Source of the DNA: a virus
Lineage: Duplodnaviria; Caudoviricetes
Direction: 5' to 3' (one strand)
Virus record (IMG/VR): IMGVR_UViG_3300022221_000265
Coordinates: 1 to 61,216 of that record
DNA length: 61,216 nucleotides
Below are positions 1-61,216 of the stretch, piece by piece (the first letter of the stretch is position 1; every line of letters begins with the position of its first letter). A model generated the notes under the pieces. That model worked only from the letters and a program-made list of their open reading frames with translations, was not told where the DNA came from and ran no database searches. The position numbers and the translations under genes were made by a program.

Positions 1-1495
1 GGACATCGAAATTACCCAGACGCAGGTCTCGAATGATCTCGATGCGCTCCACGGTATCGATGTCAGAATGCATGTAACGTACTCGTACACCATGTTCACT
101 GAGATAGTCTGTCAGGTCTTCCGCCATACGCTTGGTCAGAGTGGTGACCAGAATTCGCTCACCTTTGTCGGCTCGTTGATTAATTTCAGAAAGTAGGTCA
201 TCCACCTGGGTGGTAGCCGGTCTGATCTCTATCTTGGGATCGATGAGGCCGGTGGGTCGTACCACCTGTTCGACAATGGCTCCAGAATGTTCAGCCTCGT
301 AATCCGCCGGAGTGGCTGAGACATAGATGGTCTGGGGGGAGAGTTTTTCAAACTCGGCAAATTTGAGGGGTCGGTTATCCAGTGCCGAGGGCAAACGAAA
401 TCCGTATTCCACCAGATTCTCCTTCCTCGAACGGTCTCCCTTGTACATGGCCCCCACCTGAGGAATGGTGACATGGGACTCATCTATCACCAGCAGGGCA
501 TCATCGGGCAAGTAATCCATGAATGTTGGCGGTGGCTCTCCGGGATTACGGCCCGACAGATATCGGGAATAGTTTTCGATACCCGTGCAATAACCCAGTT
601 CCAGAATCATCTCCAGGTCGAAGCGGGTACGCTGTTCCAGGCGCTGTGCCTCCACCAGCTTGTTGGCCCCGTAGAGCTGCTCCAGGCGTTCTTTCAATTC
701 CACTTTGATGCACTCCATCGCATCGAGCAGGGTCTGGCGAGGCGTCACGTAATGGGTTTTGGGATAGATGGTGGCCCTGGGCACCTTTTTCAGCACCTCG
801 CCTGTGAGAGGATCGAAAAAGCTGATGGTTTCGATCTCATCATCGAACAGTTCCACTCGCACCGCATCTCGGTCCGAATCAGCAGGGAATATATCAATCA
901 CCTCGCCACGGACCCGGAAAGTACCTCGGTGCAGCTCAACGTCATTACGCTTGTACTGTAATTCGGATAAGCGGCGGAGTAGATTACGCTGGTCAATTTG
1001 ATCACCCCGATCCAGGTGTAACACCATGCCAAGATAGGATTTTGGATCACCCAGACCGTAGATGGCGGATACCGTGGCCACAATGATGGTATCTCGTCGT
1101 TCCAAAAGCGCCTTGGTGGCTGACAAACGCATTTGCTCAATATGCTCGTTGATCGAGGCGTCCTTCTCGATATAGGTATCCGAAGATGGAACATAGGCCT
1201 CGGGCTGGTAATAATCGTAATAGGAAACAAAATACTCGATCGCATTCTCGGGAAAGAACTCACGCATCTCACCATAGAGTTGAGCTGCCAGAGTCTTGTT
1301 GTGAGCCAGGATCAGGGTCGGCCGCTGAACTTCGTTGATGACATTGGCGATAGTGAAGGTCTTTCCGGAACCGGTCACCCCTAGCAGGGTCATGCCGGCC
1401 TCGCCATCATTCAGTCCTTCAACAAGGCCTTTTATGGCCAATGGCTGGTCACCAGCCGGTTGATAATCAGATTTGAGGATAAATTCTTTATACAT
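1..1495 (-). CDS. uvrB: Excinuclease ABC subunit B (3' end runs off the window)
   Basis: Manual minus-strand translation from ATG 1495: [18 protein letters not shown]...[16 protein letters not shown]...[40 protein letters not shown], the UvrB signature. It is absent from the ORF track because there is no stop in the window. Confidence 0.97.
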
Positions 1496-1536
1496 ACCAT
1501 TTAGTCCGGGCGCGGATTCAAGTATATTACACGCCG

Positions 1537-2748
1537 TTGAAAACCCGCTGGAGAATCGAGGACACCCTGTTGGATATCAAACTTGCTGACCGCGTGATGC
1601 GCGTCAAACCATCGCCCACGCTCGCTATCACTGCCAGAGCAGCCGCTCTTAAAGCAGCGGGCAAGGATATCATTGGTTTGGGGGCAGGCGAACCCGATTT
1701 TGATACGCCGGAGCATATTAAGCAGGCCGCTATCCAGGCTATCAATGATGGATTTACCAAATACACGGCCGTGGATGGTACTGCAGAACTCAAACAGGCC
1801 ATTATCAATAAATTCCAGAATGAAAATGGCCTGAGCTATAAACCGGCCCAGGTGCTAGTTTCCTGTGGTGGTAAGCAGAGTTTTTACAATCTGGCCCAGG
1901 CCCTGCTCAACCCGGGTGATGAAGTCATTATCCCGGCCCCTTACTGGGTGTCATACCCGGATATGGTACTGTTGGGTGATGGCAGACCTGTCATTATCGC
2001 AACCAGCTATGAGCAAAACTTTAAAATCTCACCAGAACAACTGGAAGCGGCCATTACGCCAAAGACCCGCTTACTGGTACTAAACAGCCCATCAAACCCA
2101 ACGGGGCAAACCTACTCTAATGCAGAACTGGCGGCGCTGGGTGAGGTTTTACGTAAACACCCTGGTGTCCTGATTGCTTCAGATGATATGTACGAACATA
2201 TCCTCTGGGGAGATGAAGCTTTTTCAAATATCGTGACAGTATGCCCCGATCTCTATGAGCGAAGCATCGTCCTGAATGGTGTCTCTAAAGCCTATTCCAT
2301 GACCGGATGGCGGATTGGATATGCAGCAGGCCCTGAAAGCCTCATCAAGGCTATGAAAAAGATCCAGTCACAAAGTACTTCCAATCCAACTTCGATTGCT
2401 CAGGTTGCCGCACAGGCTGCCCTCGAAGGCGATCAAAGCTGTATTCAAACCATGCTCAAAACATTCAAGGAACGGCATGATATGCTTGTCGATGGTTTGA
2501 ACAAAATTGACGGGATTGAATGCCTGCCTTCTACAGGGACTTTTTACGCCTTTCCAAAAGTTGAAGGTTTGATTGAGAGACTCGATGGCATTTCAGATGA
2601 TTTACAACTGGCTGAATACCTGATCGAGCATGCAGGCCTCGCTCTGGTACCAGGTTCAGCTTTTGGAAGTGATGGCTATATGCGACTTTCCTATGCCACC
2701 AGCACTGAAAACCTGCAGGAAGCTATTAAACGCTTATCCGGTCTGTGA
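1537..2748 (+). CDS. aspC: PLP-dependent aspartate aminotransferase (class I/II); true start may be TTG 1570
   Basis: [40 protein letters not shown] (PLP lysine); divergent from uvrB. Confidence 0.9.
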
Positions 2749-2758
2749 AATAAATCAT

Positions 2759-2938
2759 CGTCAGACATATCCTACATAACATCGCTGCAACGTCCTACAG
2801 ACCCCCACATCCCAAATCGGTATCTTAGTTACCAACAAGGATGTGGGGGGTTGACAAGGATGTCTTTTAAAATCCCATGGCCGATGGAGTGGCCATGGGT
2901 ACCTTCTTTACAATAAACAGCATATAAAGGGATTTCAC
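2759..2938 (+). promoter_or_regulatory. GacA-box-like site plus CsrA/RsmA-type GGA motifs (fimT leader or Rsm-like sRNA)
   Basis: CGTCAG-N6-CCTACA at 2759-2776; ACAAGGATGT at 2835-2844 and 2854-2863; hairpin CCATGGCC-GATGGAGT-GGCCATGG near 2875-2898. Confidence 0.5.
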
Positions 2939-3541
2939 ATGGACGTTAAAACAAGTCACAAGACTGGCGACACCCGTATTACTTTTCAACAAACCCTCAT
3001 TTCAAATTACTGCAAAGGGCTGACCCTAATTGAGTTGGTCACGATCCTTGCTATCACCAGTATCACTTTAATGATAGGTGCTCCTGCCCTGGCTGGAGTG
3101 GTAAACAGTAATCGTGTTGCAACTGAACTAAACCATCTCAGTGCAACTTTACGATATGCTTGGTCTGAAGCAATTACAACCAACCAGATTGTTGTTGCAT
3201 GCCCTTCTTCAGATGGAAAGACATGCTTAAAAACCAAACAGTGGGAAAAGGGCTGGTTAATATATGTGGATAAGAATGATGATCGAAAACTTGATGCCGA
3301 TGATGAGATAAAAAGGGTTTTTGAGGCCATGCCGAAAGGCTTTTCTGTCACGTATAACGCATTTGGGCCACCTAGAAGGTATATTCCATTTTATCCTACG
3401 GATGGTATGCGTACTGATGGCACTTATAGTTTCTGTATAAAGGGTTTTCCAGAGTTAAGCCGAGCGCTTATCGTCTCAAAAGCCCGTCCGAGGGTAAGCA
3501 AAACCCTGCGCACAGGAAAACCGGTAAAATGTGCAAGTTAG
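2939..3541 (+). CDS. fimT: GspH/FimT-family pseudopilin / minor type IV pilin
   Basis: Prepilin site KG|LTLIELV plus hydrophobic helix; SEAI...VVACPSSDG.TC....WEKGWLIYVD. Confidence 0.85.
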   Translation: MDVKTSHKTGDTRITFQQTLISNYCKGLTLIELVTILAITSITLMIGAPALAGVVNSNRVATELNHLSATLRYAWSEAITTNQIVVACPSSDGKTCLKTKQWEKGWLIYVDKNDDRKLDADDEIKRVFEAMPKGFSVTYNAFGPPRRYIPFYPTDGMRTDGTYSFCIKGFPELSRALIVSKARPRVSKTLRTGKPVKCAS

Positions 3542-3563
3542 TGAAATTTAACCTTGAATCCTA

Positions 3564-3592
3564 TTGACCTAGGCTCAGTCCGACATTAGTAT
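3564..3592 (+). promoter_or_regulatory. sigma70 promoter of tRNA-Asn
   Basis: TTGACC-17 bp-TAGTAT, then a GC-rich discriminator, 12 bp before the tRNA. Confidence 0.7.
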
Positions 3593-3604
3593 ACGGCCCT
3601 CATT

Positions 3605-3680
3605 TCCCCGGTAGCTCAGTTGGTAGAGCAAATGACTGTTAATCATTGGGTCGGCGGTTCGAGCCCGTCCCGGGGAGCCA
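3605..3680 (+). tRNA. tRNA-Asn (GTT); its 3' part is the prophage attL
   Basis: 76 nt cloverleaf: TCCCCGG/CCGGGGA acceptor, AATGA-CTGTTAA-TCATT anticodon arm, GGCGG-TTCGAGC-CCGTC T arm, CCA end. Confidence 0.97.
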
Positions 3681-5231
3681 CACGGCCTTACTGAGCACCG
3701 CCCCCCCTTGAGTCATAAGTTTAAGGGGGTGGTATTCAACCACGGCAATCTTGTCTTTGATCAATATCTTGTCGATAAACAGCTGGAAAAAATCCCTCGC
3801 CTTTTTTGGGCTATCCATTGTTTTAATTATGCCGGTTAACAACGATCCCAGCTCCACGAGGTCTTCTGGTTTGATTTGAAATTGTGGGGGAGTTTCATTT
3901 TCTAATACAGATCTATTTGTAGACAGAGAGGTGAGCTCGTCCTTTATCGATCTCAGTCTGCTGGTTAAATCTGACAGGTTCGGGGTGTCGGTTCCATGCA
4001 GTTCCAACACATCAAATAAATTTCGCTGTCGTTCCTTTAGCTTTTTTATTTTTTTATCAATATCTATAATTTTTTTACTTTGATCTTTATCCCATGTATT
4101 ACAAAGACCACCGATCTCCTGGGCAACATCAATAAGCCGACCGCTATTAAATAATGTGCTACAGATATCAGCAACCAAAAAAGAATCCAGATCCCTGGCG
4201 CTGATCCGTCGAGCTTTATGTTTTCTGTTTTTCAATACGTTGCTGCAGATATAATACCAGTACCGCTTGGATCTTCCTTTCGAGCTAGTAATATGCAAAG
4301 GAGAACCACACTCCCCGCAAGTCAGCAGTCCAGTAAATATATATGAACTATTAGGGGAGCCGCTGTCGGTGTTGTTTCGATCGGACTGCAGCCTTTTCTG
4401 GGTTCTTTTCCAAAGATCATCAGAAATAATTGCCTCGTGGCTGTCGACAATAATCCACCTTGATCGATCGTTTTGTTTTCCTGTTGCTCGGTTGGTTCTG
4501 CCAAATACCGACTTGCCTCTCACTGTCTCATTTTTTAATAAATAACCTATAACCGTTTTATTCCATCTGGCCCCTCTGTTTTTATAGCCATTGTCGTTTA
4601 ACCATAAAGCTATAGACTTGGCGCCCAGTCCTTTGTTTGCTTTTAATTCAAATATTTTTCGACAAGCGTCTTTTTCATCAGGGTGAGGAGTTAGTCTTTT
4701 TCTTTTTGGGTTGTCGATATCCGGGACCACCATAAAGCCAAAAGGTGGCCGCCCTCCGTTCCAGTAACCTTGTTTTGCATTTGCAATCATTCCCCGCATG
4801 GTGTCCCTGGATGTGTCTCGGCTTTTTAGTTCATCCTTCATCTGGTAAATAGTTTCAAGCACAAAACCGTCAGTGGTCTCTGGATCAATATCAACGGTTA
4901 TATATTTAATGAACGTGCCAGCAGCTCGGACCCTGTGCCTGTTTATCGGCCCGTTAACGCTGTTACGACTAAAGCGAGACGTGTCCCAGGTAATAAAAAA
5001 ATCGACCTTGTTTATTTCACAAAATCGGATGGCGTCCTCGAGTTCGGGCCGGTTACCTCTCCAAGCTGACCGTGCAGTCCCTTCGGTGAATACATGCAAT
5101 ACTTTGGCGTCAAGGTCTTCGGCACACTTATGCCCTGCCTCTATTTGAGCAGGAATAGATACTTCCTTTTCTGCCTGTTTCCGGTCACTAACTCGGGCGT
5201 GAATAATGGCGGTCTTTTGTTGGTCAGTCAT
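3639..5231 (-). CDS. Large serine recombinase (prophage integrase); C-terminus reads through the tRNA antisense
   Basis: ARVS catalytic motif, WDTSRFSRN, recombinase domain, CGECG...YYIC zinc ribbon, coiled coil. Confidence 0.93.
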   Translation of the reverse strand: MTDQQKTAIIHARVSDRKQAEKEVSIPAQIEAGHKCAEDLDAKVLHVFTEGTARSAWRGNRPELEDAIRFCEINKVDFFITWDTSRFSRNSVNGPINRHRVRAAGTFIKYITVDIDPETTDGFVLETIYQMKDELKSRDTSRDTMRGMIANAKQGYWNGGRPPFGFMVVPDIDNPKRKRLTPHPDEKDACRKIFELKANKGLGAKSIALWLNDNGYKNRGARWNKTVIGYLLKNETVRGKSVFGRTNRATGKQNDRSRWIIVDSHEAIISDDLWKRTQKRLQSDRNNTDSGSPNSSYIFTGLLTCGECGSPLHITSSKGRSKRYWYYICSNVLKNRKHKARRISARDLDSFLVADICSTLFNSGRLIDVAQEIGGLCNTWDKDQSKKIIDIDKKIKKLKERQRNLFDVLELHGTDTPNLSDLTSRLRSIKDELTSLSTNRSVLENETPPQFQIKPEDLVELGSLLTGIIKTMDSPKKARDFFQLFIDKILIKDKIAVVEYHPLKLMTQGGAVLSKAVWLPGTGSNRRPND

Positions 5232-5728
5232 TTTTTAATTTTATATTTATTAATGATTCTTTGAATGTGAGTTAACGTCAGCTCCTCACCTAGTTCTGCC
5301 TTAATCATTTTTTTAATATCAGGGTGAGGCATTTCGGCCTGGGCGTAAGCCAGGATCAATTTTATCCTCTGCAGTCGTTTGAACTTTGCAAACAGTGGGA
5401 CCCTGATCCTCACTCTGTCCCTCTGTTCGCCCTCCAGGTTGACCTCGTCGAGAATCTGCCAGACAACTAGAAACTGGTCGACGCCAATCGATGCCGCGAT
5501 GCGTATCCATATCGATGACAGGCCCACCTCGGCCAATTCTGCCAGGCGAGGGTCGGCCAGAGGCGCGGCGTCGTTTTTAGTGCAGACATCCAGGTACCCA
5601 CCCCCCTCGGTGGGGGTGGGGGGGTGTGTATGCCGACCCCCCACCCCTACCCCTGAGCCTGGTGTTCTGGGGGTTGTGGGCTGCATAACGTCTGTCCTAC
5701 TGCGCTTTTGATCTTCTGCCATGGTCAT
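5228..5728 (-). CDS. Putative Mor/C-like transcriptional activator
   Basis: IAASIGVDQFLVVWQILD...IRVP resembles the Mor dimerisation region; C-terminal HTH-like LTLTHIQRII. Confidence 0.5.
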   Translation of the reverse strand: MTMAEDQKRSRTDVMQPTTPRTPGSGVGVGGRHTHPPTPTEGGGYLDVCTKNDAAPLADPRLAELAEVGLSSIWIRIAASIGVDQFLVVWQILDEVNLEGEQRDRVRIRVPLFAKFKRLQRIKLILAYAQAEMPHPDIKKMIKAELGEELTLTHIQRIINKYKIKK

Positions 5729-5963
5729 AAGCTCCTGATCTGTATAGGTCGGGGTGTGGGTCTACTGCGCTTTCTGACATTAAACGCAGTACAGAGGAGA
5801 TCCCGGAGGCTGGTGTTTTAGGCCGTTCCATAGGCGAGTTCCGGGGCCGTGCATGGCCCTGCTGCAGGCGTTGCAATCCATAGGTCTGAGGATTAAGGCA
5901 GGGGGCGGCTATCAATGTTCTAGGCGGCTGGCGGACGCGCAAATAGGCCTTTGTGCTAGTCAT
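5697..5963 (-). CDS. Hypothetical phage protein
   Basis: 88 aa ORF overlapping both neighbours in the operon. Confidence 0.45.
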   Translation of the reverse strand: MTSTKAYLRVRQPPRTLIAAPCLNPQTYGLQRLQQGHARPRNSPMERPKTPASGISSVLRLMSESAVDPHPDLYRSGAYDHGRRSKAQ

Positions 5964-6963
5964 TATTAATTTTCCTGATCAGTGGTGTCATGGGTGTCTC
6001 GATTTTTGCCAGTGGGCTGCTCTTATGGACCACCTGAGCCAAGCGTCGGGCAGCGACATGAGCATATATGTCTGAGGTTTTGGGGTCAGCGTGCCCCATC
6101 AAGGCCTGTATGGTTAGGGTATTAACCCCGTCCTCTGCCAGTTCGGTACCGTACAGGTGGCGGGCGGCCTTAGGGCTGAGCTCTCTCCTGGGAACACCGG
6201 CGGCCTCTCCATACTTGATAATCATTTCCCTGATAGCTTTCACCTTAATGCGGCGATTCTCTCCATGGTAGTCATGTGCTGGGATGGTCCTGTTCCTGGT
6301 TGAAATAAAAAGGACCTTCTCACCGTTATCCAGGAGGCGGTCGACCTGCTGCAGCTCAGGGTGGCCGAGATAGGCCTGAATAAATAAAGAGGCATCCAGT
6401 GGCATGGGAACCAGCCGCTCCTTGTTTCCTTTCTCAGTAATACGCACCACCAGCTGCTTATATTTTTTTTCGTCCAGGTAAAAGACCAGGTTTGACTCGT
6501 TGAGCTTTGAAACAAACGACGGGCGCAGGCCTCCACCGATAAATAATGAGAGGATCGTGGCATCCCGTAGGCCCTGGAAAGTATCAAGGTCAGGCTGTTT
6601 TAATAATTTTTCTGCACTGCTTAACTGCATCCCGAAAGGCAGGGGCCGGCCTGCTTTGGGGTAGATAAGATCCTCAGCTGGGTTTGTGTTGATCTTCTGG
6701 TTTTTAAAAAGCCATTTATAAAAACCACGGATGGCAGCAATTAAAGGTCGGCGGGTCCTGGCCGACAAACCTTGTTCATGGGCGTGCATGCTGGAAAATT
6801 GCACCAGGTCGTCCCGGGTTAACTCCAGCAGCTGTTTGTCGTTATCAGTGGACCAGTCGACCAGCCTCTCCAGGAAGTTCTTATACTTGTTAGCCGTGGC
6901 CTCAGCATTGCCAACAGTCAGCAGGTGATACTGGGCAAAGTCATTAATTAACTCTTTTTCCAT
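5956..6963 (-). CDS. XerC/D-like tyrosine recombinase
   Basis: Core-binding region (IAAIRGFYKWL...NPA), GLR, EKGNKER, SPKAARH, LMGHADPKTSDIY. Confidence 0.9.
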   Translation of the reverse strand: MEKELINDFAQYHLLTVGNAEATANKYKNFLERLVDWSTDNDKQLLELTRDDLVQFSSMHAHEQGLSARTRRPLIAAIRGFYKWLFKNQKINTNPAEDLIYPKAGRPLPFGMQLSSAEKLLKQPDLDTFQGLRDATILSLFIGGGLRPSFVSKLNESNLVFYLDEKKYKQLVVRITEKGNKERLVPMPLDASLFIQAYLGHPELQQVDRLLDNGEKVLFISTRNRTIPAHDYHGENRRIKVKAIREMIIKYGEAAGVPRRELSPKAARHLYGTELAEDGVNTLTIQALMGHADPKTSDIYAHVAARRLAQVVHKSSPLAKIETPMTPLIRKINND

Positions 6964-7011
6964 GTGAATTTAAGCCTCATTCTCACAATAAAAAGGACCA
7001 GGGGCAGATCT

Positions 7012-7387
7012 ACCCGTGGAGTGGTGGATTTTGCCCTTTTTTCGGGTTAAGTCTCTGATAAGTATAGGAAACTGACTACACACAAAACCCACCAAAACCG
7101 GGGGGAAGCCTGAAAAAGTGGTGGAACAAATTTTAACCAATGGGTAAAAGTGGTGGATGGCTGTTTTCGCCTGTTCTAGCCCTGCCCTTTTATATATTTC
7201 TTTCTTTTTTAATAACTTAAAAAAAGATAGATAGATATAGAGGCCTAAATTAAGAAAATAGGCATGTGTAGAAAAATAGAAAAGTGGTGTAGATATTTTG
7301 AGTTTCTGTGTAGTTTTCGCGCCGAGTCGGCATAGAAACCTGTCCAGCATCAAACACTTATAAATAAAACTAATCAAATCCACGGGT
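7012..7387. other. Putative phage replication origin
   Basis: Directly downstream of the primase. RAGTGGTG(G/T)A repeats near 7019, 7116, 7148 and 7282; AT-rich tract ~7190-7260; flanking inverted repeat ACCCGTGGA (7012) / TCCACGGGT (7379). Confidence 0.6.
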
Positions 7388-7508
7388 TTTAAAAAACCTG
7401 CCCGCCAATCCTTTGACGAACCGAGTCCGCCCCCGTTTTTATTGCCATGTTTTTTTTGTGGCGGCCAGCGGTAACTTTTGGGGGGCAAGGGGGGGGCGGT
7501 TCCAGGCA

Positions 7509-10247
7509 TTAGTGCAGCGCCTCCTCTATTAGCTCGGGGGGCGTCGCGTGCAGGCCATACTTTTCCATAGCCTCGAGCCCGATGGCCACCAGGTGACCCA
7601 CTCGGCGGTTGTTAATCACCTTCTCCACGTCGGTGGCCACCAACACCCCCGCCCTGTCCAGGGCCTCACGGAAAGGCTTATTCGACTTAATGGGCAGGCC
7701 GTCAAACTTGGCTCGCAGTCGGGTCTCCGTGCTGAGGTGGTGCATGATCTCGTTCGTGCGAAGACAAAGGGCGTCCTCACGTTCGCCTGAGTCGGTCTTG
7801 ACCGTAGTCCAAAGGAAGTTGCCCCGGTAATGTCCTCCCGCGATCTCGTGCAGTATCGTCTCCATGATCCAGACCCAGGGCTCACGATCGCCGGAGGTCT
7901 CAGCAATGTGCTTGTTCATGGCCAGCAGCATGTCAGAGATAAAGCCGCCCTGATTCTTGTCGATGCCGACAAACTCACACAACAGCGACCAGGCCACATT
8001 GATGGCGGCATAGTTCTCCACCATGCGATTGGCTCCGCTGTCCCGGTCTTTAACTCGGCAATGCTCCCAGCAATACGCCACGGCCTTGCTGTGCTTCTCC
8101 AGGATGTTCTCGCGGGTCTGCTGGGTGAGAAACTGCAGCCACTCGCGGATCGGGAACTTGGGCAGGTCCTGGGGGAGCATGGGGCCCTTACGGGCACCGC
8201 TGAGATCAGTGCCGACCAGCTTACCGATTAACGATCGTACCGGCACATCCTCCCCGGCCAGCATGACAGGGGCACAGATTAGATATTCAGTCATGGCCGA
8301 TCCGCGTTTGGTGGGTGTGTACTGGTAGGCCTGTTGAAGCATAGAAACAGCCTCGTCGATCACCTTCTGATTGTTGGCAGACATTTCCTCCCAGCCCACC
8401 GGGTGAGAGGTATAGCTGACGCTAGTCAAAAGGCGAAAGGCCGATTTTATAGACTCATTCGAGAACATAGTCATAGCTGTGGTTCGCTCAAGTCGCTTTA
8501 TCAGCGTCGACTTGCCTGATCCCTTCTCTGCCTGAATGGAGATATGTGGCCAGAAACCTAAAAGCACTTTAAGGTGGGCGCCGAGGATCCACACCAGGGG
8601 AATCGTTGCCGCGTTTTCCTTAAAGGTTTTCTGGTACTCCTCGATCACTCGCCGGGCGTTATAGAGTGAGCCAGTAGGGAAGACCAGATTATGATATGGA
8701 CACTGCTGCTCTGGTTCGGTGAAATAACAATCTGTTCCCTCATTGACAATTAAACGGCCATCACGCCAGGCCAGGCCGACAAAGTTCACCGCATCACGGG
8801 CACCGAGATCTGCCCCGCGTTCCAGAATGTTAACCATGCGCAAAAAATTAGAAGGGGCAAACACCGGGCCAAACTTTTTCCACTGGTCCACATTGTGCAA
8901 TCGTTCATCTTCAAAAACTTTACGCTGCAGCTTGTTGGCATGTCGGGGAGTTTGAACTGACACAGAGAACAACACACGCGGGGCCGCGTCCTTCTCCCCA
9001 GTCATGGTCGAGGTGGCGCTAGCTATCGATACACGAGAGATCGCAGCAATACGAAAACCACACACGTCTTTAAATTTTTTGGCCTTTTTCTGGTTGTCGT
9101 TCTCCTGGTCGACCTCGAACTCCTCGACATAATTAACAAAGTCCTCCTTGGCACGGTAACGCCAGTATTGAAAACTATCATGGATAGGAAGATAGACCCG
9201 GGCCTTGCCGTTCTGTTTGCCATAGTCGCCATGCACACCGGGCAATATATAGGGATCATATCGCTGCAGTAATTTGCGAAGCTCCTCAACTCCCTCCGCC
9301 TGCAGGATGTCGTTAACGTCGTTATGCTCCCAGTCGGTTTGATCAACAAAGTGCGCGGCAATGTTTAACGAGGCCAGCTGGTCATATAAAGCCCAGGCAG
9401 CCTTTGCACCTGGTGGAATGTTGGTTTTTTCGTCGGGCTTGTCATAGTCACCACAGATCACCACCTTCTTGCCTTGTAAAAAATGGTAATCAATATTAAG
9501 CACGTTCTCGGTACCTAAAAACGAAAAGGCCGCCGCGCCACCGATGCCGCAGGCCTCGACAGACAGGGCATTGATCGAAGACTCCACGGCATAAACCACA
9601 TGTGCATATTTAAAACGCTTTGGATCCATCACCCAGGGCGATGTCTTACTGCCCTGGTATTGTGTTTTCTGTCCGCCATTGTTTTCTGGATCAAGGTAGC
9701 GAATGTCCACGCCCACAACATGGCCAGGGTTAAGTGAGATAACCGGAAAGGCCACACCCGGGCCACCATAACCACGCTGGCCGGGTTGCTTGCTGTTGGA
9801 GGTGTAATTATTAAAGCCGACCGTCCTGTTATTGATCGCCTGTCGAACTGTCGACTCCGGGAGGCCTCGCTCCTGGACCAGGTACTCGACAGCCATCTCC
9901 AGGTTGGCAGCATCAAAGCACTTATCGACAATGAACTCAGCCAGGGACTTGTCTCGCCGTTCAGTCTTCTGGGGGGTGAGGGGGATATTATAAAACTCGT
10001 GTAATATCTTAATGGCTTCCTTTGCATCACAGTTAAAGTGATACATCACCATATCGATACAGCTACCCTTTGCCCCGTCGGTATGATCTTTAAAGGCCTT
10101 GCCGTTGTTAAAAATACTCACCGAGGGATTTTTGTCGTCTCGATGAGGGGATTTATAGTTGCCTGTTGAATCAGGTCTTACCCAGTCGAGTTTCTCGGCC
10201 AGGTCATGCAGATCGATCTGCTGTTTGAGCTCCTCAATCGTCGCCAC
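7509..10247 (-). CDS. Primase-helicase (Zn-finger-like N-terminus, TOPRIM, P-loop domain)
   Basis: SPHRDDKNPS...GSCID; AVES.INALS and GDYD TOPRIM motifs; DVND; Walker A AEKGSGKST. Confidence 0.88.
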   Translation of the reverse strand: MATIEELKQQIDLHDLAEKLDWVRPDSTGNYKSPHRDDKNPSVSIFNNGKAFKDHTDGAKGSCIDMVMYHFNCDAKEAIKILHEFYNIPLTPQKTERRDKSLAEFIVDKCFDAANLEMAVEYLVQERGLPESTVRQAINNRTVGFNNYTSNSKQPGQRGYGGPGVAFPVISLNPGHVVGVDIRYLDPENNGGQKTQYQGSKTSPWVMDPKRFKYAHVVYAVESSINALSVEACGIGGAAAFSFLGTENVLNIDYHFLQGKKVVICGDYDKPDEKTNIPPGAKAAWALYDQLASLNIAAHFVDQTDWEHNDVNDILQAEGVEELRKLLQRYDPYILPGVHGDYGKQNGKARVYLPIHDSFQYWRYRAKEDFVNYVEEFEVDQENDNQKKAKKFKDVCGFRIAAISRVSIASATSTMTGEKDAAPRVLFSVSVQTPRHANKLQRKVFEDERLHNVDQWKKFGPVFAPSNFLRMVNILERGADLGARDAVNFVGLAWRDGRLIVNEGTDCYFTEPEQQCPYHNLVFPTGSLYNARRVIEEYQKTFKENAATIPLVWILGAHLKVLLGFWPHISIQAEKGSGKSTLIKRLERTTAMTMFSNESIKSAFRLLTSVSYTSHPVGWEEMSANNQKVIDEAVSMLQQAYQYTPTKRGSAMTEYLICAPVMLAGEDVPVRSLIGKLVGTDLSGARKGPMLPQDLPKFPIREWLQFLTQQTRENILEKHSKAVAYCWEHCRVKDRDSGANRMVENYAAINVAWSLLCEFVGIDKNQGGFISDMLLAMNKHIAETSGDREPWVWIMETILHEIAGGHYRGNFLWTTVKTDSGEREDALCLRTNEIMHHLSTETRLRAKFDGLPIKSNKPFREALDRAGVLVATDVEKVINNRRVGHLVAIGLEAMEKYGLHATPPELIEEALH

Positions 10248-10290
10248 GGTGCTGCCTCTTTAATTATTGTCATCGGCTGATCGCCTTGGG

Positions 10291-10503
10291 TTAATCTTGT
10301 CTTATGTTTTTTTCTGCCAGCCTTTTAACAAGGCTGTTTATATTCTCAATTAATTGTCGGCGCTCCTGCAGGAGGTCGGTTATCCATGCCAGCATCTGCT
10401 GGTTAGCATCTATCTGCTTAAGAATGAGCAGCCTTACATGAGCATGAGTAAGTCCGTTTTTCTCTGCAGCTTCGCGCAGTGAGACCCTGCCCTGGTTATC
10501 CAT
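10291..10503 (-). CDS. Hypothetical phage protein
   Basis: ORF in the packed early operon. Confidence 0.6.
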   Translation of the reverse strand: MDNQGRVSLREAAEKNGLTHAHVRLLILKQIDANQQMLAWITDLLQERRQLIENINSLVKRLAEKNIRQD

Positions 10504-10504
10504 G

Positions 10505-10822
10505 TCAGCCGCTAATACTTGAGGCCAGATCCTTAGCCTGTTTTAATTTTTTAGGGGAGAGCCAGCTGGCAGTCGTTAACAAATCGATCGCAAGGTGCAG
10601 CTCTTTTAATTCCTGTTTCAGGTTGGCCACGTCGTCCAGGTCAATGTTAAAGGCTGTCTCCATTTGTTCGACCACCAACTCGCAGCGCTCCCGATCCGCT
10701 GCAGAGAGTTGATCATAAAAATCCATAGATCCGAGACCTTTCTCGGCGTACTCCTTACCCCATATCACCACGGCCACCCTGGCCGGCTTGGTGGGGTTAA
10801 GGTTTCGGGTTTGGTCATTCAA
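10505..10822 (-). CDS. Hypothetical phage protein
   Basis: ORF in the packed early operon. Confidence 0.6.
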   Translation of the reverse strand: MNDQTRNLNPTKPARVAVVIWGKEYAEKGLGSMDFYDQLSAADRERCELVVEQMETAFNIDLDDVANLKQELKELHLAIDLLTTASWLSPKKLKQAKDLASSISG

Positions 10823-11013
10823 AGTTTGCCCTCCTCCTTGTTGTCATGTAATTTTTTATAAGCCTCCCAGCCAAGCCTCACGGCACTAAGATCTTTTTTA
10901 GCCCATAGGTCAGCCGGCAGCTGTTCCACGAAAGCGCGAAACTCAGGATCGCGGGTGTAAAGAAAATCACCCGCAATAAGTTGATCGATGGTCTCTTTGT
11001 TTTTATCAGGCAC
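10819..11013 (-). CDS. Hypothetical phage protein (GTG start, 3' part of track ORF 10819-11187)
   Basis: Start overlaps the stop of the upstream ORF. Confidence 0.5.
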   Translation of the reverse strand: MPDKNKETIDQLIAGDFLYTRDPEFRAFVEQLPADLWAKKDLSAVRLGWEAYKKLHDNKEEGKL

Positions 11014-11269
11014 GCCAGGCTGACTCCTGTATATCATCCAGTCGATAATGGCCCGGCTGGATCTGCCTGGCCTCGGCGATGGCCTCCAGTAAAACAAACT
11101 CACCGGCGGGCACTTTTTGAGCCAGGCGCAGCGTCTCCTGCTCGGCGTCTGACTTATAAAACCAGCAAACCCTGGGGGCACAGTCACGGTCTACTCTCTC
11201 GACAGAAAACTGAGAGATCACATCCTCAGTGGATGCAACATTGATCACCATCCAGAATTTATCTGTCAT
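11006..11269 (-). CDS. Hypothetical phage protein
   Basis: Translationally coupled ORF. Confidence 0.6.
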   Translation of the reverse strand: MTDKFWMVINVASTEDVISQFSVERVDRDCAPRVCWFYKSDAEQETLRLAQKVPAGEFVLLEAIAEARQIQPGHYRLDDIQESAWRA

Positions 11270-12057
11270 ACATTCCTCTGCAGTTTAAATCGTTTTGTTT
11301 CAACCTCTGACAAAGCAATCATAGAGGCCCGAAGTTCTGCAGGCAGATCCTTGTATCCATGTTGGTTTAAATATAAGTTTTGAGCTCGAGTAATTAATGT
11401 CAGGTTTTCCAGTTTACAGTTGAGCTTGTTGCTGTCGAGAAATAAAAGGCAATGACCATCAGGGATCGGCCCGTTTACTTTTTCCCACACGACTACATGC
11501 TTATGCCTATACCAGTTATTTATCCCGGTCCATGGGTTAACCTCTTTTACTTTGATAAGAATATATCCATCTTTTTTGCAAATCCGCTCATGACCGACTG
11601 GCTTTAAGTTTGCAGGAATCCCTCCTTTTTTAAAATTCCCACTGTTTGGTTTTACGAGCCCCTTAGTTCCGGTGTTCCATGGCTTATGATCTTTTTTAAA
11701 GTGTCCAGTCCGGCCTGTTAGCCATCCATATTTCTGACAAATAGTTGCTAGTGCCTCGGGATGTTTGTCGGTTTTGAATTTTTTATTAAATTTATCGGCT
11801 CTCTCTTTTTTAGAGAGCTTTCTGTTTTTCTTTAACCATGCAAGCTGCACCTTGCTATAAGCGATCGAGGTGCCTTTGGGAAAACCAGGCTTTCTCCCGC
11901 AAGTAAATCCGTAATTCCTCAGGGCTGACCTTATGGCCTTTTCTGTTTTCTGCTTCTTAAAATAATTATTAAAGGCCGACGTTAATTTAGGGATTGTCTT
12001 TTTTTTATAACCATCCCGTAAAAAAGCCAGTTGCTTGTCGGTGTATCTGGACTTCAC
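11266..12057 (-). CDS. HNH endonuclease-family protein
   Basis: FKKG..PWN repeats, KHVVVWEKVNGPIPDGH...DSNKLNCKLENL. Confidence 0.85.
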   Translation of the reverse strand: MKSRYTDKQLAFLRDGYKKKTIPKLTSAFNNYFKKQKTEKAIRSALRNYGFTCGRKPGFPKGTSIAYSKVQLAWLKKNRKLSKKERADKFNKKFKTDKHPEALATICQKYGWLTGRTGHFKKDHKPWNTGTKGLVKPNSGNFKKGGIPANLKPVGHERICKKDGYILIKVKEVNPWTGINNWYRHKHVVVWEKVNGPIPDGHCLLFLDSNKLNCKLENLTLITRAQNLYLNQHGYKDLPAELRASMIALSEVETKRFKLQRNV

Positions 12058-12293
12058 TTCGAATCGCTCTCCAGCATAATGGGGACCTGTTTAATATCTC
12101 CAAGGCCAAAGGCTTTTTGGGCCTCCAGGGCAAGCTTTCCTGTGTTGATTATTTCCCTGGAGACATTGGCGACCTGTTTGGCCCGTTCGAGCTCCTGTTT
12201 TAATTCGTCGCCCTTGAGGTCCTCATCTGATAATCGTTCCAGCTGCGTAAATAAGTGATTATTTAGATCCAGAATTTTATTTTTCATAATCAA
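12054..12293 (-). CDS. Conserved phage protein (usual upstream partner of this HNH type)
   Basis: KNKILDLNNHLFTQLERLSDEDL...ERAKQV. Confidence 0.75.
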   Translation of the reverse strand: MIMKNKILDLNNHLFTQLERLSDEDLKGDELKQELERAKQVANVSREIINTGKLALEAQKAFGLGDIKQVPIMLESDSK

Positions 12294-12682
12294 GCCTTTT
12301 TATTAATCAGTTTTAACTCACCAAGCGACAGGCCTCGGCCCTGATAGATGGCGCACTGTGACCAGCCCAGCCAGCGATCGGCCTGTCTTATGTTTTTATA
12401 TTCCCTATATTCAATCCTCAGCAGCAGCTGCTCGATATGTTCCGGGCTGGTTGCCGGTAGGTCGTCGGTCATAAAGACCGCGCCGCCAACATATAACTGG
12501 GTCTCACGCGCGGCGGCCTGTATGTTCATGGTCGAACCGTGCGGGGCGTTCCATTGATCGACGGGGATCCATATAAATTCTTTAGATAAATAACAGGCAA
12601 GGTTTGTGCATTTCACTTTTTCACGTCCGCCCATCTTTGGGAATTTAGATCCGCATAAAGGGCAAGGGCCTGGTGTCGTCAT
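12290..12682 (-). CDS. Phage protein with an N-terminal Lar-like zinc finger
   Basis: PCPLCGS...VKCTNLAC...QWN. Confidence 0.5.
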   Translation of the reverse strand: MTTPGPCPLCGSKFPKMGGREKVKCTNLACYLSKEFIWIPVDQWNAPHGSTMNIQAAARETQLYVGGAVFMTDDLPATSPEHIEQLLLRIEYREYKNIRQADRWLGWSQCAIYQGRGLSLGELKLINKKA

Positions 12683-12707
12683 ACCTTAAACTCCTTTTGT
12701 TTCTTAG

Positions 12708-12962
12708 TTAAAAAATCGGACAAAACTCCAGCACACCAAAGCGCTGGTTAAAATCCTCGATGGCCAGGTCGGGATAAGAAAATTTATCCGAGCTGGCATT
12801 GCATCCGTAACAGAACACCACCCAGGTGCGCGCATCAAAATCAAAACTGATATCGGGCTTGTCTTCACAGCCACACCTGCAGGGCAGGCGCTCGGGCAGG
12901 TCTGGCAAAGTGGCCAGCATGTCGCCGAGCTTCTCGTTAATAAGTTGTTGGGTATTACTCAC
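12708..12962 (-). CDS. Lar-family (restriction alleviation)-like zinc-finger protein
   Basis: LPCRCG...VFCYGCNA...AIEDFNQR. Confidence 0.55.
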   Translation of the reverse strand: MSNTQQLINEKLGDMLATLPDLPERLPCRCGCEDKPDISFDFDARTWVVFCYGCNASSDKFSYPDLAIEDFNQRFGVLEFCPIF

Positions 12963-13108
12963 TTAAGCCTCCAAAAATAAAAAGGACCGCGCCGACATTT
13001 TGGGAGGAGGTCCGGCGCGGTCAATACGCATAGTAATGACAGGAGTCTCCAGGGCTGCAGAGACAAACCAACACCGCCCTGGGATGTGTTGATTGTTTGA
13101 AGTTGTGA

Positions 13109-13729
13109 TCATGATCCAAGCTCCTGCTGGGCCTGTTCCCATGCCTGGTTGACCTCGTTAAATTTATCGACAGTACCCTCGAAAGTATCGGGGTGGGTCT
13201 CTGCCCGTTTCTTTTTCCAGGCTTCCCTGGCTTCGGATAACACCCTGCAACCAGGCACTCCCAAAACATCGCGCCAGTCCGCTGGACGGCTGAGATCAGG
13301 CAATGCCGTAAAACCAGAAAAGGCCCGCTCCATCATGTCACCCGTGCCCCAGCGTTTAATGCCACGCAGGGCCTCAATGGTTAGAGCGACTGCCCGGAGG
13401 TTATCGCCCACCGTTTTGTATTTGTCGCAAGCGAAACACATTTGCTTTTTCTTGTGCATAAAATAAACGGCCACGCCGGGATCTTCCGGTGTTCGCTGGT
13501 TGGCCATTGGCAGATTGTCCTGCCTAACTCTTAAATTTGTTGAAAGAACAACACCAGCACAGCCCAGTCGATCCAGTTCCTTAAGCAAACCGTCCCGCGC
13601 TTTGGTGAATGTTGTTTTAAATTGTGATCGCTGCCTGTTCCAGGCCTGCGTGCGTGCACGCCCTGGTGGCCACGATAATGGATATGCCTCAGCCACTATT
13701 TTCTCCTTTCTGTTTCCGTTCATCTTCAC
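13109..13729 (-). CDS. J-domain (DnaJ-like) phage protein; start likely GTG ~13697
   Basis: C-terminal WRDVLGV...AWKKKRAETHPD...FNEVNQAWEQA with the HPD motif. Confidence 0.8.
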   Translation of the reverse strand: MKMNGNRKEKIVAEAYPLSWPPGRARTQAWNRQRSQFKTTFTKARDGLLKELDRLGCAGVVLSTNLRVRQDNLPMANQRTPEDPGVAVYFMHKKKQMCFACDKYKTVGDNLRAVALTIEALRGIKRWGTGDMMERAFSGFTALPDLSRPADWRDVLGVPGCRVLSEAREAWKKKRAETHPDTFEGTVDKFNEVNQAWEQAQQELGS

Positions 13730-13874
13730 GCGCCCGCTGCGCTTCGGTTTCTATCACGTTGCCAAAGAACGCACGGGCCTGGCCGAGTTCGCCCTGCTCT
13801 ATCAGGCTGGATAGATAAACAAAAGATCCATCCATTCGTTGCTGCAGGCAGTTGTTGCAATCTTCACAAGCCAT
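13689..13874 (-). CDS. Hypothetical phage protein
   Basis: Coupled ORF with a CxxCxxC N-terminus. Confidence 0.5.
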   Translation of the reverse strand: MACEDCNNCLQQRMDGSFVYLSSLIEQGELGQARAFFGNVIETEAQRAREDERKQKGENSG

Positions 13875-14260
13875 CAGGCCAGCACCTCCACCAGTGTGAT
13901 CTCATTGATCAGTTGCTGCTGTTCTTTCGCTGACAGGCCTTTATGATGTTTAAGCACCCAGGCCGTGGCGTGGGGTTCGGCCATGGTCTCCAGCCACATA
14001 GCAAACTGGCCGGCATAAAGGCCCACCGCCTGCACTGGGGTGCGGTCGTGGACCATGGCATGGATATACTGGTTAACTTTTTGAGATAGCCCGTAATACA
14101 TCACCACCGATCCCTCCTTGTGCTGGCTTTTCTCGTAACGAGCATCAAGCCATGAACGATAGCCGCCCACCTTCTCCGCCGGCGAGAACATGGTGCCCCG
14201 GCCGGGCCGGGTGTCGACCAGGACCGGGTCCGAGAACATGGTCGGCTTTTCGATAATCAC
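13874..14260 (-). CDS. Hypothetical phage protein
   Basis: Coupled ORF. Confidence 0.6.
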   Translation of the reverse strand: MIIEKPTMFSDPVLVDTRPGRGTMFSPAEKVGGYRSWLDARYEKSQHKEGSVVMYYGLSQKVNQYIHAMVHDRTPVQAVGLYAGQFAMWLETMAEPHATAWVLKHHKGLSAKEQQQLINEITLVEVLA

Positions 14261-14466
14261 TCAACCACCTCAACCAGGCAGGCCACCGGGCGCAGGCGTT
14301 TGTACTGGGGTTTTAATATCTCCACCGGCAGCACCTCCTCCAGTGGCACTTCGTGACCCTCGTCCACCAGGTGCACATTAACGCCCAGGCTTTTTAAATG
14401 GTTGGCCAGCTCTCTGCCCATGGTCGACTTACCCTCGCCTTTTAATCCCTGAATGGTAATGATCAT
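14257..14466 (-). CDS. Small P-loop-containing protein
   Basis: IITIQGLKGEGKST Walker A in a 69 aa ORF. Confidence 0.55.
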   Translation of the reverse strand: MIITIQGLKGEGKSTMGRELANHLKSLGVNVHLVDEGHEVPLEEVLPVEILKPQYKRLRPVACLVEVVE

Positions 14467-14915
14467 TTTTTAAAATCCTCCACATAAAGCTCGACGTGTG
14501 CATCAAATCGTTTTTGTATTTCCAGCACGACAGGATCCTGCAGGAGCGCAGCATGGGCTGGGTGTCTTTCTTTCAGGCATCGCCAGGCAAAGTTTGCCGC
14601 CTGAATATCCAGCGACAGCTTGCGCTGTTCATCGATGCCAACAGAATGAAACTTGTCTTTTGCTTTTCTTGCCAGCTCGATAACGTGGGTAATGTCGAAC
14701 GTCGCTCGATCGTCACCTTTAACAAAGTTAATACCCTGCAAGGAGACAGGCTGAGGGAGATCATCGAAGGGAATGATCGACGGCTTTTTCTGATCCGAGT
14801 ACCAGACCTTGCACTCAAAGCGCTCACGCTTCTGGTTCCAGTAAGGGCTGTCAATTTTCCACGGTTTTGGTGCATCACCGGAAAAAATGGACACCTGAGA
14901 GCTTGTATAAGGCAA
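14463..14915 (-). CDS. Hypothetical phage protein
   Basis: Coupled ORF. Confidence 0.6.
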   Translation of the reverse strand: MPYTSSQVSIFSGDAPKPWKIDSPYWNQKRERFECKVWYSDQKKPSIIPFDDLPQPVSLQGINFVKGDDRATFDITHVIELARKAKDKFHSVGIDEQRKLSLDIQAANFAWRCLKERHPAHAALLQDPVVLEIQKRFDAHVELYVEDFKK

Positions 14916-14919
14916 GATC

Positions 14920-15216
14920 TCAGCCCTCCCCTTGTGTTGCTATGGTCTGCTTTTGGATCGCTCTTTCCTTAAAACCAAAAACAACAAAACCATGCTTTTG
15001 CTTAAAGTCCGTTACATAAGTTATAACTCCGTGAAAAAGTCGGCCGGTAAATAGGGGGTCCTGATAAAGTCCCTCGTCCGGGTTCGTCTCATGTAGGGTA
15101 AAGGTGTCGCCTTTTTTAAAATGGCGATCTCTGTTAAATCTGATCTCAAAAAGTTTGTGACCATCGACCACCGGTTGGAAATAACAAGGCCAGGCCTTTA
15201 GATCATGATGTGCCAT
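14920..15216 (-). CDS. DUF3850 / ASCH-PUA domain protein
   Basis: HDLKAWPCYFQPVVDGHKLFEIRFNRDRHFKKGD...FTGR...ITYVTD. Confidence 0.8.
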   Translation of the reverse strand: MAHHDLKAWPCYFQPVVDGHKLFEIRFNRDRHFKKGDTFTLHETNPDEGLYQDPLFTGRLFHGVITYVTDFKQKHGFVVFGFKERAIQKQTIATQGEG

Positions 15217-15637
15217 TGGCTCCCCCTTCGATCAACTTCACCAACTCAGCCAGCCCAGCACAGCCGGCATCGTGTTCGTTAGAACTATTGAGTAATCGTT
15301 TTTGAATATCCGGCAAGGCCCGGCGGGCCATTACACCCAGCCAGGCATCCTCTGGCGTCACTTCGACAGGAATGTGATCTCGTTTACAAACAGCAATAGA
15401 GTGTTTAGTGGTGCCCTCTGGGAACAGAAAAAAACACCCACCCGATACACCAAACAGATCCCTGGTGTCGTAAGTAATGGCTGACGGGTGATCCATAACA
15501 AACTGATCCAGGTGGCTGGCGCAGGCACTACAGCATCCCTTGTTAGTCTTTATGTCCACGGCGAGCCAATAGCAGCCACTGGGTGGAATAGAACAAGCTC
15601 TCTCGTCAGTACAACCGCAGCCTATGCAAGTGTTCAT
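15203..15637 (-). CDS. Cys-rich zinc-finger phage protein
   Basis: CIGCGCTDERAC...CYWL...CCSAC. Confidence 0.65.
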   Translation of the reverse strand: MNTCIGCGCTDERACSIPPSGCYWLAVDIKTNKGCCSACASHLDQFVMDHPSAITYDTRDLFGVSGGCFFLFPEGTTKHSIAVCKRDHIPVEVTPEDAWLGVMARRALPDIQKRLLNSSNEHDAGCAGLAELVKLIEGGANGTS

Positions 15638-15822
15638 GGGGCCTCATCCTCATTTGAACTGCATGCCTCACAAATATCTGTAAATGCAAAAGCAAAAGGA
15701 ATTAGGGACCACCAGGGATTATCGGTTATTACCATCACCGTACCGCTGACAATACACGCAAGCCTAAAAACAAACAGGCCAGTTGCTAAGTTGATTTTTT
15801 TCATTGTGAAATCTCCGGGCAT
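15634..15822 (-). CDS. Small membrane protein
   Basis: Two hydrophobic stretches; coupled ORF. Confidence 0.5.
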   Translation of the reverse strand: MPGDFTMKKINLATGLFVFRLACIVSGTVMVITDNPWWSLIPFAFAFTDICEACSSNEDEAP

Positions 15823-15865
15823 CTATAGACAGCTGCCACCAGCTAACGCCGGTGACAGCGATTGG

Positions 15866-16145
15866 TTATGCCGTTATTTCTTCTTCGGCCTGTTCTGCCT
15901 TTTCGGCCTGTTGTTTCTGATAAGGCATCCAGCAGCACTGGCCCACAGGGCACTCATCCGCATCACCATGGAACAGTAAGATAGAAGTCTGTCCGTACTG
16001 GTTACCGTTTTGATCCGACACAGACAAATTTACACATTCATCGCTATGCACATAACAAACTAAAGCTGGGTGCATTTGATCGCAGCCCTCTGCCTTAAAC
16101 CAAACAACTCGACCAATGGTCGGCTTTATAACTACATCACTCATT
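15866..16145 (-). CDS. Conserved phage protein (3' part of track ORF 15866-16300)
   Basis: MSDVVIKPTIGRVVWF...PALVCYVHSDECVNLSV...WMPYQ. Confidence 0.65.
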
Positions 16146-16312
16146 GACTGTTTCCTCTTTGTATAATCACGGCGAAAAATTAAAGCGTCACTCTGGCCGT
16201 GTTCAGGGTGTTGCTTTGGGTAAAAAAACCGACAGCCAGAACAGTCCGCATGGATGTTGCTGCAGGTCGTTGGCTCGTCGTAAGGGCATTGCTCCATCAT
16301 GTCAGTCTCCCA

Positions 16313-16507
16313 TCAATCAGAATCCCTTTTGTCAATCTCCCGCTTTACCTTCGGCCAGCAATTAGGGCAATAATGAAAAGAATCCTCGCTTGGATCTTGT
16401 TCCCATTTACTGAAACGAATCGAAACTTCTGGCGTATCGCACTCATCAATATCCATACTGTTAAAACAGTCAAGGCCATCGCATTCGATTGAAATTTTGA
16501 TAGTCAC
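16313..16507 (-). CDS. Small zinc-ribbon protein
   Basis: IECDGLDC...HYCPNC. Confidence 0.55.
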   Translation of the reverse strand: MTIKISIECDGLDCFNSMDIDECDTPEVSIRFSKWEQDPSEDSFHYCPNCWPKVKREIDKRDSD

Positions 16508-16890
16508 TTTGTAGTCTCCTTACCGGCATTATCGTCAAACCTAAAAACGGGCACCTTTGTGCCGTCGCCCTTAATTACTTCGGCTGTATGAATCTGAAAG
16601 AAACCGCCGAGAGTCCAGTCGCAACCTCTGCCCACTACTTCCCTGCCAATACAGGAAAAAAATACTTTCTGATTTCCTTTTTCGATCTCAGCCTCAGCAA
16701 AGTCCTCCATAGTCTGAACTTCTCCACAATGAGCACATACAAAACGCCACTTATTAAAGTCCTCGCCAAAAAGTTCTTTTCCTTTGTCCCACCACTCGGC
16801 ATGAGACATTGTTAAAATTTCAGGATTTACAGGCTTAATTCCTACTTTATGTTTATTCACTTTATTCCCCTTAAGAGTTAATCCATCCAC
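16504..16890 (-). CDS. VVA0879-like phage protein
   Basis: EWWDKGKELFGED...WRFVCAHCG...CIGR...GCDWTLGGFF. Confidence 0.7.
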   Translation of the reverse strand: MDGLTLKGNKVNKHKVGIKPVNPEILTMSHAEWWDKGKELFGEDFNKWRFVCAHCGEVQTMEDFAEAEIEKGNQKVFFSCIGREVVGRGCDWTLGGFFQIHTAEVIKGDGTKVPVFRFDDNAGKETTK

Positions 16891-16935
16891 CGCTCTCGGC
16901 GTCCTGCCTTCGCGGCATTAGTGCATCCCTGCACG

Positions 16936-17550
16936 TCACCCCACCCCCTGCATCGTTTCCAGCACCGACTCAAGATCCGGCCCGGCATAGATCGCGGCGT
17001 TGTTTATGTTGGTAATGCCCAGCACGGTCATGACCACCAGCAGGGGCTGCTCGGCGTTGCTGGTTTTCATAATCTGTTTGGCCAGGGTATGGCGGAACCA
17101 GTGCGGCGAACCGCCTCGGCGCAGGCCTGCCAGCTTCACCCACTCGGCCAGGCGCTGCTCAAAACTGCGAACCGATAAACCATCGCCGCGACGGCTGAGG
17201 ATCAAAGGCTCGTCTGCTACCTCGGCAAAGCCCATCTGGCGACGAATAGACAACAACGATCGCAAGGCCCGGCTGGATTGTTTGTTAAGAAAAACGTGAT
17301 AAGTGCGGCCGCCCTTATTAATGGCACCGCGCACAGTAAACTTGTTCTCCCTTAAGGCCTGGCGGGCATCGTCGCAGGTCATGCCGGCCAGCACGCTCAC
17401 CCGCACACCCGTGGCCAGGTCGAACTGCATCCAGGCCAGATCACGCTTGGCCAGCACGTCGTCCACCCGGCGCACGGTCTTGAGCAGGTCGCGCCGCTCA
17501 TGGGCTAAAAAATAGCGATCAAAAACTTGTCTGGGTTTTTTATATGTCAT
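16936..17550 (-). CDS. Short tyrosine recombinase (catalytic domain only)
   Basis: RD...ATGVRVS, NKGG, SPHWFRHT, LGITNINNAAIY; no core-binding domain. Confidence 0.85.
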   Translation of the reverse strand: MTYKKPRQVFDRYFLAHERRDLLKTVRRVDDVLAKRDLAWMQFDLATGVRVSVLAGMTCDDARQALRENKFTVRGAINKGGRTYHVFLNKQSSRALRSLLSIRRQMGFAEVADEPLILSRRGDGLSVRSFEQRLAEWVKLAGLRRGGSPHWFRHTLAKQIMKTSNAEQPLLVVMTVLGITNINNAAIYAGPDLESVLETMQGVG

Positions 17551-17573
17551 GGCTTAAGTCGCCTCTTAAAAAA

Positions 17574-17912
17574 TTAAAGTAATGATTGGATAACGCGAGT
17601 CACATTGACCGACTCAATAAAACAACGCACTGGCCGATCTCCGTTCCAGTGAATGGCCATCAGCCTGATCATCTGATCAGAGTGCATACTAAAATCAGCA
17701 AAGCCATTACCCGGCAGGGTGCGCTCTATCTTTTGCAGGCCAAAGAAACCGATTAACGTGTACTGATAGGCCTCGTCCTGTCGATCAATCTCCAGTCGAA
17801 AAGGTACATGGTCCAGCAAAAACACCTCGCCCGGCTCAATCCAGCGACGTGACCGGTGGCCCTGGGTGTTCTCGTTTTTCTCCTGCGGCATTAACTCAAT
17901 GATCTCCGCCAT
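17574..17912 (-). CDS. Hypothetical phage protein (MAEIIELMP start)
   Basis: 3' part of track ORF 17574-18035, with a GGAGG RBS. Confidence 0.55.
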   Translation of the reverse strand: MAEIIELMPQEKNENTQGHRSRRWIEPGEVFLLDHVPFRLEIDRQDEAYQYTLIGFFGLQKIERTLPGNGFADFSMHSDQMIRLMAIHWNGDRPVRCFIESVNVTRVIQSLL

Positions 17913-18084
17913 GGTCTGCCCTCCTTTTTTGTCTTTCCCTTGCGATGATCTGCAGGCACTTGTTGACAGGCTCATTTTGTAAAGCGTGATCAAACGATCC
18001 AACAGCCTCGCGCATCTTCGGACCCGCCAGTTCATAAGCGACCCTTAGATCCAGATCGTCCTGATTGTTTGCCTTGTCGCTCAT
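17896..18084 (-). CDS. Hypothetical phage protein
   Basis: Overlapping early ORF. Confidence 0.5.
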   Translation of the reverse strand: MSDKANNQDDLDLRVAYELAGPKMREAVGSFDHALQNEPVNKCLQIIARERQKRRADHGGDH

Positions 18085-18217
18085 GTAACGCCCTCAGCAA
18101 TTCATCACCAAAAAAAGCCATGACCAGCGAACCCTTAAGCACAAACTGATCGCCCGGCTGCAGGTTGTCGTCGACCTGGGTCAGGCCGATCCGTTTTAAA
18201 GCAGCGGGTGCTTCCAT
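18032..18217 (-). CDS. Small early protein (VMAFFGDEL motif), homologue of 49541-49717
   Basis: ATG 18217; 18 of 33 ungapped identities with the islet protein. Confidence 0.75.
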   Translation of the reverse strand: MEAPAALKRIGLTQVDDNLQPGDQFVLKGSLVMAFFGDELLRALHERQGKQSGRSGSKGRL

Positions 18218-18384
18218 ACCTTTTCCCACCAGTAAAGCCAGGCACCGATCACGGCCACCACCGACATCACAATCAAAAAAGAAACCAGCCCCGAGAACAG
18301 CGAGGCCGCGCACACAAAGAACAGGCCGGCCATTAAAAGACCTAACAAAAAATCCTTAAGCATATCGACAAATAATTTTTTCAT
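18196..18384 (-). CDS. Small membrane protein
   Basis: Two transmembrane-like segments. Confidence 0.55.
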   Translation of the reverse strand: MKKLFVDMLKDFLLGLLMAGLFFVCAASLFSGLVSFLIVMSVVAVIGAWLYWWEKVWKHPLL

Positions 18385-18899
18385 CGTTTGCTTTCCTTGC
18401 CCTGTTGGTGCATGTTTTTCAGTCGGTCGAGCAGCTCCAGCTTGGTGCGGATCCCTTCATTAATTGACGCCTCAAGCTTGATCATTTCCTTGTCGTTAAT
18501 GTCGCCGTCCTCAAGTGACTCGCGCATCACCTTGGCCGTGTGACCATCGGCCTCTGCATTCTTGGCCCAGATATCCAGCAGGTGCTGGTCAGACACAAAT
18601 TTAAGATCGGGGTAACGAATGAACACACCGCCCAGGGTCAGGCAATAGGCATCAGCTATCTGATAATCATCAGCAACGAGTTGAACAGTGACCGACTCCT
18701 CCAGGCCGAGCTGGGCGTCGTTTTCGGGGTTGGCTTTGTTGGATAGATAACCGGGGGACTTCATGTTAGCGCGGGCCGCCATGGCCACCGCACCCTCCAT
18801 CCCACTGAATTTATAATTATGGATCGTGTTATAAATCGCCGTCTTTAGATGGCTTGCCTTTAAGTGGCTAAACATTGTGAGCTCACCTCCTCCATTCAC
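18381..18899 (-). CDS. Phage regulatory CII-like protein
   Basis: GAVAMAAR....YLSNKANP....L...E...LGGVFI...EDGDINDKE; located after the Cro-equivalent gene. Confidence 0.75.
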   Translation of the reverse strand: MNGGGELTMFSHLKASHLKTAIYNTIHNYKFSGMEGAVAMAARANMKSPGYLSNKANPENDAQLGLEESVTVQLVADDYQIADAYCLTLGGVFIRYPDLKFVSDQHLLDIWAKNAEADGHTAKVMRESLEDGDINDKEMIKLEASINEGIRTKLELLDRLKNMHQQGKESKR

Positions 18900-18988
18900 T
18901 TTTAACGTGGTCGGTGACTGGCTACACTCACTCTGGTGTTACAATAAACACCGAGGTGATAAGGTGACTCAAACCAGCAACCTCAAAG

Positions 18989-19019
18989 AACCAGCCGGGG
19001 GCGCAATCCCTGGCTGGTT
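18989..19019 (-). terminator. Hairpin between the arc-like gene and cII (tR1-like)
   Basis: AACCAGCC...GGCTGGTT stem. Confidence 0.45.
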
Positions 19020-19025
19020 CGTTTT

Positions 19026-19193
19026 TTATTTCTGTTCCTGCTCCTGTTTTTCACTAAAACTTGTTTCCAGTCGCACAATCACCTCGCTATTACGGCTCCG
19101 GCTATTTTTTTTGGCCGAGGCATCAATCTGTTTTAAAAGTCCCTTTGGAAAGCGAATGGACTGGCTTTTATCTTTTGCAGTAGCTCGTTTCAT
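19026..19193 (-). CDS. Arc-family ribbon-helix-helix protein (Cro position)
   Basis: SIRFPKGLLKQIDASAKKNSRSRNSEVIVRLETSF. Confidence 0.85.
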   Translation of the reverse strand: MKRATAKDKSQSIRFPKGLLKQIDASAKKNSRSRNSEVIVRLETSFSEKQEQEQK

Positions 19194-19243
19194 AATTAAA
19201 TCATTCTCTATATATATAAGAGTCGGCTTATTTAGTAGCCCTA

Positions 19244-19284
19244 ACATGCCCCTATTATGGCCCATAATGGGCTATTGCTGTCAA
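19244..19284. promoter_or_regulatory. Operator/promoter region of the lysis-lysogeny switch
   Basis: Overlapping palindromes ATTATGG-C-CCATAAT and GCCCAT-A-ATGGGC; minus-strand TTGACA...CATAAT with a long 19 bp spacer. Confidence 0.55.
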
Positions 19285-19309
19285 GAGGTAAAACAAGGAA
19301 AATTTCATC

Positions 19310-19687
19310 ATGCCCGATGACCCCCTATATTTCCGTTTAAGAATCCCCCCAAACTTAAAGGATGAATTAAATGAAATAGCAGGGAGTAATGATCGAAGTC
19401 TTAACGCAGAGATATTGCAGCGTCTGCGCAACAGCCTGGCCCCTGGTGTTAATGAATCCGCCGAGCAATACCGGGCCAGCAAAAACTCCACCACATTAAA
19501 GGACGCCGTGGTCCTGGGCGAAGCCCTGATCAAAGAAACCGGCAAACCCATGAACCCCGAAAAAAAGGCCGACTTTATCGATACGCTTTACGATCTGCTG
19601 GTCATGTATGGCGACGAGGAAAGGGTCAAAGAAAAGATCAACAACGTGATCGACATGGAAAGTTATTTAAAAAATGAAACCGGCTAA
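19310..19687 (+). CDS. Arc-family repressor (CI position)
   Basis: DPLYFRLRIPPNLKDELNEIAGSNDRSLNAEILQRLRNS. Confidence 0.85.
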   Translation: MPDDPLYFRLRIPPNLKDELNEIAGSNDRSLNAEILQRLRNSLAPGVNESAEQYRASKNSTTLKDAVVLGEALIKETGKPMNPEKKADFIDTLYDLLVMYGDEERVKEKINNVIDMESYLKNETG

Positions 19688-20282
19688 CTTATTATTTTTA
19701 TCCGTCATGCTGTCAGGTTGTGGATCCCTGGTCACCTACCAGCCCCCCGCTGCGCCAGACGTCACCCACCCCACCAGCCTGATCATCAACAAAAGCAAAA
19801 ACCAGCTATGGCACCAGCTGCTGCAAAAACTGACCAGTGATTTTTTTGTGGTCAACAACATCGAAAAGGCCTCGGGGTTTATTAACCTCAGTTTCAGCGC
19901 CGAGCCGACCGAGTACCTCGACTGTGGTCAGCTCAATATCTCCGACCCCATCGACCACACCCAGATCACCCCGTTCCCAGGGGCAACCCCTCACCTGGTC
20001 TATAACGAGAGCGTCGACATCCTGGCCCCGCGTCGAATAGACAGAAAGATAGCCCTAAGCGGCCGGGTAAATCTGCTACTCACCCAGCTGCGCAACAAAC
20101 AAACCCGCCTGGCCATCAATATAAAATACATCGTCAGCAAGTCCGGCACCATTAACCGCTATGCCTTTAATGACACCATCACCTTTAACAGCAACCAGCA
20201 AAAGCAATTCCCCGGCGCCCCCACGGTCTGCCAGTCAAATGGCAAGCTGGAGCAGCGACTGCTCGACCTAACTCGACTCTGA
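19674..20282 (+). CDS. Lipoprotein co-transcribed with the repressor
   Basis: Lipobox LSGC after a hydrophobic signal. Confidence 0.8.
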   Translation: MKPANLLFLSVMLSGCGSLVTYQPPAAPDVTHPTSLIINKSKNQLWHQLLQKLTSDFFVVNNIEKASGFINLSFSAEPTEYLDCGQLNISDPIDHTQITPFPGATPHLVYNESVDILAPRRIDRKIALSGRVNLLLTQLRNKQTRLAINIKYIVSKSGTINRYAFNDTITFNSNQQKQFPGAPTVCQSNGKLEQRLLDLTRL

Positions 20283-20633
20283 CGCAAACCGATAAAGCAC
20301 CTCCGCCAGCTTTTCAAAGGTGGTTCGCTTGCGTTGATACTGGCCATACTTTTGCAATATCGCGATATTGGCATCATCCTCCAGGCCCGTAATAAACAGG
20401 ATCGGCAACTCGGGCCGCATTTCACGCAAGGCCCTGGCCACGGCCACCCCGTCCAGCTCACTGGTGTGCAAAAACACATCCAGCACCGCGCAATCATAAA
20501 GATCAGGCATGCCCCGAAAGCTGCGAATAGCATCCTCCGCCAGGGTAAAGCTGCCGACGCTAATATCATGAACATTTAAAATGGACCGATAAAAATCAAC
20601 ATATCCCGCATCATCGTCCAGCACTAAAACCAT
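20268..20633 (-). CDS. Single-domain response regulator (receiver)
   Basis: VLVLDDD, AVLDV (phospho-Asp), DGVAVA, PILFITG, conserved K. Confidence 0.85.
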   Translation of the reverse strand: MVLVLDDDAGYVDFYRSILNVHDISVGSFTLAEDAIRSFRGMPDLYDCAVLDVFLHTSELDGVAVARALREMRPELPILFITGLEDDANIAILQKYGQYQRKRTTFEKLAEVLYRFASESS

Positions 20634-20666
20634 AAATTTATAACCGTATTAATGTGGCTTTGTCCT

Positions 20667-20684
20667 TGTAGGACATTCCCTACA
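20667..20684. promoter_or_regulatory. Palindrome TGTAGG-N6-CCTACA (GacA-box-like)
   Basis: Perfect 6-6-6 inverted repeat upstream of the receiver gene. Confidence 0.5.
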
Positions 20685-20891
20685 GAACCAATATCGGCAA
20701 GCCCCCTATATTTTACAGGTTAAAAAGCTAAGTTATTGCAAACATTAACGTTTTTAACTTTGTGTGGCATAAGATTAATTTGTGCAAAATCAGACAAAGC
20801 TGACTGTCAAATATGGGGGGTTTTGCCTTGTTTTGTGGGTTTAAATAACCTTTTATTAAAAATGCACAATAAAAAAAAGGGAGGGCTTTCA

Positions 20892-21128
20892 ATGAATGAT
20901 CGTCAGGTGCATCTGCTTCAAAAAATAAAAACACAAATGGGGGAACAATCACAAAGGAGAGACTACTGGCTCCCGGCGCTGGTGGCGCTGATCCTGTCAG
21001 TGCTCATCACAGTTCAAATTGTAAAAATAAAAATCAGAAACCACGGCGGGCACTGTGTGGTCCAGCAAAGTCAACTCACTGGCATGCCAGTGCAGATCCG
21101 CTATGCTTCCCCGGAGAAAACAAGGTAA
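20892..21128 (+). CDS. Small single-TM protein
   Basis: GGAGG RBS, ATG 20892, hydrophobic WLPALVALILSVLITVQIV. Confidence 0.6.
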   Translation: MNDRQVHLLQKIKTQMGEQSQRRDYWLPALVALILSVLITVQIVKIKIRNHGGHCVVQQSQLTGMPVQIRYASPEKTR

Positions 21129-21138
21129 AGGGGAGACT

Positions 21139-21636
21139 GTGAGACATAGAACATTAATTGCTTATTTGCTGTTGATTTTTTCGTCACCCGCCACGGCGAT
21201 CGAGCTTCACCTGGAACATGGCCCCTCGACCAGCTTCATGGCCCGTCCAGAGCACTATCAAACAAGCACCTATACAGGCTGGACAGTCAGGTATGGCGGT
21301 GGTTTCTTTGCCGAGCTTCATCAGGGCGGGTGGGTTGGCGAGGCCTTTGGCAGGTTGTCGGCCCTGTCGGTGGGGCTTCGCTCCCGTGGCCGGTTTTTTG
21401 CCGAAACTACACTGGGGGCGGTCAGCATGCACAATTACGATCCGGAGCAGTTAGACGGCAATCGTCAGGTCATGTTCATGCTTGGGGTGGGGGCTCGAGT
21501 CGAGGACCTCTTTGTTACCCTCCGCCTGCGCCATATATCCAATGCATCGAGCGTGACCGGCTCATCCGACCAAAGGCAGGACGAAAGAAACAACGCCGCC
21601 GACTTTGTCGTGCTCTCGGTTGGTGTCGACTTCTAG
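21139..21636 (+). CDS. PagL-like lipid A deacylase / acyloxyacyl hydrolase beta-barrel
   Basis: GTG start, signal peptide, amphipathic strands, RHISNA His-x-Ser motif, C-terminal Phe. Confidence 0.7.
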   Translation: MRHRTLIAYLLLIFSSPATAIELHLEHGPSTSFMARPEHYQTSTYTGWTVRYGGGFFAELHQGGWVGEAFGRLSALSVGLRSRGRFFAETTLGAVSMHNYDPEQLDGNRQVMFMLGVGARVEDLFVTLRLRHISNASSVTGSSDQRQDERNNAADFVVLSVGVDF

Positions 21637-22616
21637 CTCCTCAATATCTCCACAGAGGCTGAAAACAGCTGAAACTGAGTCAGCGGATCAGCCGTTGATG
21701 CCATTTGAACACCGAACAACAAAGTCTTGGCTCCAGCCCAGGACACGTTATAGGATCTATAGGCAATGCGATCAGCAAGCAAGCTTTGGAATTGCCCCTC
21801 ACTCAAGGTCGAAAAATCACCAAGCTGGGCGCGGGTCACGGCGTTGCTACCGCTGGCCCCTATGTTGATCACTGTCTCAAGGTTGAAGGGCGCCACCTCC
21901 AGCCCTCCCCCGCCAACTGTGACAAGGGTGTTACTGTCGACTAATTCATAAATGCCCAAGGCTACTCGAATATTTAAAGAGATAGTGCTTATGTTTTCGT
22001 TGTAATACGTCCCCGTCACTTTAAGCCGCAATATATCCCCGTCTTTTGTCTCACCCTCGGGAATGTTGTAACTAAACAGAGTGTTCATGGCTGCATTGTT
22101 AGAAAGCAAGGTCTTGCCAGAAAAACTATCCAGCACCTCCACCAGCGGTGTGGTGTTGACAACCAGCCCCCGCTCATCTTTGATCTCGGCATTGGTTGCC
22201 GACTGTGCACTATTGGAGATCGTCGTCGTGGTGTTTTCCAGCCGAAACTGACAAACAGGATAATGGTGGGGGAGATAATCCAGCGGCACGGGGCTGACCG
22301 CTTCCACTCCCTCCCTGATAACCAGGTCACCAGTGGTCATATCGATGGCGATCCGGTCAATCCGTGGGTTAGTCGTTGGCGCAGTAAAGGCGGCGGTTGT
22401 CTGCCTGCCCTTCACAGTATGCGCAAGACCGGAGAATATCTTTCCCCCTTCGATAACAACCTGCATATTCGGCGTGTCCGACTCGTGCGGACTAAAGTTA
22501 TTGGCCACCTCACTCATTGCACCAGTCGCCCGCTCCAGTCGGTCCTTATAATCACTGGCATTGGTGTGGGTGGTGTAGTCTGGATTCTCATCCTGTTTAA
22601 AGGTTTTAACTGTCAT
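21633..22616 (-). CDS. Tail fibre / receptor-binding protein
   Basis: Last tail gene; APTTNPRIDRI...G.EAVSPVP N-terminal motif typical of tail fibres. Confidence 0.7.
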   Translation of the reverse strand: MTVKTFKQDENPDYTTHTNASDYKDRLERATGAMSEVANNFSPHESDTPNMQVVIEGGKIFSGLAHTVKGRQTTAAFTAPTTNPRIDRIAIDMTTGDLVIREGVEAVSPVPLDYLPHHYPVCQFRLENTTTTISNSAQSATNAEIKDERGLVVNTTPLVEVLDSFSGKTLLSNNAAMNTLFSYNIPEGETKDGDILRLKVTGTYYNENISTISLNIRVALGIYELVDSNTLVTVGGGGLEVAPFNLETVINIGASGSNAVTRAQLGDFSTLSEGQFQSLLADRIAYRSYNVSWAGAKTLLFGVQMASTADPLTQFQLFSASVEILRS

Positions 22617-22618
22617 AC

Positions 22619-25600
22619 TTAAGCGCCCTCCGCTTTCACGTCCACAACGGCCGCCACCGCGACGTCCGACTGATAAACTTTAATATCCACGCTGGTCTCG
22701 GTCACATTCGTGCGGCTAAAAGTCAGGGATCGACTGTCATCGGCCTGCACGGTCACAAACGGCGGCTTATGAAACTGGCGCGGAAAGTTGTAAGTAATCC
22801 CGCTGGCCGGCACGTTGATCCCTTGCCATGTGTATGGCTTGTCTGGCATGTCGACCAATAAGGTAAAACTGTCGAGAGCAGCTGGCCCGTGGGTCAGGTT
22901 GTCGTGTTCCACTCTCGCCTTGATATATCTGGCAGTCACATCACCAATGGCCCATGGCTCATAGCCATCATAAGCCCCTGTCGCAATCCTATAATCAATC
23001 GAATAAACGGGCCGGGGTTCGTCCCCAGTGCCGCCCAGATATTTAGCGCTGCCGGTCACCGAGGTGCGCATGGTATCGTCAAAATTATGATCGGTTTCTG
23101 GGGCCTCAAAATAAAAACTGTCTACCGGGTCAGGCACCGGCTCGTCAAACACTCGCCAGCCCAGAGCGGCATTGTTCGAGGTGCTGCTAGGCACCAGCAC
23201 ACCGCTCCAGTGGCGAATGCAGCCGCTGAGCGTCCCCTGCCAAAGGGGGGCATAATCAAATTCAAACAGCACATCTTGGGTGTTATCCACCACCAGATCA
23301 TAAGTGGCCACATGGGGAGACCACAGGCCCGAGGTGTCTTTGTGCTTGGCGAGAAACGTCCACGCCCCTGGGGGCACATCCTTGGTGGTGGTGTTGGTGC
23401 CCTTTTTATCTTTCACGGGGGTGGCGTCTTCAAAGGTGCCGCCACGTCCCTGCGGCTCACGGCGTATATAGGTGCTTTCGATGTCGACATCCGGAGGCAG
23501 GTCCCAGATATAGCTGATCGTGCTGCCATTCTGAAAGGCCTTGAAACCGGTTACATCCCCGGGGCGCTTGCGCTTGCCCAGTATCTCATGGGTCTGGATC
23601 ACCCTGCCCCCGGTGCCAATCTGTCCCGCCTCGTTAAAAACCGTCAGCTCCACCCGGATAATGCCGACCGGATCCCAGGGAAATGAAAAACGGCGGTCAA
23701 AGGTTTTTCCTACGGGCTTAAACTCTCCGCTCTCCGTGGCCACGCGAATGGCGGCGGCTTCATAGGGCCCCGACACGTCCCACACCATATCAATGCGGGT
23801 GGCATAAACATTGCCGATACGGGTCAGCGTGTCATAAACCTGCAAAAGGTCGATAGAGGGAGTGGTGCTGTCCTGGGTGATCGGCACATGGGTATAGCTG
23901 TTGTTTTCGGCCAGGTAATAATTGTCGTCCTCATCGGTGGCGGTGATGGTCACCTGCTTGTCCCCGGCCGGGCGAATGCTAACAATCTTCACCTTTTTGC
24001 CCGGCGTGACCTGGGGCGCAAAAAACCAGAGGTAATCCAGCGGTGGGTGGTTTGGGTCGTCATCTGGCGCACTGGGTAAAAAGCCCCCCCCCGCCAGGTC
24101 GATCACGTCCCGATCGCTGGCTCCCGGAAAAAAACAATCGTATATGTCATAGCTACCATTCGGGAATCTCACCCCGATGTAATAATTATTTCCCGCCTCA
24201 AAGGTCACCTTGCGGTCCAGCGTCAGCTGGGTGGTGGTGCCAGCCACCAGGCGCCCCGAGTTGCCCCACTGGGTCAGGTCATGGCTCAGGGTCACCACGT
24301 CCCCCCGCTGCACAATCAGCCCCTCCATGTCCGTCTGCCAGCTCACAAACCGGCGCCGGTATAACTGCTGGGCGGCCAGCAGGTTGGCCTCTTTGCCAGC
24401 CATCACCTTGTCGGTACAGCCGAGCAACTTCACCGGGACCGGGTTAACGGGGGAGACCACGCCCGGCACAGTGGCCCTCACCGTGTCCGGCTTCCAGCCC
24501 AGGGTCGGGTTAATGAACTCCACCACCACCTCGTCGGCCAGGTGGCCGGTGACATATTCCACCGAGAAAGAATTGCGGACAATGTTGCTCATGCCAAACA
24601 GGGCCGTGACCGGTTGCCCCCCCTGGTCATAAATCACGCCCAGCTTGCCATTGCCCCAGGTCAAAGTGGCCCGGCCACAGCGTGCCACGGTGGCCAGCAT
24701 CTGGCTGACGCTTATGGCTTTGTCAAACACCAGGTTAACCGTCAGCCCCTTGGTGACACACCACAAACCCCAGGCCTTTATGGTATCGATATCAATGCCA
24801 CTATCGGGCAGGCCTGCCCCATAAAGGCGCTGGCCATTGCTGTCAAATTTGCCCCGGGCTAGCCACAAAAACCACCAGCCCGGGTTGCTGGTGGGGCCGG
24901 TGATCCAGGTCGAACCATTCCACACCGGAGCGCTGGCACTGGCCAGGGCGTTAAACTGGCTCACCTGGCCATTGAGTTGGCCCGTGGCGCGGATACGCAG
25001 ACCGACCTTTTTTTGACCCTCAAAAAGCTGGGCGTCCGGTTGATATGAGAGCAGCGCGGCCCAGCTGAGGTTGACGGATAAAGATAAATTACTCTCAACA
25101 ACATTATTGTAATGTGTGTCGGTGTAATCGATATATTCATCCAGCTGACAGTTATTATTTTCCAAAGGACAATAGGAATGCAGGTGGTGCTCTATCCATT
25201 CATAAGATCGCACCCTCACCCTTACCTCATATTGCTCCTCGGGCACATCGATCTTATGCGCCCAGCGAAACCCCTCTCGGCCCTTGTGGTAAACATGAAA
25301 CTCGGCGGTATCATAAAAAGGCAGCCAGGTCACATCCCCCACCCGCCGATATTCCATCCCAAACAGCACCCGCACCTCGTGCTCGCCATCGCCGTCGATA
25401 TAAAACACATAGCCAGCCAGGTGTACCGCCAGGCCATTGGTACCCACCGACGAGGTGCGCAGCACCCAGTCAGTGGCAAGGTCCAGCGGCCCCCCTGCCA
25501 CCGTGTCCACGTTACCGGGGAACTGGGTCAGCACCCCATCGGGGCCCGACTCCTCGAGGGTGTAATCCTCATATTCTGTTATCAGCGTGTCACCGATCCG

Positions 25601-26233
25601 ATACTCACTAAGCGTGATATCGGAGAGCCCAAAATGGAAAGCCTGGTTAAGATATTGATCATTGCCCTCGATCTCGCTGTAGGTCTGGGCCGCCAGGTCC
25701 GGCACCACCCGGTGCTGGCCAAGCACCAGAATCATGGGAGCATAATGCCTAAAGCGATTGGTCCCGCCCGAGATGGTATAGGTCGGGCTGTTCTGGTCAT
25801 CGATGACCCCATCGGCCCCCGGTATCTTGGGGGGCAACATGGCATTGATCAGCAACATTCCACCCACGGTATAAGCCGTATAGGCCCCATAGCCGATGGT
25901 CCCCGCCTCGTAATAATTGCCCGCCGCAATCAACAGGGCGATGATCAACATGGTGCGCAGGGTTTTGTTTTTGTCCTGGCTGTCGCCCCCGGCCACCGCT
26001 GCCCGCAGGTGCACCACGTCCCCCTCGGCCAGTTTTTTCAGTCCCCAGTGTTCACAGTCCAGCGGGGAGTTGTTCAGCAATAACAGATAAGGCCGGTTTT
26101 CATTTAACGAAAACCCGCCCTTGATCAGCAGGTCCAGCACGCTGGCCCCTGCTTTTAAATCCAGTTCGCTGATCTCCCGATCCACCGAGGGCAGCAAAGG
26201 GTGAGGGCTGTGGATCAGGCTTACCGTCGCCAT
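22619..26233 (-). CDS. Central tail tip protein (gpJ-like) with a fused gpI-like ubiquitin-like N-terminus
   Basis: 1204 aa; GDVVHLRAAVAGG plus hydrophobic helices, TSNPGW, FN3-like region. Confidence 0.88.
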   Translation of the reverse strand: MATVSLIHSPHPLLPSVDREISELDLKAGASVLDLLIKGGFSLNENRPYLLLLNNSPLDCEHWGLKKLAEGDVVHLRAAVAGGDSQDKNKTLRTMLIIALLIAAGNYYEAGTIGYGAYTAYTVGGMLLINAMLPPKIPGADGVIDDQNSPTYTISGGTNRFRHYAPMILVLGQHRVVPDLAAQTYSEIEGNDQYLNQAFHFGLSDITLSEYRIGDTLITEYEDYTLEESGPDGVLTQFPGNVDTVAGGPLDLATDWVLRTSSVGTNGLAVHLAGYVFYIDGDGEHEVRVLFGMEYRRVGDVTWLPFYDTAEFHVYHKGREGFRWAHKIDVPEEQYEVRVRVRSYEWIEHHLHSYCPLENNNCQLDEYIDYTDTHYNNVVESNLSLSVNLSWAALLSYQPDAQLFEGQKKVGLRIRATGQLNGQVSQFNALASASAPVWNGSTWITGPTSNPGWWFLWLARGKFDSNGQRLYGAGLPDSGIDIDTIKAWGLWCVTKGLTVNLVFDKAISVSQMLATVARCGRATLTWGNGKLGVIYDQGGQPVTALFGMSNIVRNSFSVEYVTGHLADEVVVEFINPTLGWKPDTVRATVPGVVSPVNPVPVKLLGCTDKVMAGKEANLLAAQQLYRRRFVSWQTDMEGLIVQRGDVVTLSHDLTQWGNSGRLVAGTTTQLTLDRKVTFEAGNNYYIGVRFPNGSYDIYDCFFPGASDRDVIDLAGGGFLPSAPDDDPNHPPLDYLWFFAPQVTPGKKVKIVSIRPAGDKQVTITATDEDDNYYLAENNSYTHVPITQDSTTPSIDLLQVYDTLTRIGNVYATRIDMVWDVSGPYEAAAIRVATESGEFKPVGKTFDRRFSFPWDPVGIIRVELTVFNEAGQIGTGGRVIQTHEILGKRKRPGDVTGFKAFQNGSTISYIWDLPPDVDIESTYIRREPQGRGGTFEDATPVKDKKGTNTTTKDVPPGAWTFLAKHKDTSGLWSPHVATYDLVVDNTQDVLFEFDYAPLWQGTLSGCIRHWSGVLVPSSTSNNAALGWRVFDEPVPDPVDSFYFEAPETDHNFDDTMRTSVTGSAKYLGGTGDEPRPVYSIDYRIATGAYDGYEPWAIGDVTARYIKARVEHDNLTHGPAALDSFTLLVDMPDKPYTWQGINVPASGITYNFPRQFHKPPFVTVQADDSRSLTFSRTNVTETSVDIKVYQSDVAVAAVVDVKAEGA

Positions 26234-26613
26234 GAATAGAACCCCTCCACCTTGAGACCGGTCAGGGCCTCAAGTCGACTCAACCGGTGCAGGCACACCT
26301 GCCCGGCGGAGCGCTGGGCATGCAAAACATAAAACTCCGATTCAATGATCAGCAGCGTTCCCAGGTGGTTAAGGTGGCCCCGGCCAAACATCAGCACCAG
26401 GTCCCCGTCCACCGGGTCGTCGGTTTGTTGCACAAAGTCGTCACGGCACTGGGCGATCTGCCGACTCCAGCCCCGGTAATTGTTGGCCCGGGCCGTGGGC
26501 AGGCAAAGCTGGCGACCAAACTGCTCGCGCTGCACCTGTTCGGTGAGGCTGGCACAGTCTCGATCCCCTTCCACATAGGGCAGGCCGACATATTGCTCGC
26601 ACCAGTGCCCCAT
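26221..26613 (-). CDS. NlpC/P60 tail assembly protein (gpK-like, no JAB domain)
   Basis: YVGLPY..GDRDCASL, GDLVLM, HLG, VLHA. Confidence 0.85.
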   Translation of the reverse strand: MGHWCEQYVGLPYVEGDRDCASLTEQVQREQFGRQLCLPTARANNYRGWSRQIAQCRDDFVQQTDDPVDGDLVLMFGRGHLNHLGTLLIIESEFYVLHAQRSAGQVCLHRLSRLEALTGLKVEGFYSWRR

Positions 26614-27089
26614 CAGAACAGTCCCGGGGCCGTGTCCGGCCGATAGGTGAGCGTCACACCGGGGCGGTTGAGCAAATCCTCAAAGCCCAGCCGGCCCGTC
26701 ACCTCCAGCATGGTGGCCTTGACGTTCGACAGGTCCATGGTAATTTCCCACTCCACCGTATCCGGGGCACTGCGTAACAGTTGAATGATCCGCACCTTGG
26801 CCCCGGCGCCACCGTCCGAGGCCTCCAGCCATTGCATCATCTCCCGGCCCACGTTATCCACCGCCAGCCGTGCCTGGGGCAGGCCGCGATCTTCATCGGT
26901 GGGCAGGTCGATGCGAAACGCCATGGCCACAAAGGTCTCCGTCAGGTGCACCAGGTCCTGGTTGTCGTTCACCACCCGGATCGGTGTCACCAGATCCGGG
27001 TGAGTAATCTCCAAAGCAATCAGCGGGGCCTCGGCGGCCCCGGTGCTATTAACGGTTTCTTTGTAAATATTGCTGACTGACTTGGGCAT
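26613..27089 (-). CDS. DUF1833-like tail tip protein
   Basis: LEITHPDL..PIRVVND...FRIDLP...LAVDNVGR...PGLF. Confidence 0.85.
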   Translation of the reverse strand: MPKSVSNIYKETVNSTGAAEAPLIALEITHPDLVTPIRVVNDNQDLVHLTETFVAMAFRIDLPTDEDRGLPQARLAVDNVGREMMQWLEASDGGAGAKVRIIQLLRSAPDTVEWEITMDLSNVKATMLEVTGRLGFEDLLNRPGVTLTYRPDTAPGLF

Positions 27090-27092
27090 GGC

Positions 27093-27455
27093 TTACTCCA
27101 GGGTCTCCAGGTTCATGGACACATGCCAGCCGATCTCGCTGCCCTCGCCGGTGTTGGTGGTCAGGGCTTCATATTTGCCGTCGACAATCCTCGCCTGTTT
27201 GGTGGTGCCGGTTTGTGGGTCCAGCCAGTCGAACCAACTGGCCCCCCGGTTGCATTCGGATCCCTTAAACCAGATCTTAAAAGTCTCAAACTCTGCCCCG
27301 GTAAAAAACAAACTCACCCGGCGCTGCACCGGTGCCAGGCTCTGCACCTTGGCCTGCTTGGCTGGGCCGGTTTCCATTTCCGTGCGCAGGACAGAGGAGT
27401 CCGGGTTTTCGGAATACTGCCGAAGGATTAACTCGCCATAAGTGGGAAAAGCCAT
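27093..27455 (-). CDS. Distal/minor tail protein (gpM-like)
   Basis: RTEMETGPAKQ...FKIWF...GASWFDWLDP; follows the tape measure gene. Confidence 0.8.
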   Translation of the reverse strand: MAFPTYGELILRQYSENPDSSVLRTEMETGPAKQAKVQSLAPVQRRVSLFFTGAEFETFKIWFKGSECNRGASWFDWLDPQTGTTKQARIVDGKYEALTTNTGEGSEIGWHVSMNLETLE

Positions 27456-29506
27456 TATCGAATGTTCCTCCCCCGGCCGGTGGAACTCAGGGCGAAGTCA
27501 ATCGACCCGCCGCGCTTAATGTCCTCGACCACCACCGAGATGATCATATCCTTGCCGTTGACCTGGGCGGTGGAGTCTGTCACCTCTTTGGCCCCGCCCT
27601 TGTTTTCAATCACCACGCTGACATTTTTCATGCCGCCACCGTTCAGGGAGTGGCGTGGGTCGTGACGGGTCAGCACCTCCTCGCCCTGTTCGGCGATGAT
27701 CGGCACCTCGCCAGAGCGCAGGCCGGGAATGGTCCCGCCACGGTGATAACGCCGGGCCCCGGCAAACACATAAGGCGACACATTGCGCCGGGTGGTTAGC
27801 GAACCCACCTGGCCGCCACCGTGGGCCACGGCCGTCCCTGGCCCATAAGACTGCACCGGCGTGGGGCTGGTGCCCGGGGCCGTTTGTGGCCCGGGGCCAG
27901 GGCCGGCCAGGCCCACCAGCTGCTGATAAACCCAGATCCGGATCAGATCCTTAATGATGGCCTTGCTCATGTCTTTCCATTGGGCCTTGCCATCCACCAC
28001 CATGTCGGCCACGCCCTGGCTAAAGCTGTTCATCCAGCCACGTTGTGCCGCCTTGAGGCGTTCAGTGTCTTCGATGGCCTGATCGGTAAATTCAGAATAT
28101 TCGACGGTGGCCTGGTTCAGGGCACGGGCAAAGGTTTCCTCGTTAATGACTCCCTCTAGTAGCAGGGTGTTAAGCCGTTCCAGCTCGGCGTTGTAGCGTT
28201 CGGCCTGGGTGCGGGTTTGCTCATACACCTGCTGGCCCTGCTGGCGCAAAGACTGGGCCTCGCGCTCGGCCTGGGTGGCTGCAATGGCCGCCCGGGCCCG
28301 CTGCAGGTCGGCCTCGGAGGCCTTGAGGTTTTCCAGTTTGTTAAGGGCAGTCTGTTCCTTGGTTTTGCCCTCGGTTGCGGCCTGGTCTTCCAGGGCCTTA
28401 ACCAGCTTTTTAATGGTCTCGAGGCGCTTTTGCTCCTCTGGGGAGATCGTGCCGCCGGCCTCCTTGATGATCTGCTGCTGCTTGGCCATTTGCCGGTTAG
28501 CCGCAATGATCTGGGTGTCCAGGGCGTTAATCTTATCCAGCAGATCCACCATGATCTTGCCCTGGCGATCGGCCCCGTCGGCCACCAGCTGCTGGTAATA
28601 ATTCATTGCCTCGCCCCGTTCTCGCATCAGGCGATCCAGTTCCGTCTCTCCCAGTCGGTCGGCCCAGTTGTCCAGGCTCTGGGTGACCAGTTGCATCACC
28701 TTGGCCAGGTTACCGGTGCCATTGGCCGCCTGATCCAACTGTGAAAGGAAACGAGCAAAGGAATTGCTCAAAGACTGGCCGGAGCGGCGCACCGAGTCGG
28801 GCAGTTCGGCAAACTGTTTCGCTATATCTGCGGTCTGTCCCAGCAAGGCCGTCATGACATCCTTGGAAAGCAGCTTGCCATCGATCACCATTTTGCGCAG
28901 TTCGCCGGTGCTTTTTCCCAGCCCGGTGGCAATGGCTTTTGCAACGGCGGGCATGTTTTCAATAATCGAATTAAACTCCTCGGCCCGGAACACGCCGGCC
29001 GAGAGGCCCTGACCAAACTGCAGCAGGCCGGCCGACAGGGCCGAGTCCGTGGCGCCACTCACTGCCCCCAGCTTTTGCACATTGTCGGTGAGCTGGATCA
29101 GTTGGTCATTGGTGGCGCCCAGGTCTTGCCGGGCCAAACTGAGGCGCTGGAACACGTCCACCGTGTCGCGCATGGCGGCCCCGTTCTGATTGCTCACGTC
29201 ATAGAGTTGCCTGGAGACTTTGACATAGTCCCCGGTTTCCCGGGTGGCGTTTTTGATGCGGGCCTGCAGCTGAGTCCAGGCGTCGGCCTGCAGGATCAAC
29301 TGCTGGGCCATGCGCAAGGAAAGATAGGCCGCGCCCAGCTTGACCAGCCGGTCCATGCCCTTTTCCATTTTGCCCATGTCATTGGCGGACTGTTTGGCAT
29401 GCTTGCCGGTGTCCTTAACCTCACCGGTCAGGCGTTTGAGCTCCTTGACACCCTGCTGTATATCAGCACGGACACGGATCAAAAAATCTTTATCAATCTC
29501 GGCCAT
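27455..29506 (-). CDS. Tail tape measure protein
   Basis: ADAWTQLQARI, QFGQGLSAGVFRAEEFNSI, coiled coil, C-terminal H.GG repeats. Confidence 0.93.
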   Translation of the reverse strand: MAEIDKDFLIRVRADIQQGVKELKRLTGEVKDTGKHAKQSANDMGKMEKGMDRLVKLGAAYLSLRMAQQLILQADAWTQLQARIKNATRETGDYVKVSRQLYDVSNQNGAAMRDTVDVFQRLSLARQDLGATNDQLIQLTDNVQKLGAVSGATDSALSAGLLQFGQGLSAGVFRAEEFNSIIENMPAVAKAIATGLGKSTGELRKMVIDGKLLSKDVMTALLGQTADIAKQFAELPDSVRRSGQSLSNSFARFLSQLDQAANGTGNLAKVMQLVTQSLDNWADRLGETELDRLMRERGEAMNYYQQLVADGADRQGKIMVDLLDKINALDTQIIAANRQMAKQQQIIKEAGGTISPEEQKRLETIKKLVKALEDQAATEGKTKEQTALNKLENLKASEADLQRARAAIAATQAEREAQSLRQQGQQVYEQTRTQAERYNAELERLNTLLLEGVINEETFARALNQATVEYSEFTDQAIEDTERLKAAQRGWMNSFSQGVADMVVDGKAQWKDMSKAIIKDLIRIWVYQQLVGLAGPGPGPQTAPGTSPTPVQSYGPGTAVAHGGGQVGSLTTRRNVSPYVFAGARRYHRGGTIPGLRSGEVPIIAEQGEEVLTRHDPRHSLNGGGMKNVSVVIENKGGAKEVTDSTAQVNGKDMIISVVVEDIKRGGSIDFALSSTGRGRNIR

Positions 29507-29702
29507 AGTCTCTCAACAGTTTCGAAGCGGGGTGTGTGGGCTTTTCTAAAAACACCATCGCCAGGTTGTCCAGGTGGTCCGCCCGTTGGCCCAGGTCACG
29601 GCGCTGGGCGTATTTATAAAACAGCTCCAGCTGGCGCCGGGTGTAATGGGGCAGCTGGTGGCGTTGGTGACCGTGGGCGATCAGGGTGGCGTAGATTTCT
29701 CC
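29493..29702 (-). CDS. Probable gpGT -1 frameshift extension of the tail assembly chaperone
   Basis: Start-less -1 frame IYATLIAHGH...YTRRQLELFY...RD* fills the gap to the tape measure gene. Confidence 0.6.
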   Translation of the reverse strand, partial: GEIYATLIAHGHQRHQLPHYTRRQLELFYKYAQRRDLGQRADHLDNLAMVFLEKPTHPASKLLRDYGRD

Positions 29703-30118
29703 GACAGATCCGCCACGGCCTTGATCGCTTCTGGATCCTGCTCCAAGGTTTGCACGACCACCCGTGAGGTAAAAAAATAACTGTTCACCGCCCAGAAGGT
29801 CATGGTTAGCAGTTGACCGTCTTTACCTTTCAGACTCCGGATCCAGTCCTCCGGCTCACCGGTGGCGATGGCCTCCAGGCTCACCAGTGCGGCGTGGTGT
29901 TTGTAAAACAAAGCCTCCAGCTTCTGGTAACCGGCCGGGTCGCGCTCGGCCAGGGTGTCGCCCAGCCCGGCAATAATGGGCTGAGCAATGGGCAGGGCCT
30001 CAAACTCCTGGGGATAGGTGAACTCGCTCACCGTGACCTCTTTCCCTCCGATGGTGATCACGTCGCAACCTTTCAGAATGGCCAGCTCCTCGCTGTTCTT
30101 GTCCTGGATTTCAGCCAT
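29681..30118 (-). CDS. Tail assembly chaperone (gpG-like)
   Basis: Lies between tail tube and tape measure; FWAVNSYFF. Confidence 0.75.
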   Translation of the reverse strand: MAEIQDKNSEELAILKGCDVITIGGKEVTVSEFTYPQEFEALPIAQPIIAGLGDTLAERDPAGYQKLEALFYKHHAALVSLEAIATGEPEDWIRSLKGKDGQLLTMTFWAVNSYFFTSRVVVQTLEQDPEAIKAVADLSEKSTPP

Positions 30119-30287
30119 TGACGATCTGCCCTTTTTTCATGGCGACCAGACGATCGGCCTTGAACTTGGGCATTTTTTCAATGGTCTGCCCGGCTTCATA
30201 ATCCACACCGGCGTGGGTGTGGGTCATGCCGTCGGCCAGCTTGAAGTTGACCGGTGTCGTGTCGTTGGTTTTGTCTTTGTCAGTCAT
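30111..30287 (-). CDS. Small tail-region protein (58 aa, not in the track)
   Basis: Manual translation MTDKDK...HTHAGVDYEAGQTIE...; GAGGAG RBS. Confidence 0.7.
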   Translation of the reverse strand: MTDKDKTNDTTPVNFKLADGMTHTHAGVDYEAGQTIEKMPKFKADRLVAMKKGQIVNG

Positions 30288-30311
30288 GGATAACTCTCCT
30301 CAGTTAATCGA

Positions 30312-31067
30312 TCAGTTTTCGATCTGGTAGCTGTAAAACTCATCCCCGGCCGTCCGCAGACTGTCCAGCAGCACGGTGCCCTGCACCGTCATGTCGGTTA
30401 TGTCGTCGGTGATCAGGTTTAAAGAGGCGGGATCCAGCTTGGCCTTGTAGATCTCACAACGGAAAGCCTTGTCGTTGTCGGCGGTGTTAATGCCGGCCCA
30501 CACGAGATAAAGCTCGTCATTGTTCGGATCGATCTTAAAGTGACTCTGGGCGGCGTAGCTGTAATCGACATGGACCTCCTGCCCGTCGGTAATGGCTCCG
30601 CCGCTGAGAATTTCGATCAGCCCGGTCTCGGCGTCGACCACGTTGTAATCGGTGCCGGCTACATAGGTGGGCGTGCCGGTGGTGTGGGTGACCGATACCG
30701 CGCTGACCTTGACATGATCCAGGCGCAGGAGCTTGTCGTGGTATCCGTTTACCGCCTCATCGGTCACCGAGCTACCGGTTTTATCGGTGAGCACGGCGTG
30801 CAGGGCCTGGGCCAGGTGGGCAGGCTTGACCGAGCGAAACGCGATCGAAAGGGCATACTCGGCCCGCTTAATGCTGCTGGCCGCCACACCACGAGAGCCC
30901 GTGGTGTTTTCGATAATCTCGTTTTTCTCCACGTTCGGGGTCATGCCGATGCCGGTGACATCGCCCACAAAGACCAGGCCGAGGGGTTTGCCCGTGACGG
31001 GGTCACGCTGGGCCACATGCAGCGGGCCCTGGCCGCTAAAATATTTACTGTCGTATGTTTCTGGCAT
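30312..31067 (-). CDS. Major tail tube protein
   Basis: YFSGQG...FVGDV...GINTAD...EIYK. Confidence 0.85.
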   Translation of the reverse strand: MPETYDSKYFSGQGPLHVAQRDPVTGKPLGLVFVGDVTGIGMTPNVEKNEIIENTTGSRGVAASSIKRAEYALSIAFRSVKPAHLAQALHAVLTDKTGSSVTDEAVNGYHDKLLRLDHVKVSAVSVTHTTGTPTYVAGTDYNVVDAETGLIEILSGGAITDGQEVHVDYSYAAQSHFKIDPNNDELYLVWAGINTADNDKAFRCEIYKAKLDPASLNLITDDITDMTVQGTVLLDSLRTAGDEFYSYQIEN

Positions 31068-31081
31068 GGTGTTCTCTCCTG

Positions 31082-31531
31082 TTAATGAGTGCCGGCTGCC
31101 GGCGGCGTGATATCAAGATAAGCAAGGGCCCATCCATAAGGGTGGGCCATCTGTCGAGACTGCTGGACCTGGTCCAGGGTTAAACTCACACCGGCCACGC
31201 CGGTCTGGACAAAGCTTTTCACCTCGGCAAAAAAGGCCTGCTCTTTCTGGCGCAGGGTTTTGCCGGTGTCTGTTTCGTTGACCTTGATGTGCATGAGTAA
31301 CTGGATCCGGGTGGTGCCTTTTTTGGCCACCAGTCCGGGGCTGGTCTTGTAGCCTTTTTCCCCGCTGGCGCCGAACATCACGATCCCCTTGAGCAGTTCG
31401 TCCTGCTCCTGGTTGGCCAGGGGTTTAAAGGTTTCGCTATAAACACGGCGCAACCCCTCAAAGAAAGTCTTGGCCGCTGCGTCCACGGCATCACAACGGG
31501 CCTGGGTGTCTTCGATCGGTTTGCTGATCAT
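31082..31531 (-). CDS. Putative tail terminator
   Basis: Position and size. Confidence 0.55.
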   Translation of the reverse strand: MISKPIEDTQARCDAVDAAAKTFFEGLRRVYSETFKPLANQEQDELLKGIVMFGASGEKGYKTSPGLVAKKGTTRIQLLMHIKVNETDTGKTLRQKEQAFFAEVKSFVQTGVAGVSLTLDQVQQSRQMAHPYGWALAYLDITPPAAGTH

Positions 31532-32034
31532 TGCAGTGCCCTCTCGATGGCCCGGTCAATTCGCTGCCCGGTTTTATCGATGTTTTTCTCATAGGCCGGG
31601 GCCAGGTAAGGCTGCTCCTGGGTACCGGTAAGGGCGATATTCTTGGCAATGGCCCAGGCCAGATCGTCCTGGTCATAGTCGGGGTTGTTGGGGCTGATAC
31701 CGGCCACGCCGATCCAGTCTTTGATATTTTCCACCGGGGGCAGTTCGCCGGAATAAACTCCCTCGGGGCCAAAGATCCCGGTGCCCTCCTCCACGGCCTG
31801 GGCGTAATCCACCCCGGGGGCCACGATGCCCTCCAGCCTGTTAGGTCGGGTCACGTTGATCGAGTTCACCAGGGTGCTAAAGGCCTTGGGGGCCTCGCGG
31901 CGGGCGTCCCTCGCCATCTCGTGCAGGCTGCGGTCAATGCCCCGGTCCAGTTCTTTCACCAACTTATCAGGGGCATGCAGCAGGGCCTGGATCAGTTTGT
32001 CCTGGTCAATGATGAGCTGCAGCTGGTTGGCCAT
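31528..32034 (-). CDS. HK97 gp10-like tail completion protein
   Basis: AP...TLVNSI, YAQAVEEGT, GTQEQPYLAPA. Confidence 0.8.
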   Translation of the reverse strand: MANQLQLIIDQDKLIQALLHAPDKLVKELDRGIDRSLHEMARDARREAPKAFSTLVNSINVTRPNRLEGIVAPGVDYAQAVEEGTGIFGPEGVYSGELPPVENIKDWIGVAGISPNNPDYDQDDLAWAIAKNIALTGTQEQPYLAPAYEKNIDKTGQRIDRAIERALQ

Positions 32035-32672
32035 TAGTGCACCTCAACCTGGGCAATAAAGAGCTCCATGGCTTTCTCGGCCAGGGCGCCGGCGGTGCCG
32101 TTCTTGGGCATGGCGCCAGAGCCTGGGCCAAGCTGCACGGGTTTGGATACGCCATCGGCCGCCAGATCCTGCAGGGCAGCGGCCAGGGCGCGAATAAGTA
32201 ACACGTCCCTGTGCTCTGGCCTTACCGAAGTCTCGGCCGCTGTCGTGCCAACAGTGTGGCCAGCGGCATAGAAAAAGGGATAGGTCTCACCCAGGTCGAC
32301 GATCTGGGCGGCAGAAGGTGCAGGCATTAACTGCAATTTAAAGGCCCCGGCCTCCTCGTAGGTGGTGACCCGGGGCAGCACCTTAGGGAAATTCGAATCC
32401 CAGCAGTTGCGGGCCTTTCGCTCGGCCTCGCCCCAGGGGGATCGTATAAATCGCAAAAAATCCGCCGGGGCATCATAGTCGCTCACGTCGGCCTGCAGGG
32501 TCAGGTTGCCCTTTAGTTGCCGAGCCTGATAGCGGCCCAGGGACAGCGCGGCCGTGTTGAGATGGCGCTTAAAGTCGGAGCCGTTCTCAGAGGTAAAACG
32601 TGTGTGGCTAGTGCCGAGCATGCCTTTTAAGTCGCTCACCAGGTCGGCCTGTGACAGGGTGCCGGGCATCAC
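32034..32672 (-). CDS. Putative head-tail adaptor
   Basis: Position; YDAPADF motif. Confidence 0.55.
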   Translation of the reverse strand: MMPGTLSQADLVSDLKGMLGTSHTRFTSENGSDFKRHLNTAALSLGRYQARQLKGNLTLQADVSDYDAPADFLRFIRSPWGEAERKARNCWDSNFPKVLPRVTTYEEAGAFKLQLMPAPSAAQIVDLGETYPFFYAAGHTVGTTAAETSVRPEHRDVLLIRALAAALQDLAADGVSKPVQLGPGSGAMPKNGTAGALAEKAMELFIAQVEVH

Positions 32673-33025
32673 TGGCCCCCTTTGCGTTTGATGTTGACCT
32701 CGACCTCGATGCCCAGGCGTTTGAGCACCCAGCGGGCCGAGATATTGGTTGAGGCCAGCACGGCAGAACCAAACGCCCCGACCAGCACACTATTGCCAAT
32801 CAGGTGATCGGTGGTCTTTGTTTCCACCCCAAACCAGGAGCCATAAGCCAGGGCCAGCACACCAAACACCGAGCCGACAATGGCATAGGCAAAAATAAAA
32901 CTCAGTCGAGGTCGTCCACCACGCAACACGTCGTGGGCCGCCACGGCACAACCACCCAGGCCGCCAGAGATGGCGGCCAGGGCATACATTAAAACGGTTA
33001 TATGCTCGATGATTCTTTCAGGCAT
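32669..33025 (-). CDS. Holin-like membrane protein
   Basis: Three transmembrane segments, basic C-terminus, in the lysis cassette. Confidence 0.6.
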   Translation of the reverse strand: MPERIIEHITVLMYALAAISGGLGGCAVAAHDVLRGGRPRLSFIFAYAIVGSVFGVLALAYGSWFGVETKTTDHLIGNSVLVGAFGSAVLASTNISARWVLKRLGIEVEVNIKRKGGQ

Positions 33026-33333
33026 CAGTCAAGTCCGTAGGCTTCCCACTCTTTCACCCTGCCGGTCAGGGTGACCAGCAAAAGCTGCAGCTTTTGCTCG
33101 TCATCCGGGGCCAGGCAGCTGCTGGCGTGTTGATGTTGTGGGCTTATAAAAACAGGCAACTGCTGATCGGTGATCATCAGTGGCCAGCTCAGTGCGTCCG
33201 GTACCGGGGCAGGCACATAAACAGGCACCTCCACCTCAATCGGTTCACGCTTGATCACGACTTCCGGCTGCGGGAATAAACCACAGCCGGAGATCATCAA
33301 GATGGCCAGTCCTAGTAATAATCGGTTAGCCAT
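33025..33333 (-). CDS. o-spanin (Rz1-like) lipoprotein
   Basis: Lipobox ISGC, Pro-rich, overlaps the i-spanin end. Confidence 0.75.
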   Translation of the reverse strand: MANRLLLGLAILMISGCGLFPQPEVVIKREPIEVEVPVYVPAPVPDALSWPLMITDQQLPVFISPQHQHASSCLAPDDEQKLQLLLVTLTGRVKEWEAYGLD

Positions 33334-33686
33334 CGGTTCAGGGCCTCGGGGCCTTTGTCGTCGGTTGTGGTTATAAGCGCGGCCTGGTCACGATGTTGAA
33401 CCCGGACCGCCAACACATCGCCGGCCCTTCGCTGTCGGTCCATGTTGGCCGATAAGGTCATGGTCTTGATCTTATTGTTCTGTTTTTCAATGGCCGACTG
33501 CAGAGACACCGCCTCGGTCTCTTTTGCCTGCAGTGCGGTCTTAAGTTCGCTCACCTGGTTAACCGCCTGCAGCATGCCATTCTCATAATGAAAAACACGC
33601 AGCTGCTGCACGCCAGCCGTTAACAAAGTTAACGACAGGCCGATCAACATAATGCCGATCTTGGTTGTGATAAATTGCTTAAGCAT
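33312..33686 (-). CDS. i-spanin (Rz-like)
   Basis: MLKQF start, N-terminal TM segment, coiled coil. Confidence 0.7.
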   Translation of the reverse strand: MLKQFITTKIGIMLIGLSLTLLTAGVQQLRVFHYENGMLQAVNQVSELKTALQAKETEAVSLQSAIEKQNNKIKTMTLSANMDRQRRAGDVLAVRVQHRDQAALITTTDDKGPEALNRWLTDYY

Positions 33687-33699
33687 TCGATCCTCCTTT

Positions 33700-33900
33700 T
33701 TACTTATCGCGATAAGCCTCAGCGCCGGACTTGCCGACCTCTGAGACAGCCCATAAACCAAACAGCCACTGAATGAACCCCAGCCACTCGCTCGAGGTCA
33801 TGCCGCTGCCGGATTTATAATCGAAGGTGACCAGCAGCAGCAGGAGCAGCATGGTCATAAATCGTTTTGACTTGACGCCTTTGTCCTGGATGTGGCTCAT
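33700..33900 (-). CDS. Small holin/antiholin-like protein
   Basis: 66 aa, two TM segments, next to the endolysin. Confidence 0.6.
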   Translation of the reverse strand: MSHIQDKGVKSKRFMTMLLLLLLVTFDYKSGSGMTSSEWLGFIQWLFGLWAVSEVGKSGAEAYRDK

Positions 33901-34385
33901 GGTTCACTCCTTTTTTGTTCAACATCATCAATAAATTTTTGATAAGGAAAACCGGCCCCGGGATCGTACTTGCGCGAGGGATCAAGAAAGCTGTGTCGAT
34001 CAATAGACTGGATGTTATGCAGCAGGCACCAGGTGCAAACTACGTTCACCCCTGTGTCATAGGCGGCATCGGTCAGGTAGTTTCGTTTGATGGCATCCAG
34101 AAAAGTCTCATAGGTGTGAATTCCCGGCACCAGGAACTCGATGCCCAGGGAATTTTTATTAAAACCTCGGGCGTGATAGGCGCCCTCGTCATCTTTGCGC
34201 AGCTTGATCTCCTCGCCTCGAGGCGTGACCAGCACATGCGCAGAGAGACCTTGTTTTAATAAAAAATCCTCAGCGGGGAGAATCTTTCCCTCATGCAAAA
34301 TAAATTCACCCATGGCATGCAACACAACACGGCCCGGCGTTTGTTGCGCCGAGCCATGGGGGTTGTGTTTAATGATGAGCGACAT
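33897..34385 (-). CDS. Endolysin, N-acetylmuramoyl-L-alanine amidase
   Basis: VVLH, SAH, AYHARGFNKNSLGIE, HS...RKYDPG. Confidence 0.9.
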   Translation of the reverse strand: MSLIIKHNPHGSAQQTPGRVVLHAMGEFILHEGKILPAEDFLLKQGLSAHVLVTPRGEEIKLRKDDEGAYHARGFNKNSLGIEFLVPGIHTYETFLDAIKRNYLTDAAYDTGVNVVCTWCLLHNIQSIDRHSFLDPSRKYDPGAGFPYQKFIDDVEQKRSEP

Positions 34386-34387
34386 CG

Positions 34388-34987
34388 TTAAGAACCGATC
34401 ACCTCGTTGAGGATCTCGTGCTGACGGCTGCCGTCGACCAGAGTCTCCATAACCGACGTCAGGCCTGCGTCATCCAGTGCGGTAAGTTTTTCGCGCCAGA
34501 CGTTTTCAACCATAGCCAGAGTGCCAGCATCGTCTTTGTAAACATCGAATTGATCATGCAGCTCCTGCAGTTCCATTTCCTGCAGGCTTGCGTGGAGCTG
34601 TTCGACGTTGCTCTCGATGGCCTCATCGACCCGGCGCAGTTTTTCGGCGGCAATAACCTGAGAAATACCAGAGCGTGGATTTTTCGATAGCTGCTCGCCG
34701 TCGTTGAGCTCGTCGAGTTGTTCAAGGGTTACGATATAAACACCCTCCTCGTTTTGCTCTGCGATCACTTTGGTAAAGTTTGGAATGCTGTTTTCCAGCA
34801 GGGCCAGAATGGCAGGGGCCGAGGCCGCTTTTTCTGTCTCAGGAGGTAACCCTTTTAAGTAACGATCCCGATCCTTTCCTTCCAGGTGGTCAGCGTCCAC
34901 CTCGCGAGTGCCACCGGGCATGATGGTGACCGGACCGACGTGCTTGGCAATGCCGGTGCTGTTATGTAAAGCAATTTTTTTACCCAT
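34388..34987 (-). CDS. Hypothetical protein following the capsid gene
   Basis: 199 aa ORF with an RBS. Confidence 0.7.
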   Translation of the reverse strand: MGKKIALHNSTGIAKHVGPVTIMPGGTREVDADHLEGKDRDRYLKGLPPETEKAASAPAILALLENSIPNFTKVIAEQNEEGVYIVTLEQLDELNDGEQLSKNPRSGISQVIAAEKLRRVDEAIESNVEQLHASLQEMELQELHDQFDVYKDDAGTLAMVENVWREKLTALDDAGLTSVMETLVDGSRQHEILNEVIGS

Positions 34988-35053
34988 GACTTTGTCCTTT
35001 AATTGATATGAACAAGGCCGCCCAGTGTCTGGACGGCTCGTGTTACGTCAGGC

Positions 35054-37645
35054 TTAACGGCCAGTGAAGCTATAAGCCAGCACAGAGGTCAGGCGGTTGC
35101 GGATAGGAGTGGGCACTTTGATCGCGCTGTACTCCTCGCCGTAGGCCTTTTTCTTGCCGATCAACTTGCCGGTGGTCGGGTTAACCGCTTCGACAGGCTG
35201 GCCCGTTACAAAAGGCTTAGCCACGGTATAGGTCAGCGTGCCGCGCTGGCCCATGATGGTGCGCTCATCGCCCAGGTCGACGCCCGGCGCATTGGTTGAC
35301 CAGGCATTAATACCCTTCACTCGATCCAGGTCACCCTGGGGAGTGGTGTCGGAGCCGTTGCGCTTGCTGTCCACCTCGAAGTTGTTGGCGTTGGTGGCCG
35401 TGTTGTTAAGGGTGTGACTCATTAACAGGAAGTCAGGCACCACATAACGATCCTGGGCCATTAATGCCTTACGCTCTCCAAAGGCACGCAGCAGGCCGTT
35501 AAGGTGCAGGCCGAGCTCGGTGCCGCCGTTGTCCAGGTCAAACTTGGCCACGTTGGTGGCGTAGCTATAGCTGATATCATCGGCGCCGGCTGTGTTTGGT
35601 GGATTGACGGGTGACCCAGTCTCATCGACAAACTGCACATACCCCAGGTTGTAGTTAGTCACCCGGTAATAGGTCGCAGCGGATTGTGTGCCGCTGCCGT
35701 CATAGGCTTGAATCGCTGCACCATTAAGGCGAACGGTGATGGCGTTTTCGGCTGAGCCGACGTTATTACCCTGCAGGTCTTTCTGCTGGTGTGGGCGGAC
35801 GATCGGATAGTTCGTCGTTTTAATGGTGCTGACAGCTCCCAGCTGACCATCAAAGCCCTCATTTACCACGTCAGTCGCCTGATAGGCGTCGGCACTGCGC
35901 TGCAGTTCATTGCAGATACGTCGAGTGATTAACTCGCGCACCACGCGGGCATTGCTTTCCACGTTACGAGCATAGGCATCCCAGTTAATCGCACTGGCAC
36001 GGGAGAAGTGGATCACCTCGTTAGTGATAATGAATGCCAATTTCATAGGCAGGATGTAAGCCAGATCCATGGCCTGCGAAACACTGGCCTCGTGGATGTC
36101 CTGTCCCTCGTAGACAATGCCATCATTCAACACGCCACTGGTGTCGCGGGTCTCGTAAGGGATGTCAGTTGTCGCTGTGGCGCTAAAGTTAGTCAGAGTC
36201 TGCACCAGTTCCAGCACGCGAAGATCCGACAGGGCCTCCATGATCACGGTACGCTGAAAACCTGCAGGCAGAGACGTGTCCGCGATGCCTGTTTCACCAC
36301 CGGCGAACTGTTTGGACTCATGAAAAAGCTTTGCGGCATTAATGCGATCAAACTCGGACAGGATCATCCGACAGAATGGAGGTAGTTTGTCCTCAGCTAA
36401 AAGCAATAGCTGGCCCGTGCCGTGGTGGCTGGTACCGCGCAGACCGTTAGCGATATCGTCCGACAGCTTTTTAATGCTGTTAGATTCATCAACAGAGATA
36501 TGCACCGTTCCGCCTCGGCTAGTTTCAAAGCCCATGCTAGACAGCTGCATCGATACGGCCATGTCGTTGCCGATCTTGATCTGGTTATCGGCCAGGCGTT
36601 TAACCTGGTCCGCTGTCATATCGGCGGTGATCACGTCAGCCGCTTCGCCCAGGGTCTTGCGCTGGTCTTCACTTAATGACTTGAGACCATCGGCCTCGGC
36701 TAGTGCATCAGTAAAGATCTTTATGTTGGCCTCACGCTTTTCGGCCAGCTGGGTGGCTTTGCTTTCATCGGCCTGTTTCTGTCTTTCCATTAACTCCAGG
36801 ACTTTGTCCTCAGTCATGCCGGTCTGGATATTCAGGCTTGAAAAGTCCAGTTTGATCTCATCACTGGCACCCTGGCCATTATCAGACAGCACTTTAGCCT
36901 GTGCAGCAAAGCCATCCATGACACCTTTGATGGCATCTTCATTATCACCCAGGGTCTTGGCTGTGGTTTCGAAGTTCTCAGCGAACTGCAGGACCACGCC
37001 CTCAGACAGTTTTAATTCAGACAGCCGCGTGCGCAGCTGTTTAAGATATTGTTCCCACATGGTATTGATCTCCTCAGATAGCAGACGCCGAGCTCTTGGT
37101 GTCAGGTTGACGGGTTTCTCGTCGTCATCGAATGAAAGTTGAACCGGATCGAGTCCTTTGACTCGCGGGCGAATGGTCAGGCCGGCACCAAACAAAAGGG
37201 CACCGTGTTTTTTTTCAGTTTCCGGGTGCAGGTAGTCCTCGGTGAAGTCCATGGACAGATAAATCATCCTGCGTTTAGTGACGGCTTCCACGCCGTACTC
37301 GGTAAACTCAACCTCGCCCCTGAATTTCTGGCCGTCCATAAAGATCTTTTTAATTTCTGCCGCTGCCCCTTCGCTGGGGTTGTGCGAGACATCAATAAAA
37401 ATCTTCTGACCATAAACGTCATCATTGAAGTTTTTGATCATCTGGTTGAATTTTTTATGAGTCAGTTCGACCTTTCCATACCATGGATCCCTGAAGGACA
37501 TGACACGGGCGAGGTTAACTATTACGGTGCGGTTCCCTTCTGCAAAGCGTTGCGCATCCACGCGGTCTGATAAAATGCGAATTGCTCCATCCGGAGCGGC
37601 ACTTTCAAACTTTAAACGTCTTGCCCTTAGTCCCATTTGCACCAC
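35054..37645 (-). CDS. Prohead protease/scaffold-major capsid fusion (start may be ATG 37636)
   Basis: Mu gpI-like protease (IDVSH...YLS.DF...GAGLTIRP), helical scaffold, C-terminal capsid-sized domain; no separate capsid gene found. Confidence 0.82.
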   Translation of the reverse strand: MVQMGLRARRLKFESAAPDGAIRILSDRVDAQRFAEGNRTVIVNLARVMSFRDPWYGKVELTHKKFNQMIKNFNDDVYGQKIFIDVSHNPSEGAAAEIKKIFMDGQKFRGEVEFTEYGVEAVTKRRMIYLSMDFTEDYLHPETEKKHGALLFGAGLTIRPRVKGLDPVQLSFDDDEKPVNLTPRARRLLSEEINTMWEQYLKQLRTRLSELKLSEGVVLQFAENFETTAKTLGDNEDAIKGVMDGFAAQAKVLSDNGQGASDEIKLDFSSLNIQTGMTEDKVLELMERQKQADESKATQLAEKREANIKIFTDALAEADGLKSLSEDQRKTLGEAADVITADMTADQVKRLADNQIKIGNDMAVSMQLSSMGFETSRGGTVHISVDESNSIKKLSDDIANGLRGTSHHGTGQLLLLAEDKLPPFCRMILSEFDRINAAKLFHESKQFAGGETGIADTSLPAGFQRTVIMEALSDLRVLELVQTLTNFSATATTDIPYETRDTSGVLNDGIVYEGQDIHEASVSQAMDLAYILPMKLAFIITNEVIHFSRASAINWDAYARNVESNARVVRELITRRICNELQRSADAYQATDVVNEGFDGQLGAVSTIKTTNYPIVRPHQQKDLQGNNVGSAENAITVRLNGAAIQAYDGSGTQSAATYYRVTNYNLGYVQFVDETGSPVNPPNTAGADDISYSYATNVAKFDLDNGGTELGLHLNGLLRAFGERKALMAQDRYVVPDFLLMSHTLNNTATNANNFEVDSKRNGSDTTPQGDLDRVKGINAWSTNAPGVDLGDERTIMGQRGTLTYTVAKPFVTGQPVEAVNPTTGKLIGKKKAYGEEYSAIKVPTPIRNRLTSVLAYSFTGR

Positions 37646-37655
37646 CTCATGCCTG

Positions 37656-37694
37656 AAAAAAGAAAAGCCGGATCCCTTTGCAGGGAGCCGGCTT
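37656..37694 (-). terminator. Terminator-like hairpin in the capsid leader
   Basis: AAGCCGGCTCCC-TGCAAA-GGGATCCGGCTT followed by TTCTTTTTT. Confidence 0.55.
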
Positions 37695-37746
37695 AATTCG
37701 CCTTGGCTTGCTTACGCAAACAAAAAACTGATTGTCAGTTTTGAGC

Positions 37747-37788
37747 CTAGAGAGCCACGTTCGACAAAAACAGGGCCAGAGAGGTTAT
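37747..37788 (-). promoter_or_regulatory. Late promoter box, copy 1
   Basis: ATAACC-N4-TGGCCCTGTTTTTGTC then TAGGCT; upstream of the capsid gene. Confidence 0.7.
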
Positions 37789-38105
37789 GGCTCGACCTTA
37801 AACACCGTCTCGATGTTGGCCAGGCGCTTGTCGGCACCAAAAGAGATCTCCAGCTTGCGTGTGTGATCGCCATCCATGGTGAAGTCTCCATCCTGGATGG
37901 TGTAAAGCACATGCTGATTGGCCAGATAAGTTTCCCCGTCGACAGTCAGATCGATCGGTCCTACCGACAGGCCAGTGGCCTGGGTGCGGTTAAAGTTCGT
38001 GCCATCCGGGCGGGTGATGGTCAGGCTCATGGCCGTCTGGCCGGTGAGGTCAAACTTGCAATTCAGCACCACGATCTTGCCTTTTTCGTTTTTTATGATG
38101 GGCAT
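37785..38105 (-). CDS. BppU-like beta-sandwich virion protein
   Basis: DLTG....LTITRPDG...YTIQDGDF..DG.H. Confidence 0.6.
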   Translation of the reverse strand: MPIIKNEKGKIVVLNCKFDLTGQTAMSLTITRPDGTNFNRTQATGLSVGPIDLTVDGETYLANQHVLYTIQDGDFTMDGDHTRKLEISFGADKRLANIETVFKVEP

Positions 38106-38106
38106 G

Positions 38107-39456
38107 TCAGCCTCCTGTGATGTCCGTTAATGTGGTGGCCAGGGTAGTCATGTCCCTCAGTTGCGAGTCCATGATCTCGTAAGTTGGCAGGCTCGCCACG
38201 GCTAGCTTGACCGTGGGGGCGATAGTGCTGGCAATGGCCGAGGCCGGGGCCGGCGTAATGCTGACGCTGCCCATGACCACCACCGGGTCCAGTGCCGAAC
38301 CACGGGCCGAGGCCGGGGTCGGGGTCAGGCTAACACTGCCACGAATAACGATCGGCGCCACACTCCGGGCGATGGCCGAGGCCGGGCTGGGGGTGATGCT
38401 AACACTGCCTAACACCACCGACGGCGCCACGCTGCTGGCAATGGCCGAGGCTGGGGTGGGTGTTTTGGTGATGCTGCCCGTGGTAATGACTGTCGGGGCT
38501 ACGGTGCTGGCAATGGCCGAAACCGGGGCCGGGGTGATGCTGACGCTACCCTTGATAACCGACGGTGCTACGGTGCTGGCAATGGCCGAAACCGGGCTGG
38601 GAGTAATGGTCACGCTTCCCCTTACCACCGACGGGGCCACACTGCTGACTATAGCTGAGGCAGGGGTCGGGGTGATGGTGATATCTGACGAAGACACTGG
38701 GACGCTAGTGCCCCTGGCTTTTAATACCTGATACTGGTCAGCGCGAAAAAGTAAATATTCCTCAATATCGAGGCACCGGCCCGTCCATATTGCCAGTGAG
38801 TAAACATTGCCAGACAGTTCAAAAGCAGTAGCCGGGTAGGTGTTCCAGCGGCAGCCAATAGATAAATTTACATTCAGGCGACTACTAATAACGGACGTTG
38901 ATCCCCCGTCTGATCCGTCATCCAGAAAAGAGGTTATCGAATTGGCGCCATGATCTCTGGCCATGCCTACCATGTGCTCGTTACCATCGGCCACGCTGGT
39001 GCTGCCGATGGACAAAGCTGTTGCGGCAGATCTAAACGTCAAGACGCCGGCTGACAGAAAAAACTGAAATTCCTCAATAGCCCCGTCGCGTTTGGCGCAA
39101 ATTGTGGAGTCTGTGTCACTGGTTTTTATCGTTGAAATGATCGAGAGTAAATTTCCCGAGGTATCGATATTGGTCCGGCTATTGGTGCCGCAGTCAATGC
39201 CGTCGCCCAGACCGTCGAGGGCAATGTGCGATCCACCACTATCCGATCCCCAGGCGGCATCTCCCACAAAGGAACCATGACTATTGCTGACATAGTCATA
39301 AACCAGTCCGGCCTGTTCGTTAATCAACCAGTACCCCGCCAGATTGTCATAAAAAAGATTGGTCGGATCGAGTTCGAGTTTCTGTAAGGGTTTTAAATTG
39401 CGAGAAAGCAGCGCCGGCGATCTTAGCCTTGCTCGGTAGCGATCGCGATTTAGCAT
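38107..39456 (-). CDS. LamG/ConA-like domain protein with 7 tandem 23-aa repeats (putative fibre)
   Basis: LAGYWLINE, LDGLGD.I, VADGNEHMV, LSIG; repeats SV.ITP.PASAIAS.VAP.V..G. Confidence 0.75.
   Translation of the reverse strand: MLNRDRYRARLRSPALLSRNLKPLQKLELDPTNLFYDNLAGYWLINEQAGLVYDYVSNSHGSFVGDAAWGSDSGGSHIALDGLGDGIDCGTNSRTNIDTSGNLLSIISTIKTSDTDSTICAKRDGAIEEFQFFLSAGVLTFRSAATALSIGSTSVADGNEHMVGMARDHGANSITSFLDDGSDGGSTSVISSRLNVNLSIGCRWNTYPATAFELSGNVYSLAIWTGRCLDIEEYLLFRADQYQVLKARGTSVPVSSSDITITPTPASAIVSSVAPSVVRGSVTITPSPVSAIASTVAPSVIKGSVSITPAPVSAIASTVAPTVITTGSITKTPTPASAIASSVAPSVVLGSVSITPSPASAIARSVAPIVIRGSVSLTPTPASARGSALDPVVVMGSVSITPAPASAIASTIAPTVKLAVASLPTYEIMDSQLRDMTTLATTLTDITGG
38200..38685 (-). 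repeat. Seven ~69 bp coding tandem repeats
   Basis: Visible in the DNA (recurring GGCAATGGCCGA) and in the protein. Confidence 0.85.
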
Positions 39457-39463
39457 GGGAGAA

Positions 39464-39865
39464 TTATCCCGCTGTGATCGGGACGCCGTTCAGGGTGGCG
39501 GTCAGGCCGTAGCCGATAGATTTTAGATAATAACGACAAGCTGGCGACAACAGTGGGACAGTCAAACGATATTGATCGGCTGTGGTTTTTACGCCTTGAA
39601 ACACGTTGATCAATTTGGGGTCGGAAAACTCGCCGGCGGTTTTTGAGCTGCTGCGGGCCTCGTAAAGTTCCACCCGAGTGGCTGTGGTGGGGGCAGTCGT
39701 CACGTCCAGCTCGATGTCCATGTCATGGGATCCCTGGGCATCTTTATCGGTACCCACAGAGAGATCCTCCGAGGCGACGACGATATTGCCGGCACTGCTT
39801 AAAGTGTCGGCCACCAGGGCGGTTGATGCCATCAATACCACCTCTGTTTTAAACGATTGAGGCAT
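39464..39865 (-). CDS. Hypothetical beta-rich virion protein
   Basis: ORF in the late cassette. Confidence 0.65.
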   Translation of the reverse strand: MPQSFKTEVVLMASTALVADTLSSAGNIVVASEDLSVGTDKDAQGSHDMDIELDVTTAPTTATRVELYEARSSSKTAGEFSDPKLINVFQGVKTTADQYRLTVPLLSPACRYYLKSIGYGLTATLNGVPITAG

Positions 39866-40347
39866 TAGCGTGCGTCTCCATACAGGGCCATGGCCAACTC
39901 AAGCCGGGATACCTTGCGCCCGAGAACAACCTCGGCTCGGCTGCCGTCGTTGCGCATGCCCAAGGCCTTAACGGCGGCATTGCTGGCGCCATATTTAACA
40001 GCAGGCAGGGCGGCATCAACCAGGGCCTGGTTGGTGCTGTCGTTCATATCCACCCCACTGCTCGCCAGGGTGATCAGGGTGTTAAGTTTTGCGGCCTCAT
40101 CAGCCAGCAGGGCATCAAAATCGGCCGGGGCAATCGCCTGCATGATGTCATTCTGCAGGGCCGCCACTCTGGGCACGATCTCGGCCCTGGGGGTGTTGAT
40201 TTCGTCCACCACGGCATTAAGGGTGCTGCCCTGGGCGGCCTTGGCCATGTCGGGCACTGGGCCATCCATAACAACGCTGTAACCGATCGCCTGGGGGTCG
40301 GTGACGACTTCATTATATAGGGCGGTTAACTCCTCGGGGGTGGCCAT
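39865..40347 (-). CDS. Hypothetical phage protein
   Basis: DPQAIGY...SRAEV motif; coupled ORF. Confidence 0.7.
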   Translation of the reverse strand: MATPEELTALYNEVVTDPQAIGYSVVMDGPVPDMAKAAQGSTLNAVVDEINTPRAEIVPRVAALQNDIMQAIAPADFDALLADEAAKLNTLITLASSGVDMNDSTNQALVDAALPAVKYGASNAAVKALGMRNDGSRAEVVLGRKVSRLELAMALYGDAR

Positions 40348-40350
40348 GGG

Positions 40351-40764
40351 TTAGTCCTGTGCTTTTGACTGCCTGAATTTCTGCAGGGCTTCCCAGTGCA
40401 GTAAAAACTCAAGTGATCCCTTTACGCCACTGGTGCCTTTTTCATCTTCTGCTCGCTCGGGCAGGTTGCGCAGGGCCCAGGCGTCGTTGGCTTTTTCGCC
40501 GGTGGGTTTTTCCTCGTCGTCCAGCAGCTGGGGGCTGATCAGCCTGAGGGTAAAGCCGGGGCCGATAGTCATTTTAAGATCGCGGGCCATGCAGCGGCGG
40601 GCCACTTCTACCCAATACTGGTTTTTGTCTACCCCTTCGCAGCACTCGGCCAGCTCGGCTAGATACTGAGGATAAACCACGCCGGGATCCACGATGACCT
40701 TGCCGTCATCATAAAGGGCAAAGTCTGGCAGGCGATCGATCTGTTCTTGTGTCAGGTTGCTCAT
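40351..40764 (-). CDS. Hypothetical phage protein
   Basis: Coupled ORF. Confidence 0.65.
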   Translation of the reverse strand: MSNLTQEQIDRLPDFALYDDGKVIVDPGVVYPQYLAELAECCEGVDKNQYWVEVARRCMARDLKMTIGPGFTLRLISPQLLDDEEKPTGEKANDAWALRNLPERAEDEKGTSGVKGSLEFLLHWEALQKFRQSKAQD

Positions 40765-41220
40765 TTAAGTGTCTCCCAGTCTAAATTCGGGATCTTGCAA
40801 GGTCAGGCTTTGACCCGAGGAAACCGTGACCGATGAACCCAGCGACATATGTCCGATGACCTGCGGGGCGACCTCGTCGTCACAGATCACCACATCGACG
40901 GCCGGGTTGCCTGCGCTGGGAATGGTGCCACCCGAGGCGTTCCAAACAAGATCTTTAGTCTGAATTAATGCCCGGTCGTTGGTGTCGTCCTCGGTCAGAA
41001 CGTCGAAGTCCGTCGCGTTACGGTTGAGGGCAAGCCCGCCGGCTGTGTAACCATTGCCAGCAGTGATCTCGGTCAACTCGGAAAAAAGGTTAGTGTCAGG
41101 ACCGGGGGCGACTGCGTTGGTAATTAACCGAGCAGAGAATCCCGTCGGTTCCTGGGTTACATCGGCGCGGAAGTATGCGGCTAAAAAGGCATACTTGCCC
41201 CGGTTGGTGATTCCTGGCAT
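40765..41220 (-). CDS. Virion structural/fibre subunit
   Basis: EITAGNGYTAGG...WNASGGTI...TVSSGQSLTL, a motif familiar from phage structural proteins. Confidence 0.65.
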   Translation of the reverse strand: MPGITNRGKYAFLAAYFRADVTQEPTGFSARLITNAVAPGPDTNLFSELTEITAGNGYTAGGLALNRNATDFDVLTEDDTNDRALIQTKDLVWNASGGTIPSAGNPAVDVVICDDEVAPQVIGHMSLGSSVTVSSGQSLTLQDPEFRLGDT

Positions 41221-41252
41221 GGCGGCCTCCGGCTATAAGCATTAGCCTGAGA

Positions 41253-41294
41253 CTAGAGAGCCAGGGTAGACAAAAACAGGGCCAGAGAGGTTAT
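41253..41294 (-). promoter_or_regulatory. Late promoter box, copy 2
   Basis: Near-identical 42 bp copy of 37747-37788; -10-like TAGTCT. Confidence 0.7.
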
Positions 41295-41296
41295 AA

Positions 41297-41452
41297 GTTC
41301 GGCGGTGGGTTTCGAACCCACGGACCCCGTAGCTTGGTTATCGATCAGGGTCACCCGTATAGCGCTATGAACTCGCGTGGTTGCATTTGGCCAGACGCTC
41401 CCTGTGCAGGGATTGCCCTCGGGTTTGTGCTCCCTCCTCTGCCACGCCGAAC
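41297..41452 (-). ncRNA. Enlarged tRNA-like structured RNA (156 nt)
   Basis: GTTCGGCG/CGCCGAAC terminal stem, T arm GTGGG-TTCGAAA-CCCAC, TGGCAGAG...TGGCCAAATGC split D arm; no clean anticodon arm, no CCA. Confidence 0.65.
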
Positions 41453-41462
41453 GGGTTAAAGC

Positions 41463-41645
41463 TTAGCACGGGCTATAAGTAACCGGTACCGGTGTCCAGC
41501 TTTTGCACCAGGTGCACTTGGCCATGCCGGTCCGGGGGTTCACCACGCGGGAACGAATCACCTCGCCATTAAAGATCGTCTTGTCGCAGTGTTGGCAGTT
41601 GACGGGGTCGGGAGAGGGTTGTGAGGCGGTCGCTGGCTGAGTCAT
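41463..41645 (-). CDS. Com-like zinc-ribbon protein
   Basis: CQHCDKTIF...AKCTWCK. Confidence 0.55.
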   Translation of the reverse strand: MTQPATASQPSPDPVNCQHCDKTIFNGEVIRSRVVNPRTGMAKCTWCKSWTPVPVTYSPC

Positions 41646-41649
41646 ATCA

Positions 41650-41934
41650 CTAAATCAATCCGGCTCTCTCTAGCTTTTTGTTCTGCCACCTCAATACACG
41701 AGAAAGATAGCGATCAAGTCTGCGAGTCCTTGCTTTATAGTTTTTCACGCCAATAAAAAATATTGTAAAGCCACGAAGTGGAAATAGTTTCTTATAGCCA
41801 TAATTCATTAGCTTTTTAGTTTTTAAGTTAAGTCGATCTACATACTCAACAATGCCAGCCCCTGCATCTGGGTCGCCTATAAGGTTGTCTTTTGACTTTA
41901 GTCTTATAAAAACACGAGGCTGGTTATTTTTCAT
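41650..41934 (-). CDS. Hypothetical basic protein (AT-rich)
   Basis: Coupled ORF. Confidence 0.5.
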   Translation of the reverse strand: MKNNQPRVFIRLKSKDNLIGDPDAGAGIVEYVDRLNLKTKKLMNYGYKKLFPLRGFTIFFIGVKNYKARTRRLDRYLSRVLRWQNKKLERAGLI

Positions 41935-42187
41935 TTTGTAAAGATAATTTTTTTAATACAGAACTAAGCTTATCCGCTGCCAGCTTGGCCAGTCGGATCT
42001 CTTTTTTAAATCCAGCTTTAAAAGCTCGAGTTAAATTTTCGAGGGCCATGCTGTTCTCTACCCTCTCCCTGGTAATGGTTCCGGCTGACAAATCCAGGAG
42101 AGCCTCGTCTGTCAGGTGGTCGACACACTCGCCGAGATAAGATCGCAATCGTCGAACAAGCTCAACCTGATCAATTTTATTTTTCAT
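41924..42187 (-). CDS. Hypothetical protein (MKNKIDQ start)
   Basis: 3' part of track ORF 41924-42298. Confidence 0.55.
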   Translation of the reverse strand: MKNKIDQVELVRRLRSYLGECVDHLTDEALLDLSAGTITRERVENSMALENLTRAFKAGFKKEIRLAKLAADKLSSVLKKLSLQNEK

Positions 42188-42362
42188 TTGCCAGCCTTTC
42201 CGTTTTCTTCGCCGTCTCCAGCCAGTCCTCTGCCTCTTTGATGGCCGCATCCACCTCGGGGTGGCTTTCATAGGTGGCCAGTTCATCCAGCCAGCCATTG
42301 ATCTCCTCGACAGTGGAATAAGGGCCCACTGGGGGATCGATGATCATTTCCTGTCTTGGCAT
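42177..42362 (-). CDS. Small acidic protein after MuF (possible immunity/partner)
   Basis: MPRQEMIIDPPVGPYS..., GGAGG RBS. Confidence 0.6.
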   Translation of the reverse strand: MPRQEMIIDPPVGPYSTVEEINGWLDELATYESHPEVDAAIKEAEDWLETAKKTERLANEK

Positions 42363-42372
42363 GCTGTCCTCC

Positions 42373-44091
42373 TTATTCCAGCTCTTTAACCACTTCATCC
42401 ACCACGGTTTCGATAAAGTCCTCGCCGGCGGCCTGGGTTGCTTGGCGAAAAGCGCCACGGTCGTTCGCCATCGTATAATCAATAACACCAAGTCGGTGCA
42501 GTACTCGGTTGGTAATATGGGCACCGATTCGCTGGGCCTGGGTCGAGTTGACTTTTCCGGATCGGGCCGCGTCCACCAGTTTGGCCAGGACTCTGCTCTC
42601 TGTTATGTCCAACAAGTCCCGCAGGGCATCAGCGTCCAACACTGAGGCGCCGTAGTAAGTGCCATCGTGCCCCACGGCCACAATGCGTGAGACGCCCGGG
42701 GCGGTGGCCATTTTCAAATCTGGCCCGGATAACGAGCTGCTGCCGGGGTGGTTGTGTACGACCTCCAGCTTTCGCCGGGAATCATAAAAAATATTAAGCT
42801 CGTACTTATCAAAGCTGACCGAGTGCTTGCGCCTTGATGTCTTTCGGATGTATTCCGTCCGAGTCTTAAGATCATACACCACCGCGTGCTCGAAACCAGT
42901 CTCGATACCTTTTTCGGTAACATATTGCACGGCCTCCTGCTGAATATCGCTAAGAGGAACATCCCGAAAATCGGCCACGGGCATGGGCTGCAGGGCGTCA
43001 ACGTCTATACCTTTGCGCTGATATTTCTTTTTAAGCCGATTCCAGGGGGTGGTGATCTCGCGTTCGGTGAGAATGTCCCGCTGCAGGGCTGCCCGCTTTT
43101 TGCGACTGTTAAGCACACCTTCCTGCACAGCAGGGGCCTGTTTTTTGAGCCAGGCGATCCTGTCTTCCTTGCCCTCTTTGTCCTCGTCGGTGATCTCATC
43201 AATAAAGACAATTTCAACAAAGCTGAGGGTTTTGGGATGGGCAGGCCAGGGGGTGCGCTGTCGGTCTGGATACACGCCTGGGCCAAGTCCGTAACGGTTG
43301 ACGCTGGCGTGCATGTCACAAATATCCACTTTGGGGTGACGGGGGGAGAGCAGGAACTTGTGACCACCAAAGCCCTCAGCCTCCTCTGCTCCCAGCATAT
43401 AGGCCTCACCGTGAGCTCGATTGATCTCGGTTCGAAAAACTCCCAGCGCATGGGCTCGGGCGTTGCCGTCATTACGCAACAGCTCGGCCCCGGTGAGTTT
43501 GGCTATCCGGTCGGCATTGGCCATGCCCATTTTGCTGGCTAGCCCGGGCGGGAGCTTTTGCCCATTATTTAAAAACTCTGTGGCCGACGAGCTGGCGCTG
43601 TGCCCCTGGATGACCGAGGTCTGGATCGCCGTGCTCAATCGTTCCCTGGCCCCGTTGTCCAGGCGCCAGATCCGATCCGACAGCTGCAGGCCATCGTTCT
43701 CGACAAACTTCTGCACAAAGTTAACCGCCTCATCGGCCACCCGGGTCAGAAAAGCATCGTCCATGCTGCCGGTGTAGGGGTTCACCCCATAGCCGGCCGC
43801 CTGGTTCAGGGCGCTGTCGAGAAAGTCATCCCGCGCCAGGCTTAGCTGCTGCAGGCGGGCCTCGACCTGGCCGAGTAGTTGCTGCATGACCTCCAGCCGG
43901 ACAGAGCCATCCGACCCTGCATAGGCCAGGATCCGCTGGCGGATATCCTCAGCGGCCTGCTGATAAAGCTCATCAATCTGCCGCTGAGTGGCTGCGTCCA
44001 GCTGGCGCATCTGCCGCCGGGCCTGAGCGGATCCCCGCTTTATCCTGGCTCGGGTGGCAGTGCGGTCGTTGGTGGCTAGGGCTAGGGACAT
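42373..44091 (-). CDS. Head morphogenesis (MuF-like) protein with a C-terminal JAB/MPN domain
   Basis: LSDRIW, FRTEINRAH, DICD, PAHP; tail with GFEH...HNHPGSSSLSGPD. Confidence 0.82.
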   Translation of the reverse strand: MSLALATNDRTATRARIKRGSAQARRQMRQLDAATQRQIDELYQQAAEDIRQRILAYAGSDGSVRLEVMQQLLGQVEARLQQLSLARDDFLDSALNQAAGYGVNPYTGSMDDAFLTRVADEAVNFVQKFVENDGLQLSDRIWRLDNGARERLSTAIQTSVIQGHSASSSATEFLNNGQKLPPGLASKMGMANADRIAKLTGAELLRNDGNARAHALGVFRTEINRAHGEAYMLGAEEAEGFGGHKFLLSPRHPKVDICDMHASVNRYGLGPGVYPDRQRTPWPAHPKTLSFVEIVFIDEITDEDKEGKEDRIAWLKKQAPAVQEGVLNSRKKRAALQRDILTEREITTPWNRLKKKYQRKGIDVDALQPMPVADFRDVPLSDIQQEAVQYVTEKGIETGFEHAVVYDLKTRTEYIRKTSRRKHSVSFDKYELNIFYDSRRKLEVVHNHPGSSSLSGPDLKMATAPGVSRIVAVGHDGTYYGASVLDADALRDLLDITESRVLAKLVDAARSGKVNSTQAQRIGAHITNRVLHRLGVIDYTMANDRGAFRQATQAAGEDFIETVVDEVVKELE

Positions 44092-44378
44092 TAGTCAGCG
44101 GCAGCAGGTGCCTCGGCTGCGTTCTCCGCTTCGGCTTTTTCTACCTTGGTAAAGTCCAGGTAAAACTCGTCATCCACCTCGAACTTGCCAAACAAATCAG
44201 GGTTTGCAATTTGTATTGTCATGTCAGCCGACGGAGTGAATTTTGCAAAAGTGTTATTTTCGTCAGCACCGTCGGTGTCATAAGGGCCGTTTTTCCCTAC
44301 TGCAAACAGCTGCAAGTTTTCACAGTGTGTGTGTTTTATTACGCTGCCTATTCTCATTTTTGCACGCATTAAAGTCAT
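44091..44378 (-). CDS. Conserved phage protein
   Basis: MRAKM...ENNTFAKFTPSA...IANP...FYLDFT. Confidence 0.75.
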   Translation of the reverse strand: MTLMRAKMRIGSVIKHTHCENLQLFAVGKNGPYDTDGADENNTFAKFTPSADMTIQIANPDLFGKFEVDDEFYLDFTKVEKAEAENAAEAPAAAD

Positions 44379-44433
44379 GGGTTGTTCTCCTTCTTTTGGT
44401 TTGGTTTAAAAAAATTAAAAAGTAATAGCAAAC

Positions 44434-44739
44434 TCAGCCCACCGCTTTTTTAGGCGGTGGAGGTGGCACATCTGGCCGGCTGGATTTGTGCTCGGCTGGA
44501 TCAACAAAAGGCGAATCGATCTCGGGCAGCTGCGGCTGCAGTGCCTGCTTAAAAGTCATCTGTGATAAAAACATCCGGCCAGAAAAAAATATTTTAAAAC
44601 GCTCTCTCCACGTTAATTTCCAACAGCTGATCACTCGGCCTTGTGGATCGTCTCGATCAATGTAGGCAGGCAAAGGCAAATATTCCGGCTGATCTTTGGC
44701 ATAGGTAACATTGCTTTGTTTAAACTCGATGGGTTGCAT
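44434..44739 (-). CDS. Conserved phage protein
   Basis: PIEF...YAKDQPEYLPLPA...ISCWKLTWRER. Confidence 0.75.
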   Translation of the reverse strand: MQPIEFKQSNVTYAKDQPEYLPLPAYIDRDDPQGRVISCWKLTWRERFKIFFSGRMFLSQMTFKQALQPQLPEIDSPFVDPAEHKSSRPDVPPPPPKKAVG

Positions 44740-44760
44740 GTTTTTCTCCTTTAGTCGGTT

Positions 44761-46167
44761 TTAGTTTCTTGTTGCAATAGTGGTGGCACTCTCCCCTTTC
44801 CTCTGGTTCCCCGGCGTCACGCTGACCTTGCCCGGCCGTTTGGGCGGTTTGGGTTCGCCGTCTTCATCATCAGGGTATGGGTTGATCTCTTTGCTTTGAC
44901 GTTTGAGTCGATCTTTTTCTTTGGAGGGGTCAACGCCGGCCGCTTCCAGGATGGTCTCGAAGCTAAAGCCCAGGGCTTGCCATTTGAGGGCACGATCGGC
45001 CGCCTGGTTCTGGGTCTCGGTGACACGTTCAGCAAACAGCACAGCAAAATCCTCGTTTTCTGGGTTAATGCCGTTAAGCAATAAATGCAGACGAAAACCC
45101 AGCTCGTAAACAAAGGACTGCTCATCCTGCAGGGCGTCGATCTCCTCAAAAAAATCCTTGCGTAGATCTTCCAGGATGTCCCGGCTCAGGTCTCCCACAT
45201 AACCAAACAAACCTTTGGGAGCAGGAGCACCGGCAAAGAAGGTATCCAGCAGGTGCACCACGTCGGCGATCTGGTTCAGGTTGGCGTCACCTGAGATGGC
45301 TTTGACGTCCCCCTCTCCCTGGATGACATAGTCCGCCGCCTGGTCGTACTTGTCCGCCTCGATGTCGGCTTTGTATTCGGTATAAAACTCATTGGATACG
45401 TTTTTTAGCTGGTGCACTTTGCGCTGCTGGGCCCGGGTCTTTCTCCGGATCACCAGGTCCTCCTCGGTCATGGTGAGTTTTTTCCAGGGGCCGCGAGTGG
45501 CGTCCAGATAAGGCCGACCCATGGCGCCCATGTCGTCGAAGTTGTCCGGATCAAGGCGAACCATGGACAGCCGCCAGAGGGCAAAATATTCGGTAATGGT
45601 GCCCAGGGTGAGATCATATTGCGCGTAGGCCTTGCGCGGGTCTTTGAATAAACCGGCCTCGGTAACCTGGGGCACGATGGTCTCGGAGGGCATACGCACC
45701 CCGCCCACGATCTGGTTGTCCTGGTTAAGCACCCACTGGATGGGCAGGTTCCCATCCATGATCAGCCCTCGGGCATCACTTTTGAGCTTGGCCCGTCGGT
45801 GCAGGTTGAGCCGCTGGGCGAAGGTTCGCCAGTGTTTGATCAGGGTCTTGTTGGTGCTTTCGACTTTTAACACCAGCCCACTTTTGATCGCGGTGCTAGC
45901 CATCTTGTTGTGGATACGCTTCACCCGGGTGTCGATGCGGTCCATGTGGCGAATGTCCAGGATCGCCGCCCGCAGGGTGGGGTCGACCCACATTTGCCGG
46001 GTCAGGTAGAGCATTTGATTCTCAGGGGTGGCACGTTTGCCGATCTCGGAGTTATTCACCACGATATGGCCGGCCTGGTGGTGGGCTTTATCAAGTGCCG
46101 TCTGGGGCAGTGAGCCGATCCCCAGTGTCATGTATTGTTTTTGAATGTCCAAAAGTTGTTTGCTCAT
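44761..46167 (-). CDS. Portal protein (start probably MSKQLL at 46167)
   Basis: Between terminase and MuF, ~470 aa, GRPYLD and PKGLFG motifs. Confidence 0.8.
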   Translation of the reverse strand: MSKQLLDIQKQYMTLGIGSLPQTALDKAHHQAGHIVVNNSEIGKRATPENQMLYLTRQMWVDPTLRAAILDIRHMDRIDTRVKRIHNKMASTAIKSGLVLKVESTNKTLIKHWRTFAQRLNLHRRAKLKSDARGLIMDGNLPIQWVLNQDNQIVGGVRMPSETIVPQVTEAGLFKDPRKAYAQYDLTLGTITEYFALWRLSMVRLDPDNFDDMGAMGRPYLDATRGPWKKLTMTEEDLVIRRKTRAQQRKVHQLKNVSNEFYTEYKADIEADKYDQAADYVIQGEGDVKAISGDANLNQIADVVHLLDTFFAGAPAPKGLFGYVGDLSRDILEDLRKDFFEEIDALQDEQSFVYELGFRLHLLLNGINPENEDFAVLFAERVTETQNQAADRALKWQALGFSFETILEAAGVDPSKEKDRLKRQSKEINPYPDDEDGEPKPPKRPGKVSVTPGNQRKGESATTIATRN

Positions 46168-47939
46168 GGTCCTGTCCTGAGTTTGTTTAATTGGTTGAAG
46201 TGCATAAGCCACAAATAGAACTCGGCCAGCCTGGCCTGGGCGATCGGGTCACTGGGGAGCCTGGCGGGTGCTTCGCCCAGCAGCTCCGTGCGGGTTTTCT
46301 TAATGGTGCTGATCATGGTCGGCACACCCAGGGCGCCACGGGTGACCAGGCCCCAGTTGGCTGCCATGTAGGCATCGAAAAGATCATCGCCCAGTTTGCT
46401 GTTGGCCATTTTGTAACTGGAATAGTTGGCCTTGGTGGGTTCGGGTTTGATGTTGACCAACTGCTTGCAAAGCATAAGCAGGTCGGCCACTTCCGGATCG
46501 TGGAAGTCTCTATCCTCGTAATAAGGGATCGCCGCCTGGCCATTGTGGAAAGTGGAGCGCACGGCCTGGGCCATGGCGTGCTTGACCATGCCCTCGAATC
46601 GGATCGGCGCAAAGGGCCACTCGGTCCAGGTGCTGGCCGTGCTCTCACCGTCACCGATGGCGCGACGATTAACCGGGGTCAGCCCCTCCTCGAATAATCG
46701 ATCATTGAGGCTGGTTAGCATGCCGATGCCGTAGGCATCACCCACGGCCACGTCAGGATTGAAGTATCGCCAGTACCCTAGCAGGTCCAGCTCCACCACT
46801 TTCTCGTCGGTACCTGGGGCCCACTGTTTGGAAAAGATCGGCACCGTGAACGATCCGATCTGTTCTAAAACCGTAAAGGCATACTTTGAGGACTCGGGTG
46901 TCTCGCCGTGGCCTGAGTGGTCATAGCCAAACGAGATCAGCCCGCGCTTTTTGTAAGTCTCGCCCGGCATGGGTTGCACAATTTCCAGCCCGGCCTCAAG
47001 ACCCACCTGCAGGGCCCGGCGGAGATACTTCTCCCACACCAGGTTGCGGCTGGCTGTGTTAATGCAAAGAAGCTGGCGGGTAAATTCGTCCTCACTCAAA
47101 TCGGCGCGAATGTTTTTTATAAATTGTTCCTGGAGTAGGCCGAGCTTCATGGCGTTAACCGCATTAAGCAGTGGCAGGGGGTAGTTATAGCTCTCCAGCT
47201 CCAGGTGATCCTCAGTCAACCATCCGGCCTTGATCAGGTTTTTAATGGCCGTCCTGGCTTTATTATTATGTAAGGCACCGATAACGTGATAACTCCCGCC
47301 ATCCAGCAGGTCGGTGAGTGTGTCGGCGCCCTTAAAAACACCGGTGATCCGGATCTGGGGTTTGTTCTCTGAGGTTTTGCTGGCACCCATGCGACGAGTG
47401 GACCCGAGCATGAGCAGGAAACGACTATAAAGCCGATCCTTTGGCATGTCGTCCACCTCCTCGAGGCTGGCCACTGTCAGATCGCCACCATCCACCTGGG
47501 CCATGATGCCCTCGGCAAAGGCTTTGCTCCGGTTCATAAATTCATATTTTGTATCGGCCATCTGTTGGCGGCCGGACTTATAGGCAAGGTAGTTGCTTAA
47601 GATTGAAGATCGACGAATGGCCTCCAGGTGATAGTTGAGGTTTGCGATCGACTGGGTTTGTCTGGGAGCCACAATGCCGAGCTCCTGATCGGGCTTGGTG
47701 GCGTTATGGTGCAGGGTGAAAAGTTCCTTGCAGGCAGTTTTCCCGGTACGGCGCGAGGAAAAATCGATCGTGTTCGGGTGCTGTTCCATTTCTCTCATCT
47801 TGAGAACTTGCACCGCGTCCAGTTCCACGTTGTGGACGTGCTTATGCCAGAGAGCATGATCGCCAGCGTAACGCATCACCTCAGACTCAGCGACATGCTG
47901 CATGCGGACTCGTTGCTTTGCCGATATCCGCTCGCCCAT
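46164..47939 (-). CDS. Terminase large subunit
   Basis: SRRTGKT Walker A, LEEVDD Walker B, FGYD, GDAYG and DDLFDA nuclease motifs. Confidence 0.85.
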   Translation of the reverse strand: MGERISAKQRVRMQHVAESEVMRYAGDHALWHKHVHNVELDAVQVLKMREMEQHPNTIDFSSRRTGKTACKELFTLHHNATKPDQELGIVAPRQTQSIANLNYHLEAIRRSSILSNYLAYKSGRQQMADTKYEFMNRSKAFAEGIMAQVDGGDLTVASLEEVDDMPKDRLYSRFLLMLGSTRRMGASKTSENKPQIRITGVFKGADTLTDLLDGGSYHVIGALHNNKARTAIKNLIKAGWLTEDHLELESYNYPLPLLNAVNAMKLGLLQEQFIKNIRADLSEDEFTRQLLCINTASRNLVWEKYLRRALQVGLEAGLEIVQPMPGETYKKRGLISFGYDHSGHGETPESSKYAFTVLEQIGSFTVPIFSKQWAPGTDEKVVELDLLGYWRYFNPDVAVGDAYGIGMLTSLNDRLFEEGLTPVNRRAIGDGESTASTWTEWPFAPIRFEGMVKHAMAQAVRSTFHNGQAAIPYYEDRDFHDPEVADLLMLCKQLVNIKPEPTKANYSSYKMANSKLGDDLFDAYMAANWGLVTRGALGVPTMISTIKKTRTELLGEAPARLPSDPIAQARLAEFYLWLMHFNQLNKLRTGP

Positions 47940-48259
47940 TAGCAGCTCACAAACTTGCCGGCCCGCAGAAAGCCGTGCCAGTTGCCCACCCAGTGCAAGG
48001 ATGGCGACAACGTCGGCTTGTCTTTATTGCCGTCCCATTGCCAGCACGGATCCACTTTTGGATCGCCGATGTTAAACGAGACCAGGTGAGGAGAGCCGTT
48101 ACAGTCAGGTATGACCGCCATAAGGAAACCGCCCCGGGCAGAAAAATAAAAAGCCCCCAGTCCATGATCGAGGGCAGCCTCGCGTCTGGCCACCTTCACC
48201 GCATCAAAGCTAAGTTTGCATTCAGACACGAGAGACCTCGACCTGGTCGGTGATGTCAC
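47939..48259 (-). CDS. DUF6527-like protein
   Basis: WQWDGNKDKPTLSPSLH....WHGFLRAG. Confidence 0.75.
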   Translation of the reverse strand: MTSPTRSRSLVSECKLSFDAVKVARREAALDHGLGAFYFSARGGFLMAVIPDCNGSPHLVSFNIGDPKVDPCWQWDGNKDKPTLSPSLHWVGNWHGFLRAGKFVSC

Positions 48260-49169
48260 GGCCTCCTGATTCGTCCAGGCTGTTTTTGATCAGTTGTTCA
48301 AGCTTAGCCACCTGGTCAATTGATTTTTGTTGAAACTCCAGAGCTGATTGTTTCTCGTTTTCCTCGTTTGAAAGAAAACCCTGCATGATCTCCTGCTCGT
48401 CCTGCGCCTTGGGAGTCATCGACATATCACCCAGGGCCATGTTGTTCTTGGCCAGCATCTCGATCAGTCGTTTAAGTAAAGGGTGCTCGGAGTGTTCGAG
48501 AAGTTGCTCCTCCTCCTCGGTCTCGGGGTTAAGGTACTTAACAAAATGCACTCCCCCGTCCTTGTCGCCATGCCATACCGGCGCCACCAGATCCACGCCG
48601 TCACGGGCCAGCAGATAAATGATCTCATCCATAATCGTCTGGAACGCTGCTTGACGATGCCCCACTATTGTTTTGATGACACTCGGATCGCCGCTTTGAA
48701 ATGCGGCCGCAAACTTGGCAAACACCTCCACCTTTGAGAGACAAACCCGATAAGGCAGACAAGTCTCATCCTCCAGGTGGATACATTCATCGCATTGAGG
48801 ATAACGGCCAGGCCTGGCCGGGAAAAACATGGAGGTATTTGCATAGCTGCCATGTTTAAGGGCGTTAAGGCGGGTAAATTGCGCCTCCTGGGGAGTGGGG
48901 TGCCCTTTTAAGTTCGCCGCTGACGCGGCCCGCCCTTCGGGTGAAGTTGGCCCAGTCGCATGCGAATGGGCCTTAAAAATATTAACCTCCCAGGCAGCTT
49001 GTGCAGCCTCATGGGAGCAGTGCGGACAGGTGGCATAATATGCCCATGGATGCCAGGGCCGCTCCTCAGCGTCCTCGACACGCTCCGGAGTGGCTTCAAA
49101 CCTATGCCCACAAGAACACAAAAAATGGATAGTATCCGCAGGCTTATCATCAGATCGAGACTTTCCCAT
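48222..49169 (-). CDS. Putative terminase small subunit with zinc ribbons
   Basis: First late gene; CSCGH..CPHC, TGPTSPEGRA, NALKHG. Confidence 0.65.
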   Translation of the reverse strand: MGKSRSDDKPADTIHFLCSCGHRFEATPERVEDAEERPWHPWAYYATCPHCSHEAAQAAWEVNIFKAHSHATGPTSPEGRAASAANLKGHPTPQEAQFTRLNALKHGSYANTSMFFPARPGRYPQCDECIHLEDETCLPYRVCLSKVEVFAKFAAAFQSGDPSVIKTIVGHRQAAFQTIMDEIIYLLARDGVDLVAPVWHGDKDGGVHFVKYLNPETEEEEQLLEHSEHPLLKRLIEMLAKNNMALGDMSMTPKAQDEQEIMQGFLSNEENEKQSALEFQQKSIDQVAKLEQLIKNSLDESGGRDITDQVEVSRV

Positions 49170-49176
49170 CCTCCCA

Positions 49177-49221
49177 AGTCTGGCCAGCCCCCCCTGACAA
49201 AAACAGGGCCAGCCCGGTTAT
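49177..49221 (-). promoter_or_regulatory. Late promoter box, copy 3
   Basis: ATAACC-N4-TGGCCCTGTTTTTGTC core (49196-49221) upstream of the packaging operon. Confidence 0.65.
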
Positions 49222-49228
49222 CAGGCAC

Positions 49229-49256
49229 AAAAAAAGGCGAGCCGGAGCTCGCCTTT
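49229..49256 (-). terminator. Rho-independent terminator (would follow the integrase gene on the excised circle)
   Basis: AAAGGCGAGC-TCCG-GCTCGCCTTT plus T tract. Confidence 0.75.
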
Positions 49257-49301
49257 CCTGAAAATTAACAACCCTGTGAGGTCAGCAACAGATTACAACT
49301 A

Positions 49302-49380
49302 CTAAGCCACCCGAGCAAGCCCAGAGGGCAAAACCAGCCTCAATTTTTTGGTGCCCAGTTCGCCCGTCTCGGGGAGCCAC
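49302..49380 (-). other. attR of the prophage, with the detached integrase C-terminal tail
   Basis: 19 bp tRNA-3' copy (1 mismatch) at 49362-49380; minus frame WLPETGELGTKKLRLVLPSGLARVA*. Confidence 0.85.
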
Positions 49381-49485
49381 TTCCTAGTTACACCAAGTAT
49401 CTCAATCACTTAGTTTCTTATAAAAATTTACTCCATTTCGGGGTAAATTTTTTTCATTCAAATACAGTGTATTATATGGGCCAAT

Positions 49486-49503
49486 GGTTCGAGCCCGTCC
49501 CGG
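49486..49503 (+). repeat. 18 bp exact copy of tRNA-Asn 3656-3673
   Basis: GGTTCGAGCCCGTCCCGG. Confidence 0.85.
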
Positions 49504-49540
49504 ACTAGCGTATTTCGCAACTATGAACCAATTCAAGGAC

Positions 49541-49717
49541 ATGACCAAAAAGAAACGATCTCCAGCTATTAATGTTAAAAAGATGAAGGTTTCCGATAAC
49601 CTGAAACCTGGCGAGCGAGTTAATGTCTCAGCGAAAATGGTAATGGCATTTTTTGGGGATGAATTAATGAGGGAGCTTACAAAAAGGACTCAGGCAAAGA
49701 GTAAGAAAAAAAGTTAG
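49541..49717 (+). CDS. Small basic protein, homologue of prophage gene 18032-18217
   Basis: AAGGA RBS; VSDNLKPG...VMAFFGDELMR. Confidence 0.75.
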   Translation: MTKKKRSPAINVKKMKVSDNLKPGERVNVSAKMVMAFFGDELMRELTKRTQAKSKKKS

Positions 49718-49827
49718 AGTATTAGCTATTTTAAAGCGCATGCTGTAACTGCCAAACTTCGGCGGTCCATTAGCTTAGCGTATCGAAAGCTTTACTTTTT
49801 TCATTGATGACTTTACGGTAATTTAAA

Positions 49828-50745
49828 ATGGGCGTGATAAGAAAATCAGACCCTGAAACAGGGGTGGTCACAACAAAATGCGATACATGGGATGACTTCA
49901 TCTCCGAAATGAGGATCGACGAAGGACGATATATTGGTGATCATATATACCGTGGACATGGAAGCCTAAGTTGGAAACTAGCATCAGTTTTTGAGCGTTG
50001 GATTGATGGACTGAAACAAGGAAATCCAGAGCAAATTATAAGCGATCTGTTTTCAGTTGGAGCACTTGAAAAATTTAGAAATCTATATCTTAAGCCCTTC
50101 ATGTATTTTGCTCAGCGAATTCCAGGCGAACAACTTCCAGATAAAGATGATATTGACGCTTGGCTTGCGCTTGGTAGGCATCACGGACTCATTACACCAA
50201 TTCTGGACTGGAGTCGAAGCCCGTATATTGCTGCCTATTTTGCTAGTATGGAATCCTTCAAAATTGCAGCAGATAAACACCGCCTATTTATAGCTGAAAA
50301 ACACGGCGTGGATGCAGCCAATAAATACGGACCTACATTTGACAGCGTAATGATGGGAATGGGCGGTCCAACTTTACTCCCCCATGAGCCATTCACAATT
50401 TGGGCATTAGCATGCCACGACGATACCTTTATCAAGGATGAATTCAGGCTCTTAGATAAGCCAGAGTTCAGAAATGACAGACTTCACGCTCAGCGGGGAT
50501 TATTCACATTCCTCACACATGATGTACATGTCGATGTAGAAAACTACTTAGCTAGTCGCAATCTAGGCAATCGGTTAGAAAAGTTCATCGTGCCTGGCCA
50601 AGAAGCTGGGAAAGTGCTTCATGACTTGAATCTTATGGGAATCAACAAAGCTGCTTTATTCCCTGATATAACCGGAGCTGCCATGCAAGCAAATATGAGC
50701 TCACATAGATTTAATCATGGTTCAGATAGACGTCCACAAAACTAG
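49828..50745 (+). CDS. FRG domain-containing protein
   Basis: YRGH....W.L, RHHGLITPILDWSRSPYIAAYFA, NDRLHAQRGLF, L..MGIN...LFPD. Confidence 0.88.
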   Translation: MGVIRKSDPETGVVTTKCDTWDDFISEMRIDEGRYIGDHIYRGHGSLSWKLASVFERWIDGLKQGNPEQIISDLFSVGALEKFRNLYLKPFMYFAQRIPGEQLPDKDDIDAWLALGRHHGLITPILDWSRSPYIAAYFASMESFKIAADKHRLFIAEKHGVDAANKYGPTFDSVMMGMGGPTLLPHEPFTIWALACHDDTFIKDEFRLLDKPEFRNDRLHAQRGLFTFLTHDVHVDVENYLASRNLGNRLEKFIVPGQEAGKVLHDLNLMGINKAALFPDITGAAMQANMSSHRFNHGSDRRPQN

Positions 50746-50876
50746 CTACTCGAATAATCATATAGCTAATGCTCTATAAACTCAGACTAAATTGGAAGGT
50801 TAATATAGTGAGGTTGTACTCTGAGTCTGTCTGACAGCTTTATTCGGAGTGATTTTATTTTAACAAGCAATTTGGC

Positions 50877-50984
50877 CTATGGCACACATAAAGAACGCTT
50901 AGAGCCGTCCTTATTTCGGCAGAATTGGGGGAGTAACTGAATTCTGAGGGTTTTGGTTCGTAGTAAGCCCGTCCCGGGGAGCCA
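50877..50984 (-). other. Second attR-like site with a second LSR-type tail
   Basis: Exact 19 bp AGCCCGTCCCGGGGAGCCA at 50966-50984; minus frame WLPGTGLLRTKTLRIQLLP...VP*. Confidence 0.8.
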
Positions 50985-50998
50985 AACACTAATTCACT

Positions 50999-51024
50999 AA
51001 ACCAGCTTTCAAGCTGGTTTTTTT
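50999..51024 (+). terminator. Original tRNA-Asn terminator
   Basis: AAACCAGCTT-TC-AAGCTGGTTT plus T tract, 14 bp after the last tRNA-3' copy. Confidence 0.8.
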
Positions 51025-51151
51025 ATGGCTGAGATTTAAACTGCTCAAACCGCATCGGGGTGGGCAAACACTTCCTTTTTTATTTTTTTGAGTTATGCCA
51101 ATTTGCTAACTACACAAATTGTATATCTCGCCCGAGATAATTAACAAGATC

Positions 51152-51179
51152 AAAAAAACCAGACTAAAGCCTGGTTTTT
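51152..51179. terminator. Bidirectional terminator after galU
   Basis: AAAAACCAG...CTGGTTTTT. Confidence 0.6.
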
Positions 51180-51222
51180 ACTGATTGCAGACATATTTGT
51201 ATGTCGGCTTAAACTACTATTT

Positions 51223-52095
51223 CTATACAACAAGACTCTTTAAATACATCTCAAACTCTGATTTGAGTTCATCATGTTTCAAACCGTACTCTACCGTAGC
51301 CTGTAAATAGCCTAATTTACTACCACAGTCATAACGCTTACCTGTAAATGGGTATGCATATACATCCTCTTCATTCATTAACGCAGCAATTGCATCCGTT
51401 AATTGAATTTCATTCCCTGCTCCGCGCTTTGTAACTTTAAGATATTTGAATATAGTAGATGTTAGGATATACCTGCCTACAACAGCTTGTGTAGAAGGAG
51501 CTACATCTGGTTTTGGCTTTTCTACTATTTCCTGAATTTTTGCCATTCCACCATCTGTGCTAGCTGTCTTGACTATACCATATTTGTCAGTTTCATCCTG
51601 TTCAACTTCCTCAACCCCTAAAATACTGGAGTGGGTTTTTTCATATTTTGATACCATCTGTTTCATACATGAATTAGCCCCCCCATCAATTAAATCGTCT
51701 GCCAAAATAACAGCAAAAGGGTCATTACCAACTACAGGTTCAGCACATAGTACTGCGTGCCCAAGGCCTAAAGCCTCTGCTTGTCGAATATAGATACACG
51801 ATACATGTTCAGGAATAATGCCTCTAACCATATCCAGAAGCTTTGTCTTATTCTTTGCCTCAAGCTCCGCTTCCAACTCATATGCCTTGTCAAAATGGTC
51901 TGGAATTGAGCGTTTATTTCTACCTGTTACAAAAATCATTTGATCAATCCCCGCAGAGACAGCTTCTTCTACTGCATACTGAATAAGCGGCTTATCAACA
52001 ATTGGTAGCATCTCTTTAGGGCTGGCTTTGGTAGCAGGTAAAAATCTGGTTCCCATGCCAGCAACAGGGAATACGGCTTTTCTAATGGTTTTCAT
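51223..52095 (-). CDS. galU: UTP-glucose-1-phosphate uridylyltransferase
   Basis: [37 protein letters not shown]. Confidence 0.97.
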
Positions 52096-52101
52096 TTATA
52101 A

Positions 52102-53430
52102 TTAAACTTTACTTCTTCCAATTGAATAATACTGAAAGCCCAAATTTTTCATCATTTCGGGATCGTAAATATTCCTCCCATCAAAAATGACTGAATCAGC
52201 TAGAGATGATTTAACTTTATCAAAATCTGGGCTTCTAAAAGCACTCCACTCAGTAATAACGATTAGAGCATCTGCTCCTTCCAAAGCTTGCTCAGGTGAG
52301 TCACAAAGCCTTAAATCTTTATGATTACCATAGATTCTTGTTGTCTCCTCCATGGCTTTGGGATCATAAGCCTGAACTGAAGCTCCGCTTTCCCATAATC
52401 TCTCAATAAGAACACGACTAGGTGCCTCTCTCATGTCATCAGTATTAGGTTTAAATGAAAGCCCCCATAGAGCAAATTTTTTACCTTTCAACTTATTGTC
52501 ATAATGTTGAGATATTTTATTATATAAAACTTCTTTTTGACTGGCATTGACATCTTCTACACTATTTAGAAGACGTGGTGTATACCCGTACTGTTCAGCA
52601 GTTCTCGCTAGAGCATTAACATCTTTAGGAAAACAAGAGCCACCATAACCTGCACCAGGATATATGAAGTGATAACCAATTCGTGGATCTGAACCAATCC
52701 CAATTCTTACATTTTCAATATCTGCACCAGTCCTTTCTGCAATATTTGACAACTCATTCATGAAACTTATTTTTGTAGCCAACATGGCATTTGCAGCATA
52801 TTTGGTCAGCTCTGCAGATTTAACATCCATAATCACAAGACGATCATGATTACGATTAAAGGGTGCATACAAACTCTTAAGTATTTCTGCAGTCCTTACG
52901 TTTTCAGTACCAATAACAATACGATCAGGTTTCATGAAATCTTCTAATGCAGCACCTTCCTTCAGGAACTCTGGGTTTGATACCACGTCAAAATCAACAT
53001 TAAGTCCTCTAGTGCTTAAGACTGACTTTATCTCAGATTCAACTTTATCAGCGGTTCCTATAGGAACTGTGGATTTATCAATAACAATTTTATATTCTTC
53101 CATATGCTCACCAATACTTTTAGCAACAGCCAAAACGTATTGAAGATCAGCCGAACCATCCTCATCTGGAGGGGTGCCTACAGCAATAAACTGGAACAAC
53201 CCATGATCAACACCCTGCTTGATATCTGTAGTAAAAGAAAGGCGACCTGATTCAATATTTTTCTTCACAAGTTCATCAAGACCAGGCTCATATATAGGTA
53301 TTCCACCTGAATTCAATAGGTCTATCTTTGATTTATCTATATCAACACAGATAACATCATTCCCCACCTCAGCCAAACATGTCCCTGTTACAAGTCCAAC
53401 ATATCCTGAACCAAAGATTGTGACTTTCAT
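52102..53430 (-). CDS. ugd: UDP-glucose 6-dehydrogenase
   Basis: [34 protein letters not shown]. Confidence 0.95.
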
Positions 53431-53589
53431 AAAATCTCCATTTGAAATTTATAAATGAACTGTTTTTTACAGCGCAACAAACTATTTCGCTATATTATAG
53501 TGCGATTATACATTAAGTAGTTTATGTAACAATATGTTAGAACAGATTTATTTAATACATATAAATATTTCGTGTTGTACAAAATGTAC

Positions 53590-55563
53590 TCAATGAAGAG
53601 GCTTTTGAGGTATAACATTACTATCCGACTTCTTTACATCTTCGCTACTCTCGGGGTGTTTTGATTTTGAGAGTTTCTGATTTTCCCAAACTGGATCTGT
53701 GGTTTGTGATTTTGGGTTAAACTCAATTACCGCATCTTTCAAAATAGCGACAACATTTTCGGCATCAAAATTCATACAGCTTTTCTCAAATAATTTAAGA
53801 TATTGAATTACAACATCGTAAGGTAACTCATTTTCTTCAGCTCTCATTATCTTCGGATGTTCAGTTCCTGAGGCGTTATCGCCTATTAGCAATTCCTCAT
53901 ATAGCTTTTCGCCCGGTCGAAGCCCTGTATATTTTATTTCTATTCCGCTTCGCCGACCCGCATCATCCTTAACATCGTGACCACTTAGATGGATCATACT
54001 TCTTGCTAAATCTACAATCTTAACTGGTTCTCCCATATCAAGCACAAATACGTCCCCACCTTCACCCATTGTAGACGCCTGTAAAACCAGTTGAGAAGCT
54101 TCCGATATTGTCATGAAATATCTTGTGATTTCTGGGTGAGTAACTGTTACCGGCCCACCTTTTCTTATTTGCCCCCTAAATAATGGTACAACAGACCCTG
54201 ATGAACCAAGGACATTACCAAATCTCACCATTGAAAAAATTGGTTTAGTATATTTCCTAGCTAAAGCCTGTAATACTAATTCAGCCATTCGTTTTGTTGC
54301 CCCCATTACATTTGTTGGACGAACGGCTTTATCTGTAGATATGAGAATAAATTTCTCGATATTCGCAGCAATTGCTGCTTCAGCACATCTCCATGTACCA
54401 ATTACATTATTCCATACTCCCTCTATAGGGTTTGATTCTACTAATGGAACATGTTTATAAGCAGCAGCATGATATATTACCTGTATATTCAGAGATTTTA
54501 ATACTGTTTCTACTTTTTCTTTATTTGTAATGGAGCCCAAAACAGGAATGATATCTATTAATTTATTTTTCTCATTCATGTTTAACTCTGAATCAATTTT
54601 ATAGAGCGCAAACTCACTTAGCTCAAACAAAACAAGTCTTTTTGGTGAAAATCTAACAATTTGTCTACACAATTCTGACCCAATTGACCCTCCTGCACCA
54701 CTAACAAATATTGACTTTCCACGAATACTAGAATCGAGCAATGGTTCTCTTGGTGAAACAACATCTCTACCTAACAAATCTTCAATTTTAATTTCTGTAA
54801 TATCACTGACATTTGCTTTGCCAGACAGCAACTCTACCATCCCAGGCACCGATTTAATTTGTACTGGGTAGGGTTCAAGTTTTTCTAAAATCTCATAACG
54901 ACGTTTATGTGTTACAGACGGCAAGGCCAGCAGAACATCTTTTACATTATATTTATCAACTAATTGTTGTAATTTATCTGAAGGATAAACTTTTATACCG
55001 TGAATCTCACTGCCATATAAATCAGTATTATCATCAAGAAAAGCAACAGGTCTGTAATCATTACCAATCTGTAAGATTTTTGTAATTTCTGCACCTGTTG
55101 CCCCTGCGCCGTAAACCACAACAGATTGTTTATAATTATCTACCGCACTAGCATGCAGCAGACTACGTATAAAAAATCGACTTCCACCTATAAATAAAAA
55201 ACTAATCCCCCAAAATAAAATAAATACCGACCTAGGTATCCCTTTTATTTCAAAGAGAATTACAAATAGAACGAACATAAATGTTAAGAGCGTAATTGCC
55301 TTGGCAATAGCTACAATCGCTTTTTGCCCTATATACCTTATTACTGCACGATACAATCCTATTCTTAAGAAAATAGGTATGCTTACGAGTGGAATAAAGA
55401 AAAACAAAGGAATGGCTTGTTTAATATTGACTGGAAACCATTCACCAAGCCTGATTGAAAAAGCTAACCATATTGCACATGACAACAATATCATATCAAA
55501 CAATATCAATATTATTTTTTTATAATTTGGCGATATGGTGGCAATTAATCCAGAGATATTCAT
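53590..55563 (-). CDS. Nucleoside-diphosphate sugar epimerase/dehydratase (WbpM/CapD/PglF-like)
   Basis: N-terminal TM segments, GAGGSIGSE, HAAAYKHVP, STDKAVRPTNVMGATKR. Confidence 0.93.
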   Translation of the reverse strand: MNISGLIATISPNYKKIILILFDMILLSCAIWLAFSIRLGEWFPVNIKQAIPLFFFIPLVSIPIFLRIGLYRAVIRYIGQKAIVAIAKAITLLTFMFVLFVILFEIKGIPRSVFILFWGISFLFIGGSRFFIRSLLHASAVDNYKQSVVVYGAGATGAEITKILQIGNDYRPVAFLDDNTDLYGSEIHGIKVYPSDKLQQLVDKYNVKDVLLALPSVTHKRRYEILEKLEPYPVQIKSVPGMVELLSGKANVSDITEIKIEDLLGRDVVSPREPLLDSSIRGKSIFVSGAGGSIGSELCRQIVRFSPKRLVLFELSEFALYKIDSELNMNEKNKLIDIIPVLGSITNKEKVETVLKSLNIQVIYHAAAYKHVPLVESNPIEGVWNNVIGTWRCAEAAIAANIEKFILISTDKAVRPTNVMGATKRMAELVLQALARKYTKPIFSMVRFGNVLGSSGSVVPLFRGQIRKGGPVTVTHPEITRYFMTISEASQLVLQASTMGEGGDVFVLDMGEPVKIVDLARSMIHLSGHDVKDDAGRRSGIEIKYTGLRPGEKLYEELLIGDNASGTEHPKIMRAEENELPYDVVIQYLKLFEKSCMNFDAENVVAILKDAVIEFNPKSQTTDPVWENQKLSKSKHPESSEDVKKSDSNVIPQKPLH

Positions 55564-55719
55564 ATATGGCTTCTATTGATGATAATTAAAATTTGATTTA
55601 TTTTCATAGTATATATCATATTTTTACTGATGGTTTTTATCGGTATTTATATATACACAGTATACTATTGCGTGTTTTATCTATAACACATTAATAATTA
55701 TAGAATTTTTTAATAATTA

Positions 55720-56757
55720 TTACAGTTCTTGTTGCTCATCAGCACCAGCTTTATATTTTATTGCTATTATTAGAAGGGGTAAATAAGCAATTATAACGCC
55801 AAGCATACCGTCTATTCTCTTACTCGCAACCAGGTATGCCAAGGGAAACAACCAAAATAAGTTTATTGCTCCAACGGCTAGTGATACTTTAGTATGAGAT
55901 TTGTATTTACGTGAAATGTATTGATAGGCATGGTTACGGTGTGCTTTATGAAGCTTCTCTTTCCTAATTAATCGTCTGATGAGAGTAGTTGTAGCATCAA
56001 CAACAAAAACTCCAATGAGTATAATCCACCCCCAAAATAATTCTTCTGCAAACCAAGCTGCCTGTAATGAAAACACACCTAAAGTCATTCCGAGAAATCC
56101 ACTTCCAACATCGCCCATGAATATTTTTGCTGTTGGAAAGTTCCAGAACAAAAACCCTAATACAGCAAAACTTAAGATTAGTGGCATCACCCAGTTACTA
56201 GTATCAGGAAAAAACAAAAGGTAAAGTAAAGTTCCACCTAAGCATACTGTAATTGCCTCTATCCCTGCTATTCCATTAATCCCGTCCATAAAATTAAACA
56301 AATTCAACAACCACACCAGACAAATTGCAGCTAGCACATACCCCCAATATCCTAATTCAAGGGTATAGCCAAATATGACAACGGAATCCAAACCACCCTG
56401 CATGACTAATGCCATAATAACTGCAACAAAATGTAAGAGTAGTCTCCACCTTGCTTTTACATGACTATGGTCATCAAGCCAACCGACTATTGCAATAATA
56501 CTGCCAGGTGCGAAAATCATCCAAAAATTCGTCGAGTCAAGTATATTTTGCAGCCAAAAAACAACTGACATTAATAATGTCACAATAACGACTGAACCTC
56601 CTCCTCCATTAGGAGTCGCCATGGTATGTGAGCTACGATTATTTGGGATTGCAAGAAGGCTCTTATCGATAGCATAACGCCTAATAAAACCTGTAAGCAT
56701 ATATGCTACGATACTAACAAACAGACACCATACTAATATGGAAACATTATTATGCAA
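55720..56757 (-). CDS. Undecaprenyl-phosphate sugar-1-P transferase (WbpL/MraY-like)
   Basis: RSSH..TP.GGG, GWLDD, NFMDGINGIA, IFMGDVGS, HR.HAYQ. Confidence 0.92.
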   Translation of the reverse strand: MHNNVSILVWCLFVSIVAYMLTGFIRRYAIDKSLLAIPNNRSSHTMATPNGGGGSVVIVTLLMSVVFWLQNILDSTNFWMIFAPGSIIAIVGWLDDHSHVKARWRLLLHFVAVIMALVMQGGLDSVVIFGYTLELGYWGYVLAAICLVWLLNLFNFMDGINGIAGIEAITVCLGGTLLYLLFFPDTSNWVMPLILSFAVLGFLFWNFPTAKIFMGDVGSGFLGMTLGVFSLQAAWFAEELFWGWIILIGVFVVDATTTLIRRLIRKEKLHKAHRNHAYQYISRKYKSHTKVSLAVGAINLFWLFPLAYLVASKRIDGMLGVIIAYLPLLIIAIKYKAGADEQQEL

Positions 56758-56976
56758 AGATCACCAGTATTGTTTAATTGTTAACATACACATCTTAACG
56801 CTATTTTGATATTCAAAATATTTCATAAAGCATAAAACTTAATGCTATTCATTATTGATTAATGTTAATGTTTTGCTATGGAATTGCTAATTCTAACTGA
56901 AAAATATCACTTATCAATTCTATTGGATGATCAGCTAACTAAGACTTGATATATAGCCATCATTTTTTTGGATTAT

Positions 56977-58095
56977 TTAATTCAGCAAGTTTTTATAGAT
57001 TTCCATATGCTCCTTGACAACATATTCCACTCTATATCTTTCTTCTGCTATCTTACGTGCATATTTACCCATATCAACCAAAATATTTCGATCAGATAAA
57101 ATACTTATAATTGAATTTGCTAAAGAAACAGAGTCTCCGACAGGTACTAACTTACCATTTTTCTCAGATTCGACAACATCACGACATCCTGGAGCATCTG
57201 TAGTCACAATTGCTCTTCCTGATGCTAGTGCATCTAATAACGACTTTGGCATACCTTCTCGGTATGATGGTAAAACTACTAAACTTGCCTCAGCATAGAC
57301 TGATGGCATGTCAGCGCAATACCCCCACCACTCAACAGGCCCCTCATTCTTCCAGACTTCAAGTTGCTCTATTGTAACTGCTGCTGGATTATCTAAATCT
57401 GCAGGCCCCACTAATGCAAACCTTGCTTTTACTCCATCTGCTTGAAGTATTTTAGCTGCTTCTACAAACTCTTTTACACCTTTATCCCATAACATCCTGG
57501 CTGGCAGGATAACTAATGGAATTCCTTCTGGTAATGGCTTCGGAACAAATTCTCTTAAATTTACTCCTGAACCAGGAATCAAAACATCTTGTCCTTCATT
57601 AAGCACACCCATATCCTGTAACAATTTTCGATCTGTTCTGTTTTGAACAATAACTCGACTATTTTTGTGCCCCAAAGAAAAACGATAAATCCAGCTAACT
57701 AGTTTTTTCACCAGGCCTTGGCGCTGTCTTGTGAATAAATAACCCATCCCACTAATAGCAATAACTACACCTTTCACACTCATTAAGCGTGATAAAATAC
57801 CTCCGTATATAACTGGTTTTATAGTTACTAAGTGTACGAGTTCTGGTTTTAATTTTCTATAGATCTTGAATAAAGCAAATAGTAACCTCAATTCAGAAAA
57901 CGGGTTTTTTCCTCCTCGTGAAATTGGAATTTTTATATAGTTTAGTCCAGCATCTGTTATTTCTTCCTCACGAAGCCCCGTACCAGTTGCAATAGTCACT
58001 TCATATCCTGCCTGTAATGCACCTATGGCTATTGGTAGGCGATGAGAAACGAAAAATGCAGAATCATTTACAACTATCAAAAGCCTTTTTTTCAA
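56977..58095 (-). CDS. GT4 (CapM-like) glycosyltransferase
   Basis: TIKPVIYG, PGSGV, RMLWDKGVKEF, PSYREGMPKSL. Confidence 0.92.
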   Translation of the reverse strand: MKKRLLIVVNDSAFFVSHRLPIAIGALQAGYEVTIATGTGLREEEITDAGLNYIKIPISRGGKNPFSELRLLFALFKIYRKLKPELVHLVTIKPVIYGGILSRLMSVKGVVIAISGMGYLFTRQRQGLVKKLVSWIYRFSLGHKNSRVIVQNRTDRKLLQDMGVLNEGQDVLIPGSGVNLREFVPKPLPEGIPLVILPARMLWDKGVKEFVEAAKILQADGVKARFALVGPADLDNPAAVTIEQLEVWKNEGPVEWWGYCADMPSVYAEASLVVLPSYREGMPKSLLDALASGRAIVTTDAPGCRDVVESEKNGKLVPVGDSVSLANSIISILSDRNILVDMGKYARKIAEERYRVEYVVKEHMEIYKNLLN

Positions 58096-60032
58096 TTATG
58101 ACTCTCTCTCCATGCCTGAAACATCAAAACATCCCATAAAAGATAGTGCCACCTAGCACTACCTGATATGTGTTCATTCCACTTCTTCCGTATAAGTTTG
58201 GGATCGAAAAAACCTTCATCACAGATTCTTTTCTCATCAAGCAACTCTTCTCCCCATTCTCGCAATGGCCCACGCAACCACTGTTCAATAGGTACACCAA
58301 ACCCCATCTTTGGACGTTCCATTATTTTTTGTGGTACATATTTGTAAAGTACTTGTCTCAACAGCCATTTTCCTTGTCCTGCACGAAGTTTAGATTCCAT
58401 AGGAATTTTCCACGAAAATTCTATTAACTCATGATCAAGCATAGGTACGCGCGCTTCAAGACTTACTGCCATACTTGCGCGATCAACTTTTGTCAGTATG
58501 TCATCAGGCAAGTATGTCATCATATCTAGCAACATCATTTGCCCTTTATAGTCTGATATATTGTTAATCTTATCAAACAACATTGTTATGTTATCTGGTT
58601 CTTTAGCATCAATTACAACTTGATCAGGTTTTTTCCAATGTGATATCAAGTCTTGATAAAAAGACTTTCCATCATTGTGTACTAGAACTTCTGCTAGTTT
58701 TGGCAATCTATCTGCAAGACTTGACACCCGATAACGCCTGGGTAAAATTCTTTGCATAACTTCCAGAGAGTGTCCCGGAGCCCTCAGAAGTAGCCATGAA
58801 ATAAAACGTCGCCCCATAGGTGGCACCCGCTGTAAGTTCTGCCACATGTTATAACCCATCACATAACGATTATACCCGCAAAATAACTCATCACCTCCAT
58901 CGCCTGACAGACTCACTGTTACATGTTGACGTGCAAGCTGACTCACAAGAAAGGTAGGGATTTGTGATGAATCAGAAAATGGTTCATCATATATATGTGG
59001 CAGCTTTGGGATAACTGCCATAGCCTCTTCTGGAGTAACATAAAGTTCAGTATGTTCCGTACCTAAATGCTCAGCCACCAACTTAGCATGGTCTGCTTCA
59101 TTGTATGCCTTTTCATTAAACCCAATTGAAAATGTTTTCACTGGCTTACTACTTTGTGATTGCATCATTGCAACAACAGCACTTGAGTCGAAACCGCCGG
59201 AGAGAAAGGCTCCTAAAGGAACATCAGATTCCATACGATATTTTATCGCACGATTCATTGTTACATCTAACTCATCAATCAGTTCCTTAGAATCACATTT
59301 GTTGTGTGAAATTCCATTTTCAGCTATCGCATGTATATTCCAGTAACACACTGGCTTAAATAATTGTTCAGCACCTTCTCGTACAACCAGATAGTGTGCA
59401 GGATGAAGTTTATGAATACCTTTGTATATACTCCATGGCGCAGGTACATAATTGTGTCGCAAAAACAATGTTAGTGCATCACGATCAATCTCTCCTTTCC
59501 AGCCTGGATATGCCTCTAATGCTTTTAGCTCAGAACCAAAAAGAAATACTCCTTCATGGTATCCGTAATAAAGAGGTTTCTCTCCCATTCTGTCGCGCGC
59601 AAGAATTAGGCTCTTCTCAGAGTCATCCCAAAGTGCAAATGCAAACATGCCATTTAATCTACTTAAGGCCCCTTCTATACCCCAGTGACGTAGAGCAGCT
59701 AATAATGTTTCTGTGTCAGAATGGCCCGCCCAGTCAAAGTGCCCACCCCTACGTTCTAGCTCTGTTCGAATCTCACGATGATTATAAATTTCTCCATTAT
59801 AAACAAGAACAAATCGTTTGCATGGTGATATCATTGGCTGGTGTCCTGCTGCAGAAAGATCCAGGATTGAAAGCCGTCTATGCACCAAACCAATATCTGA
59901 TTTTTTATTTAGCCATATACCAGAATCATCAGGACCACGGTGCTTGATTGCATCCCCCATCTGGGTTAAGACTTGTGGGAACTCTCCCTCAGATATACCA
60001 GTATCTCCCAAAAAACCTGCAAAACCACACAT
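58092..60032 (-). CDS. asnB: Asparagine synthase-like glutamine amidotransferase
   Basis: True start MCGFAG at 60032 (Ntn Cys2), HRGPD, FLSGG.DSS, SGDGGDELF. Confidence 0.93.
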   Translation of the reverse strand: MCGFAGFLGDTGISEGEFPQVLTQMGDAIKHRGPDDSGIWLNKKSDIGLVHRRLSILDLSAAGHQPMISPCKRFVLVYNGEIYNHREIRTELERRGGHFDWAGHSDTETLLAALRHWGIEGALSRLNGMFAFALWDDSEKSLILARDRMGEKPLYYGYHEGVFLFGSELKALEAYPGWKGEIDRDALTLFLRHNYVPAPWSIYKGIHKLHPAHYLVVREGAEQLFKPVCYWNIHAIAENGISHNKCDSKELIDELDVTMNRAIKYRMESDVPLGAFLSGGFDSSAVVAMMQSQSSKPVKTFSIGFNEKAYNEADHAKLVAEHLGTEHTELYVTPEEAMAVIPKLPHIYDEPFSDSSQIPTFLVSQLARQHVTVSLSGDGGDELFCGYNRYVMGYNMWQNLQRVPPMGRRFISWLLLRAPGHSLEVMQRILPRRYRVSSLADRLPKLAEVLVHNDGKSFYQDLISHWKKPDQVVIDAKEPDNITMLFDKINNISDYKGQMMLLDMMTYLPDDILTKVDRASMAVSLEARVPMLDHELIEFSWKIPMESKLRAGQGKWLLRQVLYKYVPQKIMERPKMGFGVPIEQWLRGPLREWGEELLDEKRICDEGFFDPKLIRKKWNEHISGSARWHYLLWDVLMFQAWRESHN

Positions 60033-61216
60033 CAGCTTCCCATCACCCTCTGATACCACTGTCGGTACATCAATACAGTCCATAACTTAGCCTGTTGATC
60101 CGATCCTGCTTGATGCTTAGTCCATGTTTCACGCACTACCTTAGCATCTAAACCACAATCTTCGATATCAGCTGGATCCAGCAGACTTTCTGCCCAGTCA
60201 CGTAGTTGACTACGTAGCCACATTCCCACAGGCATACCAAATCCTTGTTTTGGTCGATCAATCATATCTTTTGGCACATATTTATAAAGTACTTCGCGTA
60301 ACACCAATTTACCCTTATCACCCGTTTCAGTCAGTTTTAACTTTGTATCAAGGCCTATGCACCATTCAACAATTGGGTGGGTAAGCAAAGGGACTCTGGC
60401 CTCAAGGGAAACTGCCATAGTAGCCCTATCTACTTTTGTTAGAATATCGTCCTGCAGATAGGCACTCTGGTCTATAAGCATCATTTCTTCTGCCCATGTC
60501 AAATCAGGATAAGCTGCTGCATCAGCGCCTAATCGTTGTTGTGGGACATAATTTGAGAGTAGACTACCTGGTTCAGACCAGATTGACATTGTTTTCGGAT
60601 ATGCATCACTTCTTTTACATCCAAGATAAGATGCAAAACGATATATCCTATTTGATAAACCCTCTGAACCTGAATAACGATATCCCAAAGCTGGGTCAAC
60701 AATTTTATCCCAAATAAATCCTGGTGAATGTTCAAGTGTAGCTGATAATAATTTTAATCCCGCAGGTGATAGTTTTTTTCTTAATTTTTCAATTCGTTTG
60801 GCCCAATAATACCTTGGATAGCCTCCAAATAGTTCATCACCACCATCTCCAGAAAGGCAAACAGTCACAGATTCTCGTGCAAATTTAGAAACTAGATAAG
60901 TGGGAATCGCGCTGTTATCAGCAAAAGGCTCATCAAATTTTCCGCAAACCTCTGGAACGAGATTTGGTATATCGTCTGCATTTAGTATTAATTCATTGTG
61001 ATCAGTACCCAGGTGTTTAGCAACCTCTCTAGCATATTTTGACTCATCATGAGACTGTTCTGTAAATCCTATTGAAAAGGTTTTAATTGGCTGCATTGAT
61101 TCAGCCTGCATTAACGCAACAATAGTTGATGAATCTACTCCACCAGAAAGGAAAGCCCCAAATGGGGCATCAGATTGCATATGCATGCTTATAGATTTTC
61201 GCAGCTTGACGTCAAG
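60032..61216 (-). CDS. asnB: Second asparagine synthase-like amidotransferase (5' end outside the window)
   Basis: FLSGGVDSS, DEPFADNS, SGDGGDELFGGY, KVDRATMAVSLEARVP. Confidence 0.9.
   Translation of the reverse strand, partial: LDVKLRKSISMHMQSDAPFGAFLSGGVDSSTIVALMQAESMQPIKTFSIGFTEQSHDESKYAREVAKHLGTDHNELILNADDIPNLVPEVCGKFDEPFADNSAIPTYLVSKFARESVTVCLSGDGGDELFGGYPRYYWAKRIEKLRKKLSPAGLKLLSATLEHSPGFIWDKIVDPALGYRYSGSEGLSNRIYRFASYLGCKRSDAYPKTMSIWSEPGSLLSNYVPQQRLGADAAAYPDLTWAEEMMLIDQSAYLQDDILTKVDRATMAVSLEARVPLLTHPIVEWCIGLDTKLKLTETGDKGKLVLREVLYKYVPKDMIDRPKQGFGMPVGMWLRSQLRDWAESLLDPADIEDCGLDAKVVRETWTKHQAGSDQQAKLWTVLMYRQWYQRVMGS

Follow-up and report, generated by a model that had tools for sequence, protein, structure and literature searches.

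Among the small recombination directionality factors (RDFs) known for large serine recombinases (LSRs) is Orf7 of phage TP901-1. SprB (YotN) of SPbeta, for which a YokA-YotN fusion has been solved (9dxd), is about 60 residues long; small RDFs of this type are encoded on the same phage as the LSR, in a position not adjacent to the LSR gene, and are predicted to dock where DBD2 of the recombinase joins its coiled coil. The available text of Shin et al. 2025 (sections 18, 20 and 21) has unrelated RDFs all predicted at this DBD2/coiled-coil junction, and reports 7 of 11 tested predicted RDFs as functional and 4 of 11 as false positives. The small prophage protein described here resembles the SprB-type RDFs in size, gene location and predicted docking site, but it has no sequence similarity to any solved chain and was not placed with SprB/YotN; it forms a separate family, which we found only with one LSR clade of phages of ~40-46 kb.

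A second copy of its gene lies in a short islet outside the prophage. IMEX elements are integrated elements with no recombinase of their own, which use host XerCD. The islet would likewise rely on a recombinase acting in trans, but this would be the phage LSR and not a host Xer protein, and the islet carries a directionality cofactor. According to the available text of Guedon et al. 2017 (PMC5704250), which deals with CIMEs and accretion at tRNA genes, CIMEs are devoid of integration genes, keep attL and attR, and stand in tandem with a functional element for which the same gene is the target. The islet has this arrangement too; unlike in CIMEs, its partner is a phage with a serine recombinase and not an ICE or IME, it keeps a candidate RDF gene, and the islets of two hosts share only the small gene and the ends, with different cargo.

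Our joint best reading, which is in silico and to which we give a probability of roughly 0.6, is that the small protein belongs to a new family of RDFs and that the islet is a CIME-like element with a retained RDF copy. The window, by which we mean the whole stretch of DNA that was analysed (61,216 bp), is described in Table 1.

Table 1. Positions of the features discussed in the text, on the numbering of the window
Feature	Position	Strand	Basis or remark
Window, virus record IMGVR_UViG_3300022221_000265	1-61,216		61,216 bp; Duplodnaviria; Caudoviricetes
Host genes	up to 3541		uvrB fragment, aminotransferase, GspH-like pilin
tRNA-Asn and prophage attL, core CCGGGGAGCCA at 3670-3680	3605..3680	+	ARAGORN; sequence; half-site table
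LSR, 530 aa	3639..5231	-	Pfam Resolvase, Recombinase and Zn_ribbon_recom domains
Phage copy of the small protein, 61 aa, candidate RDF	18032..18217	-	ORF; family; predicted LSR complex
CII (CP76) regulator, conserved upstream neighbour of the phage small gene	18381..18899	-	Pfam PF06892, 3e-18
Arc-like gene	19026-19265		leftward operon
Prophage attR, phage P half-site and core (rem1)	49346..49379	+	reverse strand encodes WLPETGELGTKK
Native spacer 3' of tRNA-Asn, 104 nt	49380..49483	+	homologous to L058 3088-3193 (A6)
Islet left end, decayed tRNA-Asn copy followed by P'-type half-site	49484..49531	+	inverted repeat I11, 11/12
Islet copy of the small protein	49541..49717	+	58 aa from ATG 49541; 64 aa from ATG 49523
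FRG-domain protein, 305 aa, islet cargo	49828..50745	+	Pfam FRG 4e-16; PADLOC PDC-S15; phrog_4962
Islet right end, P-type half-site and core CCGGGGAGCCA (rem3)	50951..50984	+
Terminator-like hairpin after displaced tRNA 3' end	50999..51020	+	comparable hairpin at L058 site
Polysaccharide cluster, low GC (32-42%)	51223-61216		starts at ~51.2 kb

The prophage and its attachment sites

Host genes precede the prophage, and polysaccharide genes follow the islet. The polysaccharide cluster encodes an NTP transferase, a UDP-glucose dehydrogenase, a Polysacc_synt_2 protein, a GT4 glycosyltransferase and two asparagine-synthase-like proteins. The order of uvrB, aminotransferase, pilin-like gene, tRNA-Asn and polysaccharide genes may resemble that at the edge of the Pseudomonas O-antigen locus.

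The LSR, a homologue of the SPbeta integrase YokA (9dxh, E 4e-10), lies at one end of the prophage, and a packaging region ending at 49169 lies at the other. The LSR frame extends through the attL core into the gene for tRNA-Asn, and the conserved WLP of the protein is encoded by the reverse complement of the tRNA acceptor end; integration therefore swaps the last 10-25 residues of the recombinase. A similar case is that of the tyrosine integrase of Mx8. The tails of LSR homologues fall into two classes, namely 'GTGSNRRPxD', encoded by the tRNA T-arm in the prophage form, and 'RDLLGTK', encoded by the P arm in the phage form. At attR, whose core occupies 49369-49379, the ORF 49302-49409 encodes WLPETGELGTKK, the C-terminal tail that the LSR has in the free phage (compare alignment A7). 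From the att cores and this phage-form tail, the prophage therefore spans 3670/3680 to 49369/49379. In records that represent the phage form, a 12-nt inverted repeat flanks the core CCGGGGAGCCA; it is perfect in the viral record G002, with 23 nt between the arms.

The leftward operon comprises, in order, the Arc-like gene, the CII/CP76 gene, an ORF for a 62-aa membrane protein, the small gene, an unassigned ORF, and genes for a short tyrosine recombinase, a DnaJ-like protein, an HNH protein, a primase and a second tyrosine integrase, followed by a 166-aa ORF and the LSR. The small gene overlaps the upstream membrane ORF by 22 nt, and its stop codon overlaps the ATG of the next ORF.

Besides the LSR, the prophage encodes two further recombinases, a 335-aa XerC/D-like tyrosine integrase (5956-6963) and a 204-aa tyrosine recombinase (16936-17550), the last of which consists of the catalytic domain only and is kept in the viral records G001, G002 and G091 and in the Microcystis phage yong1. 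The 166-aa ORF (5228-5728, - strand) overlaps the LSR start by 4 nt and is annotated in yong1 as 'middle operon regulator'. Between the Arc switch and the tail genes are a receiver-domain protein (20268-20633, - strand) and a PagL-like lipid A deacylase (21055-21636, + strand), which are likely to be morons. The putative large terminase (46164-47939, - strand) has its sole relative in the phage collection in yong1 (55% identity), and the lineage of the prophage is near-absent among isolated phages and common in IMG/VR.

The small protein family and the LSR clade

An earlier note on this DNA had aligned the phage small protein, without recognising a family, to an ORF product encoded just outside the prophage. 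We recovered this alignment as quoted, with 18 identities in 33 ungapped positions and an exact run of nine residues (VMAFFGDEL), and the second copy indeed starts only ~150 nt beyond the attR core. BLASTP between the two small ORFs gives 21/43 identities with an E-value of 4e-14, and on sequence comparison the similarity of the copies is beyond chance. A search of the whole record returned these two copies only. In the islet copy the phage residues D17, N18, L19, V32-L40, L44 and R47 are retained (alignments A2/A4); relative to the phage copy there is a 2-residue deletion, and the N-terminal part of the predicted interface discussed below is divergent (A4). The islet ORF (49484-49717, + strand) would encode 77 aa from its first ATG and likely starts at 49523 or 49541.

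A phmmer search of 1.84 billion representative proteins recovered 11 proteins at E<=0.001, nine of which are 56-64 aa long and share the motif P..L.KKG(I/L)..V(T/D)DNL.PG...(A)FFG(D/E)E(L/I); the other two, P0002 (5260 aa, E 6e-5) and P0010 (2644 aa, E 7.6e-4), were taken for chance or repeat matches. The profile search brought in 21 proteins, all unnamed except for an NCBI 'hypothetical protein' of Saliniradius amylolyticus, and lengths across the family are 55-77 aa. The absence of a recognised family also stood up, as the small protein had no match in Pfam, PHROG, PADLOC or the PDB. When 11 family members were scanned against Pfam none gave a match at a meaningful E-value, the CIII model included; the family profile (A4) run against all PDB chains did not retrieve YotN, the best E-value being 0.059 to unrelated proteins; Foldseek of the monomer model against the PDB gave nothing at E<=0.001; and the ESM Atlas returned only scores under 0.9. 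Nor were matches obtained with tblastn against 50,697 phage records or with a word-indexed protein search using the single sequence, and neither the two-sequence alignment, searched in viral and genome contigs, nor the Saliniradius protein (P0022), searched in genome contigs, led to related loci. Five motifs of the family are absent from the supplement of Shin et al. (100,832 characters), which may omit RDF sequences. The family tree left the branching of islet and phage copies without resolution. An AlphaFold2 monomer model built on a 23-row alignment (pLDDT 83) has two helices, a short N-terminal one and one at residues 29-54, with a conserved coil between them.

A degenerate DNA pattern scan of viral contigs returned 50 stretches, of which hmmsearch accepted only two, those in G001 and G002, as true family members. 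Both records have the order Arc, CII, small gene, unassigned ORF, short tyrosine recombinase, DnaJ and HNH, and their LSRs are 43-53% identical to that of the window. The same layout is seen in yong1, where a 56-aa ORF right after CII is a weak positional match (E 0.004). Single-protein searches of viral contigs with the CII gene, the ORF following the small gene and the FRG gene gave no relatives, and the FRG gene was not found in G001, G002 or yong1.

For a measure of co-occurrence, the family profile was run over the full length of 80 viral records, the best of 120 in which an LSR homologue was matched; their LSRs are 34-53% identical to that of the window. A match to the small protein family was present in 44/80 at E<=0.05 (20/40 and 24/40 in the two halves of the set) and in 40/80 at E<=1e-5; when only records with a completeness of at least 90% are counted the figure is 30/35 (14/16 and 16/19), the family not being found in the remaining five (G011, G032, G054, G066 and G067). 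The gene is tightly coupled to CII: a CII-like ORF stands directly upstream on the same strand, often overlapping, in 39 of 45 loci, and of the other six, four are centred on a second weak match with the gene at the edge, one is at a contig end and in one no CII was found. The second weak match (G035, G039, G041 and G043; loci L162, L163, L188 and L189) covers profile positions 5-20 at E 0.004-0.007, sits in a 918-aa ORF ~1.4 kb from the small gene, and may be due to chance.

Starting from CII instead, we obtained 22 records with a relative of this regulator. The LSR clade is represented in 14 of them (E<1e-160), each of which also has the small gene. It is missing from five of the eight CII-bearing records that lack the LSR clade (G091, G086, G088, G089 and G092), and the three that have it, without an LSR region, are fragments (21-43% complete); the LSR-less contrast comes from only two complete records. 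One of these, G091 (97% complete), has tyrosine integrases only, with no serine recombinase, and there CII is followed by a 113-aa ORF and the short tyrosine recombinase, the small gene alone being missing. The other, G086 (100% complete), has only a distant LSR and no small gene. The 166-aa ORF next to the LSR, the obvious alternative candidate for an RDF, was set aside: it is present both in G091, where it adjoins a tyrosine integrase, and in G086, and therefore does not follow the LSR clade. The small gene is thus found on the same element as the LSR and is co-inherited with it (30/35; 14/14; absent from 5/8, the other 3 being fragments), though part of this co-occurrence reflects shared ancestry, because the LSR phages are related to one another.

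Complex prediction with the small protein (23-row alignment) used residues 165-530 of the LSR (9-row alignment), which was the sole candidate partner folded. Three runs gave ipSAE values of 0.66, 0.64 and 0.63 (median 0.64), and three controls gave 0.18, 0.02 and 0.00; the pass mark for this score, reached by 116/157 solved complexes and 2/215 mismatched pairs, is only a rough guide here, own alignments having been used. Contacts agree by at least 76% across the runs, and the partner pLDDT is at least 73. The predicted interface is made up of LSR residues 341-376 and 451-502, which flank the coiled-coil insert of DBD2, and takes in the invariant LSR residues F481, F482, F485 and Y500 (alignment A7). 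In the model, residues 14-19 of the small protein, among them the invariant D17 and N18, would add a strand to LSR 495-499, and F35, F36 and E39 would pack on LSR 465-485, a helix containing F481, F482 and F485. Binding of the cognate LSR at DBD2 near the coiled coil, the site predicted for known RDFs, was found by prediction only.

These results suggest that the small protein probably represents a new RDF family for one LSR clade. We propose that it would be made from the early leftward operon, just after CII, as the RDF of the prophage LSR; that, judging from the model, it would dock on the LSR at the junction of the zinc-ribbon domain (DBD2) and the coiled coil; and that, by analogy with other RDFs, its binding would switch the enzyme from attP x attB integration to attL x attR excision. 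LSR binding (by prediction only), RDF activity and the mobility of the islet are all points that we infer. The earlier note had offered a conserved small factor of the element family, for example an RDF, and this suggestion has become the best-supported reading: homologues with a common motif co-occur with the LSR clade and are linked to LSR phages and to att-type sites, which flank the gene in two islets, and the complex prediction with the LSR that the note called for places the small protein at the canonical RDF site (ipSAE 0.64).

The islets beside the tRNA-Asn gene

The islet is 1.47 kb long and has no recombinase; the region 49504-50950 contains only two ORFs of note. At its left end an 18-nt T-arm sequence identical to the live tRNA ends at 49503, and the ATG at 49523 lies inside the P'-type half-site (49517-49531). 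The P' arm (49520-49531) complements the P arm of the right end (50953-50964) at 11 of 12 positions, and each arm lies 12 nt from the core centre, a spacing also seen in G002, whose attP inverted repeat is perfect; a binomial estimate puts the chance of such complementarity at this fixed offset at ~1e-5 to 1e-4. The bases at the centre of symmetry differ, being AC on the left (49504-49505) and GG on the right (50978-50979). Upstream of the islet small gene the + strand showed no promoter-like site. Flanks of attL and attR type and the absence of a recombinase gene are two features that the islet shares with CIMEs. In the contigs of three sediment runs, one of them a possible source of this DNA (contigs only, at a coverage too thin to be informative), there was no att-site joint and no prophage-free or islet-free form. 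The FRG protein matches the PADLOC model PDC-S15 (PDLC04937) at E 9.4e-51 through residues 10-292, covering model positions 9-248 of 254; this full-length match to the model makes it a candidate defence gene.

A metagenome scan for the family returned four loci, two of which (L060 and L061) are false, being antisense to a 432-aa ORF. Locus L058 corresponds to the host locus of the window, in a related bacterium that has no prophage at the site: an aminotransferase (74% identical to that of the window) and a GspH protein (34% identical) are followed by tRNA-Asn and a homologous spacer. The family member encoded here (profile E 2e-17) is 34% identical to the islet copy of the window. The right end has the same P arm and core, with a terminator; the P' arm of the L058 islet is degenerate, agreeing with the consensus at 6 of 12 positions. 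The cargo differs, consisting of a zinc-ribbon ORF, a DUF6941 protein and an HTH regulator, among which no defence system was recognised, the matches being confined to models of HTH regulators. The two islets have no gene in common other than the small gene, and in both the islet lies between a copy of the tRNA T-arm and a phage-type P half-site with core. As the same layout occurs in the prophage-free L058, the islet copy belongs to the native flank of the tRNA, and the prophage, as read from the sequence, is inserted between the live tRNA and the islet.

The decayed tRNA-Asn T-arm of each islet matches the live tRNA of its own host, at 18/18 positions in the window (49484-49503) and 17/18 in L058 (3194-3214), and the live tRNAs of the two hosts differ in the T-stem. 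Half-site selection, gene conversion or independent insertions could account for this match.

From its sequence we would best describe the islet as CIME-like, an element with no recombinase that holds a candidate RDF copy and a candidate defence gene. It would occupy a second, now decayed, copy of tRNA-Asn. Its left end, with the tRNA T-arm and a phage-type P' half-site, is attL-like; its right end, with a phage-type P half-site, the tRNA acceptor end and a terminator, is attR-like. Having kept only the RDF gene and cargo, it would depend on an LSR supplied in trans. The earlier note had supposed that the islet copy might mimic, poison or sense the phage copy; our observations suggest that it is part of an att-flanked element without a recombinase rather than any of these.

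The differing centres (AC and GG) and the 6/12 P' arm of L058 mean that the islets may be immobile relics. More tentatively, and with the odds against it, it is conceivable that they are a family of minimal integrase-less hitchhikers of LSR phages, each consisting of an attP-like site, an RDF gene and swappable cargo. Such elements would enter a spare tRNA-Asn by means of the phage LSR and leave with the LSR and their own RDF, either alone or with the prophage, in the latter case by recombining the prophage attL with the islet attR. Under this proposal the RDF gene would start inside the P' half-site, and the cargo in the window would be the candidate defence gene.

Alternative explanations and implications

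Tight coupling to CII would also suit a CII-linked function. The small protein could thus be an early-operon factor outside recombination, either a partner or stabiliser of CII like lambda CIII or a host-takeover peptide, in which case the LSR docking would be a false positive and the islet copy the leftover of an old related prophage. A gene directly downstream of CII on the same strand in 39/45 loci, often overlapping it, agrees with such a role, a monomer with a short N-terminal helix and one long helix would suit many peptide regulators, and 4 of 11 AlphaFold-predicted RDFs failed in the available text of Shin et al. However, CII-bearing relatives without the LSR clade lack the small gene while keeping CII and the downstream genes; both islets lack CII, yet they hold the small gene beside LSR-type att sites; control partners scored 0.18 and 0.00; and there is no Pfam match of any kind, hence none to the lambda CIII family. 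We consider an early-operon role unlikely. Far less probable still, and hardly to be expected, is a function as cofactor of the short (~200 aa) tyrosine recombinase two genes downstream: the succession of small gene, unassigned ORF and short recombinase is kept in the window, G001, G002 and yong1, but G091 has the short recombinase after CII and the 113-aa ORF with no small gene, and the islets are without this recombinase.

A different possibility accepts that the small protein binds the LSR and has the islet copy serve the host, by blocking integration or destabilising prophages of the clade, alongside the FRG effector. The available text of Shin et al. (section 21) states that RDFs inhibit attP x attB recombination besides activating excision, the window cargo is a candidate defence gene (PADLOC PDC-S15) whose FRG domain is regarded as a putative antiviral effector of the ART superfamily in the available text of PMC9503650, and the islet gene adjoins the target tRNA in both hosts. 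Against this, the immediate neighbour of the islet is an integrated phage of the LSR clade, which any block has thus not kept out; no promoter-like site precedes the islet gene on the + strand; and the L058 cargo is no recognised defence system. We think such a service to the host improbable, and retain the reading of the small protein as an RDF and of the islet as CIME-like.

The available text of Shin et al. 2025 indicates that serine integrase RDFs share no sequence or fold, so each must be found separately, and that RDFs are needed to make integrase-based genetic switches reversible. If our prediction is true, a whole LSR clade would draw its RDF from the family described here; the LSR query matched at least 120 viral contigs. 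The att sites are already evident from sequence, as a 12-nt inverted repeat with its arms to either side of the tRNA-Asn acceptor end. If the prediction is true, the islet would lack a recombinase and have kept nothing but a directionality factor and a candidate defence gene beside a phage attachment site, and would, if this is true, offer a simple route by which a small gene cassette could travel with temperate phages.

Follow-up and report, generated by a model that had tools for sequence, protein, structure and literature searches.

A recurring tRNA-Asn islet with integrase-type end sites and no integrase gene found of its own, probably moving with or through related phages

How did 1.6 kb of DNA come to lie between a prophage and the terminator of the tRNA-Asn gene at which that prophage is integrated? 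The question arises in a 61,216-nt stretch of DNA (IMGVR_UViG_3300022221_000265; hereafter the window), which is a provirus record with host flanks. A first-pass annotation had offered several answers for this islet, among them a minimal satellite or cassette mobilized in trans by the large serine recombinase (LSR) of the neighboring prophage, an alternative attR with which the phage could excise with or without the cargo and with another integrase C-terminus, and a deleted older relative. Our analysis points to a recurring type of small island that lacks an integrase of its own, carries integrase-type end sites, and probably moves with or through related phages.

The prophage is inserted at a tRNA-Asn(GTT) gene (3605–3680, plus strand; ARAGORN), whose 3' end forms the left junction, attL, and in which a GGTTC motif begins 25 nt before the tRNA end. 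Its 530-aa LSR is encoded on the minus strand at 3639–5231 (ORF list and Pfam; PHROG 95 integrase, E 6e-93) and combines Resolvase (PF00239), Recombinase (PF07508), and Zn_ribbon_recom (PF13408) domains in one protein, as expected of an LSR. The C-terminus of the protein, AVWLPGTGSNRRPND followed by a stop, lies within the tRNA, into which the 14 terminal codons extend (…WLPGTGSNRRPND, then the stop). From the att copies, phage genes, and arm spacing, the prophage body spans ~45.7 kb (3681–49361). Its early module comprises cII (18381–18899; Pfam), a paralogue of the small gene found in the islet (18032–18313, minus strand; tblastn, HMM E 9e-22), an ORF (17574–18035), and a short tyrosine recombinase gene (16936–17550; Pfam). 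Relatives of the LSR in viral contigs reached at most 32% identity, and a search with its C-terminal part returned only the query. With the window LSR as query, none was found in genomes G138, G002, and G003, and a contig of G423 carries an LSR 36% identical to it whose frame ends in tRNA-Arg.

The 18-nt 3' end of the tRNA, GCCCGTCCCGGGGAGCCA, occurs three times in the window, perfectly at 3663–3680 and 50967–50984 and with one mismatch (T at 49369) at 49362–49379, compared to 0.10 matches expected; three were reached in 0 of 100 shuffles. A further stretch between the two right-hand copies, att* (49486–49503), is identical over 18/18 positions to tRNA 3656–3673, the part from the T-loop to the middle of the acceptor stem, and diverges beyond it. 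For this 18-mer there were two matches against 0.05 expected, a number reached in 1 of 100 shuffles. The three copies to the right of the prophage body were therefore as the first-pass annotation had described them, with coordinates within 1 nt. The displaced tRNA terminator that it had placed after the last copy was likewise recovered on the plus strand (50999–51028), as a hairpin with a 9-bp stem (50999–51020) followed by a T run, and galU and ugd lie downstream. The best match to this galU was 68–70% identical. A promoter and terminator scan detected only this tRNA terminator above shuffles, and Rfam returned no family at att* or at the ends.

Within the 1.6 kb between prophage and terminator, positions 49380–50966 hold two sizeable ORFs, and the ORF list and Pfam bear out the earlier claim that only a homologue of a prophage early gene and an FRG gene are present. 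The first (49523–49717, plus strand) encodes 64 aa from the ATG at 49523, or 77 aa from 49484, and belongs to an unnamed family of ~60 aa. The second, the cargo gene (49828–50745, plus strand), encodes a 305-aa FRG-domain protein (Pfam FRG E 4e-16, 60.1 bits against a cut-off of 25) that also matches PADLOC PDC-S15 (E 9e-51; model PDLC04937, E 9.4e-51). PDC-S15 is itself a candidate defence system only, and the cargo counts here as a candidate defence gene. No recombinase, replication, packaging, or transfer gene was detected among the islet ORFs with the ORF list, Pfam, and PHROG. Base composition changes along the locus, with a GC content of ~0.53–0.57 at the prophage end, 0.42–0.45 in the islet, and 0.36–0.39 in the host flank.

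The small protein is 49% identical over 43 aa to the prophage ORF at 18032–18313 on the minus strand (tblastn, E 4e-10). Its family alignments contain the motif P..L.K.GI..V.DN.P.G....(V/P)......FFGDEL, and a profile search retrieved 74 clusters at E≤1e-3. A word-based search found only the protein itself, and Pfam and PHROGs gave weak matches in 0 or 1 of 30 family members. AlphaFold modeled a single helix at residues 37–62, preceded by an unstructured N-terminal part (pLDDT 77.5). By its size only, the small gene is a candidate for a directionality factor. The module of the window prophage (18899–16936) recurs once in G423 and twice in G447, where the small gene is again accompanied by cII, an ORF, and a tyrosine-recombinase-like gene of ~203 aa. 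The islet gene derives from this conserved phage early module.

We then compared the att sites, measuring arm spacing from the first G of GGT(T/G)(C/A) to the core end. The attR1 site of the prophage (49350–49394, plus strand) has its core at 49362–49379; its left arm, GGTGCCCAGT, is of phage type with a spacing of 30 nt to the end of the core, and on the right ACACC reaches to +15. After it comes a 105-nt spacer, E0 (49380–49484), which contains an AT-rich inverted repeat (49422–49452) and a T run. The att* site (49485–49530, plus strand) is attL-like, with a tRNA-type left arm, GGTTC, at 25 nt, half a core, and a right arm, GAACC, at +19. The last site, attR2 (50955–50984, plus strand), combines a phage-type left arm, GGTTCGTAGT, at 30 nt with the perfect core at 50967–50984. 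Left-arm spacing was 25 nt in the tRNA and 30–31 nt in every right-end arm. For left and right arms together, the spacing was 25/19 at the prophage attL (right arm GCACC, ending at +19, position 3699) and 30/15 at attR1; att* has 25/19 in the window and 25/20 at a second locus described below, the same type as the prophage attL.

In LSR systems, the motif contacted by the zinc ribbon is shifted by 5 bp between attB and attP half-sites (PMC3783163). The GGTTC of the tRNA lies 5 nt nearer the core than the phage arms, which fits this shift. Under the half-site rule from that source, by which the outer motif is ~5 bp closer in the host-type half, the left arms fit; the right arms end at 19 in attL and 15 in attR1, and the host trailer at attR2 does not fit. 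The shifted motif expected for the right arm of the host attB was not seen in the spacing comparison.

The outermost 10-mers of the prophage, GGTGCCCAGT and GGTGCTCAGT, are inverted repeats matching at 9/10 positions. Those of the islet also match at 9/10, between the reverse complement of 49520–49529, GGTTCATAGT, and the right arm GGTTCGTAGT, and the islet arm GGTTCGTAGT differs from the prophage arm GGTGCCCAGT at 3/10 positions. Dyad symmetry was scored against shuffles, whose maxima averaged 12.6±1.1 with a top value of 17. The rebuilt prophage attP gave 16/26 matches, centered on the fourth G of GGGG; the left arm of attR2 joined to the right arm of attL gave 15/26, with the same center as the prophage attP; and sites rebuilt from the islet's own arms gave 14/26, which is not above shuffles. 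These motif comparisons were made post hoc, after the data had been seen, and the matches are short. Given the attL spacing of att* and the 9/10 match of its outer 10-mers, the islet proper (49504–50966) resembles an element that has a cognate attL/attR pair to itself, one akin to the pair of the prophage yet distinct from it. The three differences between the outer arm motifs leave the idea that this prophage's LSR mobilizes the islet without support. The same holds for excision of the islet alone in this window: att* reads …CCCGGACTAGCG where the core has …CCCGGGGAGCCA, the last 7 core bases are missing, and AC stands at the expected crossover GG. If the crossover is at the center found for the rebuilt attP, its bases in att* do not match attR2.

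The minus strand of both outer copies continues the LSR frame, with WLPETGELGTKKLRLVLPSGLARVA and a stop at attR1 (49302–49379), by which the LSR frame would be completed once the phage is excised, and WLPGTGLLRTKTLRIQLLPQFCRNKDGSKRSLCVP and a stop at attR2 (50877–50984). This reading upholds the earlier observation that both copies are in frame with related LSR-type tails. The right ends of the two other islets introduced below read WLPGTGLLGNRELNIGLPERWQRQSGS (L102) and WLPDRSLLGTILLKLVYPSKSRANAA (L052), each followed by a stop, and the pattern (L/E)L(G/R)(T/N)..L.(L/I)..P is common to all four tails. Since the conserved L and P are specified by different codons, past selection on the tail peptide is suggested, with the overlapping predicted integrase-binding DNA arm as an inseparable second cause. 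Such tails exist because the 3' end of the LSR gene contains attP, as is also the case for the LSR of G423. In this lineage the reading frame of the LSR crosses attP, and every phage-type left arm therefore also encodes the last 25–35 residues. The alternative tail at attR2 is real as sequence and is most simply a by-product of this placement of attP.

The first-pass annotation had proposed surveying tRNA-Asn loci for islets that combine the small gene with variable cargo. Two further gammaproteobacterial genomes proved to have such islets directly after tRNA-Asn, at loci L102 and L052, with a small-family gene, no prophage at the locus, and no ORF of recombinase size or family (ORF lists; Pfam on main ORFs). 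The cargo is an FRG gene in the window, an FRG gene plus a Schlafen cassette in L102, and a TehB-like methyltransferase gene in L052. When a profile of the small family was run over loci L001–L173 and the window, it matched only the window (twice), L102 with its duplicate copy, and L052. The earlier annotation had taken recombination of the 49.37 kb junction alone, together with an islet unique or ragged across strains, as the mark of plain decay; with two others that carry the small gene and varied cargo, the islet is neither unique nor ragged, an outcome in favor of the cassette idea.

Locus L102 emerged when metagenomes were scanned with aligned FRG relatives. Of 514 confirmed loci, 80 were kept; a tRNA was present in 5 of the 80, and a tRNA 12-mer was repeated only in L102. 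Its host side resembles the window, with an aminotransferase gene (72% identical), a GspH-like pilin gene, and tRNA-Asn. The tRNA is followed by a 96-nt spacer, a tRNA-like att* block that retains GGGG, ACTATGAACCAA, the small-family gene, and an FRG gene 36% identical to that of the window. Beyond these, a degenerate att copy (74%) precedes a Schlafen AlbA_2 gene encoded on the opposite strand, and the last element is an att copy that is perfect; each of the resulting two units ends in the same 97-nt right end (86% identical). The junction (…ACTATGAACCAA) and the att* block are both kept in the window and L102, next to a saturated spacer. Between the two loci, the att* block aligned with a score of 25, compared to 12.1±1.9 in shuffles (maximum 20 of 300), and the adjoining spacers did not align. 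Because the block lies directly upstream of the small gene, its conservation could also reflect a promoter or operator.

Locus L052 begins with an aminotransferase gene, a tRNA-Asn whose acceptor stem differs, ~125 nt of spacer, and a copy of the right end, and continues with a 115-aa small-family gene, the TehB-like methyltransferase gene, a phage-type arm with a 13-nt core, a terminator, and galU. Its internal site has 33/+13 spacing and is attR-like, opposite to the attL-like att*, so the islets are not uniform in architecture. A spacer is present in all three islets known, with unrelated sequences (E0 had no similarity to the spacers of L102 and L052), and the ~100-nt spacer may be what is left of yet another element, whose arrival displaced the 3' half of the older tRNA. 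In a fourth genome (L055), the tRNA end and terminator are repeated over ~165 nt without any gene. A second tRNA-Asn copy in G005 was set aside; it belongs to an island of 16.5 kb with a repeat that starts in the anticodon loop, indicating another kind of element.

Searches of viral contigs and a phage collection returned no close relative of the FRG protein or of the 1.8 kb islet DNA, and no match to the host junction pattern, the att* pattern, or the small-protein alignment. The closest FRG relatives among the matches listed (L091, 67%; L092, 65%) lie in other contexts, without the small gene or a tRNA. The small family occurs in 3 of the 97 genomes of the order of G002 and is at tRNA-Asn in one of these three, with G002 carrying the islet. 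L102 comes from another order, one that holds 2 genomes, and its genome, G138, was the only one of 401 class-sampled genomes with the phage-type arm plus core pattern. This patchiness favors horizontal acquisition with cargo exchange, although vertical inheritance followed by loss may also account for it, as the genomes are incomplete metagenome-assembled genomes in which absence is weak evidence.

The contigs of three sediment metagenomes (Logan contigs of runs X1–X3), an assembly form from which rare variants drop out, matched the assembled order throughout; they had neither excision junctions nor alternative ones and no joint at any att site, a result compatible with rare circles. Contigs of X1, probably the source run, span 45610–58000 without differences, and X2 and X3 contributed short identical pieces.

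We consider it slightly better than an even bet that the islet is a deletion derivative of a relative of the LSR phage, mobilizable in trans or in cis through the LSRs of related phages in the manner of a cis-mobilizable element (CIME), and that the prophage arrived later in tandem. Its origin by deletion from such a relative, which the first-pass annotation had offered as the simpler alternative, still appears likely and is well supported by the small gene of phage early-module type, the phage-type arms, and the fossil tails, relics of LSR frames crossing attP. The resident at tRNA-Asn would be the older of the two, derived from an LSR phage-like element and lacking an integrase. In islets of its type, a spacer and an internal att-like site precede a small gene of phage origin, variable cargo of one or two genes, and a phage-type arm plus core. 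In the window, it would extend from 49504 to 50966, bounded on the left by att* with its attL spacing and on the right by attR2, whose phage-type arm gives way to the host trailer. The 45.7 kb prophage, with two well-formed junctions, would have integrated later at the adjoining tRNA, creating a tandem with three usable-looking sites, as in the accretion of CIMEs with integrative and conjugative elements (ICEs). We infer that such islets could spread by LSRs acting in trans or by co-excision with a neighboring phage (attL x attR2), which would give the phage 1.6 kb of extra cargo and a changed integrase tail. If the crossover is placed correctly, the AC in att* would probably make excision of the islet alone a dead route and leave co-excision as the sole remaining one.

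Much of the same evidence could describe an inert scar, in which an older LSR prophage was deleted, its remains were carried passively by vertical inheritance or by homologous recombination via the tRNA or flanks, the cargo was replaced later, and no site-specific mobilization occurs now. This account, which we regard as possible but rather doubtful, is at ease with a small gene from a phage early module, tails that are fossil LSR ends, an att* without its crossover bases, the degenerate inner att of L102 (74%), the aminotransferase–tRNA-Asn neighborhood common to all three hosts, and the lack of junctions in the X1–X3 contigs. Partial tRNAs and degraded elements are also usual in tRNA islands (10.1101/2020.12.28.424599). 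The inert-scar account sits less easily with a junction (…ACTATGAACCAA) and an att* block that are both kept in the window and L102 despite the saturated neighboring spacer, the exact spacing of the outer arm motifs in three hosts, and two L102 cassettes that each have their own 97-nt right end. Nor would it predict perfect outer att copies, an islet that one order has in a single genome of 97 and that turns up again in another order, or closest FRG relatives (65–67%, among the matches listed) in other contexts. The shared deletion junction, conserved att* block, fixed arm spacing in three hosts, perfect outer att copies, two-unit array of L102, variable cargo, and patchy distribution lead us to favor a mobilizable element over passive decay alone.

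The islet might instead be the right-hand accessory end of the present phage, whose genome would then run from 3681 to 50966, with attR2 as the true attR and 49362–49379 as an internal relic. Accessory defence genes often adjoin attP, the attR2 core is perfect compared to the mismatch in attR1, and the left arm of attR2 and right arm of attL share the dyad center of the prophage attP at 15/26. We nevertheless judge this arrangement unlikely, as the attR1 arm pairs at 9/10 with the arm beside the LSR gene and the attR2 arm departs from the attR1 arm at 3/10, equivalent islets stand without a prophage in L102 and L052, and GC content drops from ~0.53–0.57 at the prophage end to 0.42–0.45 in the islet. 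That the extra tRNA-like stretches and tails have no common history at all is very improbable, given the shuffle controls and the occurrence of the same gene family at three loci, even though the matches are short and motifs were compared post hoc. We therefore retain the deletion derivative borrowing the LSRs of related phages as the preferred reading.

Several parts of this picture are already known, namely tandem accretion, tRNA-island remnants, and swapping of integrase C-termini. CIMEs are cis-mobilizable elements that undergo accretion with ICEs in streptococci. Like them, the islet is flanked by att sites and shares its target with an adjoining element that has an integrase; the tandem has three att sites, from which the two parts might excise separately or together. 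ORF lists and Pfam revealed no recombinase or transfer genes of its own in the window, L102, or L052, and its flanking att sites are related to those of an integrase-bearing element. It differs in that the partner is a temperate phage with an LSR rather than an ICE with a tyrosine recombinase, a hallmark small phage gene is present, the att arm encodes an integrase tail, and excision is a prediction.

Integron cassettes likewise stand in arrays, each unit holding one gene and relying on a recombinase that is encoded at another place, and the two units of L102 with the same 97-nt end resemble them; the islets have no IntI, attI, or attC, and their sites are LSR-type att arms at a tRNA. Phage satellites such as P4, PICI, and PLE are also small islands linked to a helper phage, often with defence functions, but carry their own integrase and replication or packaging-hijack genes; with two genes only and neither of these functions, the islet falls outside that definition. 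PLE itself uses an LSR together with a directionality factor supplied by the phage (PMC6002521). Phage–ICE tandems (PMC13651849) share the arrangement of tandem elements at one target. In tRNA islands, each new integration at a tRNA moves the earlier elements further out, and what stays behind are degraded elements and partial copies of the tRNA (10.1101/2020.12.28.424599). The defining features of tycheposons are integrase and replication modules of their own, whereas the islets have neither and yet show a defined architecture. In Mx8 IntP/IntX, attP is in the integrase gene, such that integration replaces the 3' end of the gene and the protein made from the prophage has another C-terminus than that made from the phage (PMC6070905). 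Mx8 Int is a tyrosine recombinase, in contrast to the LSR here, which reads into a tRNA and has a second, foreign tail at attR2.

In a limited search of the open-access literature, we found no description of integrase-less cassettes bounded by serine-integrase att sites, which is weak evidence of absence. It is tempting, at well below even confidence, to see here an undescribed class of minimal integrase-less tRNA-Asn cassettes, with defence-type cargo, a small phage-derived regulator, and their own LSR attL/attR sites, that would borrow phage serine integrases in trans or by co-excision with a new tail for the helper, and stack in an integron-like manner as in L102. Should the islets instead be inert, the locus would still be a clear worked example of tRNA-island layering. 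The arm spacing provides concrete site pairs for recombination tests. If the islets do use the serine integrases of phages, they would be to phages what CIMEs are to ICEs and a very cheap route for single defence genes to pass between hosts and to ride in phage genomes. LSR systems, for which a strict pairing of one phage with one site pair is the usual view, could then support tandem arrays and alternative excision products.

The window prophage carries more than one recombinase gene. Its large serine recombinase (LSR) gene (3639-5231, minus strand) is followed about 0.7 kb further on by a XerC-like tyrosine recombinase gene (5956-6963, minus strand; 335 aa), the second such gene, with a 166-aa ORF (5228-5728) lying between the two. 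A third candidate sits in the early module (16936-18899, minus strand), where cII (Phage_CP76) and a small gene of ~60 aa are accompanied by an ORF encoding 115-153 aa and by the gene for a Phage_integrase-family protein of ~203 aa, which is below classical integrase size. With the LSR and XerC-like genes, this short recombinase brings the recombinase-like genes of the prophage to three. This phage early module is conserved between the window prophage and the prophages of genomes G423 and G447 (loci L174, L175, and L177).

Other elements were also observed at tRNA-Asn. A 16.5-kb island (L171; G005:C1:868500-888400), bounded by direct repeats that start in the anticodon loop, is a different integration system using the same tRNA as the window prophage. 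At L055 (2290-2560, minus strand), the tRNA-Asn end, trailer, and terminator are present twice, ~165 nt apart; this mini-repeat contains no genes and may represent either a minimal element or a scar.

In the spacer following attR1, the right junction of the prophage, an AT-rich inverted repeat precedes a T run (49422-49452), and together these may terminate the tRNA transcript in the prophage-free state. At L102, a metagenomic tRNA-Asn islet with two units, the 11-mer ACTATGAACCA occurs in three direct-orientation copies (5673, 6885, and 8590), one forming the right arm of att*, the attL-like middle copy, and two beginning the 97-nt right ends that close the units.

The closest relative of the islet FRG gene with context, L092, has features at 129-1478 and 6138-6458. 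Its contig encodes an IS110-like transposase ~3.7 kb upstream of the FRG gene and a 106-aa ORF directly after it, overlapping by 4 nt. This ORF, which had no match in Pfam or PADLOC, is a possible partner gene.

The LSR of G423 (contig C93; L178 2950-3100) is 36% identical to that of the window, and its frame also enters a tRNA, tRNA-Arg(CCT), with GGTTCCCAGT ~20 nt upstream of the tRNA end. Reading across attP appears characteristic of this LSR lineage.
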